Shown: one piece after another, positions 1 to 43,875 of the stretch
Layout of the letters: each line of letters opens with the position of its first letter
Numbering within the stretch: the first letter of the stretch is position 1
Assembly: GCA_031269165.1 (NCBI GenBank)
Contig: JAISZQ010000101.1
Coordinates: 1 to 43,875 of the forward strand
From: Spirochaetaceae bacterium
GTDB lineage: Bacteria > Spirochaetota > Spirochaetia > Treponematales > Breznakiellaceae
Length of the DNA: 43,875 nt
Reading direction: 5' to 3'
Notes under the pieces: generated by a model
The model's input: the letters and a program-made list of their open reading frames with translations, nothing else
Database searches by the model: none
Told to the model about the DNA's origin: nothing
Position numbers and translations under genes: made by a program

Positions 1-291
1 CCCAAGATCATGCAGTGGCTGAAACAGACGTTCTCCCTCCGGTTCAACGTGCGGACGGGAAGGAAGGCGCATCTTTGGGGGGAGCGGTACTGGTCGGAGA
101 TTCTGGCGGGGGAGCCGCCGCCTGAAGCGGAAGAGGTGGACTGGGACGCGGTCGGGGCGGAGGCAAAGACACCAATCCCGGAGGCAATGGCCTACGCGCT
201 GAGTTGGGACAGCCTGAGGACGGGGGTCTGGGAGGCGAAAACGAGTTTTTCGCCCAAAAACCGGCCCAATCCCGCGTTTCCGCCCGGCTAA
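1..291 (+). CDS. IS200/IS605-superfamily Y1 transposase, RAYT/COG1943-like, 3' part only (5' end lies outside the window)
   Basis: The frame is open from nt 1 (PKI-MQWLKQTFSLRFNVRTGRKAHLWGERYWSEIL...). This matches the conserved ..MQxLKxxxxxxxNxxxxRxGHLWqgRY/FxS.. block around the catalytic Tyr of REP-associated tyrosine transposases. The HUH half is not in the window. Confidence 0.65.
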   Translation, partial: PKIMQWLKQTFSLRFNVRTGRKAHLWGERYWSEILAGEPPPEAEEVDWDAVGAEAKTPIPEAMAYALSWDSLRTGVWEAKTSFSPKNRPNPAFPPG

Positions 292-313
292 CCGGGGGCA
301 AAGCCCCCGGTTT
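292..313 (+). terminator. GC hairpin CCGGGGGC-AAA-GCCCCCGG followed by TTT, directly after the transposase stop
   Basis: Perfect 8-bp stem with a 3-nt loop, starting 1 nt after TAA 289-291. Only 3 T follow, so it is weak as an intrinsic terminator. Confidence 0.4.
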
Positions 314-480
314 ACGGCAAAAACGACGTTACAAACAGCCTCGGTGTCCCCGCCCCAAAACGGCCTCAAGAGAGATTTGCCCTCTGCCGCAACGCGAGAT
401 TGTGAAACAGCCTCTTCAGGCTATACTCGCAGTTTGAATGATGCCGGGCTCCTCGTTCAATTTTCGAAGTGGCGGCTGGA

Positions 481-1056
481 CTATCGTCTGAGAAGAACGG
501 TCGCCGTAATGGAAAAGAGTAACGCAAGAAGGCCGTTTGAAATGAAAACAAAGGGGATGCCTGAGATTTTCTTGCTGATGGGTTCCGATTGCGCGCGGAG
601 ATAAATCGAACCAAGCGTCAATGCGGATAAAATAAATCCGGCGAAAAAAGACAGGGAGAGAACGGCTGCTTCGGCAACGGAGGACGCGAGGCGCAGGGTC
701 GCAAAAAGTGAAAACACGCAGAGCGAGATTGACGAGAAAAAGGAATGGTCTGTTCCATAAAATAATTTCGCATGGAATTTCTGTTTGGGTACATGTTCGT
801 CGATGATATAAAACGTCAGCGCGCAGAAGGGGAAGATGAAAATGATGTCGAAAAAGCCGAGGGAGAGGGGCGTGAAGACAAACGTCCACAGCAACCAGAA
901 TAAAAACACGATAACGCTCAATGCGCCCCCGCGCAAAAAAGGGCCGCGCAAGGAAGCATCAATGTCCCGATAAATTTCCTTTATGCCTAAGCCGGTATGA
1001 AGGACGAGGTTCAAAAAAAACGACGCGAGAATGGCGCAGAGTACAATTTCGTTCAT
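481..1056 (-). CDS. rnfA: RnfA/NqrE-family membrane subunit, divergent
   Basis: 191 aa and very hydrophobic. The C-terminal ..ISGIPFVFISNGLLALLFS resembles RsxA ..GNAIALITAGLMSLAF. ATGA overlap with the upstream gene. The expected GLCPF motif reads GLGIKE. Confidence 0.6.
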   Translation of the reverse strand: MNEIVLCAILASFFLNLVLHTGLGIKEIYRDIDASLRGPFLRGGALSVIVFLFWLLWTFVFTPLSLGFFDIIFIFPFCALTFYIIDEHVPKQKFHAKLFYGTDHSFFSSISLCVFSLFATLRLASSVAEAAVLSLSFFAGFILSALTLGSIYLRAQSEPISKKISGIPFVFISNGLLALLFSITATVLLRR

Positions 1057-1778
1057 GTTTTCCTCCGATCCTGTTTTGTTTCCCGCCGGTCCGGTTCCCC
1101 TTGGTCCGATTCCCGCCGGTCTGTTTTTCGCCGTTCAATGACACGGAACAACACCATGATGAAGCCGACAAGCAAAAACGCTCCCGACGACAGGGATGCG
1201 ATTTCGACGGCGAACGAGAGGTTGCCTTCTTGGTGAAACAATTCGATGATACCGCCTGAGCCGCCCGGCAGACTCAGCGTCGCGTAGCCTAAGGGCTCCC
1301 GTATCAGCGCGATGACCATAATCAAAGCGCCTAACGAGAAACTTTCAAAAAAGCACCTTTTCAGGGCGAGGGGCAGGGGCAAGGCGGCGTACTTTTCAGA
1401 TATGTTTTCCGAATAGGCAAATATCGGCACAAACAGAGTGATAAAGAGGGTTTCCATCGCAAGGAGCGGCGTGATACAGTAGTAAACAAAGAAAAAAGCG
1501 CATCCCGCAAGATTGGCGAGAAAAACAGAGATAATTTTCCGGTTTTCCTGCGGAAACAGCGCTATTTTGCCGCCGCCTTGTTTGGGCACTTTCAGCCTTT
1601 TTAAGGCTTCCGCGATCAATACGGTAAGTACATAGACGACCACCAGATTGAGTGCCGCAATAAGGGCAAAGGCAAAGCGCGAGGACGCGACAATCAAAAG
1701 GGCGGTTGCAGAAAGAATCGTCAGCGGCCTGAAAAAAACTTTGAATAAAAACGTGATAACGTTATTTTTAACGCGCAT
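1053..1778 (-). CDS. rnfE: RnfE/NqrD-family membrane subunit, divergent
   Basis: The ORF track gives 1053..1895, but its first 39 aa are Arg-rich and overlap the upstream gene. MRVKNNVITFLFKVFFRPLTILS (start 1778) aligns with RsxE ..[20 protein letters not shown], and IALIREPLGYATL aligns with LGSLREIIGNGTL. Both canonical Cys positions are substituted. The C-terminal tail is a DRRE-type repeat. Confidence 0.6.
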   Translation of the reverse strand: MRVKNNVITFLFKVFFRPLTILSATALLIVASSRFAFALIAALNLVVVYVLTVLIAEALKRLKVPKQGGGKIALFPQENRKIISVFLANLAGCAFFFVYYCITPLLAMETLFITLFVPIFAYSENISEKYAALPLPLALKRCFFESFSLGALIMVIALIREPLGYATLSLPGGSGGIIELFHQEGNLSFAVEIASLSSGAFLLVGFIMVLFRVIERRKTDRRESDQGEPDRRETKQDRRKT

Positions 1779-2313
1779 TGCCCCGTCCCTCCTTTGCGTT
1801 TTTTCCTTGGATAACTTTTTCCGCAGCCCTTTGCAGACGGCTCGTGTAAAAATCCATGACCCCCGGCGCAAGCCGCTCATGGAGTGCCGCCGCATTTCTT
1901 GTCAGCGGGACAAGTTCGATAGCCCCATTTGTTCCGATGATTGCCAGAAACGGCGCGAATATTCCGTCACGGATCACGGGAAAGGCTACGGCGATGCTTT
2001 CGCTTCCGTTGAGCGTCCACCACGAACCGAGTTGCATCGCGGACCCGTCCATCCGCCACGGGGTAATGGGAGCATTCAGACTTCTGCCGTCTCCCCTTTG
2101 CAGAAGAGCCTTGTTCACTTCGTTTTCCAAGAGTCTTGTCCGAGGACCGGCGCTTAACAGGAACAACAGCAACACTATCAGAGAAAAAATGCCGCACCAT
2201 AACAGCGTGAGGCCCTTGTCGCCTGCTTTGACCGCAAAGACCTCAATCTTGAGGGAGATTTTTTGCAGAAAGGCGTTGACCTTATTATCGAGTATATTCA
2301 CCATAATCTCCAT
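1768..2313 (-). CDS. N-terminally anchored 181-aa protein in the RnfG position; no recognisable FMN-attachment motif
   Basis: The gene lies between the rnfD-like and rnfE-like genes and overlaps both. It has one TM segment (LTLLWCGIFSLIVLLLFLL) followed by a soluble domain. No (S/T)GA(T/S) occurs anywhere in the protein. The assignment is positional only. Confidence 0.35.
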   Translation of the reverse strand: MEIMVNILDNKVNAFLQKISLKIEVFAVKAGDKGLTLLWCGIFSLIVLLLFLLSAGPRTRLLENEVNKALLQRGDGRSLNAPITPWRMDGSAMQLGSWWTLNGSESIAVAFPVIRDGIFAPFLAIIGTNGAIELVPLTRNAAALHERLAPGVMDFYTSRLQRAAEKVIQGKNAKEGRGNAR

Positions 2314-3344
2314 TTTTTGAGTTCCTCTTTCGAGATCCGTCTTTCATAGAGGATTCTTCGTTCCAGAACGCGGAGTATCGGCAGCATCGTGTTCAAAAGA
2401 GCGATGGCGAAGAACGCCCCGTAAAACTCCATGTGTAAAAACCGGAACACGAACGTAAGCACGGCGGCGGCGAGTACATAGATGACGCTCCCGGCGTTGG
2501 ACTTAGACCCGGTTACCGGATCAGACAGGAGATAGAATGCGGTTACCAGGGTGCCGCCCGAACAGAGCGCGTAGAACATATCGCCGTCGGCCTCTTGAAC
2601 TCCCATCCCGGCAATACGCACGAGGAAGAGATAGGCGGCAAGGTACAGGAAAGGCATCCACCCGCGGAAGGTTACACAGGAAACGATGATAACGCTGCCG
2701 ACGATCAGCGCGAAAATCCCCCGGTCCGCAATGATTCCGGCGGAGGGTAACGTAAAAAGATCGACATAGGTAGGCGGAAGCCGCACCTCAAACAGCGCAA
2801 AGACATGCTCGTTCAGAAACTCGCTCATCGCTTCCCCATTGGCGGAGAGGCCGGATGCCACCGGAGGGTAACTTACCGGATCAAGCGGCGCGGTTTCGAG
2901 ACTGGTCTGCCAGATCTTGGTCCACGAAAAACGGACCGCCAGCGCGCCGCCCAGCGCGGGGTTGAGCCAGTTCGAGCCGAGACCGCCTGAGGGATAACGG
3001 ACGACTGCTATGGCGAAGGCCGCGCCGAAAACGGCAAACCCCGGGTGTATTCTGTTGGGAAGGAGCATCGCAAGGACGAGGGCGGTTACGATGACGCTGC
3101 CGTCATAGATCGTGCGCCGCCCGGTTACCAGGCATATCAGAGCCTCGGTGAGCAGAGCCGCCAGCACGGCAGCAAGCGCGACCCACATTGAAGAAAAATC
3201 GTCGCTGAGAGACGACTGGAGAACTACCAAAAAAGCGCATGCGGCAACGATGTACATACGCGCCTCCGTGGGTAGCACGAGGCTTTTTTGGGAAACGGCG
3301 CCGAAACCGCCGATCGTCTGCGGACGAGAAATGGTATAGTTCAT
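2298..3344 (-). CDS. rnfD: RnfD/NqrB-family membrane subunit, divergent
   Basis: 348 aa polytopic protein. GGLGSNWLNPALGG and LSDPVTGSKSNAGSVIYVL match the family signatures GGlG.N.fNPAl and ATDPVTsP.T..G. 4-bp overlap with the rnfC-like stop. Confidence 0.8.
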   Translation of the reverse strand: MNYTISRPQTIGGFGAVSQKSLVLPTEARMYIVAACAFLVVLQSSLSDDFSSMWVALAAVLAALLTEALICLVTGRRTIYDGSVIVTALVLAMLLPNRIHPGFAVFGAAFAIAVVRYPSGGLGSNWLNPALGGALAVRFSWTKIWQTSLETAPLDPVSYPPVASGLSANGEAMSEFLNEHVFALFEVRLPPTYVDLFTLPSAGIIADRGIFALIVGSVIIVSCVTFRGWMPFLYLAAYLFLVRIAGMGVQEADGDMFYALCSGGTLVTAFYLLSDPVTGSKSNAGSVIYVLAAAVLTFVFRFLHMEFYGAFFAIALLNTMLPILRVLERRILYERRISKEELKKWRLW

Positions 3345-4885
3345 CGCGGCTGCTCCTTAAAAGGTGAGCGTGGAAGGGAAAGAGAAGATGAAACAGAACG
3401 TGAAGCCGAAGGCACAAAGCCCTTGATCACGGTGCAAAGCGGCAATCGTGAGGGACAGACCGCCTCGCAACAGGCGCACCCGTGGCATTGGGCGATAAGA
3501 TGGGAATAGGCTTCGTCATAATCCGATGTGGTGAGCCGTTTGCAGATGCCGTCCGGGTCAAGGCCGACCGGGCAAACGGTTCTGCACAGGCCGCAGTTGA
3601 TGCAGGACGTGCCGGACCGGTCGTGTTTTTCGCGTTTGTCGTAGGTAATAAAAGGTATTTTTTTGAGGAAGGAGAACGGGGACGCGCTTTCGGCAAACAC
3701 GGCGTACGTCGTTTTGGTTATCGGTTCGTCGAGGCTGGGCTGCAAGAGGCCGGATTTCTTGAGGCCGGGCCTCACGAGGCCGGGCCTCACGAGGCCGGGC
3801 CTCGAGAGGCCATCGAGATTATTGCGCTTGGTGGGGTTGAGGGAAGAGGCTTTTTGTCCGAGCAGGGTCGATCCGAAACCGACATATTCCGGCTCTTTTT
3901 TGAAGCCGCCGCACTGCTGAAATAACTCGCCGACTCGCGTCCCGATGCGGGCGTTAATAACCGCCGGATAGCGCACCGCCGATCCGCCGACCGCGACATA
4001 GCGCGACACGAGGGGTTTCCGCAGTTTTACCGCGTCATAAACTGCGGTGAGGCAGGCGGGGTCGATGAAGAGGAGCGCGCCCAGAGATTCCAGCGTCTTT
4101 TTTTCGTATTTACGGAGCGCGATCTCCATTTCGCGCCGTCCGTGCTGGGGATAGCGGGAACCGACCTGCACCAGTGTAACCGCCGGAGCCGCCGGCACTG
4201 CCGTAGCCGCCGCATTCCGCTTTTTCGCTTCTTCCAGCAACGCTTTTCCCGTCTCCTTCCGATTTTTCGAGACGGCAAAGATGATCCGGTCCGCTTCCAC
4301 CGCCCGCGCCGCAATAGAGGCGCCCTCGACGACAGCGGATGCGCGTTCCCGGCAGAGAATCGCGTCCGCAACAAGCCAGGGGTCGTCAAACACGCAACGC
4401 ACAACGAGGGTACGCATCCTTGCTTCGTTCAACTTTTCGACAAACAGACTTTGCAGGGGCCGTTCGCTGCCCGACATCTCGACAACGCCCGCCTCGTTGA
4501 TGAGGGCGCGTATCTCAAAAGGAGACAAATTTTCCCAGGGGAATTCTTCCCTTTTTTTGCCCAGGATCTCAAACCCCCCCTTAAACTTGATGACAAAGGC
4601 TTCGTTTTTTTGTGCGGGCGGCGTATCCCAGCCGCATGTTTGCACGATTTCGCCAGGAATCGGCGCGTGAATATCCGCCCCGCCTGAGTCCTGGGGCCGG
4701 GCAAGGAGTTCGCCCTCACGAATCGTATCCCCCACCCGCACGAGGGGACAGGCGGGCGAGCCGGAATGCTGCTTCAGCGGCACGACCGAAATACTGGGGA
4801 GAAACGCCAGCACACTTTTATCCGCCGCAGGCGCGTTCGGATCCTCAAAAGAAATGCCGCCACGGGAAAATTTATAGGTATTCAT
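3341..4885 (-). CDS. rnfC: RnfC-like subunit: N-terminal barrel domain and 2x[4Fe-4S] ferredoxin motifs retained, nucleotide-binding signatures degenerate
   Basis: Start moved to ATG 4885 (MNTYKFSRGGISF..), the RnfC-type N-terminus. Conserved blocks include VPLKQHSGSPACPLVRVGDTIREGELLA..IHAPIPGEIV, CINCGLCRTVCP and CHGCACCEAVCP. The ORF track start at 4924 adds 13 aa. Confidence 0.7.
   Translation of the reverse strand: MNTYKFSRGGISFEDPNAPAADKSVLAFLPSISVVPLKQHSGSPACPLVRVGDTIREGELLARPQDSGGADIHAPIPGEIVQTCGWDTPPAQKNEAFVIKFKGGFEILGKKREEFPWENLSPFEIRALINEAGVVEMSGSERPLQSLFVEKLNEARMRTLVVRCVFDDPWLVADAILCRERASAVVEGASIAARAVEADRIIFAVSKNRKETGKALLEEAKKRNAAATAVPAAPAVTLVQVGSRYPQHGRREMEIALRKYEKKTLESLGALLFIDPACLTAVYDAVKLRKPLVSRYVAVGGSAVRYPAVINARIGTRVGELFQQCGGFKKEPEYVGFGSTLLGQKASSLNPTKRNNLDGLSRPGLVRPGLVRPGLKKSGLLQPSLDEPITKTTYAVFAESASPFSFLKKIPFITYDKREKHDRSGTSCINCGLCRTVCPVGLDPDGICKRLTTSDYDEAYSHLIAQCHGCACCEAVCPSRLPLCTVIKGFVPSASRSVSSSLSLPRSPFKEQPR
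3761..3805. repeat. 3 x 15-bp tandem repeat GAGGCCGGGCCTCAC inside the rnfC-like gene
   Basis: Read directly from the sequence. Each unit is itself palindromic (GAGGCC/GGCCTC). It encodes (RPGLV)3 in the linker before the ferredoxin domain. Confidence 0.9.
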
Positions 4886-5070
4886 GTCTCCACTCTTATG
4901 CTGCCCCGGACAGAGCGCGCCCATGCGCCGCCGTGAGCGCCGACAAGACGCCGGTTCACCACGTCTTCGACTTTCGCTTTACGGACATCGGCCTCTTTAA
5001 GAACCCTGCGTTTTGCCGATAATCTATCGGATTCGTTCCCCCGCGTACGTTTTGCCTTCGTTTCACCCAT
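4882..5070 (-). CDS. Possible 62-aa basic small protein, translationally coupled to the rnfC-like start
   Basis: Its TGA overlaps the ATG of the rnfC-like gene (ATGA). There is no family resemblance, and it could be just 5' UTR in a GC-rich frame. Confidence 0.2.
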   Translation of the reverse strand: MGETKAKRTRGNESDRLSAKRRVLKEADVRKAKVEDVVNRRLVGAHGGAWARSVRGSIRVET

Positions 5071-5127
5071 AACTGCCCCCTTGTCGCAGTGTTTAGATCT
5101 TAGCGCTGAGTTCTCAACGCTCCGCTT

Positions 5128-6498
5128 TCATCGTACCCTTAGTATAGCAAATGGAAGCAATGTCGCCAATGCGATGAAAAACAGCGGAACACTCTCCGGC
5201 CACCTGTCGTGGAGGCGAAGCGGGGGAGAAACTGCGGAGACCGCAGCGGTTGCGGACGGCCCGCCTGTTCCTTCGATAAACGCCGCGAGACGGTCGAAGG
5301 GATAGGCCGGGATAACGCCTTCCTCTCTATCCGTCTCCATCTCGACTGTTCCCGCCGCGACATACAGACCGCTTGCGTCTTCTGTGTAACGCCGATAGGG
5401 CGGCGCGTCCTCCTCCCGGTTAATGCCCAGCGGCAGATAGGCAAATCCCGCTTGCCGCTGTCCATGCATGCGGTACTCCTCCTCGCCGACAAGGTTGCCG
5501 TAACCCTCGTTGGAAAAGTTGACAGAAAAACCCGCCGTCCCGCCGCCCGAACCGCTCAAGAACGAAGCCGTCGAGACGGCCGAGGCGATCACGCCCACCG
5601 CAAACAGGCACACGATAATGACCGGCGGGCGGCATCTTTCCAAACGGGGCGTTATTCCGCGCAGGGCCACCGGATAAAACAGGACGTGTCCCTGCCGTTT
5701 CGCCGTCCGCCACCGAACCCAGGCGGGCACTGTCCAGCCGAGCAGGAAAAGCGCGAAAGGAAAAACGGTAAGCGCGAATTGGGAAACGGAGGCCGCCCCG
5801 CCCGCCGCCGCACCGCTTGCAATAAAGGCCGCCGCCAAAAGCAACGACACGGCAACGGGCGTTTTTCTCAGAGGGATTTTTCGGCCGCGATCGGACGAAC
5901 GGCGGGCACGGTCGGATAAAAAATCCTTGAAAAACGACGGGATAAAGAGCCCGGCTATCATGAGCGTCGCCGCCCAAAGGGCCGTCTTCCCGATCATGCC
6001 GAACACCCGGCTGAACGGTGATTCCGCGTTACGCAGTATAATAATGGAAGAAACCGAAAACCCTGAAAGCGCGTCCCGGATGGCGGTCTCAATCACCTGA
6101 GCGTTCTTGTTCTGCCCGTTTGAGAGCGGTACGAAAAAACGGCGCGTCTTCTCGTTGACAAAAAACGCCCGCATGTTTTGCGCGTAAGCGTCCCGCCGGG
6201 GGTCGCCTTCCACGAGCCGTTCGTCCAGCATATCAAGCGGAACCTGCTCGACCCCAGTCCACGCGCTCAGCAAGAAAAACTGGGTTGACTCGCTTATAAC
6301 GCCCGGCATCCCGTTCTCGGTCAACGCGCCCGCAACTTCCCGGTCGGAAACCGAGGCCGGGCATTCCACCACGACGAAGGGAGACGAAAAGTTTACGGAC
6401 CCGCCGCCTTCTTCTCCGGTCAAGACCGCTGCCAGCAACGCCGCCGCGCAGGAAGAGACGGCCAAACAGAGGAGACGGATGTTCTTCATTTTCTTCAT
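5128..6498 (-). CDS. Multi-pass membrane protein with N-terminal signal sequence, unknown function
   Basis: Signal-like N-terminus MKKMKNIRLLCLAVSSCAAALLAAV, followed by several further hydrophobic segments. ATGA overlap with the upstream DUF212 gene. The opposite-strand ORF is Arg-rich junk. Confidence 0.6.
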   Translation of the reverse strand: MKKMKNIRLLCLAVSSCAAALLAAVLTGEEGGGSVNFSSPFVVVECPASVSDREVAGALTENGMPGVISESTQFFLLSAWTGVEQVPLDMLDERLVEGDPRRDAYAQNMRAFFVNEKTRRFFVPLSNGQNKNAQVIETAIRDALSGFSVSSIIILRNAESPFSRVFGMIGKTALWAATLMIAGLFIPSFFKDFLSDRARRSSDRGRKIPLRKTPVAVSLLLAAAFIASGAAAGGAASVSQFALTVFPFALFLLGWTVPAWVRWRTAKRQGHVLFYPVALRGITPRLERCRPPVIIVCLFAVGVIASAVSTASFLSGSGGGTAGFSVNFSNEGYGNLVGEEEYRMHGQRQAGFAYLPLGINREEDAPPYRRYTEDASGLYVAAGTVEMETDREEGVIPAYPFDRLAAFIEGTGGPSATAAVSAVSPPLRLHDRWPESVPLFFIALATLLPFAILRVR

Positions 6499-6971
6499 AG
6501 GTAGAAATACGCGCAGGCGATAAATATCCCTAAAAGCGAACCGACGGCGACCTCAAGCGGCGTGTGCCCGTACACTTCCTTGACCGGCAGATACTCAAGC
6601 CCCATCTTTCCCGCCACCAGTTTTCCCAGCACATTGAGGGCCTTTGCCTGCTGGCCGCTTGAACGGCGCACGCCCATCGCGTCCCGAATCACGATCATCG
6701 CCAGAAAGAACGACACGACAAAGAGGTCGGAGCCGAAGCCGTCACGCAACGCGACGGCAAGGGCCATCGCGACAACCAATGCCGCATGAGAGGAAGGCAT
6801 TCCGCCCGTCTCCCAGAGAAAGGTTTTCACGACGTTTCGCCCCGGATGCCTTGCGGGTTTCAACACGACAATGAGCGCTTTCAGGACTTGGGCGAGAAAC
6901 CAGCTTGAGATCGCGGACAAAAAGATAGGGTTTTCAAAAAAAGACCTGAGGGTCAATAAACGGGCACTCAT
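6495..6971 (-). CDS. Divergent PAP2 / DUF212 (acid phosphatase/vanadium-haloperoxidase-related) membrane protein
   Basis: The blocks FLAQVLKALI.., GGMPSSHAALVVAMA, IVIRDAMGVRR and LKEVYGHTPLEVAVGSLLG match the DUF212 family pattern. Confidence 0.75.
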   Translation of the reverse strand: MSARLLTLRSFFENPIFLSAISSWFLAQVLKALIVVLKPARHPGRNVVKTFLWETGGMPSSHAALVVAMALAVALRDGFGSDLFVVSFFLAMIVIRDAMGVRRSSGQQAKALNVLGKLVAGKMGLEYLPVKEVYGHTPLEVAVGSLLGIFIACAYFYL

Positions 6972-6976
6972 GCTTG

Positions 6977-7726
6977 TTAATCGGCGTCCTCCTCCGCTCC
7001 TTCCGGGAAAAGATACAAATCCTGCAACTTAAACGTGCGGGACATCGAGAAAGGGACGTCCGCCACACCTTCGCTTACCACCAGCACCTCAAAGAAATGG
7101 TTGAGCGTTTCAAACCCCTCGGTCTTAATCCGTACCGCAAACTCAAAGACGGACTGTTCACCCGCTGTTTTGGCCTCGGCCGGCCGGGGCCAAAAGGTAA
7201 ACGTGCCTTCCGTGTCCTTGACAAACCGATAGGGATTCTGCCAGTTGGCATCGCGCATCGCAACCAGTTCCCCGCCCTGGACAAGTTCCACATCGATACC
7301 GGACAAAGGCTCAAAATTGACCCCGTTGAAAACCCGCCCGATGATGACGGGAATATTGAACACGGTGCGGTCGCGTGCCACGTATTCCGCCTCTTTCGAG
7401 GAATGGGACTGGTGGTCAAAGTTAGGCCGCCGGTTATGCGCGACATCCTCAAGCGCCTTATAGATAAGCACCGTAAGGTCGATACCCTTCTGCCGCCGCT
7501 CAAGCGTCTCCCGTTCAAGCCTCGCCACACCGCGATTGGACACCACATACGAAGGTTGCGTCCGGTTCAGCACATAGCAGGCCGCATCCAGACGGCATTG
7601 ACCACAGGTACAGAGCTCCGGTTTCTGCCCGCTCGTCTCGATTTCGTCGCAAATCGCGTCTACTTCTTTGAGCACCAAGTCTTCCGTCAAATTGTGAATC
7701 TTGTGATTTTTAAGTACCGTTTCCAT
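6977..7726 (-). CDS. ComFB-domain protein with a C-terminal carboxypeptidase-regulatory-like beta-sandwich
   Basis: The N-terminus HNLTEDLVLKEVDAICDEIE...CTCGQCRLDAACYVLNRTQPSYVV is a typical ComFB signature. The C-terminal IIGRVFNGVNFEPLSGIDVELV is CarboxypepD_reg-like. Confidence 0.7.
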   Translation of the reverse strand: METVLKNHKIHNLTEDLVLKEVDAICDEIETSGQKPELCTCGQCRLDAACYVLNRTQPSYVVSNRGVARLERETLERRQKGIDLTVLIYKALEDVAHNRRPNFDHQSHSSKEAEYVARDRTVFNIPVIIGRVFNGVNFEPLSGIDVELVQGGELVAMRDANWQNPYRFVKDTEGTFTFWPRPAEAKTAGEQSVFEFAVRIKTEGFETLNHFFEVLVVSEGVADVPFSMSRTFKLQDLYLFPEGAEEDAD

Positions 7727-7793
7727 AATGATTCCCCGATTATCCTCAATTATCCTCTCGTGTTTTGGAACAGGTTCGACTATTCTGTTGAAT

Positions 7794-7908
7794 CAGTTGG
7801 GGGGAAGTCTCCCCCCTGCCTCCAGCCCGTACAAACCCCTTAATCCATTACGGGTTTGTACGGTCTTACGGCACCCCTCTCAGCGGGGGACTCCCCCGCA
7901 ACGCCCCC
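7794..7908 (-). repeat. Three-hairpin ~115-nt element, copy A (minus orientation)
   Basis: The reverse complement aligns almost base for base with 37345-37459. It contains hairpins GCGGGGG-N3-CCCCCGC, CCGTACAAACCC-loop-GGGTTTGTACGG and GGGGGGA-N4-TCCCCCC. Confidence 0.85.
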
Positions 7909-7950
7909 TTATCACGGTGACGACTGAATAGTTACCCACTTTCTCTCCTT

Positions 7951-9201
7951 CTAAAGAGAGTATACCAGATCCCCCCGGTCTTTGTCCACAAAGAAACGTA
8001 CCGTGCGCAACGTTTTGACAAAGGAGGCCACCGTCTCCGCCCCAAACACCGTGGAACTCCGCTCGAAGGGACAATCCTCGTCAAGCACATGGAGACCGGT
8101 TTCAAAGTCCACCCGTTCCGGCACGTCGATGATGACCGTTGCGCCGTATTGGGCGGAAATTTCCGCTTCGGCCTCCGCACGGCATTGCAGATCCTCCCGA
8201 TTCTCCCAATGGTGGTGTTTGGCCTCGTCAAAAGGCACTTCGCCCACACAGGTCCAGATCTTCCCGTCCCGCAACCCCCGTGCCGCGTCGAACAGGGCCT
8301 CGGATGAAGACGCACCCTTTCCCCGCCCCGCCGTCCTTCTCTTACGCAAAAGATCGAAAAGCCCGTTGTCGTCCAAATTATACAACTCCTCAGGCGACAA
8401 AAGCGCGTCGTGTAACGCGGAATGGAGCGTCTTCTTCATCACGGCGGTCGCGGCCCGCACCCCCTTATGCCAGTACACCGATCGGTACATCAAATATTTG
8501 GAAAAAAGCACCGATTCCACGCTCGAAATCGCCTTGGAATCGATGTCGACGCCGCGTTCCCGGCTTGGATGGAGGCGCGAAAGAATAAAATCCACGTCTT
8601 GAGTGCCGTAGGTAACCCCGGCAAAACGCGCGTCCCGGTTGAGATAGTCGAGTTTGTCAGGATCGAGGCAGCCGGAGAGCAGTTTCCGGTAAAAAAGCAC
8701 CTCCTTGTCGTCCGTTGCGCGCCCCGTATCGAGAATCGCCGCCGCCACCGCAGGATCGGCTCCGGCCTTCTCCACGAGGGAGGCTGTCGGGTCGGCTTCG
8801 ATGAGCCGCGCCCCCAACTGTTCGTGCCCGGTCAACGCGAGCTCTTTGAGCGAATGGGCGTAAGGAAAATGCCCGATGTCGTGGAGCAGTGCCGCGCAGA
8901 GAAACGAACGAATGCCCTGCGCCGTCACAAACGAGTCGGCCCCCCGCTCGCACAGTCCGGTGATGAGGCGGCGCGCGATATGGTAGACCCCGATCGAGTG
9001 GGCCGCCCGCGTGTGCGTCGCCCCCGGATAGACGAGGCTCGCGGGCCCCAGTTGGGCAATACGGTTGAGACGGCTAAACGCGGGCGTCCGCGTAACCGCC
9101 TCAAGCGCCGGCGTAAAATAAACGTGTCCCCACAGCGCGTCCCGGCACGGCTCGCTAAACCCCTCGAAAAGCGCGCTGTTCACCGATGCCTTTTTCAACA
9201 T
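7951..9201 (-). CDS. HD-domain phosphohydrolase, COG1078 / SAMHD1-like dNTP triphosphohydrolase family
   Basis: Conserved blocks are FSRLNRIAQLG, GATHTRAAHSIGVYHIARRL, LLHDIGHFPYAH and DPDKLDYLNRDA. ATG 9201 overlaps the TGA of the upstream small ORF (TGATG); a GTG at 9204 is an alternative start. Confidence 0.8.
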   Translation of the reverse strand: MLKKASVNSALFEGFSEPCRDALWGHVYFTPALEAVTRTPAFSRLNRIAQLGPASLVYPGATHTRAAHSIGVYHIARRLITGLCERGADSFVTAQGIRSFLCAALLHDIGHFPYAHSLKELALTGHEQLGARLIEADPTASLVEKAGADPAVAAAILDTGRATDDKEVLFYRKLLSGCLDPDKLDYLNRDARFAGVTYGTQDVDFILSRLHPSRERGVDIDSKAISSVESVLFSKYLMYRSVYWHKGVRAATAVMKKTLHSALHDALLSPEELYNLDDNGLFDLLRKRRTAGRGKGASSSEALFDAARGLRDGKIWTCVGEVPFDEAKHHHWENREDLQCRAEAEAEISAQYGATVIIDVPERVDFETGLHVLDEDCPFERSSTVFGAETVASFVKTLRTVRFFVDKDRGDLVYSL

Positions 9202-9410
9202 CACCAGTTAAGATACTTATAGTTCGTAACCACTTCCGGTTCAAGCGACGCAAGGGCTTCTTCATCTGATTTTGAAGCGTCTATCATTAACGTAGACCCC
9301 ATCATCCTTCTATATAGCGCATCCGTTATGTCATTTACCTTATGCTGTCCATACACTTGAGGCACTTTTATCGAAAGCAAGAGAATGACAACGACCGCCG
9401 TTTTGTTCAT
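9201..9410 (-). CDS. 69-aa exported small protein, unknown function
   Basis: Good RBS (AAGGAGAAATCTGA-ATG). Signal-like MNKTAVVVILLLSIKVPQVYG. The stop overlaps the HD-gene start. About 40% GC by hand count. Confidence 0.5.
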   Translation of the reverse strand: MNKTAVVVILLLSIKVPQVYGQHKVNDITDALYRRMMGSTLMIDASKSDEEALASLEPEVVTNYKYLNW

Positions 9411-9435
9411 TCAGATTTCTCCTTTAGTTACGAGA

Positions 9436-9467
9436 TATTGTTCCAAACCTCAGTTCGGAACAATATC
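9436..9467. repeat. TGTTCCAAAC...GTTCGGAACA hairpin (family 2, degenerate copy)
   Basis: TATTGTTCCAAA/TTCGGAACAATA stem with one mismatch, located between ssb and the small ORF. Confidence 0.7.
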
Positions 9468-9537
9468 ATTATACTTCTTGCTTTTGTTTGTGTCAAACAG
9501 CGGTACAAAACGGCAGGTTGAGACAGCCTCGTTTTTT

Positions 9538-9951
9538 CTAAAATCCGGGGATAGGCGCGTCCGCAAAAACCTGTGTTAAAACACGCTCGTCGTAAGCGGC
9601 CGCGCTTCCCGCTCCCTCCCGCTTTGCTTCAGGCCGGAATTCGAGATGTTCGGCAACTATACAAATATGAGATTTTGCTTTTCCCTCCGTGTTGGTCCAG
9701 CGGTCCTGCCTGAGTCTTCCGACAACACGCACGCCCCGGCCTTTGTGTCCGCACATTCTGCTTTTTTCGGCAAGTTTTGTCCACGACTCTACATCAAAAT
9801 AGCTCGTTTCCTTTTCCATGGTTCCTTCTTGTTTGTAGAAACGTTCGGTGGCGATGGAAAAGGTACAAAGCGCGATGCCCTTTGCCGTCATGCGAAAAAG
9901 CGGGTCCCGTACAAGACGGCCCTCGATCAAGATGGAGTTGAGATGATTCAT
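9538..9951 (-). CDS. ssb: Single-stranded DNA-binding protein
   Basis: OB-fold pattern NSILIEGRLVRDP...GIALCTFSIA...YFDVESW..GRGVRVVGRLRQDRW. RBS AGGGGGA. The C-terminal tip is ..DAPIPGF rather than DDDIPF. Confidence 0.8.
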   Translation of the reverse strand: MNHLNSILIEGRLVRDPLFRMTAKGIALCTFSIATERFYKQEGTMEKETSYFDVESWTKLAEKSRMCGHKGRGVRVVGRLRQDRWTNTEGKAKSHICIVAEHLEFRPEAKREGAGSAAAYDERVLTQVFADAPIPGF

Positions 9952-10162
9952 AAATCCCCCTAAAAAAATAAAAATTTCTTTTCCTACGGAAAAGACCGGG
10001 CGAAGACGGTTTTTGAGGAAACCAATACGTCAAGAGAAAACGTTGTCTATGGGAGGTTAAAACGTATGCGATAAAACGTCTGGTGCCGTAGATCCGTCTC
10101 CGCCCCGGTACCTATATATATGCGATTGAGTTGCCGTTTTGCTTTAATCGGAGGCCAGAAAA

Positions 10163-10215
10163 TCGTTAAAAAGTTCCTTTTTTTTTCAATTTTTTTCATT
10201 TTTTCAATTTTTTTC
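10163..10215. other. Phased T-tracts (T9-CAA-T7-CA-T6-CAA-T7), likely intrinsically curved DNA
   Basis: Read directly from the sequence. Tract spacing is about 9-12 bp. Confidence 0.6.
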
Positions 10216-10224
10216 AAAAAGTGC

Positions 10225-10266
10225 CTGTTCCAAAACCTCACGTTTTGGAACAGCCTCAGTTTTTTT
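10225..10266 (+). terminator. Family-2 hairpin CTGTTCCAAAAC-CTCAC-GTTTTGGAACAG followed 6 nt later by T7
   Basis: Perfect 12-bp stem, then CCTCAG and TTTTTTT. The complement also ends in a short T run, so it may act in both directions. Confidence 0.5.
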
Positions 10267-10488
10267 CTTCGTATCCACGGATACGACAGGCCGCCCTTGC
10301 CGCATAAGGCTGAGCGCGAACACGGCAACCACGATTCCCCTAAAACCATATGTCTTCTTCAGATCGCCTGTTCGTGTCTGCGCGGGGCCTTTGGCCGGGA
10401 ATATGCTATCTCCTTGAGGCTGCGGGCCAATGGTCGTTGGTTAAAATTCCTGAAATCAAGCCATTTTTTGGCGATTGAACCTAAATGA

Positions 10489-10680
10489 CGTTGCCCGCAT
10501 TCGGGAAACGCATTGGCGGTTGAGCGGGAGGAGGGCCGGGAGGAAGGCCGGGAAGAGGGTTGGGAGAAGAGCCGGGAAGAGATCGCGGAAAATGCCCTGA
10601 GAGAAGGGTCGTCTGTGGCGTTTATCCAAAAAATCACCGGGCTTTCGACCGAGACCATCCAAAGCCTCGCAAACCGGTAA
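10489..10680 (+). pseudogene. C-terminal remnant of an Rpn-family (PD-(D/E)XK, YhgA-like) recombination-promoting nuclease/transposase
   Basis: The frame reads ..EREEGREEGREEGWEKSREEIAENALREGSSVAFIQKITGLSTETIQSLANR*. This is the characteristic (E/Q)G-repeat plus helix-turn-helix-like tail of Rpn proteins. A stop lies immediately upstream at 10486, and no N-terminal nuclease domain is present. Confidence 0.55.
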
Positions 10681-10714
10681 CGTTCATTTTTTGAGAAGAA
10701 CGGATCGGAGGTAA

Positions 10715-11224
10715 TCATTGCGAAGGCGCGGCAACATAGTTGCCGTTAGCAATTTGCCGTTGGTGAAACAATCCAGCCGGGGAGGGCATTCACCCTGGAT
10801 TGCTTCGCTCGGCAATGTGCCGCCCGCTCGCAATGACGTGACTCGCTCGCAGTGACGGGGAGAGTTGTCATTGCGAGACGCAAAGCGGCGAAGCAATCCA
10901 GCCGGAGGAGGGCTTCACCCTGGATTGCTTCGCTCCGCTCGCAATGACGCGGCTCGCTCGCAATGACGTGGCCCGCTCGCAGTGACGGGGAGAGTTGTCA
11001 TTGCGAGCCGCGAAGCGGCGAAGCAATCCAGCCGGAGGAGGGCTTCACCTTGGATTGCTTCGCTCCGCTCGCAATGACGTGACTCGCTCGCAGTGACGGG
11101 GAGAGTTGTCATTGCGAGCCGCGAAGCAATCCGGCCGGGGGAGGGCATTCACCCTGGATTGCTTCGCTCCGCTCGCAATGACGTGGCTCGCTCGCAACGA
11201 TGCGGCTTGCTCGCAATGACGGGC
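10715..11224. repeat. Tandem array (about 4 units of ~115-125 bp) of REP-like palindromic elements (family 1)
   Basis: The unit is GTCATTGCGAG..GAAGCAATCCAG-N15-20-CTGGATTGCTTCGC..CTCGCAATGAC, with extra CTCGCA(A/G)TGAC half-sites. Confidence 0.9.
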
Positions 11225-11363
11225 GGATTAAATCCTTAAGTTGTTGACAGGGGAAGGCGTGGCAACTTGCCAATGCAAATTGCCGATTCCCCCTTTTGCG
11301 GGGTTTTGGAACAGCCTCACCTTAAAAAAACGCAAAAAATCGTCAAAAACTGAAAAATTTTTC

Positions 11364-11392
11364 TTGACAAGCGGGAAAAGTCGGTAGATACT
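11364..11392 (+). promoter_or_regulatory. Sigma70-like promoter TTGACA-17-GATACT preceded by an A-rich tract
   Basis: -35 at 11364-11369 and -10 at 11387-11392. The predicted TSS falls just before the RAT. Confidence 0.5.
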
Positions 11393-11401
11393 ATAGAGAG
11401 A

Positions 11402-11435
11402 GGATTGTTACCGGCGCAATACCGGGCATTACCTG
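11402..11435 (+). promoter_or_regulatory. RAT (ribonucleic antiterminator) target of BglG/LicT-type antiterminators
   Basis: GGATTGTTACCGGCGCAATACCGGGCATTACCTG compared with E. coli bgl GGATTGTTACCGCACTAAGCGGGCAAAACCTG. Both the conserved arms and the internal stem CCGG/CCGG are present. Confidence 0.8.
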
Positions 11436-11466
11436 TTTCAGGGTACGGACAGAATAGGTAGTGGGG

Positions 11467-12321
11467 ATGACGAATATCCATAAATGTAACAACAATATCA
11501 TTTTCGCGGAGGACAAGGGCCAGCAGGTGATTGCGCTGGGCAAGGGACTGGGGTTTAGTCTCAAGCCGGGCGACGAGGTGGACATGAGCCTCGTGGAAAA
11601 GGTCTTTGTGCCGCAGGAGGCCCTTCAGCTTGGCCGCTTTCAGGATATTCTCGCCGACCTGCCCTATGAGCACGTCATTCTGGCCAGCAAGATTGTCGAT
11701 TTGGGACGGGCGCGGCTGGGTCAGGCGCTCAATCAGAGCATTGTCATCGCGCTTGCCGACCACTTAAGTTTCGCCATCAAGCGTCAGCACGACCATCTCG
11801 ATATTCAGATGCCGCTGATTTGGGACATCAAGCATATCTATCCCGCTGAGTTTGCGGTGGGCGAAGAGGCGTTGGGCGTGATTAAGGCGGAGACGGGGAT
11901 CGACTTTCCCCGCGCCGAGGCTGCGGCGATCACGCTCCACTTCATCAACGCGGAATCCGATCTGGCGGATATGCCCAACACGATCAAAATGTCGAACATC
12001 ATCCAGCAGTCGGTGAGGATCATCGAGGCGCACTACAAGACGTCGTTTGACGAGAGTTCCCTCGATTTCAGCGGGCTGATCGCGCTGCTCCGCAACACGG
12101 TGATGCGCTTTATCTATCCCGACCGGGAAAAACAGATCGAAGAAGACACGGTGCTTTACCAGTTGTTGCGAAAACGCTACGCGCACTCGTTTACCTGTGC
12201 CGAAAAGGTGGCCTCTTTTATCGAGCGGGAGTATGACTTTAGGCTTTCAGGGAACGACGTGTCGTTCTTGACCCTCTTCATTGACCGGATTACGGCAGGA
12301 AGCGGTTCCGATAAGGGGTGA
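11467..12321 (+). CDS. licT: BglG/LicT/SacY-family PRD-containing transcription antiterminator
   Basis: MTNIHKCNNNIIFAEDKGQQVIALGKGLGF..GDEVD...VEKVF matches the CAT domain. Two PRD-like halves follow. A GTG at 11461 is an alternative start. Confidence 0.85.
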   Translation: MTNIHKCNNNIIFAEDKGQQVIALGKGLGFSLKPGDEVDMSLVEKVFVPQEALQLGRFQDILADLPYEHVILASKIVDLGRARLGQALNQSIVIALADHLSFAIKRQHDHLDIQMPLIWDIKHIYPAEFAVGEEALGVIKAETGIDFPRAEAAAITLHFINAESDLADMPNTIKMSNIIQQSVRIIEAHYKTSFDESSLDFSGLIALLRNTVMRFIYPDREKQIEEDTVLYQLLRKRYAHSFTCAEKVASFIEREYDFRLSGNDVSFLTLFIDRITAGSGSDKG

Positions 12322-12333
12322 ACCCCCAGGGGG

Positions 12334-12545
12334 CCCCGCAGGGGCTTCCCTTGGGCTCGTTGTGATGAGAACGGGCAAGGGTGTCCCCCTACGGGGGAGT
12401 GAACGCGGTGGGCGGCCCGCAGGGGCTTTCCTTGGGCGCGTTGTGATGAGAACGGGTGTCGGCGTCCCCCTACGGGGGAGTGAACGCGGTGGGCGGCCCG
12501 CAGGGGCTTTTCTTAGGCGCGGCGTATTGAGAACGGGTGTCGGGA
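12334..12545. repeat. About 2.7 tandem copies of an ~81-bp GC-rich unit
   Basis: The unit GGCCCGCAGGGGCTTTCCTTGGGCGCGTTGTGATGAGAACGGGTGTCGGCGTCCCCCTACGGGGGAGTGAACGCGGTGGGC repeats at about 12334, 12414 and 12495. A single related unit lies at 16953-17020. Confidence 0.85.
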
Positions 12546-12775
12546 TTGTCATAGCGGGGCGCGAAGCAAAACGGAGTCGTCATTGCGAGGCGCGAAGCAA
12601 CGAAGCAATCGGACGCGCGTTGCGTGAATGGAAAATGAGAAGGCGGCAACAGAGTTGCTGTGAGCGGCGAAGGCCCACCGGGGTCTTCCGCGGGCTCAAG
12701 GCGTGTTGGGTAAGAGCGCGGGTTTCCCATTAGGGGCGTGCGACGCGCCCAAGGGCCCACCGCAGGTGCGGAAAC

Positions 12776-12857
12776 GGGGGCGTTGCGGGGGTGTCCCCCG
12801 CAGAGGGGGTAGCGTAAGACGCGAAGCGGCTGGAGCGAGGGGGAGACTTCCCCCCAC
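12776..12857 (+). repeat. Variant of the three-hairpin element (copy B; middle hairpin replaced)
   Basis: It shares GGGGGCGTTGCGGGGGTGTCCCCCGC..GAGGGGG and GGGGGAGACTTCCCCCC with copies A and C. The central part resembles 20385-20420 instead. Confidence 0.7.
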
Positions 12858-13020
12858 TCCTCCTTCTTTGGCTTGCTCTCCCCCGAAGGGGGGTGCCGAG
12901 GGTCGTTCACGGTGCGATGCGCCCAAGGAAAGGGCCTGAGGCCCCGTAGGGGCATGGTGTTTGGTAATCTACGGACCGGGGAACCGGGACGTAAATATAA
13001 ATTTTTATAGGAGATAGAAA

Positions 13021-14973
13021 ATGGCAAAGGATTTTGGAAAGACGGCCCAGGGCGTATTGGACGGCGTGGGCGGCAAAGAGAACGTGAGGAGTGTTGTGCA
13101 CTGCGCGACGCGCCTCCGGTTCACGCTGGTTGACAACGCGAGGGCAAACGACGACGCGGTGAAGGGAACTGCGGGCGTGGTGAGTGTGGTCAAGGCGGGC
13201 GGCTTGTACCAGGTGGTCATCGGGAACGATGTGCACGAGGTCTTCGAGGAGCTTGAGAAGCTGGGCCTTCCAACCAGTGGCGGAGGAGAAGGGGGCGGGG
13301 GGGGGGGTCTGCCGGAAAAGCAATCCCTCGGCAATATGCTGATTGGGACGATTTCCGGCGTGTTTACCCCGATTCTTCCGGCAATGATGGGTATGGGTCT
13401 TCTCAAGGGGCTTATCGCCATCTTGCAGATGATCTTTCCCGGCTGGGCGGCTTCCGGCGACACGTCCTACACGGTGCTTTACGCCGCCGCCGATGCGCTC
13501 ATGTACTTCCTGCCTATTCTGATCGCCTATACTTCGGCGCAAAAGTTCAAACTCGACCCGCTTCTCGGTATGACGATTGGCGCGGCGCTGGTTTATCCGA
13601 CTATCGTTGAGCTTTATCCTTTCGGTCCCTGGGGCTTAAACAAATTCTTCGGCGCGGACATTTTGGTCATGATGCGCTACTCAGGCACGGTACTGCCCTC
13701 GATTTTCGCGGTCTACGGCGCGTCCAAGTTGTACCAGTACTTCCGAAAAACAATCCCGTCGGCGGTAAAGAACTTCCTCGCGCCCTTCTTTACGCTGATC
13801 ATAACCGTTCCCTTGATGTTTCTTATCATCGGGCCGGTGTTCGGCGTGGTGGGACTGGGGCTTCAACGCGCCATCGGATCAATCGTCGAACTGCGCTTTA
13901 TCGGACCGATTCTCCTGGGGCTTATCATAGGCGGCTTCTGGCAGGTGCTGGTCGTCTTTGGTCTCCACTGGGCGGTCGTCCCTATAGCAATGCAGGAAAT
14001 GGGAACGCCGAATCCGCTCTGGGGCAATGCCAACGTTTCGGTCATATTCTCCTATACGCAGATTGCGGTTATCGCGCAGCTTGGCGCGGTGCTCGCTATG
14101 GCGGTCAAAATGAAGAATGCCGAACGGAAGTCGGCGGCGGTTTCTGCGGGTATCGCCGGCATATTCGGGATTACCGAGCCAATCATCTACGGCTTTACGC
14201 TGCCCAAGAAGAGGCCGTTCTTTACCGCTTGTTTCTGCGGGGCGGGCGCGGGCGCGCTGGCGGCTTTCGCGGGCAATATCCTCGTGTCTGACGGACGGGG
14301 CATTGCCTCCGGTATGGGCGGCATGGGGCTCTTCGCGTATCCGGCTTACTTGATCCCGAACTTTCCCCAGGCCGGGGCAAACCTGGTTATCGCGCTTGTC
14401 GCGAGTGTGCTTTCGGCCGGGGCAGCCTTTGTCCTTGTCTACCTCACCTACAAACCGGACGAGGCGGAAATGAAGGTGACGGAAGAAGTCGTCATCGACA
14501 CGTCCAAAGTGAACACCGCCAAAGCGAAAAAGATTTTCGCCCCGGTGAAAGGGCGCGTTCTCCCCATCACCCAGTCAGCCGATCCCGCCCACCAGCAGGA
14601 AGCGGTCGGGAAGGGCGTGTGCTTCATGCCGCTGGGCGGAAAGATTTTCGCGCCGTGCGACGGGACGGTCGAGATGGTCTTCGACACAAAGCACGCGATC
14701 AACATCAAGTCCCCCGACGGTGTGGAAGTGTTGATCCACTGCGGCATCGACACGGTGAAGCTGGGCGGCAAGGGCTTTACGACTCACGTGAAAGACGACG
14801 ACCCGGTCAAGGCGGGCCAGTTGATCCTCGAATACAACAAAGACGTGATCGCGCGCTCCGGTTTCAGCCTCGAAACGCAGGTCGTCATCACCAACACAGG
14901 CGACTACAAGGCCATCACCCAAGCGAAAGCCGGGGATTGCAACGTGGGCGATTTGATTCTCTACGTGGAGTAG
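13021..14973 (+). CDS. bglF: PTS beta-glucoside-family transporter, fused EIIB-EIIC-EIIA
   Basis: EIIB domain VVHCATRLRF, a polytopic EIIC domain, and a C-terminal EIIA(Glc) domain ..DTKHAINIKSPDGVEVLIHCGIDTVKLGG. Confidence 0.9.
   Translation: MAKDFGKTAQGVLDGVGGKENVRSVVHCATRLRFTLVDNARANDDAVKGTAGVVSVVKAGGLYQVVIGNDVHEVFEELEKLGLPTSGGGEGGGGGGLPEKQSLGNMLIGTISGVFTPILPAMMGMGLLKGLIAILQMIFPGWAASGDTSYTVLYAAADALMYFLPILIAYTSAQKFKLDPLLGMTIGAALVYPTIVELYPFGPWGLNKFFGADILVMMRYSGTVLPSIFAVYGASKLYQYFRKTIPSAVKNFLAPFFTLIITVPLMFLIIGPVFGVVGLGLQRAIGSIVELRFIGPILLGLIIGGFWQVLVVFGLHWAVVPIAMQEMGTPNPLWGNANVSVIFSYTQIAVIAQLGAVLAMAVKMKNAERKSAAVSAGIAGIFGITEPIIYGFTLPKKRPFFTACFCGAGAGALAAFAGNILVSDGRGIASGMGGMGLFAYPAYLIPNFPQAGANLVIALVASVLSAGAAFVLVYLTYKPDEAEMKVTEEVVIDTSKVNTAKAKKIFAPVKGRVLPITQSADPAHQQEAVGKGVCFMPLGGKIFAPCDGTVEMVFDTKHAINIKSPDGVEVLIHCGIDTVKLGGKGFTTHVKDDDPVKAGQLILEYNKDVIARSGFSLETQVVITNTGDYKAITQAKAGDCNVGDLILYVE
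13297..13307 (+). repeat. G11 homopolymer inside the bglF coding sequence (EIIB-EIIC linker)
   Basis: Counted directly. It is preceded by GGGGGC and encodes part of GGGEGGGGGGL. Confidence 0.95.
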
Positions 14974-14992
14974 ATAAGGGATAAGCGTCCCC

Positions 14993-15130
14993 GTCATTGC
15001 GAGGAGGCGGCGGGTTGCTGACGACGAAGCAATCCAGACGGGGAATGCTTCCGCGCTGGGTTGCTTCGCCCGCTCTAACGAGCGGCTCGCTCGCAATGAC
15101 GGGGCTCGCTCTAACGGGCGGGTCGCGAGG
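14993..15130. repeat. REP-like family-1 element block
   Basis: GTCATTGCGAGG..GAAGCAATCCAGACGGGGAATGCTTCCGCGCTGGGTTGCTTCGC..CTCGCAATGAC. Confidence 0.85.
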
Positions 15131-15239
15131 CAAAAGGTATAGAGGTTAAAAAATAACAAAATTGATTTGTGCGGTTTCTGTTATCTGTGGTTATAAGGAG
15201 TTTTTTATGGGGTTTAAATTTATTTTTGGAGGAAGAAAG

Positions 15240-16130
15240 ATGAGAAACAAAAGGATTTTTTGCGGTTTGTTGGTAGTTGTGTCGGTGTTCTTGGCGGTGC
15301 CGGTGTTTGCGGGCAGTCAGGCGGAGAACACCACGCAAGCGGCAAAGAACTCGGAGAGTTCTACGGACTCAACGAGTTCCGCGGACTCAGCGAGTTCCGC
15401 GAACTCGGTCACCATTTATGTGGTGCGGCACGGACAGACGATTTTCAATCTGATGGACCGGGTTCAGGGAATTTCCGACGGCATTTTGACCGAAAAGGGA
15501 ATCGTGGGCGCGGTCAACATGGGAAAAGGGTTGCGCGACGTACCGTTCAATGCCGTGTATTCAAGCGATTTGAAGCGGGCGATTGAGACGGCGCGGCTTG
15601 CGATGGAGCAGAACCGCGCAACAAAGCAATGGACGGTTACGGAAAAGAAAGAATTGCGCGAGGTGAGTTTCGGCATTTTTGAGGGCGATCCGAACTGGAT
15701 GATGTATGCGGCTCTTGCCAAGGATTTAGGAATTACGATTCCTGATGACGCGAAGTCGATAGGCGCGGCGGTTATGCCAATCGTGCAGTACTACGGCGGA
15801 GACACGAAAAAGTTCCTTGAAGGGCTGGCGGATTTCAACAAAAAAGTTGACACGACCTACAAGATTTCCGAGGATGCGTCCGAGGTGTACGCGCGCCTCA
15901 AGAAGGGCATGAACGCGATTGTCACCGAAAACCCGAACGGCGGCAACGTGATGCTGGTCGCCCACGGCCAGTCGATCTCCTTTCTGCTCGCGGCAGTCGG
16001 CGTTGAAGTTTCCGCCCAGCTTGGCAACTCAAGCGTAACCAAACTCGTCTACGACTATGCGACAAAAACGTACCGCATTGACGGCCCGGTCGGGGATATG
16101 AGTTATGCGGAAGCGGGCGAGAAGATGTAG
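15240..16130 (+). CDS. Exported histidine phosphatase (phosphoglycerate-mutase-like superfamily), paralogue 1
   Basis: RBS GGAGG plus ATG 15240. Signal peptide MRNKRIFCGLLVVVSVFLAVPVFA/GS, then a Ser/Thr-rich linker. Catalytic YVVRHGQTIFN, and LVAHGQSI near the C-terminus. Confidence 0.8.
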   Translation: MRNKRIFCGLLVVVSVFLAVPVFAGSQAENTTQAAKNSESSTDSTSSADSASSANSVTIYVVRHGQTIFNLMDRVQGISDGILTEKGIVGAVNMGKGLRDVPFNAVYSSDLKRAIETARLAMEQNRATKQWTVTEKKELREVSFGIFEGDPNWMMYAALAKDLGITIPDDAKSIGAAVMPIVQYYGGDTKKFLEGLADFNKKVDTTYKISEDASEVYARLKKGMNAIVTENPNGGNVMLVAHGQSISFLLAAVGVEVSAQLGNSSVTKLVYDYATKTYRIDGPVGDMSYAEAGEKM

Positions 16131-16181
16131 GGTGGAGAAGGGTTTTTTATGGGTTTAACATTATTTTTGGAGGCAACAGAG

Positions 16182-16952
16182 ATGAGAAGCAAGAGAATTC
16201 TTTGCGGTTTGTTGGTGGTTGTGTCGGTGTTCTTGGCGGTACCGGTGTTTGCGGGCGGCGGCGGGGAAAAGCCGGTTACGATTTATGTAACGCGGCACGG
16301 TCGGACGCTTTTTAACACGAAAGAGCTCGCGCAGGGGTGGGCGGATAGCCCGCTTACGCCTGAAGGGATTGCGGTTGCGGAAGATTTAGGGCGCGGGTTG
16401 CGGGATGTGCCGTTTGACTACGTGATTTCCAGTGACTTGGTGCGGGCGCGGCAAACGGCCCGGCTGGTGATGGCGCAAAACCGTGTCAGCAAGAACTACC
16501 GGCTTGAGGACACAGAGACGTTGCGCGAAGCCTGTTACGGTCAGTTTGAGGGCGACCCGAACGGCGAAATGATCGCCGCTTTTGCCAAAGAAACGGGGGC
16601 TACGATGGAATCTATGATGCAGGATCCCTATATGTGGCTGAAAGCGGCGGACTCGGTAAAACGGCTTGATACGAGCGGCATGGCGGAAGACGCGGCGACG
16701 ATCAAGGCCCGTATGCAGGGAACGCTCACTGCGGTTGCGAAGGCCCAGGCGAAAAAGGGCGGCAATGTCCTCTTGGTCGCGCACGGCCAGTCGATTAACA
16801 TCATGCTGTCCGACCTTGACCCGGCGTTTAACTACACGGGGACGTCACTCGCAAACGCGGCGGTGAGCAAAGTTGTCTATCAGAACGGCAAGTTCACCAT
16901 CGAGTCGTTTAACGACACCAGTTATATCGACGCCGGCAAGGCTTTGCGGTAG
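16182..16952 (+). CDS. Exported histidine phosphatase, paralogue 2
   Basis: The 5' UTR and signal peptide are nearly identical to paralogue 1 (MRSKRILCGLLVVVSVFLAVPVFAGG). Catalytic motifs YVTRHGRTLFN and LVAHGQSI. Confidence 0.8.
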   Translation: MRSKRILCGLLVVVSVFLAVPVFAGGGGEKPVTIYVTRHGRTLFNTKELAQGWADSPLTPEGIAVAEDLGRGLRDVPFDYVISSDLVRARQTARLVMAQNRVSKNYRLEDTETLREACYGQFEGDPNGEMIAAFAKETGATMESMMQDPYMWLKAADSVKRLDTSGMAEDAATIKARMQGTLTAVAKAQAKKGGNVLLVAHGQSINIMLSDLDPAFNYTGTSLANAAVSKVVYQNGKFTIESFNDTSYIDAGKALR

Positions 16953-17021
16953 CCCCTCGGGGGCTTTCCTTGGGCTTGTTGCGAGGAGAACGAGTGTCGG
17001 GTCCCCCTTCGGGGGAGGGTC

Positions 17022-17262
17022 GTCATTGCGAGGGCGGAGCCCGAAGCAATCCAGACGAGGGAGGCCCTTACCCTGGATTGCCGCGCTACGCTCGCAATGA
17101 CGGGGGCTCGCTCGCAATGACACGTGCGGTGGGCGAAGGAACATCGTCATTGCGAGGGCGGAGCCCGAAGCAATCCAGACGGAGGATGCCCTCACCCTGG
17201 ATTGCCGCGCTTCGCTCGCAATGACGGGGGGCTCGCTCGCAATGACACGTGCGGTGGGCGGA
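17022..17262. repeat. Two tandem REP-like family-1 units (~125 bp each)
   Basis: GTCATTGCGAGGGCGGAGCCCGAAGCAATCCAGACG..CCCTGGATTGCCGCGC..CGCTCGCAATGAC..GCTCGCTCGCAATGACACGTGCGGTGGGCG occurs twice. Confidence 0.9.
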
Positions 17263-17336
17263 TTGGTTGTGCGTTGTGATTAAGGTTGTTATTTATTTTA
17301 TGGAAGGAGTTTTTTATGAATAGGAAGGAGTTTGTT

Positions 17337-18167
17337 ATGAAAAAGACAGTTATGCAAAAGATGGGTGCGGTTTTCTTTGCCGCAGTGGTCGGGGTCGTGC
17401 TGATTGCCGGTTGCGCGTCGGTATCTTCAAAAAGCGGCTGGGTGCCCAGCGATGACGGTTCGGTTACGTTTTACGTAACCCGTCACGGCAGGACGATGTT
17501 CAACACGGTACACCGGGCTCAAGGCTGGTCGGACACGCCGCTTACGCCTCCGGGGGTTGAAGTCGCCGAGCAGCTCGGCAGGGGGATTAAAGCGCAGGGG
17601 ATAACGTTTAATGCCGCGTGGTCCAGTGATTCGGGACGGGCGCGGGAGACGGCGCGTTTGGTGCTGGAGAACAGCGGCAACGCCGGCATTGCGCTGCGGG
17701 AAACCAAAAACTTCCGTGAGAGTGGTTTCGGTTTGTTCGAAGGAGATACGGACGAGAATATGTGGGGCAACGCCGGCATCCATCTTGGGCTGGGAAATAC
17801 GGTCGAGGAAGCGTACCAAGCCATATTTGCGGCCATGATGACCGGACGTTATACCATCTCCGATGTGCTGGGTGCCGTCAAAGCGATAGACACCACGGGT
17901 TTTGCCGAGGATTACGATACGGTCAAGACACGGATGCAAAATCAGCTTGTCCAACTGGCCGAGGAGTATGCCGGAAAAGGCGGCGGAAACATTCTGGTCG
18001 TTGCCCACGGGATTTCGATTCTGGCAATGATTTCCGATTGGACCACCGAACAGCCGAAAGGCGGGCAGCTTGAGAACGCGAGCGTTACCAAAGTTGTTTA
18101 CAAAGACGGGAAGTTTACGGTAACCGAGCTTAACAATATGGCATACGTCGAAGCGGGCTCGCAATGA
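17337..18167 (+). CDS. Histidine phosphatase lipoprotein, paralogue 3
   Basis: RBS AGGAG plus ATG 17337. Lipobox VLIAG-C. Catalytic motifs YVTRHGRTMFN and VVAHGISI. The TGA stop lies inside a family-1 repeat. Confidence 0.8.
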   Translation: MKKTVMQKMGAVFFAAVVGVVLIAGCASVSSKSGWVPSDDGSVTFYVTRHGRTMFNTVHRAQGWSDTPLTPPGVEVAEQLGRGIKAQGITFNAAWSSDSGRARETARLVLENSGNAGIALRETKNFRESGFGLFEGDTDENMWGNAGIHLGLGNTVEEAYQAIFAAMMTGRYTISDVLGAVKAIDTTGFAEDYDTVKTRMQNQLVQLAEEYAGKGGGNILVVAHGISILAMISDWTTEQPKGGQLENASVTKVVYKDGKFTVTELNNMAYVEAGSQ

Positions 18168-18386
18168 CACGTGCGGTGGGCGGAGGGACATCGTCATTGC
18201 GAGGGCGGAGCGACGAAGCAATCTAGACGGAGAAGGCCGTCACCCTGGATTGCCGCGCTTCGCTCGCAATGACAAAGGGCAACGTCATTGCGAGGGCGAA
18301 GGAACATCGTCATTGCGAGGGCGGAGCCCGAAGCAATCCAGACGGAGGATGCCTTCACCCTAGATTGCTTCGCTTCGCTCGCAATG
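18157..18386. repeat. REP-like family-1 block (2 units plus half-sites)
   Basis: It begins GCTCGCAATGACACGTGCGGTGGGCGG, as in 17101-17133 and 17225-17262, and is followed by two GTCATTGCGAGGGCG..GAAGCAATC(C/T)AGACGGAG.. hairpins. Confidence 0.9.
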
Positions 18387-18529
18387 GCAGAGGGTGGCGC
18401 GTGTTGCGCGAATAGACAGAAGCATTAAACAGGGAGAATGCCGTGTTATGGAGACCGCGCGTTCTGTTGCCATCTTTTTCCAGTCTCCATGTACCATTTT
18501 TCATTCCCCAGAGGGGATTTCCCCTTTGA

Positions 18530-19984
<1,455 letters not shown>

Positions 19985-20011
19985 GGGATAAAAGAGAAAA
20001 AATGATCCGCG

Positions 20012-20052
20012 AACAGACACGAACAAATACGTTTGTTCGTGTCTGTTTGTCT
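20012..20052 (+). terminator. 16-bp perfect hairpin AACAGACACGAACAAA-TACG-TTTGTTCGTGTCTGTT with a T-rich tail, downstream of bglA
   Basis: Read directly from the sequence. It lies 28 nt after the bglA stop. Confidence 0.55.
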
Positions 20053-20526
20053 GTGTGGTTGCGGGCCAAAGGCCGGAAATTTTCAATTCCCTGCGGTTCA
20101 TGTTCTATTATTCGAGCCCGTTCCAAAACCCCACGAGGTTTTTTCCTCACCGTGATTCGGGGGCGGGGCGAGCCCTGCGGGTCGCCTTCGGGGGTGGTAC
20201 CCTACAGCCCTCAGCGTCCTGCTTCGGACTTCCGGGCCGGGGCGTGGCACACCTACGGTGTGCTTCAGTAATGCGTCCGTCCGTGGACGCTGAGCAAACC
20301 ATGCGGTTTGCTTAAGGTACGCCCACTAAGCCAAGCAACGCTTGGCCACCATGCACCGCATGGTTTTGTCCCCGTTGAAGGGGGTAGCGTAGGGCTTAAG
20401 CCCGAAGCGAGGGGGAAGACGCGGCAATTTGCCGATTCCCCCTTTCGCTGGGTTTTGGAACAACCTCATTCATGTATCATTTTCAATTCTCCATTCTCCA
20501 TTCGCGCGAAGCGCGCATACTGCCTC

Positions 20527-20555
20527 TTGTAACTTGTACGCGGCTATGCTATACT
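20527..20555 (+). promoter_or_regulatory. Sigma70-like promoter TTGTAA-17-TATACT upstream of rpmH
   Basis: -35 at 20527-20532 and -10 at 20550-20555. The AGGAG RBS lies at 20572. Confidence 0.45.
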
Positions 20556-20585
20556 TGCCGGACTAAGTGTGAGGAGTGCGACAGC

Positions 20586-20741
20586 ATGAAAAGGACATAT
20601 CAGCCGAGCAAGGTTAAGCGCAACCGGAAGTTTGGGTTCCGCGCAAGGATGGCTACCCGTGGGGGAAGGCTTGTTTTGAAGAGAAGGCGGACGAAAGGGC
20701 GGAAGAAGCTCTCCGTGGCGAATGAGCGGAAGCCCTACTGA
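20586..20741 (+). CDS. rpmH: 50S ribosomal protein L34
   Basis: [43 protein letters not shown].. is the canonical L34 sequence. The ORF-track N-terminal extension was discarded. Confidence 0.95.
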
Positions 20742-21138
20742 ACCGGCGGGCGCATCGGGGCCGCGCCGGGTGTTTCCCCGGACGGAACGGTTGAAAAAGC
20801 GGGCGGATATCCGGGCGGCGATGAAGAAAGGGCGGTGTGTAACCGAATATGGCGCGAAGTTGTTCTATATCAGGAATAATCTTTCCTATAACAGGATAGC
20901 GTTCACTTTTGCCCGGAAATTTGGTAACGCGGTGGAGCGGAACCGGGCGCGGCGGCTTGGCCGTGAGAGTTATCGGTATATGCGCGCCGGGCTGTCGGTG
21001 GGATGGGACTTTGTCCTGCTCGTCTATCCCGGTGAGCGTACAGGCGGGGCTACCTTTGAGAGGCGGTTCCGGCAGTTAAAGGCTCTGGTGAACCGCGCCG
21101 GTTTAGGAATCGGGCAGATGAAAACGGAAAGGGCATGA
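20722..21138 (+). CDS. rnpA: Ribonuclease P protein component
   Basis: It follows and overlaps rpm[36 protein letters not shown] and the R-rich RNR-like motif match the family. The exact start is uncertain. Confidence 0.8.
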
Positions 21139-21344
21139 AGTTTTTGGTACTGGGACTTATCAAGTTTTACCGGGCGGCGGTTTCCCCTTACACGCGGGCG
21201 TGTTGCCGTTTTTATCCGACGTGTTCGGCGTATGCGCTGGAAGTGGTTGAAAAGTACGGAGTGGTGAAAGGGGGGTATCTCGCGGTTCGGCGGATTCTCC
21301 GCTGTCATCCCTTTCATGCGGGCGGGTTCGACCCGGTGCCCTGA
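21135..21344 (+). CDS. yidD: Membrane protein insertion efficiency factor YidD
   Basis: LIKFYRAAVSPY....CRFYPTCSAYALEVVEKYGVVKGGYLAVRRILRCHPFHAGGFDPVP. Confidence 0.95.
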   Translation: MKFLVLGLIKFYRAAVSPYTRACCRFYPTCSAYALEVVEKYGVVKGGYLAVRRILRCHPFHAGGFDPVP

Positions 21345-21464
21345 AAAGCGTTGATTTGTTCCGTCGGGGTTGAAGGGGACGACGGGAATACATCGGCGTT
21401 ATTTTAATGAGGAAACACGCGGATTGGCGCGAGGGTAATCAGCGGTTTCCTGAAAGAGGTTGTA

Positions 21465-23264
21465 TTGGATAAGCGAACGTTATTGGCCGTGGTTTTGTCC
21501 ACGCTGGTTATCATAGTGTTTTATATGGCGCAGGCGGCATTGGCACCGCCTGTCGAGCCGCCACCCGCTCCGTCTTCGGGGCAGGTTGTCGAGCAGCCGC
21601 TTCCGGCGAATCCCGTTGGGGAAGAGCCGGCGCCTCGGTTCGATCCGTTAACGGTGTCCATTCCCCAAGAGGAAGAGGCCATTCCCGCGCAGACGGTACT
21701 CATCGAGACGGACTTGCTTCGAGTTACGCTGAGTAACGAGGGCGGCGACATCACGTCGTTCCGCTTGAAGCAACATAAGGATAGTTCGTCAACAGGCGAT
21801 GAGGAAGTGGACATGATTTTTTCCGGGGACACGCCGGGTCATGCCTTCACTGTGGCGTTTGGCAACTGGACGACGACCCCGGTAACGTCGCGGTTCGCCA
21901 TCAACCGTACCGGGGAACACAGCGTCGAGTTTTCCCGCGCCTTTTCGCTGGGAGACGGCGGCCAGACATTCACGTTGAAAAAGAAGTACACGTTTATACC
22001 GGGCGAATACCTGTTTCAGCTTGACGTGACCATTGACGGGAGCGGGCAGCCTCCGCTGAATTTTAACGGGACGGCGTATACGCTCGGTTTCGGGCCGCAG
22101 ATTGGCCCCCGGTTTGACCGGATCGACGAACAGCAGAACTTCAGGCGTTACTTCACCTTTGTCAACGGCAAGATGCGGCAGGAAAAGGTGGGGGCGTCCG
22201 CCAACGTCGAGATCAACTCACGTTTTACGTGGGCCGCGCTGACTGGGAAATACTTCGCGTTTATCGCGGTTCCCGACGCGACGAGTTACACGGCGATTTT
22301 TTCGCAGAAGCAGAACGACGACGGCCTCGCGCAGTCTTCCCGTTTCTATCTTGCGCGTCCGGCGTTGCAGGCGTCCCACACCACGGACATTTACCGCTTT
22401 TATATCGGGCCGAAAACCCAGGACGCGCTCAGTATCTACGACAACGCCCGCAATATGTTCAAATACACCGACCTGCAAATCAGCAAACTGGGGGCGACAA
22501 GCGGTTTCTGGAGTATCTTGAACCCGCTTGAATGGGTCTTAAAACAGATTCTTACCTTTTTTAATAACCTTGTACATAACTACGGGATCGCGATTATTCT
22601 CGTAACGCTGGTGGTGAAGATTTTGATGTTCCCGCTGACCAAAAAAAGTTCCGAGGGGACGTTGCGGATGCAGATGATTTCGCCGAAAATCAAAGAATTG
22701 CAGGAAAAGTACAAGGACAACCCGCAGAAAATGAACATGGAGATGGCCAATCTCTATAAAAAAGAGGGATACAACCCGCTTTCCGGCTGTCTGCCGATGC
22801 TTTTGCAGTTTCCGATTTTTATAGCGATGTACAGTCTGTTCAACAACCACTTTGACCTGCGGGGCGCGATGTTTATTTCCGGCTGGATCCCCGATCTTTC
22901 CCTGCCCGAAACGATTTGGAATTTCGCGCCGACACGTATTCCCCTTCTGGGCTGGAGCGACATACGGCTCTTGCCGTTTGTCTATGTCGCGTCCCAGTTG
23001 ATTTACGGCAAGGTAACCCAGACGCCCGACACGGCGGCTAACCCGCAGATGAAGATGATGCTCTATGTGATGCCGATCGTCTTTTTCTTCGTGCTGTACA
23101 ACGTGCCGTCCGGCTTGCTGGTCTACTGGATCATGTCCAACGTTTTGACGATGATTCAGCAACTGGCGATCAACAAGTACATGAAACAGCGGAAAGCGGC
23201 GTTGGGGTTAAACAGCGAGCCACAAAAAACGGTGATCGCCAAACCGAAGAAAAAGAAAAGATAG
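21465..23264 (+). CDS. yidC: Membrane protein insertase YidC (long periplasmic P1 domain form)
   Basis: TTG start. An N-terminal TM segment, a large P1 domain, and a C-terminal 60-kDa-IMP core (NYGIAIILVTLVVKILMFPLT, GCLPMLLQFPIFIAMY, VPSGLLVYWIMSN). Confidence 0.9.
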   Translation: MDKRTLLAVVLSTLVIIVFYMAQAALAPPVEPPPAPSSGQVVEQPLPANPVGEEPAPRFDPLTVSIPQEEEAIPAQTVLIETDLLRVTLSNEGGDITSFRLKQHKDSSSTGDEEVDMIFSGDTPGHAFTVAFGNWTTTPVTSRFAINRTGEHSVEFSRAFSLGDGGQTFTLKKKYTFIPGEYLFQLDVTIDGSGQPPLNFNGTAYTLGFGPQIGPRFDRIDEQQNFRRYFTFVNGKMRQEKVGASANVEINSRFTWAALTGKYFAFIAVPDATSYTAIFSQKQNDDGLAQSSRFYLARPALQASHTTDIYRFYIGPKTQDALSIYDNARNMFKYTDLQISKLGATSGFWSILNPLEWVLKQILTFFNNLVHNYGIAIILVTLVVKILMFPLTKKSSEGTLRMQMISPKIKELQEKYKDNPQKMNMEMANLYKKEGYNPLSGCLPMLLQFPIFIAMYSLFNNHFDLRGAMFISGWIPDLSLPETIWNFAPTRIPLLGWSDIRLLPFVYVASQLIYGKVTQTPDTAANPQMKMMLYVMPIVFFFVLYNVPSGLLVYWIMSNVLTMIQQLAINKYMKQRKAALGLNSEPQKTVIAKPKKKKR

Positions 23265-23322
23265 GGGTGCGCGCGTTGCGCGAATGGAAAACGGATAATG
23301 AGTGGATTTTGGAATAACGATT

Positions 23323-23416
23323 AACCACAGATGGCGCGGATGAAAAGGATGGGCACAGATTTAATCCGTGTTCATCTGCGTCGCTGTTTACGGCGTGTGT
23401 AATCTGTGGTTTTTTG
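23323..23416 (+). terminator. Long stem-loop closed by AACCACAGAT/ATCTGTGGTT and followed by T6, downstream of yidC
   Basis: A 10-bp closing stem around about 70 nt that contains an inner CAGAT/ATCTG pairing, with a TTTTTT tail. Confidence 0.35.
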
Positions 23417-23507
23417 TGATTGCATTTTCCATTATCCATTTTCAATTCCCCGAAGGGGCAAGGGGTAGCGCGGTTTCGAATACTTTAGTTTCCGGGAGGA
23501 TAAAAAT

Positions 23508-24257
23508 ATGGTTTATCAGTTTGAAGGAAAAACAGAAAAAGAAGCGATCGCAAACGCGGCGCGGGAGCTTGGGCTCGAAAAAGACAAATTCGATGTTGAG
23601 ATTATCGAAACGCAGAAGGGAGGGCTTTTCAAGAAAGGGCTGGTGCGTATAGAGGTTCACGCCGACGAGATTATCTCGAAAAACTCAGGCGACAGGTATC
23701 AGGTTTCGATGAACGGCTTAGAAGGCGAGGGTTCGGGGGAAAGGGCAGGGGGGACGAAAACGCAGGTGATTGTCGAGGAGGCCCCGCTTTCCGTAGAGAA
23801 CGACTTTGAAAAGGCGATGATTGAGTTCGTCTCGAACGTCATTGAAAAAATGGGATATGACGTAACCGTGACGATCCAGTTCCGCGAAAAGAACAAGCTC
23901 GGCCTGAAGATCGCCTCGCGTCATTCGCCGATCATCATCGGCAAGAAAGGCAAGAACCTCGACGCGCTGCAACTCGTGGCGAATATCTATGCGGGTCGCG
24001 TGGGGAAGCCCGAAGTCCACGTCGTGCTGGACAGCGAAAATTACCGTCTGCGCCGCGAAGAATCCATCGTCCGCATGGCCTACGATGTGGCGGACCGGGT
24101 ACGCGCCAATCGCTCCTCGTTGCTCTTGGAGCCGATGAACCCCTTCGAGCGGCGGCTCGTCCATACCACGCTCAGCGATATCAAGGACATCGCGACGCGC
24201 AGCGAAGGCGAGGGGATGTACAAGCAGGTGCGCGTGAGTTACCGGGGCGCGAAGTAG
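23508..24257 (+). CDS. jag: Jag/KhpB RNA-binding protein (Jag_N, KH, R3H)
   Basis: MVYQFEGKTEKEAIANAARELG.., IIGKKGKNLDALQ, and C-terminal EPMNPFERRLVHTTL (R3H). Confidence 0.85.
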   Translation: MVYQFEGKTEKEAIANAARELGLEKDKFDVEIIETQKGGLFKKGLVRIEVHADEIISKNSGDRYQVSMNGLEGEGSGERAGGTKTQVIVEEAPLSVENDFEKAMIEFVSNVIEKMGYDVTVTIQFREKNKLGLKIASRHSPIIIGKKGKNLDALQLVANIYAGRVGKPEVHVVLDSENYRLRREESIVRMAYDVADRVRANRSSLLLEPMNPFERRLVHTTLSDIKDIATRSEGEGMYKQVRVSYRGAK

Positions 24258-24356
24258 CGGGTTCAATCACGCAGGGGGATCCTCCGCTACCCCTGAGCCT
24301 GTTTCAGAACTCGGTTTCAATGTTCTATTTTCCTTTCGCGTACCGCGCTACCACTC

Positions 24357-24586
24357 GTCATTGCGAGCCCGCTTTGTCCACCGCAGGTGTCATTGCGAGC
24401 GGGCCGCTCGTGAGAGCGGGCGAAGCAATCCATACCCCTTTGGGGAATGGATAATGGAGAATGATGGTGACAGAATGTGTCGTCATTGCGGAGCGGAGCC
24501 GCTTGTCATTGCGAGCGAAGCGAAGCAATCCAGTGTGATGACGCTCCTCGTCTGGATTGCTTCACCGCTACGCACTTCGCAATGAC
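24357..24586. repeat. REP-like family-1 block
   Basis: Several GTCATTGCGAGCG half-sites plus a complete GTCATTGCGAGCGAAGCGAAGCAATCCAG..CTGGATTGCTTC..CGCAATGAC hairpin. Confidence 0.85.
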
Positions 24587-24587
24587 G

Positions 24588-24638
24588 GCATTATCCATTT
24601 TCAATTCTCCATTTTCCATTCGCGCAAAGCGCGCATGA
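24588..24638 (+). repeat. Family-4 element (TTATCCATTTTCAATTCTCCATTTTCCATTCGCGCAAAGCGCGCAT)
   Basis: Near-identical copy at 20470-20520. Inverted or partial copies at about 12605-12640, 18395-18420, 23268-23320, 23418-23450 and 24445-24475. Confidence 0.8.
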
Positions 24639-24640
24639 TC

Positions 24641-24669
24641 TTGTCCCGCACGCGCCGCCCGGTTACACT
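24641..24669 (+). promoter_or_regulatory. Sigma70-like promoter TTGTCC-17-TACACT; the -10 ends 6 nt before the uvrD ATG
   Basis: -35 at 24641-24646 and -10 at 24664-24669, with the ATG at 24676 and no RBS. This is compatible with a leaderless mRNA. Confidence 0.35.
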
Positions 24670-24675
24670 GATGCG

Positions 24676-26697
24676 ATGTCCAGACTGAATATTGAACGGG
24701 AACTCAACCCGGAGCAGTTGCTCGCCGCGACCACCATCGAGGGGCCGCTTCTCATCATCGCCGGGGCGGGGTCGGGGAAGACCCGCGTCATCACCTACCG
24801 CATCGCGCACATGCTTGAGCGGGGGATCGCGCAACACGCGATTCTCGCGCTCACGTTTACCAATAAGGCGGCGCGGGAAATGGAGGAGCGGGTGAAGGCG
24901 CTCACCGGGAAGAAGTTGCGAAGCCTCACCCTGTCCACGTTTCACGCATTTGGGGCGGCGTTGCTACGGAAGGAGATTGAGGCGTTGGGCTGGCGCAACA
25001 ATTTTTCGATTTATGACGAGGGGGACAAGGGGCAGCTCATCCGCGAATGTTTTCGCGACTGCAAGATCAACCCCGAAGGCATCGACATTGGGGTGGCTTC
25101 TCAGCTTTTCTCGCAGGTGAAGACGGGCCTTCGGGAGTACGCCGACCTTGAACCGTACCGGGGCGTCTACGAGGAATACGAGCGGACAAAGAAGATTTAC
25201 AACGCTCTCGACTTTGACGACTTGCTCACGCTGCCCATCGCGCTCTTTGAGCAGTTTCCGGAGATTCACGCCAAGTACCACGAGCGGTTCCGGTATATTC
25301 TGATTGACGAGTTTCAAGACACGAGCGCGATTCAGTACCGGCTGATGAAGATGCTCGCGGTGGGGGGCGGCGCAACGGGCGAGGTTCCGGCGAAGGTCAA
25401 CATTTGTGCGGTGGGAGACGACGACCAGTCGATTTACAGTTGGCGGGGGGCGAACTACGAGAACATCGTCAACTTTGAGAAAGATTTTGCGGGTGTGAAG
25501 GAGATCAAACTCGAACAGAACTACCGTTCGACGACGACGATCCTCGAAGCGGCAAACGGCGTCATCGCGCACAACGAGGCGCGGAAAGAGAAGAAACTCT
25601 GGTCGGGGAACGGCGGCGGGAAACCGGTTTTTTATTACACGCCGGAAAACGAGACCGAGGAGGCCGAGTTTATCGCCGAGCGGATCCGCAGTCTCCGCCT
25701 AAGCGAGAACCTCCGCTACGACGATTTCGGCGTGCTGGTGCGGACGAATTCCCTTACCACTTCTATTGAAGAAGTCTTTCTCGCCGAGAACATCCCCTAC
25801 CGCGTCTCCGGCGGCACGAGTTTTTTCGCGCGGCAGGAGATCAAGGACGTGCTCTCCTATCTCCGCGTCATCGCCAACCCTGACGACGACGTGAACCTGC
25901 TCCGCATCGTCAACACGCCGCGCCGGGGCATCGGCAAGACGACCATCGCGCACATTTCCGAGGCGGCCAAGAAGAAAAGGTCCTCGCTCTGGAACGCCCT
26001 CACCGGGTTGCGCTATGTGCAAAACGCGCTCTTTGAGATGAAAGACCGGGACGAGGTAGACGGCTTTATGGGCCTCATCGAAAAACAACGCGAAGAGTTG
26101 CTGGGCAAGAAAGACCTCGCGGCGAAAGTCCGCGCATTGGTGGACGCGATCGACTACTGGCCCCACCTCATCGCCGAACACCGGAAGAACGACGCGGTGG
26201 CGCGGTTCAAGTTCCAGAACATCGAACGCCTCATCGAAGGCATCGAAACATGGGCGCGCAACCCCGACAATTTCGACCCGACGCTCTACCCCTACCTCAA
26301 CCGGATAAGCCTCCTCACCCGCGACGAATCCGACGACGAGGGCAAGAGCAAGGTCAACCTGATGACGATCCACGCCTCGAAGGGCCTCGAATTTCCCGTG
26401 GTGTTCATCGCCGGGGCAGAAGACGGCATCATCCCGCACGAAAGAAGCGTCGAGGAGGACCTGCGGAACATCGAGGAAGAACGCCGCCTCTTCTACGTGG
26501 CGATCACCCGCGCCCGCGACAAACTCTTCATCACCGGCGCACGGAAACGCAAGCGCAACAAGACCCTCGTGGACTGCGCCCCGTCCCCCTTCATCAACGA
26601 AATCCCGCCCGACCTCCTCGAATTCTACACGGAAACGGAAGACGACGCGCTCTCGGCGGACGACTTTTTTGCCAAGACAAAAGCGCGGTTCTCGTGA
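24676..26697 (+). CDS. uvrD: UvrD/PcrA/Rep-family SF1 DNA helicase
   Basis: AGAGSGKTRVIT (Walker A), ILIDEFQDTS, YRSTTTILEAAN, TIHASKGLEFPVVFI and YVAITRARDKL. Confidence 0.9.
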   Translation: MSRLNIERELNPEQLLAATTIEGPLLIIAGAGSGKTRVITYRIAHMLERGIAQHAILALTFTNKAAREMEERVKALTGKKLRSLTLSTFHAFGAALLRKEIEALGWRNNFSIYDEGDKGQLIRECFRDCKINPEGIDIGVASQLFSQVKTGLREYADLEPYRGVYEEYERTKKIYNALDFDDLLTLPIALFEQFPEIHAKYHERFRYILIDEFQDTSAIQYRLMKMLAVGGGATGEVPAKVNICAVGDDDQSIYSWRGANYENIVNFEKDFAGVKEIKLEQNYRSTTTILEAANGVIAHNEARKEKKLWSGNGGGKPVFYYTPENETEEAEFIAERIRSLRLSENLRYDDFGVLVRTNSLTTSIEEVFLAENIPYRVSGGTSFFARQEIKDVLSYLRVIANPDDDVNLLRIVNTPRRGIGKTTIAHISEAAKKKRSSLWNALTGLRYVQNALFEMKDRDEVDGFMGLIEKQREELLGKKDLAAKVRALVDAIDYWPHLIAEHRKNDAVARFKFQNIERLIEGIETWARNPDNFDPTLYPYLNRISLLTRDESDDEGKSKVNLMTIHASKGLEFPVVFIAGAEDGIIPHERSVEEDLRNIEEERRLFYVAITRARDKLFITGARKRKRNKTLVDCAPSPFINEIPPDLLEFYTETEDDALSADDFFAKTKARFS

Positions 26698-26725
26698 GGG
26701 ATACCGGCGGACCGTTTCCCCTCGC

Positions 26726-27544
26726 CTAAAACCGTAACGTGAGCCAGTTCACGCAGAGCGAAAACCACTGGGCAACATGGGGGTTGATAAACCCGCTGTC
26801 CCCGGCGCTGGTTTCATCGATGGCCAGGGACATCCCGTGCTTTCCTTCCGGGAAGATGTGCATCTCCAGGGAAACCCCGGCCCGCCGCAAGGCCCCGGCC
26901 AGCAGAAAACTGTTTTCCACCGGAACCGACTGGTCGGTATAGGTATGCCAGAGAAATACCGGGGGCAGATCCCCGGTTATCTGCTTTTCCAAAGAAAGGA
27001 GATCCAACAGGGCCGGATCGGGCGACTTCCCCAAGAGGCGGTCGAACGATCCCCGGTTGGCAAATTCACCGGAGGTGATTACCGGATAACACAGCGCCAG
27101 AGCCTGCGCCCGGGTATGGCGGGGGTCAATACCGGGAGAGGCGGCAAAGTCCCGTGAAGCAAAGAGCAGCGTGGAAAGTGCCAAGTGTCCCCCGGCGGAA
27201 AAACCCATCACGGCGATCTTTTCGGGGTCCAGATCCCATGCGGCGTGATGTTCCCAGATAAGGGTGAGGGCCCGGGCGCAGTCCAAGACCGGAAGCGGAT
27301 GACGGCGGGGCTCGCAACTGTACCAGAGCACAAAGGCGTGGAACCCTTCGGCGTTGAAACGAACTGCCAAGGCTTCGGCCTCCCGGGGCGAACAGTGCAG
27401 ATAACCGCTGCCGGGCAGAATTAACACCGCCGGGCGGGGCTTCCCGCTTTTTAACAGATAAGCGTCCAGGCTGGGCCTGAACCCGTCCCCCAAATCCCCC
27501 TGGTACCGGAACCCTTCCCATAAATCCATCGTAAAAGTCAGCAT
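26726..27544 (-). CDS. Alpha/beta-hydrolase esterase (Aes/BD-FAE-like, GFSAGG nucleophile elbow)
   Basis: Start moved to ATG 27544 behind CAAGGAGGATCA. Motifs LPGSGY, VMGFSAGGHLA, and a ..D..H.. catalytic tail (YTDQSVPV, GKHGMS). Confidence 0.7.
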   Translation of the reverse strand: MLTFTMDLWEGFRYQGDLGDGFRPSLDAYLLKSGKPRPAVLILPGSGYLHCSPREAEALAVRFNAEGFHAFVLWYSCEPRRHPLPVLDCARALTLIWEHHAAWDLDPEKIAVMGFSAGGHLALSTLLFASRDFAASPGIDPRHTRAQALALCYPVITSGEFANRGSFDRLLGKSPDPALLDLLSLEKQITGDLPPVFLWHTYTDQSVPVENSFLLAGALRRAGVSLEMHIFPEGKHGMSLAIDETSAGDSGFINPHVAQWFSLCVNWLTLRF

Positions 27545-27723
27545 TGATCCTCCTTGTGCATAACGCTCATCCAATTATCCCCCTCTGCGGGCTAAACTTG
27601 ACTCACAAAATTAAAGAATTTTATCACGAACCTCACGAACGGAACAGACCGTGTGGCGAATGTTCGTGTTGGTGCGGGCCAGGGGTCTGTTGCGGTTCGT
27701 GGTTATTATTCTGTGGGTCAAGT

Positions 27724-30093
27724 TTATATATACTGGGTGTGATCAAAATGAACGGCATAGCGCAGGGAAAACGTGTCTCCACAGGAGAGGAACATCCGCC
27801 CTTCTTCAAAACGGACCGGCAGTTTACGGCACCAGGCGGTAAAGGCGTCAAAAGAACCGTCTTGGGCCGCATCGGAGCAAACGCAGAAATAAGCGGTTCT
27901 ATCAGCATAGGCCCGCAATTCGCTTTTGAAAAGCATATCGTTATGCCATTCCAATGGAGTGTTGCACCAAATTCCAAGCCACCCGCTGTCTTTCTTGGCA
28001 AAAAGCCAGCCCTCTTCAAGACGGTATTCATCGTATTTTACCGCAGGAAAAAACAGATGGGTAAAATGGATGGGATAGGTTTCGGGGATATTATAAACGG
28101 CCCCAAGCATATTCTTGTCCTGTTTTACCGCCGGAAAAATTCCGTTGCCGTACCAATAACCAGGCCGCATGGAACTATGATCCACGTCGCCGCCGGGAAG
28201 GTTGGCAAAGGCGATACATTCATTGTTCAATGCGGCGTACCAAAAATGTTGCTGATACCCAAAAACGCCGGGACGAAAATCCGTAGTACCATGAAAGCGT
28301 TCGTTCAGGGATTTCGTATAACGGTAACCGTTTTTTTCCGCATCGAAGTCAACGCTGATGTTACGCCATTTCACGGCGGTATCCTGCCGGGGAGACGCCA
28401 CCGAGCTTAAAGCGTAGTCCTTCCGCTTATACAGAACAATCTCCCCGTTACCGCAGGAATAGCGTTCCGAAAGTTCCGCCGTCATAAGGTCCTTTAAACG
28501 GACAGGCAGTTTGTATTTCGTCGTGGCGAAGAAGACGGGCCAGTCATTGTCCGTCAGGGGAACGGAGGGATCGATGTAGTGCAACAAGGACTGGGTTCCT
28601 TGGAGGAAAGGAAAAATAACGTCCCTGTAGACCCGGCCCTGGGGCCCTATGACAGAACCCTTAAAGGTGTGGCGGCAGAGCTGTTCCAGAAGCATATCCG
28701 TTACTTCCGCCGCTTGGGAGGATACGGGCTCGGGGGCGAAATCGACCAAATTCAAAAGGGCACCGATGGTAACGCACATATAACCGCTGCTCAGGAATTC
28801 CTCAAAACCATCGGCCTTGATATCCGCCAGCCATTCACCGCAACGTTTCAACCCCAAGTCCGCCTGTTCCCGGCCTGAACGTCCGCTGCGGGGAAAGACA
28901 TCGCCGGGGTACATGGCACCGGCCAGCAACTGGGCGCCGTGAAATAAGAGGGCATGGTTTTCGCTCCAAAAGCACATGCCGTCCGAACCGCTTTCGTCCA
29001 TCCAGAAGCGGTAATGAATCAAGGTTTCTCGTATTTTTTCCGACAGGTCATGATCCAATGAATAGAGTTTGACCAGCCTGATAATTCCCGCCACGATAAA
29101 ATCAGAACAGTCAATGCGTTCGTCAATGTACTCAAGGCTTTTAAGTAGGGCGTCCCTGTCGCTGGGGCCGTTTTCTCCCAGGGCGTAACGGGCAAGGACA
29201 TTGAGGATCACAAAACGGTTACCGCTCGTATTATCGCGGGCGATACGGCTGATAATATCCTTCCGCCGCTCGGCCTCTCCCTTGCCGGACGCGGCGAAAG
29301 AAGGGCGGATGTTTTCCAAGACCTCGACGACCCGTTCCTGAGTATGAGAGCCGTATCGGCCTTTGATTACCGCCCTGGCAGTTCCCGGCGGCAGCGTAAG
29401 GGAATTGCCGGAAAACTCCGTTCCCGCAGGCTCCACCGTGATTTCTCCCGGCGGATTCGGTGGTAACAAAAGGGTGTCTCCGTCGCACATAATGCCTTGC
29501 AGGTATACATCAAGATTCAAAAGCCCTTCGGCCTCCGATCCGGGCAGGGTAAAGCGTAAGGTATCCGCCCCTTCCCGGAATTGCAGCGCGAAAATGCTGC
29601 GGGTGTCCCGTACTCCCAAGTTTTGCATCCGCACGAATATGCCGTTTTTTCCCTTTTTCAAGGGCAGCGTCATTTGCCTGTGGGTGACAGGTTTATAAAC
29701 CGGCCTTTCCACCGTACAGGCCAAATTCCCGTTGAGCCATAGGTCTATGGCGGCATAGGTCCACAGTTCCGCCGGGAAGGTTTTATCTTCACCGGCGATT
29801 ATTTCCGTATAGGCGTAGAGTTCCACCCTTTTGGGAATATGATAGAAAAAACTGACATCCACATACCGGCTCCCCCCGCCGGAATAGCGCCAGGGCATAC
29901 CAAGACCGGACTCGGCCCCAAGAACGATCTCCCGGGGTAAAACTGGGGCGCTGTTGTCCCGCAGTACGCTACGCATATACTTTTCAAAACGCAGTTGATC
30001 GTCAAAGGGATTGTCAATCTCGAACTCCCCTATTTTAGGTCCGGAAATTAACCAGCCGGTAACGAACCCTTCCCGGTTTAATTGCGCGCTCAT
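27724..30093 (-). CDS. 789-aa cytoplasmic enzyme, possibly a heparinase II/III- or PL15/PL17-like oligouronide lyase (beta-sandwich, alpha/alpha toroid, beta-sandwich)
   Basis: Strong RBS AAAAGGAG-N7-ATG and no signal peptide. The central FWSENHALLFHGAQLLAGAMYP resembles the NH..(12)..LAG catalytic stretch of heparinase II/III-type lyases. The genomic context supports this. The family call is tentative. Confidence 0.3.
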   Translation of the reverse strand: MSAQLNREGFVTGWLISGPKIGEFEIDNPFDDQLRFEKYMRSVLRDNSAPVLPREIVLGAESGLGMPWRYSGGGSRYVDVSFFYHIPKRVELYAYTEIIAGEDKTFPAELWTYAAIDLWLNGNLACTVERPVYKPVTHRQMTLPLKKGKNGIFVRMQNLGVRDTRSIFALQFREGADTLRFTLPGSEAEGLLNLDVYLQGIMCDGDTLLLPPNPPGEITVEPAGTEFSGNSLTLPPGTARAVIKGRYGSHTQERVVEVLENIRPSFAASGKGEAERRKDIISRIARDNTSGNRFVILNVLARYALGENGPSDRDALLKSLEYIDERIDCSDFIVAGIIRLVKLYSLDHDLSEKIRETLIHYRFWMDESGSDGMCFWSENHALLFHGAQLLAGAMYPGDVFPRSGRSGREQADLGLKRCGEWLADIKADGFEEFLSSGYMCVTIGALLNLVDFAPEPVSSQAAEVTDMLLEQLCRHTFKGSVIGPQGRVYRDVIFPFLQGTQSLLHYIDPSVPLTDNDWPVFFATTKYKLPVRLKDLMTAELSERYSCGNGEIVLYKRKDYALSSVASPRQDTAVKWRNISVDFDAEKNGYRYTKSLNERFHGTTDFRPGVFGYQQHFWYAALNNECIAFANLPGGDVDHSSMRPGYWYGNGIFPAVKQDKNMLGAVYNIPETYPIHFTHLFFPAVKYDEYRLEEGWLFAKKDSGWLGIWCNTPLEWHNDMLFKSELRAYADRTAYFCVCSDAAQDGSFDAFTAWCRKLPVRFEEGRMFLSCGDTFSLRYAVHFDHTQYI

Positions 30094-30111
30094 AAAAAAC
30101 TCCTTTTGCCA

Positions 30112-30176
30112 CGTGAGGCTGTTCCAAAACCGTGCGCGGTTAGCGCACAGTCAATTAGTTTTGGAACAGGCTCACG
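30112..30176. repeat. Family-2 composite hairpin (GTGAGGCTGTTCCAAAAC...GTTTTGGAACAGGCTCAC enclosing GTGCGC-GGTTA-GCGCAC)
   Basis: Read directly from the sequence. It is intercistronic, between the cupin gene stop and the 789-aa gene start. Confidence 0.85.
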
Positions 30177-30184
30177 TTACATCG

Positions 30185-30535
30185 TTACAAACCTTCACTT
30201 TTCTTTAAAAAATCGGCCCTGTGAGGGGTAAAGATATCAAGCAGTTTACCCGCCTTGACACATACGGCTCCGTGGAGAACATCCGGCTGTTTATACATTG
30301 AATCCCCGGGCACAACCCGTTTTGTAACGCCGTTGATGGTAAAATCAAATTCCCCCTCTATTATATACGTGATTTGTTCGTGGGGATGGTGATGCATGAC
30401 ACCGACGGCTCCTGCCTCAAAAACGGTTTCCACAATCATCAGGTTTTCATGGTACGCTAAAACCCGTCGCTTAACGCCCTTTCCAAGATCGTCAAAGGGA
30501 ATGTCTCTGCCAAAAAAATAATGAGAAATATCCAT
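30185..30535 (-). CDS. kdgF: KdgF-like cupin (unsaturated uronate processing)
   Basis: 116 aa. LGKGVKRRVLAYHENLMIVETVFEAGAVGVMHHHPHEQITYIIEGEF...GDS.Y....LHG......KLLDIFTPHRADFL matches the KdgF pattern as I recall it. Confidence 0.6.
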   Translation of the reverse strand: MDISHYFFGRDIPFDDLGKGVKRRVLAYHENLMIVETVFEAGAVGVMHHHPHEQITYIIEGEFDFTINGVTKRVVPGDSMYKQPDVLHGAVCVKAGKLLDIFTPHRADFLKKSEGL

Positions 30536-30951
30536 AACTGCCTCCTTGATTTTTTTTATAATAAATTAAATCATTTTTATAGACAAGGACACGCGGATAC
30601 CGAGAGAGGGTACGAATAATTACCAAAAGCCCTGTGCCAACAATAATAGCGTTGTTGAGAAATTCCCCGTTTCTCAACAACCTCTGCAAAAGACAGGGTT
30701 TAACGCGGTTTTAGACTGGTTTTAGCCTGAAAAACCGCAAAATTTGTGGGACAACCAACCGGGTTGTCAAACAAGTTTAATGTGTTGGATGAGCGGGGCG
30801 CGGAGTTTGTGACCTAATAATACGTCAAATAACAAACATTTTTACATCACATTTTGGATTTTCAATTCTCAAAATAGGCGGTATTATATTTTTATATGAT
30901 CGGGAGTTTGTTGCCGGGTCATAAAATATTTATTTTTTGGAGGAAAAGAGA

Positions 30952-32331
30952 ATGAAAAGAAGTGTAGGTTTAGTGCTCGTTTTGATGAGCGTGGCAGGCA
31001 TGGTATTCGCGGGCGGCGGCGGTCAGCAAGGGGCGTCTTCCAGTGCCGGGGGTTCCCAGAAAACCGTCATTACCGTATGGAGCCAGAGCAGGCACGATCT
31101 GGCCTTTATACAGTCCAAGGTGGATGCCTATAACGCCAGCAACAAGGACAATATAGAAGTACGGTATGAAATATATACCGACAACTATCCCCAGGCGGTG
31201 GATCTGGTTTTCCAGACCGGGGAAGCCCCTGACATTTTGATAGAGGCCGATGTATTTACCATTCACCAATATTCGGGTAAGTGGGCGCCTCTGGACCCCT
31301 TTATCGACCAGGAGTTTAAAAACCTGTTCGGTACTCTCCAGTGGAACGGGTACAACGTCATCGACGGGAAAACCTACTTTATCCCGACATTCGGTACTTC
31401 AAACCGGCTTTTCTACAACATCTCCATCTTCAAACGCCTTGGGCTTCAGCCCCCCAAGACCCTGGAAGAAATGGTAGAGACCTCCCGAAAGATTACCTCC
31501 GCCCTTAAATCTGAAGGCATCTATGGTTTTGCCCAGAACCTCCGGGGCGCTACTGCTGGCTTGAGCCGTTCCCTCATGCCCATGGGTGACAGGGCACTCG
31601 GCATCCACCAAGGGTTTGACTTCGGCAAGGGCGAGTATGATTTCACCGGATACGAGGCCATCATGAACGGCTGGAAGCAGCTTCTGTCTCCGGACAGTGC
31701 CTTCCCCGGATGCGAATCCATGGACATAGACCCCCTGCGGACCCAGTTTGCCGCAGGCAAGATAGGGATGTATTTCTCTTGGACCCATGCCGAACCGGGG
31801 GTATACACCACCCAGTTTCCCACCAACCAGGAATGGGGTGCCGTCCAGATTCCCACCCCCGGCGGAGTCGTAAAGGGTGCCCAATATTTCAACAAAACGA
31901 ACAGCTACCTGATCTATGCGGGGAGCAAAAACAAAGAAGCGGCATGGAAGGTTTACAAGGCCCTCTTCCTGGATATACCCTTCTGGACCGAATACTATGA
32001 ACAGGGTTTCGGTATCAGCCTGATCCCCGAGGTCATTAAACGGGCAAACCCGGCACCGGTTTACAAGAATAATCCGGCTATGCTGATCGGCGATACCGAC
32101 AAGATATGGCCCCTTACGCCCCACGAGGTTAATCCCTCGGCGGTGGCTGTGGAAGGGCTTAATTTCTACGACACATGGGCCGCCATCATCTGGGGCCAGC
32201 TTGATGTCAAGCGCGGTTTGGCGGATCTGACCGCCCGGTACAACAAAGCCTACCGGGAGGGAATAGCCCGGGGGGTAGGCAAAGAAATCAAGATACCCAA
32301 TTTTAATCCCATGAAGCCCTTGGGTAACTAA
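30952..32331 (+). CDS. CUT1-type ABC transporter extracellular solute-binding protein
   Basis: GGAGGA RBS plus ATG 30952. Signal peptide MKRSVGLVLVLMSVAGMVFAGG. Family-1 SBP length and pattern. Confidence 0.8.
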   Translation: MKRSVGLVLVLMSVAGMVFAGGGGQQGASSSAGGSQKTVITVWSQSRHDLAFIQSKVDAYNASNKDNIEVRYEIYTDNYPQAVDLVFQTGEAPDILIEADVFTIHQYSGKWAPLDPFIDQEFKNLFGTLQWNGYNVIDGKTYFIPTFGTSNRLFYNISIFKRLGLQPPKTLEEMVETSRKITSALKSEGIYGFAQNLRGATAGLSRSLMPMGDRALGIHQGFDFGKGEYDFTGYEAIMNGWKQLLSPDSAFPGCESMDIDPLRTQFAAGKIGMYFSWTHAEPGVYTTQFPTNQEWGAVQIPTPGGVVKGAQYFNKTNSYLIYAGSKNKEAAWKVYKALFLDIPFWTEYYEQGFGISLIPEVIKRANPAPVYKNNPAMLIGDTDKIWPLTPHEVNPSAVAVEGLNFYDTWAAIIWGQLDVKRGLADLTARYNKAYREGIARGVGKEIKIPNFNPMKPLGN

Positions 32332-32416
32332 GCGGTTTTCCGGCCGGAACCGCGCGCCCGTCCGACCTTGTCGGGGGCGAAGGTTCCGGCTAAAACTCAC
32401 TATGAAAGGAGGCGAT

Positions 32417-33358
32417 ATGGGGAACAAAACGCCGGAGCGGTATTCACGCCGGAAAAAAATAGTAATAAGCAATCTCCAGTCCTACAGCCTGTTGCTTCCC
32501 AATTTGCTTTTATTCTGTGCCTTTTCGATCTTTCCGGTTTTCTGGACCTTGAAATACGTCTTTTACCGCTACGGGGGCTTTGCCCTTGGCGAGCCGGTCT
32601 TTATCGGGTTTGAGAATTTCGCCCGGGTATTCAGGGACAGGATTTATTGGAAATCGGTAGTGAACACCTTTGTTTATGCCGGGGGCAAAATAATCCTCAC
32701 CATACCCATTGCTTTTTTCCTTGCCCTTATACTGAACAAAACCCTCAGGATAAACAGGGTGTTTCAAAGCGTCATATTTATTCCCACCATCATGAGTTCC
32801 GCGGTCATGGGTCTTGTTTTTTACCTCATGTTCAATGTCTACAACGGGGAAATCAACAAATACTTGTTGTATTTTAAGATCCTCAATACCCCCATCAACT
32901 GGCTTGGGAAGGACTACGCGATGTTAACCCTTATCATTGTGGCTGTCTGGGGCGGAATCGGAAACTACATGGTGTATTTCCTTGCGGGCCTCCAGATGAT
33001 CCCTAAGGAAGCCATAGAGAGTGCCGTTATCGACGGGGCCAACAGGGGCCAAACCCTTATGTTTATTACCATTCCCATGCTTGGCCCCATCCTCAAGATC
33101 ATCCTCATGCTGTCGATTGTCGCTGCCTTCTCGGACATGAATTCCGTCATGGTTCTTACCGAGGGAGGTCCGATAAACGCCACTATGGTAATGTCCCTTT
33201 ACGGCTATTCATTTTTCTTTCCCATATCGGCGGGCGCATCCACTCCTGCGGGCCAATACGGATACGGCGCCACAGTGAGCTTTTTCTCGGCGATTATCGC
33301 CGGGATCATCACGGTCATATACCTCATCATTTCCCGCAAGATGGACAAGGTATTTTAA
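32417..33358 (+). CDS. ABC sugar transporter permease (MalF/UgpA-like)
   Basis: AAGGAGG RBS plus ATG 32417. EAA loop EAIESAVIDGANRGQTLMFITIPML. Confidence 0.85.
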   Translation: MGNKTPERYSRRKKIVISNLQSYSLLLPNLLLFCAFSIFPVFWTLKYVFYRYGGFALGEPVFIGFENFARVFRDRIYWKSVVNTFVYAGGKIILTIPIAFFLALILNKTLRINRVFQSVIFIPTIMSSAVMGLVFYLMFNVYNGEINKYLLYFKILNTPINWLGKDYAMLTLIIVAVWGGIGNYMVYFLAGLQMIPKEAIESAVIDGANRGQTLMFITIPMLGPILKIILMLSIVAAFSDMNSVMVLTEGGPINATMVMSLYGYSFFFPISAGASTPAGQYGYGATVSFFSAIIAGIITVIYLIISRKMDKVF

Positions 33359-33368
33359 GGAGCAAATC

Positions 33369-34214
33369 ATGGTCAAGAGCAGAAGTGAAGGAATATTGAA
33401 TGTTATCGCGTATGTCTTTGTGGGGATCATGGTCGTTTTTACCCTCTATCCGGTAGCGTATACCATCTTGGGATCTCTTAAAACCAATCAGGAGTTGACT
33501 CTCGGAGAGTCGATATTCCCGAAAACATGGCAGTTCAAAAACTATTCCGCCGCCTTCATCCAGGCCGACTTTACCCGCTACACCCTTACGAGCCTCATGG
33601 TAAGCCTCTCGGCCATGATAATCGGGACCATTACCGCCTCTATGGCGGGTTTTATATTTTCCCGGCGCCGGTTCATAGGCAAAAAACTGCTTTTGGCCCT
33701 CTATGTCTCCATGATGTTCGTGGCCCTGGGTTCGGTTACCCTCTACCCTATGTATTTTCTTCTCAGCTTTTTTGGGTTGACAAAATCCTTTATCGGCCTT
33801 ATACTTGCCCTTACGGGAGGTCAGGCAGCCAACGTACTCCTGGTTATGGGGTTTACCAACAGCATTCCCCGGGAGCTGGACGAGGCCGCCACTATAGACG
33901 GATGCACCATTTACGGGATATTTGTCAGGATCATATTCCCTCTTTTAAAACCCATTCTGGCGGTAGTTGCCCTGTTTACGTTCAGGAATTCGTGGAACGA
34001 GTATATAATTCCCTTCATCCTGAGCATTGCCAACAAAAACCTCAAAACCCTCACCGTGGCGGTAGTCCAACTGAAATACGCGGCCCAGGCCGCAGCGGAA
34101 TGGCATATCATGCTGGCCGGGGCTTCTATCGCCATCATCCCCATTTTGATTGTATATCTCTTTGCCAACAAGCAGTTTATCTCCGGCCTTACCGCTGGGG
34201 CCGTCAAGGGTTAG
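33369..34214 (+). CDS. ABC sugar transporter permease (MalG/UgpE-like)
   Basis: EAA loop ELDEAATIDGCTIYGIFVRIIFPLLKP. Confidence 0.85.
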   Translation: MVKSRSEGILNVIAYVFVGIMVVFTLYPVAYTILGSLKTNQELTLGESIFPKTWQFKNYSAAFIQADFTRYTLTSLMVSLSAMIIGTITASMAGFIFSRRRFIGKKLLLALYVSMMFVALGSVTLYPMYFLLSFFGLTKSFIGLILALTGGQAANVLLVMGFTNSIPRELDEAATIDGCTIYGIFVRIIFPLLKPILAVVALFTFRNSWNEYIIPFILSIANKNLKTLTVAVVQLKYAAQAAAEWHIMLAGASIAIIPILIVYLFANKQFISGLTAGAVKG

Positions 34215-34236
34215 GATTTTGTTGCAGAGGAACCTC

Positions 34237-36069
34237 ATGCGGTTCATAAAAGACCGTAACTTGGTCGTAAAAATTATTGTGCTTTTCTCGGTAGTTCTTG
34301 TTTTTACAAACGGCATCGGAGGATTTTTTTATTATCATTACGCATACCGGGATTTATTGAACAACAACTACGAAAGTTCCAAAGAAACCTGTAACCAGAT
34401 TAACGTGTATTTAACCGAATATCTTAAATCCACCCTACGCAATATCTACGCCATGCCGAATGACAGGAATCTTTACAATGCCCTGAACCGTGGACTGTTT
34501 GAACCTTCCCTGCAAGATTATCTTAATCTTCAGCAGATTATGATTGACTCCATAAGCGAGATAAAATTCGGTAATTATTTTATCTCTTCCATAACCATGA
34601 TCACCCAAGGAGGCATATTCGATAATTTAGCCATAAAACGAAAGAGTAATTTCACGTTTGAGAAGGATATTTACGATTATTTTACCGCCAATCCCGGCAC
34701 TTCCATCGCGTGGTTTCCTGCCATGGAAAATCCGGTATACGAAAGCGCCGAAATAGTCATCCCCATTGTGTATCGTATAACGATCGATCTTAAACCCCTT
34801 TATGTCATCGTGTGCCTAAAGATGTCGGAATTCTCGGCCAATCTTGCCGAACTGTACGCCTCGGTGGATCAGATTTTTATTTTTGATCGCGGCGGATTGC
34901 CGGTAATTAACTATCCCGAATACTACGACGATATGATGGTTAAGATTAAACCTCTTGACGCGGAAAACAATATTCCAAAATGCGTGGAATTTGCATATCA
35001 GGGCAAGGGGTATCTTGTCTCCTATGTAACCATCCCGATTTCACAATGGACGGTATGTACCATTAAAACAACCGACGTGCTCCGTAAAAATATAAACAGC
35101 CTTCGCGTCTTTATACTGGTTAGCCTCGCCGCGAGCATTGTAAGCGGCCTCCTTCTGTCTTTCCTTTTTGCCAGAACCATTACCCGACCCTTGGCGCAGC
35201 TTGCTTCGATCATGAACAGGGCCCCCGATACCGGGTTTAACGTTGAATTCAACTGGCCCTACCGGGACGAGATCGGGACCCTTTCCAGAAGTTTTAACGT
35301 CATGGCCAAAAAAACAGATCAACTGGTAAACGCGCTGAACGAAAACATTGAAGCGCTCAAAAAAGAAAAAGAAAACATCAGAAGAGAACAGCAGTTGAAA
35401 CGAAAAGCCGAGCTTACGGCCCTCCAAACCCAGATAAATCCCCACTTCCTGTACAATACCCTGAATACCATTTCCTGGTACGCCTCGGATCGGGGCATAG
35501 ACGAAATAGCGGTGCTGGCCAATTCTTTGGGCCATTTCTTCCGAATTTCTTTAAGCCGGGGACGGGAGGTTATTTCCATAGACGAGGAAATCAAGCATAT
35601 TTTGAGTTATCTCGCAATCCAGTCCATACGGTATAAATCAAAACTCGAATATTTTATCGATGTTCCCGAAGATCTGAAAAAATACGAAACCATCAAACTG
35701 ATACTTCAGCCTCTGGTAGAAAACGCAATATACCACGGTATTAAGAACAAGGAAGGTCCCGGACATATTTATATCCGGGCCAGGGCGGAACAGCGGGAAA
35801 AATCGGCGGACATTATTTTTGAGATTGCCGACGACGGTACTGGAATGTCCCCGGAAGAACTAAAAAAAATCAATGGAAATCTGAGAAGGGGGATTATCAG
35901 AACCGGTTCCGGTTACGGTATCTATAACGTCAACGAAAGGCTCCGCCTTTTCTACGGTAAATCCTACGGCCTCATTCTGCGAAAGACGGAGGAAGGAATC
36001 GCCGCCATAGTTACCATACCCCGCCGGGAATTCAAGAATGAAGAAGAAAAGGATGATGAGGATGAATAA
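34237..36069 (+). CDS. YesM-type sensor histidine kinase (2 TM, HAMP, His_kinase PF06580-type, HATPase_c)
   Basis: Start moved to ATG 34237 (MRFIKDRNLVV..). Motifs QINPHFLYNTLNTISW, LQPLVENAIYHGI and DDGTGM. Confidence 0.85.
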   Translation: MRFIKDRNLVVKIIVLFSVVLVFTNGIGGFFYYHYAYRDLLNNNYESSKETCNQINVYLTEYLKSTLRNIYAMPNDRNLYNALNRGLFEPSLQDYLNLQQIMIDSISEIKFGNYFISSITMITQGGIFDNLAIKRKSNFTFEKDIYDYFTANPGTSIAWFPAMENPVYESAEIVIPIVYRITIDLKPLYVIVCLKMSEFSANLAELYASVDQIFIFDRGGLPVINYPEYYDDMMVKIKPLDAENNIPKCVEFAYQGKGYLVSYVTIPISQWTVCTIKTTDVLRKNINSLRVFILVSLAASIVSGLLLSFLFARTITRPLAQLASIMNRAPDTGFNVEFNWPYRDEIGTLSRSFNVMAKKTDQLVNALNENIEALKKEKENIRREQQLKRKAELTALQTQINPHFLYNTLNTISWYASDRGIDEIAVLANSLGHFFRISLSRGREVISIDEEIKHILSYLAIQSIRYKSKLEYFIDVPEDLKKYETIKLILQPLVENAIYHGIKNKEGPGHIYIRARAEQREKSADIIFEIADDGTGMSPEELKKINGNLRRGIIRTGSGYGIYNVNERLRLFYGKSYGLILRKTEEGIAAIVTIPRREFKNEEEKDDEDE

Positions 36070-37216
36070 GACGCTTAAAATTGTATTGGCCGACGATGAA
36101 GAAGTCATACGGGATACGCTGGCAAAAAAGATCAATTCCTCCAGTAGCGGATATTCGGTTGTGGCGGTGGCGGAAAGCGGGAGAGAAGCCCTGGAAAAAA
36201 TCAGGAGCCTTAAGCCTGATATTCTTTTAACCGATATTTGTATGCCCGGCATGGACGGGCTTGAATTGGTAAAGGAGGCGGCTGCGGCGGAGGGTTCGCT
36301 TAAAACCGTCATCATAAGCGGATACGATAATTTTTCTTATGCCAAGACCGCGATGAGTCTGGGCATAAGGGATTATATCCTTAAACCCTTTTCCCAGGAC
36401 GAGCTGTTCTCGGTTCTGGATAAAATCGCTTCCGAAATAGAAGCCGCAAGGAAACAGAGGCAGAGGGCAGAAGCCGATCTTGCCCCGGTTTTCTATACCC
36501 CCGGTCTATTAAAAAAATACCAGAGGAATGGTCCTCCGCGCCCCGGGGATTTGGAAGAACGCCTTTTGGTTCTTATCGAAAGGGGAGATGCGGAAAGGGC
36601 CCTTGAAATTTTTGACAGCCTCCTGGGTTCCTATTCCGCCTTGATGCAAAAGGGCCATGACACCCTGGTCTTTATGATGTTGGTGGAATTGATCCTTAAC
36701 ATTTCAAACATGATCACACAATCGGGGGATGAGGTGGAAAAGGGAGGAACCGAAACCCTTCTGGACAAACTCAAAAAAAACTTTTCCAAAGACGGCCTTG
36801 CCGATATAAGCGGCTCCATGAGGGAATATATCGCAGGGAGTTGTAACACCGTCAACCTTTCATACAAAAACCGAGGGAGAAAGATAGTCAATACGCTTAA
36901 AGATCTGATCGAAAAGAACCTGGGAGATGAAAATTTTTGCCTTGAAAAGGCGGCGAAAAAAATCCATTTCAGTGCCAGTTATATACGCCAGCTTTTCAGG
37001 CGCATAACCGGCGAAAGTTTTACGGAATACCTCATCAGGCGCCGCATGGAGACAGCCGGAAAATTGATTCTGATCCCCGAATACAGAATTCTGGATGTGG
37101 CGGAATACTCAGGCTACAGTAACCAGCGTTATTTCTCAAGTTGCTTTAAAAAGTACTATCACTGTACCCCTTCGGAGTACCGGGAAAGAATGAGAAAAAG
37201 CCCTGTACCAGGATAA
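36062..37216 (+). CDS. YesN-type response regulator with AraC-family HTH output
   Basis: KIVLADDEEVIRD..DILLTDICMPGMDG, and a C-terminal ..YIRQLFRRITGESFTEYL..GYSNQRYFSSCFKKYYHCTPSEYR. The start is one of several ATGs between 36038 and 36062. Confidence 0.85.
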   Translation: MNKTLKIVLADDEEVIRDTLAKKINSSSSGYSVVAVAESGREALEKIRSLKPDILLTDICMPGMDGLELVKEAAAAEGSLKTVIISGYDNFSYAKTAMSLGIRDYILKPFSQDELFSVLDKIASEIEAARKQRQRAEADLAPVFYTPGLLKKYQRNGPPRPGDLEERLLVLIERGDAERALEIFDSLLGSYSALMQKGHDTLVFMMLVELILNISNMITQSGDEVEKGGTETLLDKLKKNFSKDGLADISGSMREYIAGSCNTVNLSYKNRGRKIVNTLKDLIEKNLGDENFCLEKAAKKIHFSASYIRQLFRRITGESFTEYLIRRRMETAGKLILIPEYRILDVAEYSGYSNQRYFSSCFKKYYHCTPSEYRERMRKSPVPG

Positions 37217-37266
37217 ACGCATAGCAATTTTGAGAACCACCACGAACAAATGCATCCGGTGAGCCC

Positions 37267-37331
37267 GTCATTGCGAGCGAGCCACTCGCCAGGGCGGGCG
37301 AAGCAATCGGCTCAACGCTTCGCGTTGAGCG
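37267..37331. repeat. Partial REP-like family-1 element plus CTCAACGC-TTCG-GCGTTGAG hairpin
   Basis: GTCATTGCGAGCGAGCC..GGGCGAAGCAATCGG. Confidence 0.7.
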
Positions 37332-37344
37332 TGTGAAGGCCTTC

Positions 37345-37459
37345 GGGGGCGTTGCGGGGGTGTCCCCCGCTGAGGGGGGTGCCGGAAGCCTGTACAAACC
37401 CATACTGGTATAAAGGGTTTGTACAGGCCGGAGGCAGGGGGGAGACTTCCCCCCAACTG
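37345..37459 (+). repeat. Three-hairpin ~115-nt element, copy C (plus orientation)
   Basis: See 7794-7908. GGGGGCGTTGCGGGGGTGTCCCCCGCTGAGGGGGGTGCCGGAAGCCTGTACAAACCC..GGGTTTGTACAGGCCGGAGGCAGGGGGGAGACTTCCCCCCAACTG. Confidence 0.85.
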
Positions 37460-37527
37460 AATCGTTACAAAAAATGAAAAAATATTCAAATTTTTCGTCA
37501 AAAACACGCAAAAATACGCAAAAACAC

Positions 37528-37556
37528 TTGACAACGCAAAAATGCCATGATAATCT
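37528..37556 (+). promoter_or_regulatory. Sigma70-like promoter TTGACA-17-TAATCT behind an A-rich CGCAAAAA-repeat tract
   Basis: -35 at 37528-37533 and -10 at 37551-37556. The upstream tract resembles the one upstream of the licT promoter (TCGTCAAAAAC shared). Confidence 0.5.
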
Positions 37557-37595
37557 TATTGCGGAGTCCGAAATAAGTCGCGGAGGGACACGGCG

Positions 37596-38663
37596 TTGAG
37601 TAAGGTTAGTCTTAAGGATATGAAGTCGCAGAACCGGCGGCTCATCCTGCAATCTATTATAGATGGTCGGGGCGCGTCTCGTATAGCCCTGGCCCGGGAA
37701 ACCGGCCTGTCGCCCAGTACGGTAACGTCTCTGGTTGCGGAACTGCTGGAGGAAAAGGTGCTGGTGGAGAGCGGCGTCACGTTTTCTACCGGCGGACGGG
37801 GCCGCAGGGAACTCGCCATCAATTCGGGTTACGGGCTGATCGTCGTCGTTGAGATTGGGCGGCAGCGGGTCAGTTTGTGCACCTATGATATGACGCTTGC
37901 CAAACTGGACGAAAAGCCCCTCGGCGAACGCCGTCTTTCAGGAAACAACCTGTTCTTTGAGATTTCCACGGCAATCTTCGATCAGTTTTATAAGAAAGAT
38001 GAGAATCTGCGCCTGGCCGGAATCGGGCTCTTGTTTCAGGAAGATATGATCGAAAGCGATCTAAATGTCATGTTTTCTACCTCGCTTTCTGCGGATAACA
38101 TTTCGCTTCGGGAAGCGTTGTCCACCCAGTTCAGGGTGCCGGTAGCGGGGGAGTATTCGGTCAGCGAGGTGCTTAACGCTCTTGAGACGGACGAAGTGAA
38201 AAACAGCGTCCATGTTGCCCTCGCGCATAAGGTTCTGGTCAGCCTGACCATCGACGGCCGCACCCTGCACATGCGGGAGGGAAAGAGCGCGGATATTACC
38301 GGCCTCCTCTCCTCGTTTCAAGCCGCCGGGCCGTGGGCGGAATCTTCTTTTCAGGATAATAAACATCAGGATAACACACAGGATAAAACAAAACAGCCGT
38401 CATTGCTTTCCGCTCTGGCGAGGGTACTGGCTTTGTTGTGCGGCCTGTTTACGCTGGACATCATTCTGCTTTCCGGGGAGGCGGCTAAAGCGGGCGGGTT
38501 TGCGGCATCGGTGCGGGAAATCTTAGGCAGGATTCTTTCCCCCGCCACGCCGCCGCCCATCAAGATACTGGAGCCGAGGGACGCCAAACTCGCGGAGAAA
38601 ATGGCGCGGCGCATTCGGAATACTGTTCTGGGTTCCGTCATGATTTTTACCGGAGGATGGTGA
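37596..38663 (+). CDS. ROK-family-like transcriptional regulator (wHTH plus degenerate sugar-kinase-like domain)
   Basis: TTG start 9 nt after GGAGGG. NRRLILQSIIDGRGASRIALARETGLSPSTVTSLVAELLEEKVL..GGRGRR is a typical NagC/Mlc-type N-terminus. No CxCGxxGC Zn motif was found. Confidence 0.6.
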   Translation: MSKVSLKDMKSQNRRLILQSIIDGRGASRIALARETGLSPSTVTSLVAELLEEKVLVESGVTFSTGGRGRRELAINSGYGLIVVVEIGRQRVSLCTYDMTLAKLDEKPLGERRLSGNNLFFEISTAIFDQFYKKDENLRLAGIGLLFQEDMIESDLNVMFSTSLSADNISLREALSTQFRVPVAGEYSVSEVLNALETDEVKNSVHVALAHKVLVSLTIDGRTLHMREGKSADITGLLSSFQAAGPWAESSFQDNKHQDNTQDKTKQPSLLSALARVLALLCGLFTLDIILLSGEAAKAGGFAASVREILGRILSPATPPPIKILEPRDAKLAEKMARRIRNTVLGSVMIFTGGW

Positions 38664-39358
38664 TGCGGTTTCACAAGATGATAGCACAAAACAAGTTTAC
38701 GCTGGTTGCCAGTCTGCCGGAAAATAATCTTGCTCTGGCGGAAGCCGCGCTGAAGGGCGGTGCCGAGGCGATTAAGGTACACGTCAATGTGTGGCACCGT
38801 GCCAGCGGGCATACCTTCGGCAGTTTTGCGGAAAACAGGCAGTTTTTGCGGGAACTGGTACGGCTCTGCGGCGACACGCCGGTGGGCCTCGTGCCCGGCG
38901 GCGGCGAGGCGTTTATCAGCGTGGAGGAACGGGACGAGATTGAGGCTCTGGGCATTGATTTCTTTTCCGCCTACGCGGCCCATCTGCCCAATTACATGAT
39001 GGACTCAAAAAGCCTCAGCCGCATGGCCGCCATTGACAGCAATTTTAGCCAAAACACCCTCGACGGGATTAACCGTTATCCGCCGGACGTACTTGAGTGC
39101 AGCATCCAGCCCGGCGAGGCCTACAACGAAAAATTACGGTATGCGGATATACTCTCGTATGCCGGCATTGCCGCGAGGGTAAAAATCCCCGTCTTGATCC
39201 CGACGCAGAAGTGGATGAGCCCCGGCGAAGTACCTCATCTTTTCACCGTCGGCTGCAAGGCGCTCATGATTGGCGCGGTGGTAATGGGAAAAGACCCATG
39301 CGCGGCCGAGGTTGAGAAAACCTGCGCCGCTTTTAGGGGTGCTATTCGGGACCTGTGA
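38663..39358 (+). CDS. Hypothetical protein, alternating beta/alpha (TIM-barrel-like) pattern
   Basis: ATG 38663 overlaps the ROK-like TGA (TGATG) and sits 6 nt after GGAGG. GGAEAIKVHVNV, VGLVPGGG and GCKALMIGAVVMG are reminiscent of phosphate-binding barrels. I recognise no family. Confidence 0.45.
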   Translation: MRFHKMIAQNKFTLVASLPENNLALAEAALKGGAEAIKVHVNVWHRASGHTFGSFAENRQFLRELVRLCGDTPVGLVPGGGEAFISVEERDEIEALGIDFFSAYAAHLPNYMMDSKSLSRMAAIDSNFSQNTLDGINRYPPDVLECSIQPGEAYNEKLRYADILSYAGIAARVKIPVLIPTQKWMSPGEVPHLFTVGCKALMIGAVVMGKDPCAAEVEKTCAAFRGAIRDL

Positions 39359-39519
39359 GCCTGTTCCAAAACTCGGTTAGTTTTGACAGGCTGAGCTAAA
39401 GCATTGCAGTTTCTTAGGCTTAAAAGCCTTAGCTGAAGCCGGGCTAAAGCTGGGCTTTAGCCTTACGAAACTGCACTTTTTAAAGGTTGCTGTTCCAAAA
39501 CTTGAGGTTTTGGAACAGC
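39355..39519. repeat. Three consecutive hairpins: family-2 (39355-39395), long imperfect palindrome plus T5 (39405-39480), family-2 (39489-39519)
   Basis: TGCAGTTTC/GAAACTGCA closes a 71-nt structure containing GGCTAAAGC-TGG-GCTTTAGCC. The third hairpin is GCTGTTCCAAAAC-TTGAG-GTTTTGGAACAGC. Confidence 0.8.
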
Positions 39520-39633
39520 CTCCTGTAACAATAGGGGTTTCACCAATGGAATGATTTCCGCCGCAAGGCGGGTTTCAGCAGACTGACAAGTCTGAAATAA
39601 ATTAAAAGCGGGCAGGACCCGTGGAGGAATGGT

Positions 39634-40959
39634 ATGGTACAAGGCACGTTGATCATTGTAGTCTTTTTCGTTCTGGCGTTGCTCATGATTGCGAGAAAGA
39701 TTCCCACGTTTCTGGCGATGATTTTATTGGCAATCATCACCTGTATTATTGCCGGGGTTCCCATGGTGGGAACCAACGACAAAGGCGCCGCTATCGGCTG
39801 GCTTCAAACTATTGTGGAAGCCGGATCGGTTCGCATGGCCGCCGCTATTGCGGCGATTGTGTTCGGCTCCTGGCTCGGTCAGCTTCTGAACCGCACCGGG
39901 GTAACCGAAGCGATTATTAAAAAGAGCGCCGAACTGGGCGGAGACAGGCCCCTCGTCGTGGCCCTGATACTGATAGTCGCCAACGCGCTGCTCTTTACCA
40001 CGTTGAGCGGCCTCGGCTCGGTCATCATGGTGGGTTCCATTATTCTGCCCATTCTTATCTCTGTCGGGATTCCCGCGTCCACTGCGGCGGGCATCTTCCT
40101 CATGTCTTTCAATGTCGGCCTGACGTTCAACATGGTAAACTGGCAGACCTTTACCTCGATATTCTCGCTCGACATAGAAACCATCCAGCGTTTTGAGGTC
40201 TATATGCTGGCGGCCACCGCCATCGCCACTGTGGTATTTGTCTTCGTGGAATTCCGCCGCAACGGCAGGAAGTTCGCCTTTGCCGCGCCGGTAAACGGCA
40301 AATTCGCCCCCAAAGATGAGGGTACCGACGATGTTCGCCCCCTGAAAGGGATTGCCGGGTTCTGCGCCCTGCTTACCCCCATCATCCCCATCATTCTGGT
40401 TATTGCCCTGAAAATCCCGGTTATCCCGGCGTTTATGGCGGGTATTCTCTGGGTGTTGATCTTTACCGCCACGAGTTTTACGAAGGCGATGAATATGCTT
40501 ATGAAGACCTGCTATGACGGTTTTACCGCCGGGGCACCGGCACTGATTCTGTTTATCTCTCTGGGTATGTTGCTCCTCGCGGTGACCAATCCCATGGTCA
40601 AAGAGATTCTCAACCCGTTCCTCTTGGCGGTTGTTCCCTCCGGGCGGATCGCGTTTATTATTTTCTTTGCTCTGCTGGCGCCGCTTTCGCTGTACCGGGG
40701 GCCCCTCAACCTCTTTGGCTTGGGTTCCGGCATTGCCGCTCTGGTCATCGGGCTTGGGACGATCAACCCGCTGGCGGTTATGGGCGCGTTCCTCTCGGCG
40801 GAACGCATTCAGGGTTGCGGCGATCCGACCAACACCCAGAATGTCTGGACCGCCAACTTTGCCGAGGTTGACGTAAACAGCATCACGAAAAAACTGTTGC
40901 CCTATCTCTGGATTGTGGCGGCAATCGGGGTGATCACCACCGGTATCATCTATTTTTGA
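39634..40959 (+). CDS. IT-superfamily (GntP/CitMHS-like) permease
   Basis: 441 aa with 10 or more hydrophobic segments. GGAGGA RBS. Internal-repeat-like architecture typical of GntP-type carriers. The subfamily is uncertain. Confidence 0.5.
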   Translation: MVQGTLIIVVFFVLALLMIARKIPTFLAMILLAIITCIIAGVPMVGTNDKGAAIGWLQTIVEAGSVRMAAAIAAIVFGSWLGQLLNRTGVTEAIIKKSAELGGDRPLVVALILIVANALLFTTLSGLGSVIMVGSIILPILISVGIPASTAAGIFLMSFNVGLTFNMVNWQTFTSIFSLDIETIQRFEVYMLAATAIATVVFVFVEFRRNGRKFAFAAPVNGKFAPKDEGTDDVRPLKGIAGFCALLTPIIPIILVIALKIPVIPAFMAGILWVLIFTATSFTKAMNMLMKTCYDGFTAGAPALILFISLGMLLLAVTNPMVKEILNPFLLAVVPSGRIAFIIFFALLAPLSLYRGPLNLFGLGSGIAALVIGLGTINPLAVMGAFLSAERIQGCGDPTNTQNVWTANFAEVDVNSITKKLLPYLWIVAAIGVITTGIIYF

Positions 40960-40995
40960 AATTGTGGAGAAAAACATTTTGGAGGAAGAACTTTC

Positions 40996-43155
40996 ATGAA
41001 GGCGCGTATTGGAATTGATGTAGGCGGGACTTTTACGGACGCCGTTGCGGTTGATAACGAAACCTATGAACTCATCGGTACCTGCAAGGTCCCCACCACC
41101 CATTTTGCCGCCGAGGGCGTGGCGGCGGGGATTGTCAAGGCACTGTACCTCGTAATGGAACAGTGCGGAATACAGCCTGAGGAAGTTATTTTTATTGCCC
41201 ATGGAACAACCCAGGCCACCAACGCCCTCTTGGAGGGGGACGTGGCCCAGGTTGGCATTGTGACGCTGGGCCGGGGTCTTGAGGGGATAAAGAGTAAGAG
41301 CGACACCAATATTGGCGACATTGAACTGGCCGAGGGAAAGTTTTTACGCTCTTCCCCTGTCTATGTTGACTCAGGCAACGCTGCCGCTATGGAGGACGAG
41401 GTTCGGGCCGGTCTCGACAAACTGACTGAGCAGGGAAGCGCAAGCATCGTGGCGGCTGAAGCCTTTAGCGTTGACGATCCTGAAAACGAAAACGCGGTTC
41501 TGGCCCTGTGCGTTGAAAGGGAAATCCCCGCCACCGCGACCAACGATGTGTCCAAACTCTACGGCCTCAAGATGCGTACCCGCACGGCGGCGGTAAACGC
41601 CAGCATTATGCCCAAGATGCTGGAAGCCGCGATGATGACCGAACGGAGCATTCAGGCGGCGGGGATCAAAAGCCCCCTCATGGTGATGCGCTGTGACGGG
41701 GGCGTTATGACGGTGGAGGAGGTACGCAGGCGGCCTATCCTTACCATCTTGTCCGGCCCCGCCGCCGGGGTTGCCGGGGCGTTGATGTACGAAAAACTCA
41801 CCGACGGCATTTTCTTCGAGGTGGGGGGAACGTCCACGGACATTTCCTGCGTGAAAGACGGCAAGGTGATGATTAAATATGCCGAGGTGGGAGGACACAA
41901 GACCTACCTGAGCAGTTTGGATGTCCGCACCGTCGGCATCGGGGGCGGCAGCATGATCGCGCTCAAAAACGGCAAGGCGGTAGACGTCGGCCCCCGGAGC
42001 GTTCACATTGCGGGGCTTGCCTACGAGGTGTACACCGAGGCGGACAAGATCGTGAACCCCCGCCTCGTGGAAGTACACCCCAAAGAAGGGGACCCCGCCT
42101 ACGCCTGTGTTGAATGCTCAGGCGGGCTCAGGCTGGCCCTGAGCCTCGCGGGGGCGGCAAATATTGCGGGCTTTGTCCCTTCAGGTGATTATGCGGCGGG
42201 AAATAAAGATGCCGCCCGGAAGGCATGGCAGCCCCTCGCGGACAACATGGGCTGCACGGTAGAAGAAGCCGCCGCGCAGGTGTTGGCTTTTTCGGCGAAG
42301 AAGAACGGCAAAGTGGTCGCCGCCCTGTTGCGCGACTATGAAATGGATCCGAGGACCACCGAATTTGTCGGCGGTGGCGGCGGCGCGGCGGCGGTGGTTC
42401 CCCATCTCGCCGGTACGATGGGACACCGCTGGCGGATTGCCCGGAACGCGCCGGTAATTTCCACCATCGGGGTTGCCCTTGCCATGGTTCGGGACATGGT
42501 GGAACGGATCATCGTCAATCCCTCGGACAAAGACCTTGTTGCCATTCGCCGCGAGGCCGAACAGAAGGCAATCGCCGGCGGGGCCGCGCCGGGCACGGTC
42601 GAGGTGAGCGTACAGGTAGACACCCAGCGCAATCTGGTACGGGCCATCGCGGTGGGCGCTACGGAAATGCGGAGCAAGAACCTGTTGAACCGCAGGCTCT
42701 CCGAACCGGATCTGCTGGCACTGGTCGCGGAAAACCTGGGTGTCCATGAGGCAAACGGCGAAACCTTAGCCATAAACGCCCGGAGCGAAGGCATGTATGC
42801 GGTACAGTACGACAAAACAGAAAAAAAATACTTTGGCCTTATCAAAAAAAGAACAAAACCCTTGCGGCTTGTGGACGAGGAAGGGGTTATCCGGCTTCAA
42901 AAAAAGAACGCCAGAGTATTACAGACATCGGCTTCAGGCTGGCGGGAACAGGTCGCCCGAATACTGGAGGAATTGACGATCTATGATGACGGCGGAACCA
43001 CCCTGCCCAATCTGTATATTGTCGTGGGGAAACGGATCATCGATCTTTCGGGGCTTCCCTCGGAGGAATCGATCTACAGCCTCGGCGCGGTGGAACTTTC
43101 CGGCTACCATGATGACACGCCCCTCATCATCATCGGCACCGGAAGGCTCGATTAA
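40996..43155 (+). CDS. Hydantoinase/oxoprolinase A (HyuA)-family ASKHA ATPase
   Basis: MKARIGIDVGGTFTDAV (Hydant_A_N), SGPAAGVAGA and FEVGGTSTDIS (Hydantoinase_A). 719 aa. Confidence 0.75.
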   Translation: MKARIGIDVGGTFTDAVAVDNETYELIGTCKVPTTHFAAEGVAAGIVKALYLVMEQCGIQPEEVIFIAHGTTQATNALLEGDVAQVGIVTLGRGLEGIKSKSDTNIGDIELAEGKFLRSSPVYVDSGNAAAMEDEVRAGLDKLTEQGSASIVAAEAFSVDDPENENAVLALCVEREIPATATNDVSKLYGLKMRTRTAAVNASIMPKMLEAAMMTERSIQAAGIKSPLMVMRCDGGVMTVEEVRRRPILTILSGPAAGVAGALMYEKLTDGIFFEVGGTSTDISCVKDGKVMIKYAEVGGHKTYLSSLDVRTVGIGGGSMIALKNGKAVDVGPRSVHIAGLAYEVYTEADKIVNPRLVEVHPKEGDPAYACVECSGGLRLALSLAGAANIAGFVPSGDYAAGNKDAARKAWQPLADNMGCTVEEAAAQVLAFSAKKNGKVVAALLRDYEMDPRTTEFVGGGGGAAAVVPHLAGTMGHRWRIARNAPVISTIGVALAMVRDMVERIIVNPSDKDLVAIRREAEQKAIAGGAAPGTVEVSVQVDTQRNLVRAIAVGATEMRSKNLLNRRLSEPDLLALVAENLGVHEANGETLAINARSEGMYAVQYDKTEKKYFGLIKKRTKPLRLVDEEGVIRLQKKNARVLQTSASGWREQVARILEELTIYDDGGTTLPNLYIVVGKRIIDLSGLPSEESIYSLGAVELSGYHDDTPLIIIGTGRLD

Positions 43156-43169
43156 GGGCGGGAACGGCT

Positions 43170-43712
43170 ATGCCGCCTGATTACACCCTGCCGTTTCCCG
43201 GCCCCGATCTCGCGGAACAGGAGTTACGTTACGATTACTGTTACGCGAAGATCCCCCCGGAAGACAGGGCGGGGATTGTGAACATGGCTTGGGAACGGGG
43301 GACGGCGGCGGCGCGGGATGTCTTTGCAAGATATGACGGGGAAGGGAACTTCTTTGTCATCGCCGAACGAAGCGGCCTCTCGTGCGAGGAGGTGGACAAG
43401 GACTATGTGATGGGAGATCTCCGTTACTTCAGCGACTATCTTTCCGGGCAGAAACGCATCCGCCTCTATACCCGGTCCATCGCGCTCTGGGCGGAACAAA
43501 ACAACATGGATGAAGCAGCCGCACGGAACCTGATTTTGAGCCATGAGTATTTTCACTTTCTGGAATGCACCGCTCTGGGACTGACCAGCCGACTCTATCA
43601 GGTTCCCATGCTCATCATCGGCCCTTTCAAAATAGGACGCACCGGCATACGGGCCCTCTCGGAAATAGGCGCCCACGCCTTTGCCCATGCGTACCATCAG
43701 TTGCTCTTATAG
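43170..43712 (+). CDS. 180-aa hypothetical protein with an HExxH motif (putative small zinc metallopeptidase-like)
   Basis: LILSHEYFHFLE contains H-E-Y-F-H. Further His residues occur in EIGAHAFAHAYH. I recognise no family. Confidence 0.35.
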   Translation: MPPDYTLPFPGPDLAEQELRYDYCYAKIPPEDRAGIVNMAWERGTAAARDVFARYDGEGNFFVIAERSGLSCEEVDKDYVMGDLRYFSDYLSGQKRIRLYTRSIALWAEQNNMDEAAARNLILSHEYFHFLECTALGLTSRLYQVPMLIIGPFKIGRTGIRALSEIGAHAFAHAYHQLLL

Positions 43713-43760
43713 GGATAGCATATCCCCGGTCATTGCAACAACATGAATGGCAAATAAAAA

Positions 43761-43786
43761 GGGGGAAGTCTCCCCCACGCTCCAGA
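43761..43786 (-). repeat. Partial copy of the third hairpin of the three-hairpin element
   Basis: GGGGGAAGTCTCCCCCACGCTCCAG compared with GGGGGGAAGTCTCCCCCCTGCCTCCAG at 7799-7825. Confidence 0.6.
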
Positions 43787-43875
43787 CATGGGCCCGGCGG
43801 CGGTGGCACCCACCCCCCATAATAACCGAACCCCCCAGCCGGGGGCCCGCCCCCCGAAACCCCCCCCCAACCCCC

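Follow-up and report, generated by a model that had tools for sequence, protein, structure and literature searches.

An Rnf-derived operon of Treponema-lineage spirochaetes in which most canonical redox-cofactor sites appear to have been lost

Five overlapping genes in the order C-D-G-E-A, every one an intact ORF, occupy positions 481-4885 on the minus strand of the window, by which we mean the whole 43,875-nt stretch of DNA analysed here. On balance, their sequences favour a maintained, exapted complex derived from Rnf, in which the canonical ferredoxin:NAD+ electron route is most likely gone. The operon resembles the 'noncanonical Rnf' that has been proposed to power the syphilis spirochaete, and therefore that energy model needs to be re-examined. 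The existence of a 'noncanonical Rnf' lacking flavinylation motifs is already known since 2015; the losses at the RnfC and RnfA/E sites were not found described in the literature.

Operon organization

The ORF coordinates gave overlaps of 4 nt between the C and D genes, 16 nt between D and G, 11 nt between G and E and 4 nt between E and A, reproducing the layout and values of an earlier note on this DNA. All on the minus strand, the genes encode an RnfC-like subunit of 514 aa (3341-4885; Pfam RnfC_N, Complex1_51K, SLBB and Fer4), an RnfD/NqrB-like subunit of 348 aa (2298-3344; Pfam PF03116), a 181-aa protein assigned to the RnfG slot by its position (1768-2313), an RnfE-like subunit of 241 aa (1053-1778; the ATG at 1778 fits the relatives, while the longest ORF extends to 1895) and an RnfA-like subunit of 191 aa (481-1056; RnfA/NqrE profile match). 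The unit exceeds the coordinates of the earlier note, as two further minus-strand genes lie upstream. One encodes U, a 456-aa multi-pass membrane protein conserved in 35 loci (5128-6498), and the other, the first gene of the module, a DUF212 (divergent PAP2-family) membrane protein (6495-6971; Pfam PF02681, E=1.4e-41) whose gene overlaps that of U by 4 nt. The full unit consists of seven genes (DUF212, U, RnfC-like, RnfD-like, G-slot, RnfE-like and RnfA-like) and extends to nt 6971. All 29 loci whose flanking sequence was long enough had the seven-gene module, with DUF212 upstream, mostly with overlaps of 4 nt.

Protein U had no family match in Pfam or NCBIfam and is not Cys-rich. Its hydropathy predicts an N-terminal anchor, a soluble domain of about 140 aa and then more TM segments. 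AF2 modelled it poorly (pLDDT 54), and the top Foldseek match of the model, FtsX (E=7e-5), is a weak lead with TM-scores of just 0.23-0.32. In the T. pallidum literature, the U slot was tentatively given to RnfB.

As a side observation, a GH57 ORF is translationally coupled to the module in most lineages: in about 33 of 49 loci it begins 0 to -3 nt from the stop codon of the A gene. It is absent from the clade of the locus studied here.

Cofactor sites of the Rnf-like subunits

The proteins were aligned to Rnf/Nqr chains of solved structure and to Rsx of E. coli. With canonical Rnf (RnfABCDGE; 7ZC6, 8AHX, 9ERI; E. coli RsxABCDGE), the operon shares the C-D-G-E-A order, the RnfC domains with two [4Fe-4S] motifs and the PF03116 fold family; its RnfA-like subunit is homologous to RnfA over the full length and its RnfE-like subunit resembles RnfE in the C-terminal half. 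In contrast to canonical Rnf, it has no RnfB, its RnfC NADH/FMN motifs are replaced, the flavinylation Thr of D is gone, no RnfG homology is detectable in the G-slot protein, only one of the four [2Fe-2S] Cys is left, every NCBIfam Rnf model scores under its cutoff, and DUF212 and U are two extra conserved genes.

The RnfC-like protein matched 7zc6_C, 8ahx_C and 9eri_C with E=1.7e-37 to 1e-27 (phmmer), 7zc6_C being the best at 1.7e-37, while TIGR01945 gave 198.7 bits, under the NCBIfam cutoff of 245.95. It retains the N-terminal barrel, the 51K-like fold, the SLBB domain and both [4Fe-4S] motifs, the first of which (CxxCxxCxxxCP) reads CINCGLCRTVCP (3569-3604) and the second CHGCACCEAVCP (3452-3487); the four Cys of each, and so all eight, occur in 51 of 51 family members. 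In the alignments to the three solved RnfC chains, the Gly-rich FMN/NADH loop G(I/L)xGxGGAGFP is replaced by AGVVEMSGSERP (4457-4492), which phmmer sets under aGIVGmGGAtFP; the family consensus at this loop is GIVEMEGSGRP. Solved-chain and family alignments likewise place RCVFDDPWLVAD (4364-4399) where NxAECEPYLTxD is expected, under NaaECEPYLtcD in phmmer, and GSTLLG (3857-3874) where GGPMMG is expected. At the former site VFDDPW is at least 95% conserved among 51 family members. The alignments to three solved chains thus agree with the earlier claim that this protein combines both CxxCxxCxxxCP motifs with three changed ones. With its three NADH/FMN motifs lost, the RnfC-like subunit would have no recognisable NAD(H)/FMN pocket; the replaced pocket, which is highly conserved, could bind another nucleotide or flavin.

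The RnfD-like protein matched PF03116 with E=6.8e-47 (160.7 bits) and 9eri_D with E=2.5e-16 (phmmer), and TIGR01946 at 98.6, under the NCBIfam cutoff of 207. Where the flavinylated (S/T)GAT-PL loop is expected it reads SLETAPLD (2880-2903), without the acceptor Thr, and no [ST]GA[ST] was found anywhere in the protein, as anticipated by the earlier description of an NqrB/RnfD with LETAPLD at the SGAT site. According to the family alignment, the acceptor-Thr loop has been deleted in the clade of this locus, and a relic loop, GSPLGILK, is found in only 7 of 83 family members. The family keeps GGLGxNxxNPA and an acidic (D/E)P motif. The riboflavin site of RnfD or other non-covalent flavins may persist, to which sequence alone is blind.

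The G-slot protein has a single N-terminal membrane anchor followed by a small beta-sheet/helix domain, modelled confidently by AF2 (pLDDT 87.7). It had zero matches in Pfam and NCBIfam, its family profile retrieved neither RnfG nor NqrC from the PDB, and a Foldseek search of the PDB with the model gave nothing below E=0.2. SGAT is absent, in agreement with the earlier by-eye description of an anchored protein without (S/T)GA(T/S). Evidence for its descent from RnfG is weak or purely positional. D..[ST]GA[ST] did not occur in any of 400 family proteins or in any frame of the window.

The RnfE-like protein had no Pfam Rnf-Nqr match; it matched NCBIfam RsxE in the C-terminal part only (E=4.5e-5) and 8ahx_E with E=3.9e-4 (phmmer), the family profile reaching at best only E=0.083. 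Its N-terminal register appears weakly supported, and the FFRPL register of the earlier note is probably about 7 residues off. The lack of Cys in TM1 (the first Cys does not come before residue 93) and the absence of SGAT anywhere are independent of alignment register. At the RnfE 'TNC' Cys-ligand site, FVPIFAYSEN (1404-1433, minus strand), Cys is absent in the clade of this locus: 59 of 65 family members (91%) keep it, whereas the column lacks Cys in the locus studied here, L001, L087, L088 and L089, with a Cys shifted one residue past the column in L087.

The RnfA-like family profile matched 8ahx_A, 9eri_A, 7zc6_A and NqrE (7xk3_E) over the full length with E=8e-9 to 1e-6. In the profile alignment the GLCPF site reads GLGIKE (976-993, minus strand), with the Cys-Pro-Phe tripeptide deleted, a gap common to 59 of 59 family members. 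Profile and phmmer alignments both place Cys113 (718-720, minus strand) in the RnfA 'TNC' Cys column; it is present in all five members of the clade of this locus and rare in the remaining family. At least 90% of RnfA-like proteins keep the transmembrane Glu that RnfA has (within 'FTEMV' of RsxA). Three of the four [2Fe-2S] Cys ligand positions are lost in the A/E pair and Cys113 remains, so that the earlier claim that most Fe-S Cys are gone stands in substance, with GLGIKE in the RnfA-like protein and YSE at TNC, and with the probable register shift of FFRPL as a correction. The centre of the pair always has one Cys; in 91% of the family it sits on the E-like protein, in this clade on the A-like one.

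No ferredoxin-like ORF was found in any frame of nt 1-480, elsewhere in the 43,875-nt window, or behind the A gene of any of 49 related loci (40-100% family), in line with the earlier statement that no rnfB flanks the operon.

Selection and evolutionary origin

Against one 82%-identical relative, dN/dS was 0.07-0.37 for all seven genes, with the lowest value of the module (0.07) in DUF212, and the residues that took the place of the lost motifs hardly vary among 51-83 family members. Intact ORFs occur both here and in over 80 loci; the earlier note's view of a maintained and re-purposed, not decaying, operon is borne out. Decaying pseudogenes, or motif losses that merely reflect a wrong register, are very improbable. 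The RnfE-like and G-slot proteins are indeed too diverged for confident alignment, but the alignments reach E=1e-37 for C, E=1e-16 for D and, with the profile, E=8e-9 for A, which makes them statistically secure and their motif positions unambiguous, and the Cys and SGAT absences noted above need no register; with the intact ORFs and dN/dS well under 1, this effectively refutes both.

Syntenic spirochaete relatives, with the DUF212-U-...-GH57 neighbourhood, form a graded series. In L092 there is an RnfB (PF04060 + Fer4), RnfE and RnfA pass PF02508, and D and G carry SGATPL and DLISGAT, respectively, while its RnfC NADH motifs and A/E Cys have already disappeared. In L090 and L091 only an RnfB-like ferredoxin of 226 aa persists, and the lineage of our locus has neither RnfB nor SGAT. 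The operon occurs specifically in Treponema-lineage spirochaetes and derives from an rnfCDGEAB operon. The suggestion that it might be very deep-branching was not upheld, because syntenic intermediates still carry RnfB and SGAT motifs, which indicates derivation within the Treponema lineage.

Possible function

When the canonical Rnf cofactor path (PMC12174285) is taken as a yardstick, there is no RnfB, at most one of four [2Fe-2S] Cys, no acceptor for covalent FMN on either D or the G-slot protein and no recognisable NAD(H)/FMN pocket in C, and therefore a route from ferredoxin through membrane, periplasm and membrane again to NAD+ would no longer exist. What is left would be a cytoplasmic RnfC-like subunit with two [4Fe-4S] clusters atop a membrane core derived from RnfD, E and A. 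We speculate that, at the cytoplasmic face, the Fe-S subunit acts as a sensor of, or electron-exchange partner for, a soluble carrier such as ferredoxin or flavodoxin, and that the membrane core still conducts ions or solutes or serves structurally alongside DUF212 and U; the conduit role is a guess. The strict [4Fe-4S] conservation argues that some electron transfer persists, and the electron partner may be encoded outside the operon.

It seems unlikely to us that the Rnf scaffold has merely been reused in a membrane machine with no bioenergetic role, linked to the envelope or to carbohydrates, whose true activity lies in the DUF212/PAP2-like protein, a possibly FtsX-like U and GH57. The linkage of DUF212 and U is invariable, no gene of the module is more conserved than DUF212, GH57 abuts the A-gene stop in many loci and FtsX chains top the Foldseek list for U. 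However, the U model and its TM-scores are poor, there is no Pfam FtsX match, the operon has no ABC ATPase, GH57 is missing from this very clade, and the invariance of the eight Fe-S Cys would be left unexplained.

Possible, though rather doubtful, is a redox-driven ion pump that still works as modelled for T. pallidum (PMC4436053, PMC7512555), with non-covalent or cryptically attached flavins passing flavodoxin or ferredoxin electrons to NAD+. The fully conserved [4Fe-4S] motifs, purifying selection on all membrane subunits and the RnfB-like ferredoxin or relic D-loop of some lineages speak for such a pump. Yet replacement of all three NADH/FMN motifs of RnfC extends across the family and includes even L092, the least degenerate relative, three to four of the four [2Fe-2S] ligands are missing, and neither the flavinylation motif nor an RnfB after the A gene was recovered in the searches described above. 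Furthermore, given canonical geometry (PMC12174285), carriers on the cytoplasmic and the periplasmic side would lie too far apart for electron transfer without a mid-membrane centre.

The T. pallidum operon tp0148-tp0153 was called 'noncanonical Rnf', with no flavinylation motif in any component (Deka et al. 2015, PMC4436053). It has a 'B'-slot gene upstream of RnfC (TP0152) and RnfD (TP0151), then three TM proteins, one of them RnfE-like, and tp0147 is co-transcribed; the paper models a flavin-based Fld:NAD+ pump (PMC4436053). By published description, as opposed to sequence, its gene order matches that of our operon, which is likewise of the Treponema lineage; loss of the RnfC NADH/FMN site and of the RnfA/E Cys ligands is not mentioned there.

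Two-subunit Nqr/Rnf-like complexes (Meheust 2021; 10.1101/2024.03.13.584918) also have an NqrB/RnfD-like protein without the flavinylated Thr, but, unlike the operon studied here, they combine a fused NAD-binding domain with a flavinylated partner resembling NqrC/RnfG and have no RnfC, RnfE or RnfA relatives. NqrA of Na+-NQR, an RnfC homologue that has lost redox cofactors yet stays integral to the complex, sets a precedent for an RnfC-type subunit poor in cofactors. NQR keeps the [2Fe-2S] centre, both covalent FMNs and riboflavin, with NqrF as the NADH entry module, and NqrA has lost its Fe-S clusters too, whereas the RnfC-like subunit described here strictly keeps both [4Fe-4S] motifs.

Organization and conservation of the operon

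The five Rnf-like genes lie on the minus strand and are transcribed in the order C-D-G-E-A: the RnfC-like ORF (C-like) at 3341-4885, the RnfD-like ORF (D-like) at 2298-3344, the ORF of a small anchored protein in the RnfG position (G-slot) at 1768-2313, the RnfE-like ORF (E-like) at 1053-1778 and the RnfA-like ORF (A-like) at 481-1056. On the same strand they follow a DUF212 (divergent PAP2) gene at 6495-6971 and a membrane-protein gene, here called U, at 5128-6498. The overlaps described from the sequence in an earlier note were found again, with 4 nt at C/D, 16 nt at D/G, 11 nt at G/E and 4 nt at E/A. The seven genes DUF212, U, C, D, G-slot, E and A occur in this order in 29/29 loci with enough flanking sequence, and overlaps of 4 nt make up most of the junctions of the unit across those loci. 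DUF212 and U are two constant partners, either acquired or kept by the unit.

Searching with D-like, we obtained over 120 relatives (40-100% identity), in which [ST]GA[ST] is essentially absent, and those that carry a name are all Spirochaetaceae or Treponema MAGs. Scanning metagenomes yielded 477 encoding stretches, and 80 of these loci were retrieved for analysis. Altogether the family comprises about 45 clusters at 50% identity plus hundreds of metagenomic members, and the names attached to relatives are Treponema, Breznakiellaceae and Treponemataceae.

When we compared the unit with that of L001, an 82%-identical locus and the one relative found by the search of genome contigs, the dN/dS ratios were 0.07 for DUF212, 0.37 for U, 0.20 for C-like, 0.25 for D-like, 0.15 for G-slot, 0.31 for E-like and 0.23 for A-like. 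Values of 0.07-0.37 over all seven genes indicate that the operon is not decaying. Together with the intact ORFs and the near-invariance of the replaced motifs, they support the earlier suggestion of a maintained, re-purposed system. The operon is thus an intact, Treponema-lineage derivative of rnfCDGEAB under purifying selection.

In Pfam, C-like matches RnfC_N, Complex1_51K and SLBB (these three above cutoff) plus Fer4, D-like matches NQR2_RnfD_RnfE (PF03116, E=6.8e-47), and the G-slot, E-like and A-like proteins have no match. The NCBIfam rnfC, rnfD, rsxE and rnfA models all match, each far under its curated cutoff (198.7 against 245.95 for rnfC, TIGR01945; 98.6 against 207 for rnfD, TIGR01946).

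The RnfC-like protein

The domain features of RnfC are present in C-like, namely the RnfC_N barrel, a Complex1_51K-type domain, SLBB and two C-terminal [4Fe-4S] motifs, and phmmer aligned it to the solved RnfC chains 7ZC6, 8AHX and 9ERI with E-values of 1.7e-37 to 1e-27. This alignment reproduced the register previously drawn by eye: AGVVEMSGSERP falls beneath the glycine-rich GIVGxGGAxFP loop, RCVFDDPWLVAD beneath NxxECEPYLTxD and GSTLLG beneath GGPMMG, while both CxxCxxCxxxCP motifs are aligned and intact. The NADH/FMN motifs GxGGAGFP, NxxECEPY and GGPMMG are absent from C-like when it is aligned to 7zc6_C, 8ahx_C, 9eri_C and RsxC. With E. coli RsxABCDGE (L086) as the canonical reference for the family-wide comparison of sites, the NAD(H)/FMN pocket motifs were missing in every relative examined. 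Among 51 C-family sequences all eight [4Fe-4S] cysteines are kept in 51/51, and the motifs that replace the NADH/FMN ones hardly vary either (GIVEMEGSGRP, (V)RCVFDDPW and GSPLSG).

We considered a new cysteine-based metal site in the altered pocket but do not propose one: Cys325 ('CGGF') also occurs in the RnfC of A. vinelandii and A. woodii and is therefore not new in C-like. Cys164 and Cys178, possible candidates at most, are family-specific and conserved at 92% and 96%, respectively. An in-frame 15-nt tandem array of 3.4 copies (94% match) at 3761-3811 adds an (RPGLV)n stretch between SLBB and the Fe-S domain, which the other family members do not have.

Flavinylation sites, the G-slot protein and U

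D-like aligns to both RnfD and NqrB chains, and its acceptor site has no counterpart of (S/T)GAT; the loop is deleted, and with it the flavinylated Thr of (S/T)GAT-PL, so that the loss read from the sequence is borne out. None of the 83 D-family sequences carries the flavinylation motif. Seven retain a relic 'GSPLGILK' loop, which is gone from the clade of the window, where the loop is deleted. Cryptic flavinylation sites were also considered and ruled out, since D..[ST]GA[ST] was found in 0 of 400 family proteins and in no frame of the window. No apbE is present within the 43.9-kb window.

The G-slot protein is 'RnfG' solely by the position of its gene, plus a membrane anchor. The family consists of an N-terminal anchor and a domain of about 100 aa, which AlphaFold2, with a 45-sequence alignment, modelled at a pLDDT of 87.7 as a five-strand sheet plus helices. 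Neither Pfam nor NCBIfam found an FMN_bind domain or the Thr of Dxx(S/T)GAT, and Foldseek with this model gave no PDB match under E=0.2, RnfG and NqrC included. The family profile searched against the PDB returned nothing relevant and no RnfG/NqrC connection, and the family HMM detected neither RsxG nor the G proteins of three distant syntenic relatives, L090, L091 and L092, the last of which bears SGAT. The L092 G protein, itself searched against the PDB, was also negative for a link to RnfG. Pfam, NCBIfam, profile, Foldseek and family HMM, all negative, thus lent no support to a degenerate RnfG, and a likeness by eye to the FMN_bind hairpin 'GxIxxxVGxDxxGxIxG' was discounted as evidence.

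U is an unannotated membrane protein of 430-535 aa across loci with no family match. Its AlphaFold2 model is poor (pLDDT 54), and the Foldseek matches of this model to FtsX (best E=7e-5, poor TM-scores of 0.23-0.32) offer no more than a lead that U may be FtsX-like.

The RnfA-like and RnfE-like pair

The A-like family profile matched RnfA and NqrE over the full length (E=8e-9). In this alignment A-like lacks exactly three residues of GLCPF, Cys-Pro-Phe, in agreement with the cysteine loss proposed earlier, and Cys113 of A-like falls in the column of the RnfA 'TNC' cysteine, which had been missed. E-like is more distant, with weak matches to RnfE (NCBIfam E=4.5e-5, phmmer E=3.9e-4, family profile E=0.083). 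The earlier note had placed FFRPL at the GLCP position of E-like, a register that is probably about seven residues off. The cysteine loss itself stands whichever register is used, because the first 92 residues contain no Cys and the TNC position is taken up by FVPIFAYSEN. Apart from these small corrections, to the E-like register and for Cys113 of A-like, the initial description of the operon was upheld.

The losses are family-wide. In all 65 E-family sequences the GLCP cysteine is Gly or Ala, while the TNC cysteine is kept in 91%; the clade of the window has no Cys in that column, and the E-like protein of one of its members, L087, has a Cys one residue after it. In all 59 A-family sequences the GLCP cysteine is deleted and the TNC position is mostly Thr, Ile or Val, a Cys being found there in 5/5 members of the window's clade. 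Thus, out of the four canonical [2Fe-2S] cysteines (GLCP and TNC in each subunit), the window keeps that of A-like Cys113 only, and the family outside its clade keeps that of the E-like TNC only. Judged from these alignments, exactly one thiol would lie close to the middle of the pseudo-symmetric A/E pair, on either subunit.

The transmembrane Glu of A-like that matches RsxA 'FTEMV' remains conserved, as do a GGLGxNxxNPA motif and an acidic (D/E)P motif in D-like; mutagenesis of Nqr has connected such residues with cation handling, in which they may have a part here too. The charged C-terminal tail of E-like contains an in-frame 15-nt tandem array of 2.8 copies (1080-1121).

Absence of RnfB and a graded series of loss

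No RnfB polyferredoxin gene was found anywhere in the window, and no ferredoxin-like ORF follows the A gene in the window or in any of 49 related loci. An rnfB crossing nt 1 was dismissed, as no Cys-rich frame occurs there, and the claim that rnfB is missing therefore holds. RnfB was confined to three distant relatives with shared synteny, L090, L091 and L092. When the full library was searched with a D-family profile, about 46 representatives scored above roughly 198 bits, all without SGAT, and the sequences then became progressively more canonical.

In L090 and L091 (of Ca. Treponema faecavium type and from a MAG labelled Bacteroides/Prevotella) the A gene is followed by an RnfB-like 226-aa Fer4 gene, neither D nor G carries SGAT, and the RnfC NADH motifs and the A/E cysteines are missing. 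L092 (locus P0310; syntenic operon L092:4605-11642) encodes a bona fide RnfB (PF04060 plus Fer4), has SGATPL in D and DLISGAT in its G protein, and its RnfE and RnfA pass PF02508, which the window E-like and A-like proteins do not match. Its RnfC motifs are already replaced (GVVSMDSKAIPL, KAFDTDPY and GTAMQG), and its E and A proteins have GLTP, IDS and GIIP where the Cys motifs would be. In each of the three loci the neighbourhood is DUF212-U-C-D-G-E-A with GH57 after it. This neighbourhood and the states of the three loci place the window at the far end of a lineage-specific series and not on a deep branch; the suggestion that it is very deep-branching is thus not supported by the graded syntenic series from L092 through L090/L091 to the window. 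Extant states, rather than a rooted tree, suggest that the RnfC NADH site and the A/E cysteines were lost first, the flavinylation sites next and RnfB last. The scaffold was kept under selection while nearly every electron carrier was discarded, and the intermediates that survive offer a way to dissect which cofactors it can dispense with.

The L092 operon would be the best candidate 'intermediate' for biochemical comparison. In NCBI MAG records the D-like protein of L091 (P0322; GCA_023666275.1, JAMPCJ010000004.1) bears the label 'Bacteroides sp. / Prevotella sp.', yet its neighbourhood has Treponema-type synteny (PolyA_pol, RluD-like, DUF212, U, C-D-G-E-A-B, GH57, MetRS), which suggests mis-binning or mislabelling.

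Relation to the Treponema pallidum operon and possible function

Rnf and Nqr are textbook examples of ion pumps driven by redox reactions. For comparison we took the canonical cofactors and electron path from a 2025 Rnf/Nqr review, which describes the membrane-core cofactors as strictly conserved and does not mention Treponema (PMC12174285). As far as can be predicted from sequence, the canonical redox sites left in the window operon are the two RnfC [4Fe-4S] clusters and the single central Cys, and nothing else. We infer that the canonical ferredoxin-to-NAD+ route is impossible, as the complex has no entry module, no mid-membrane centre, neither of the covalent flavins and no NAD(H) pocket.

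In Treponema pallidum, the tp0153-tp0148 operon encodes RnfC (TP0152), RnfD (TP0151), the RnfE-like TP0149 and two further transmembrane proteins, and is co-transcribed with tp0147; Deka et al. (2015) recognized no flavinylation motif in any component and named the system a 'noncanonical Rnf' (PMC4436053). The same group later still models the complex as a flavin-based flavodoxin:NAD+ pump feeding ATP synthase (PMC7512555), and this complex underlies the way in which non-glycolytic ATP generation is currently explained for the syphilis agent (PMC4436053, PMC7512555). As described (PMC4436053), tp0148-tp0153 shares with the window a B-slot gene followed by RnfC, RnfD and then three transmembrane proteins, the lack of a flavinylation motif in any component, and the Treponema lineage. 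The window operon therefore matches the T. pallidum 'noncanonical Rnf' by published description, gene order and lineage. Three clusters of relatives comprised Treponema sp., Breznakiellaceae, Ca. Treponema faecavium, Ca. Gallitreponema and Ca. Avitreponema, and no T. pallidum. The two-subunit 'Nqr/Rnf-like' system of the literature has a different architecture and was set aside.

What such a complex does can be read in more than one way. On the reading that we somewhat favour, speculative as it is, the Fe-S subunit would still sense a soluble carrier, or swap electrons with it, and the D/E/A core might keep an ion- or solute-conducting or a structural role. A bolder version, which we hold to be rather doubtful, is that of an exapted Rnf complex of the Treponema lineage, probably including T. 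pallidum, which would neither carry electrons across the membrane nor reduce NAD+ and would act with DUF212 and U as an Fe-S-gated or Fe-S-sensing conduit for ions or solutes. The chief alternative is the pump model already published, with flavins bound non-covalently or at cryptic sites, which may still hold on the evidence of sequence; that the Fe-S cysteines never vary speaks for some redox function. If TP0152 also lacks the NAD(H)/FMN pocket, the flavodoxin:NAD+ reaction would be impossible at that site and the T. pallidum model would need revision. If this exaptation is the true explanation, the flavin-based 'Rnf' model would be mistaken about how the syphilis spirochaete conserves energy, and nature would offer for study a redox pump that loses its cofactors step by step.

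The loss of the RnfC NADH/FMN site, the loss of the RnfA/E cysteine ligands and the DUF212 and U partners received no mention in searchable open-access papers and preprints. As far as we found, this type of system was flagged in 2015 and never dissected, and the extent of cofactor loss, the graded series, the seven-gene unit and what follows for the energy model of T. pallidum are new.

Flanking genes

A GH57 gene (amylase or branching-enzyme-like) is translationally coupled to the A gene, beginning 0 to -3 nt from its stop, in about 33 of 49 loci. Loci with such a GH57 gene include L002-L005 (other related loci), L090-L092 and most of those from the metagenome scan, whereas the operon of the window's clade (the window, L001, L087 and L088) is not followed by one. 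Immediately downstream of the operon in the window, an open frame that enters at the window start (1-291, plus strand) contains MQWLKQTFSLRFNVRTGRKAHLWGERYWSEIL; it has no Pfam match and may resemble the C-terminal part of IS200/REP-type tyrosine transposases. On the other side, a ComFB-domain gene (6977-7726, minus strand) ends 5 nt ahead of the DUF212 gene and is preceded upstream by an HD/HD_assoc_2 gene (7951-9204, minus strand). As the order HD-ComFB-DUF212 also occurs in L087 and L088, the transcription unit may reach further upstream in this clade.

Elsewhere in the window, two long ORFs without a Pfam match, of 789 aa (27724-30093, minus strand) and 464 aa (30937-32331, plus strand), adjoin an ABC permease pair, a sensor kinase (His_kinase, HAMP, dCache) and an AraC-type response regulator. 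A beta-glucoside-type sugar locus (11461-19984, plus strand) combines a BglG-like antiterminator (CAT_RBD, PRD), PTS EIIBCA and a GH1 glycosidase, with three tandem His_Phos_1 paralogues inside it at 15162-18167. In L002/L003, from one termite-gut Treponema lineage, V-type ATPase genes (AC39, subunit I, c and F; L002/L003:1798-5577) lie just upstream of the DUF212-U-Rnf-like module, with one pseudouridine synthase gene between them.
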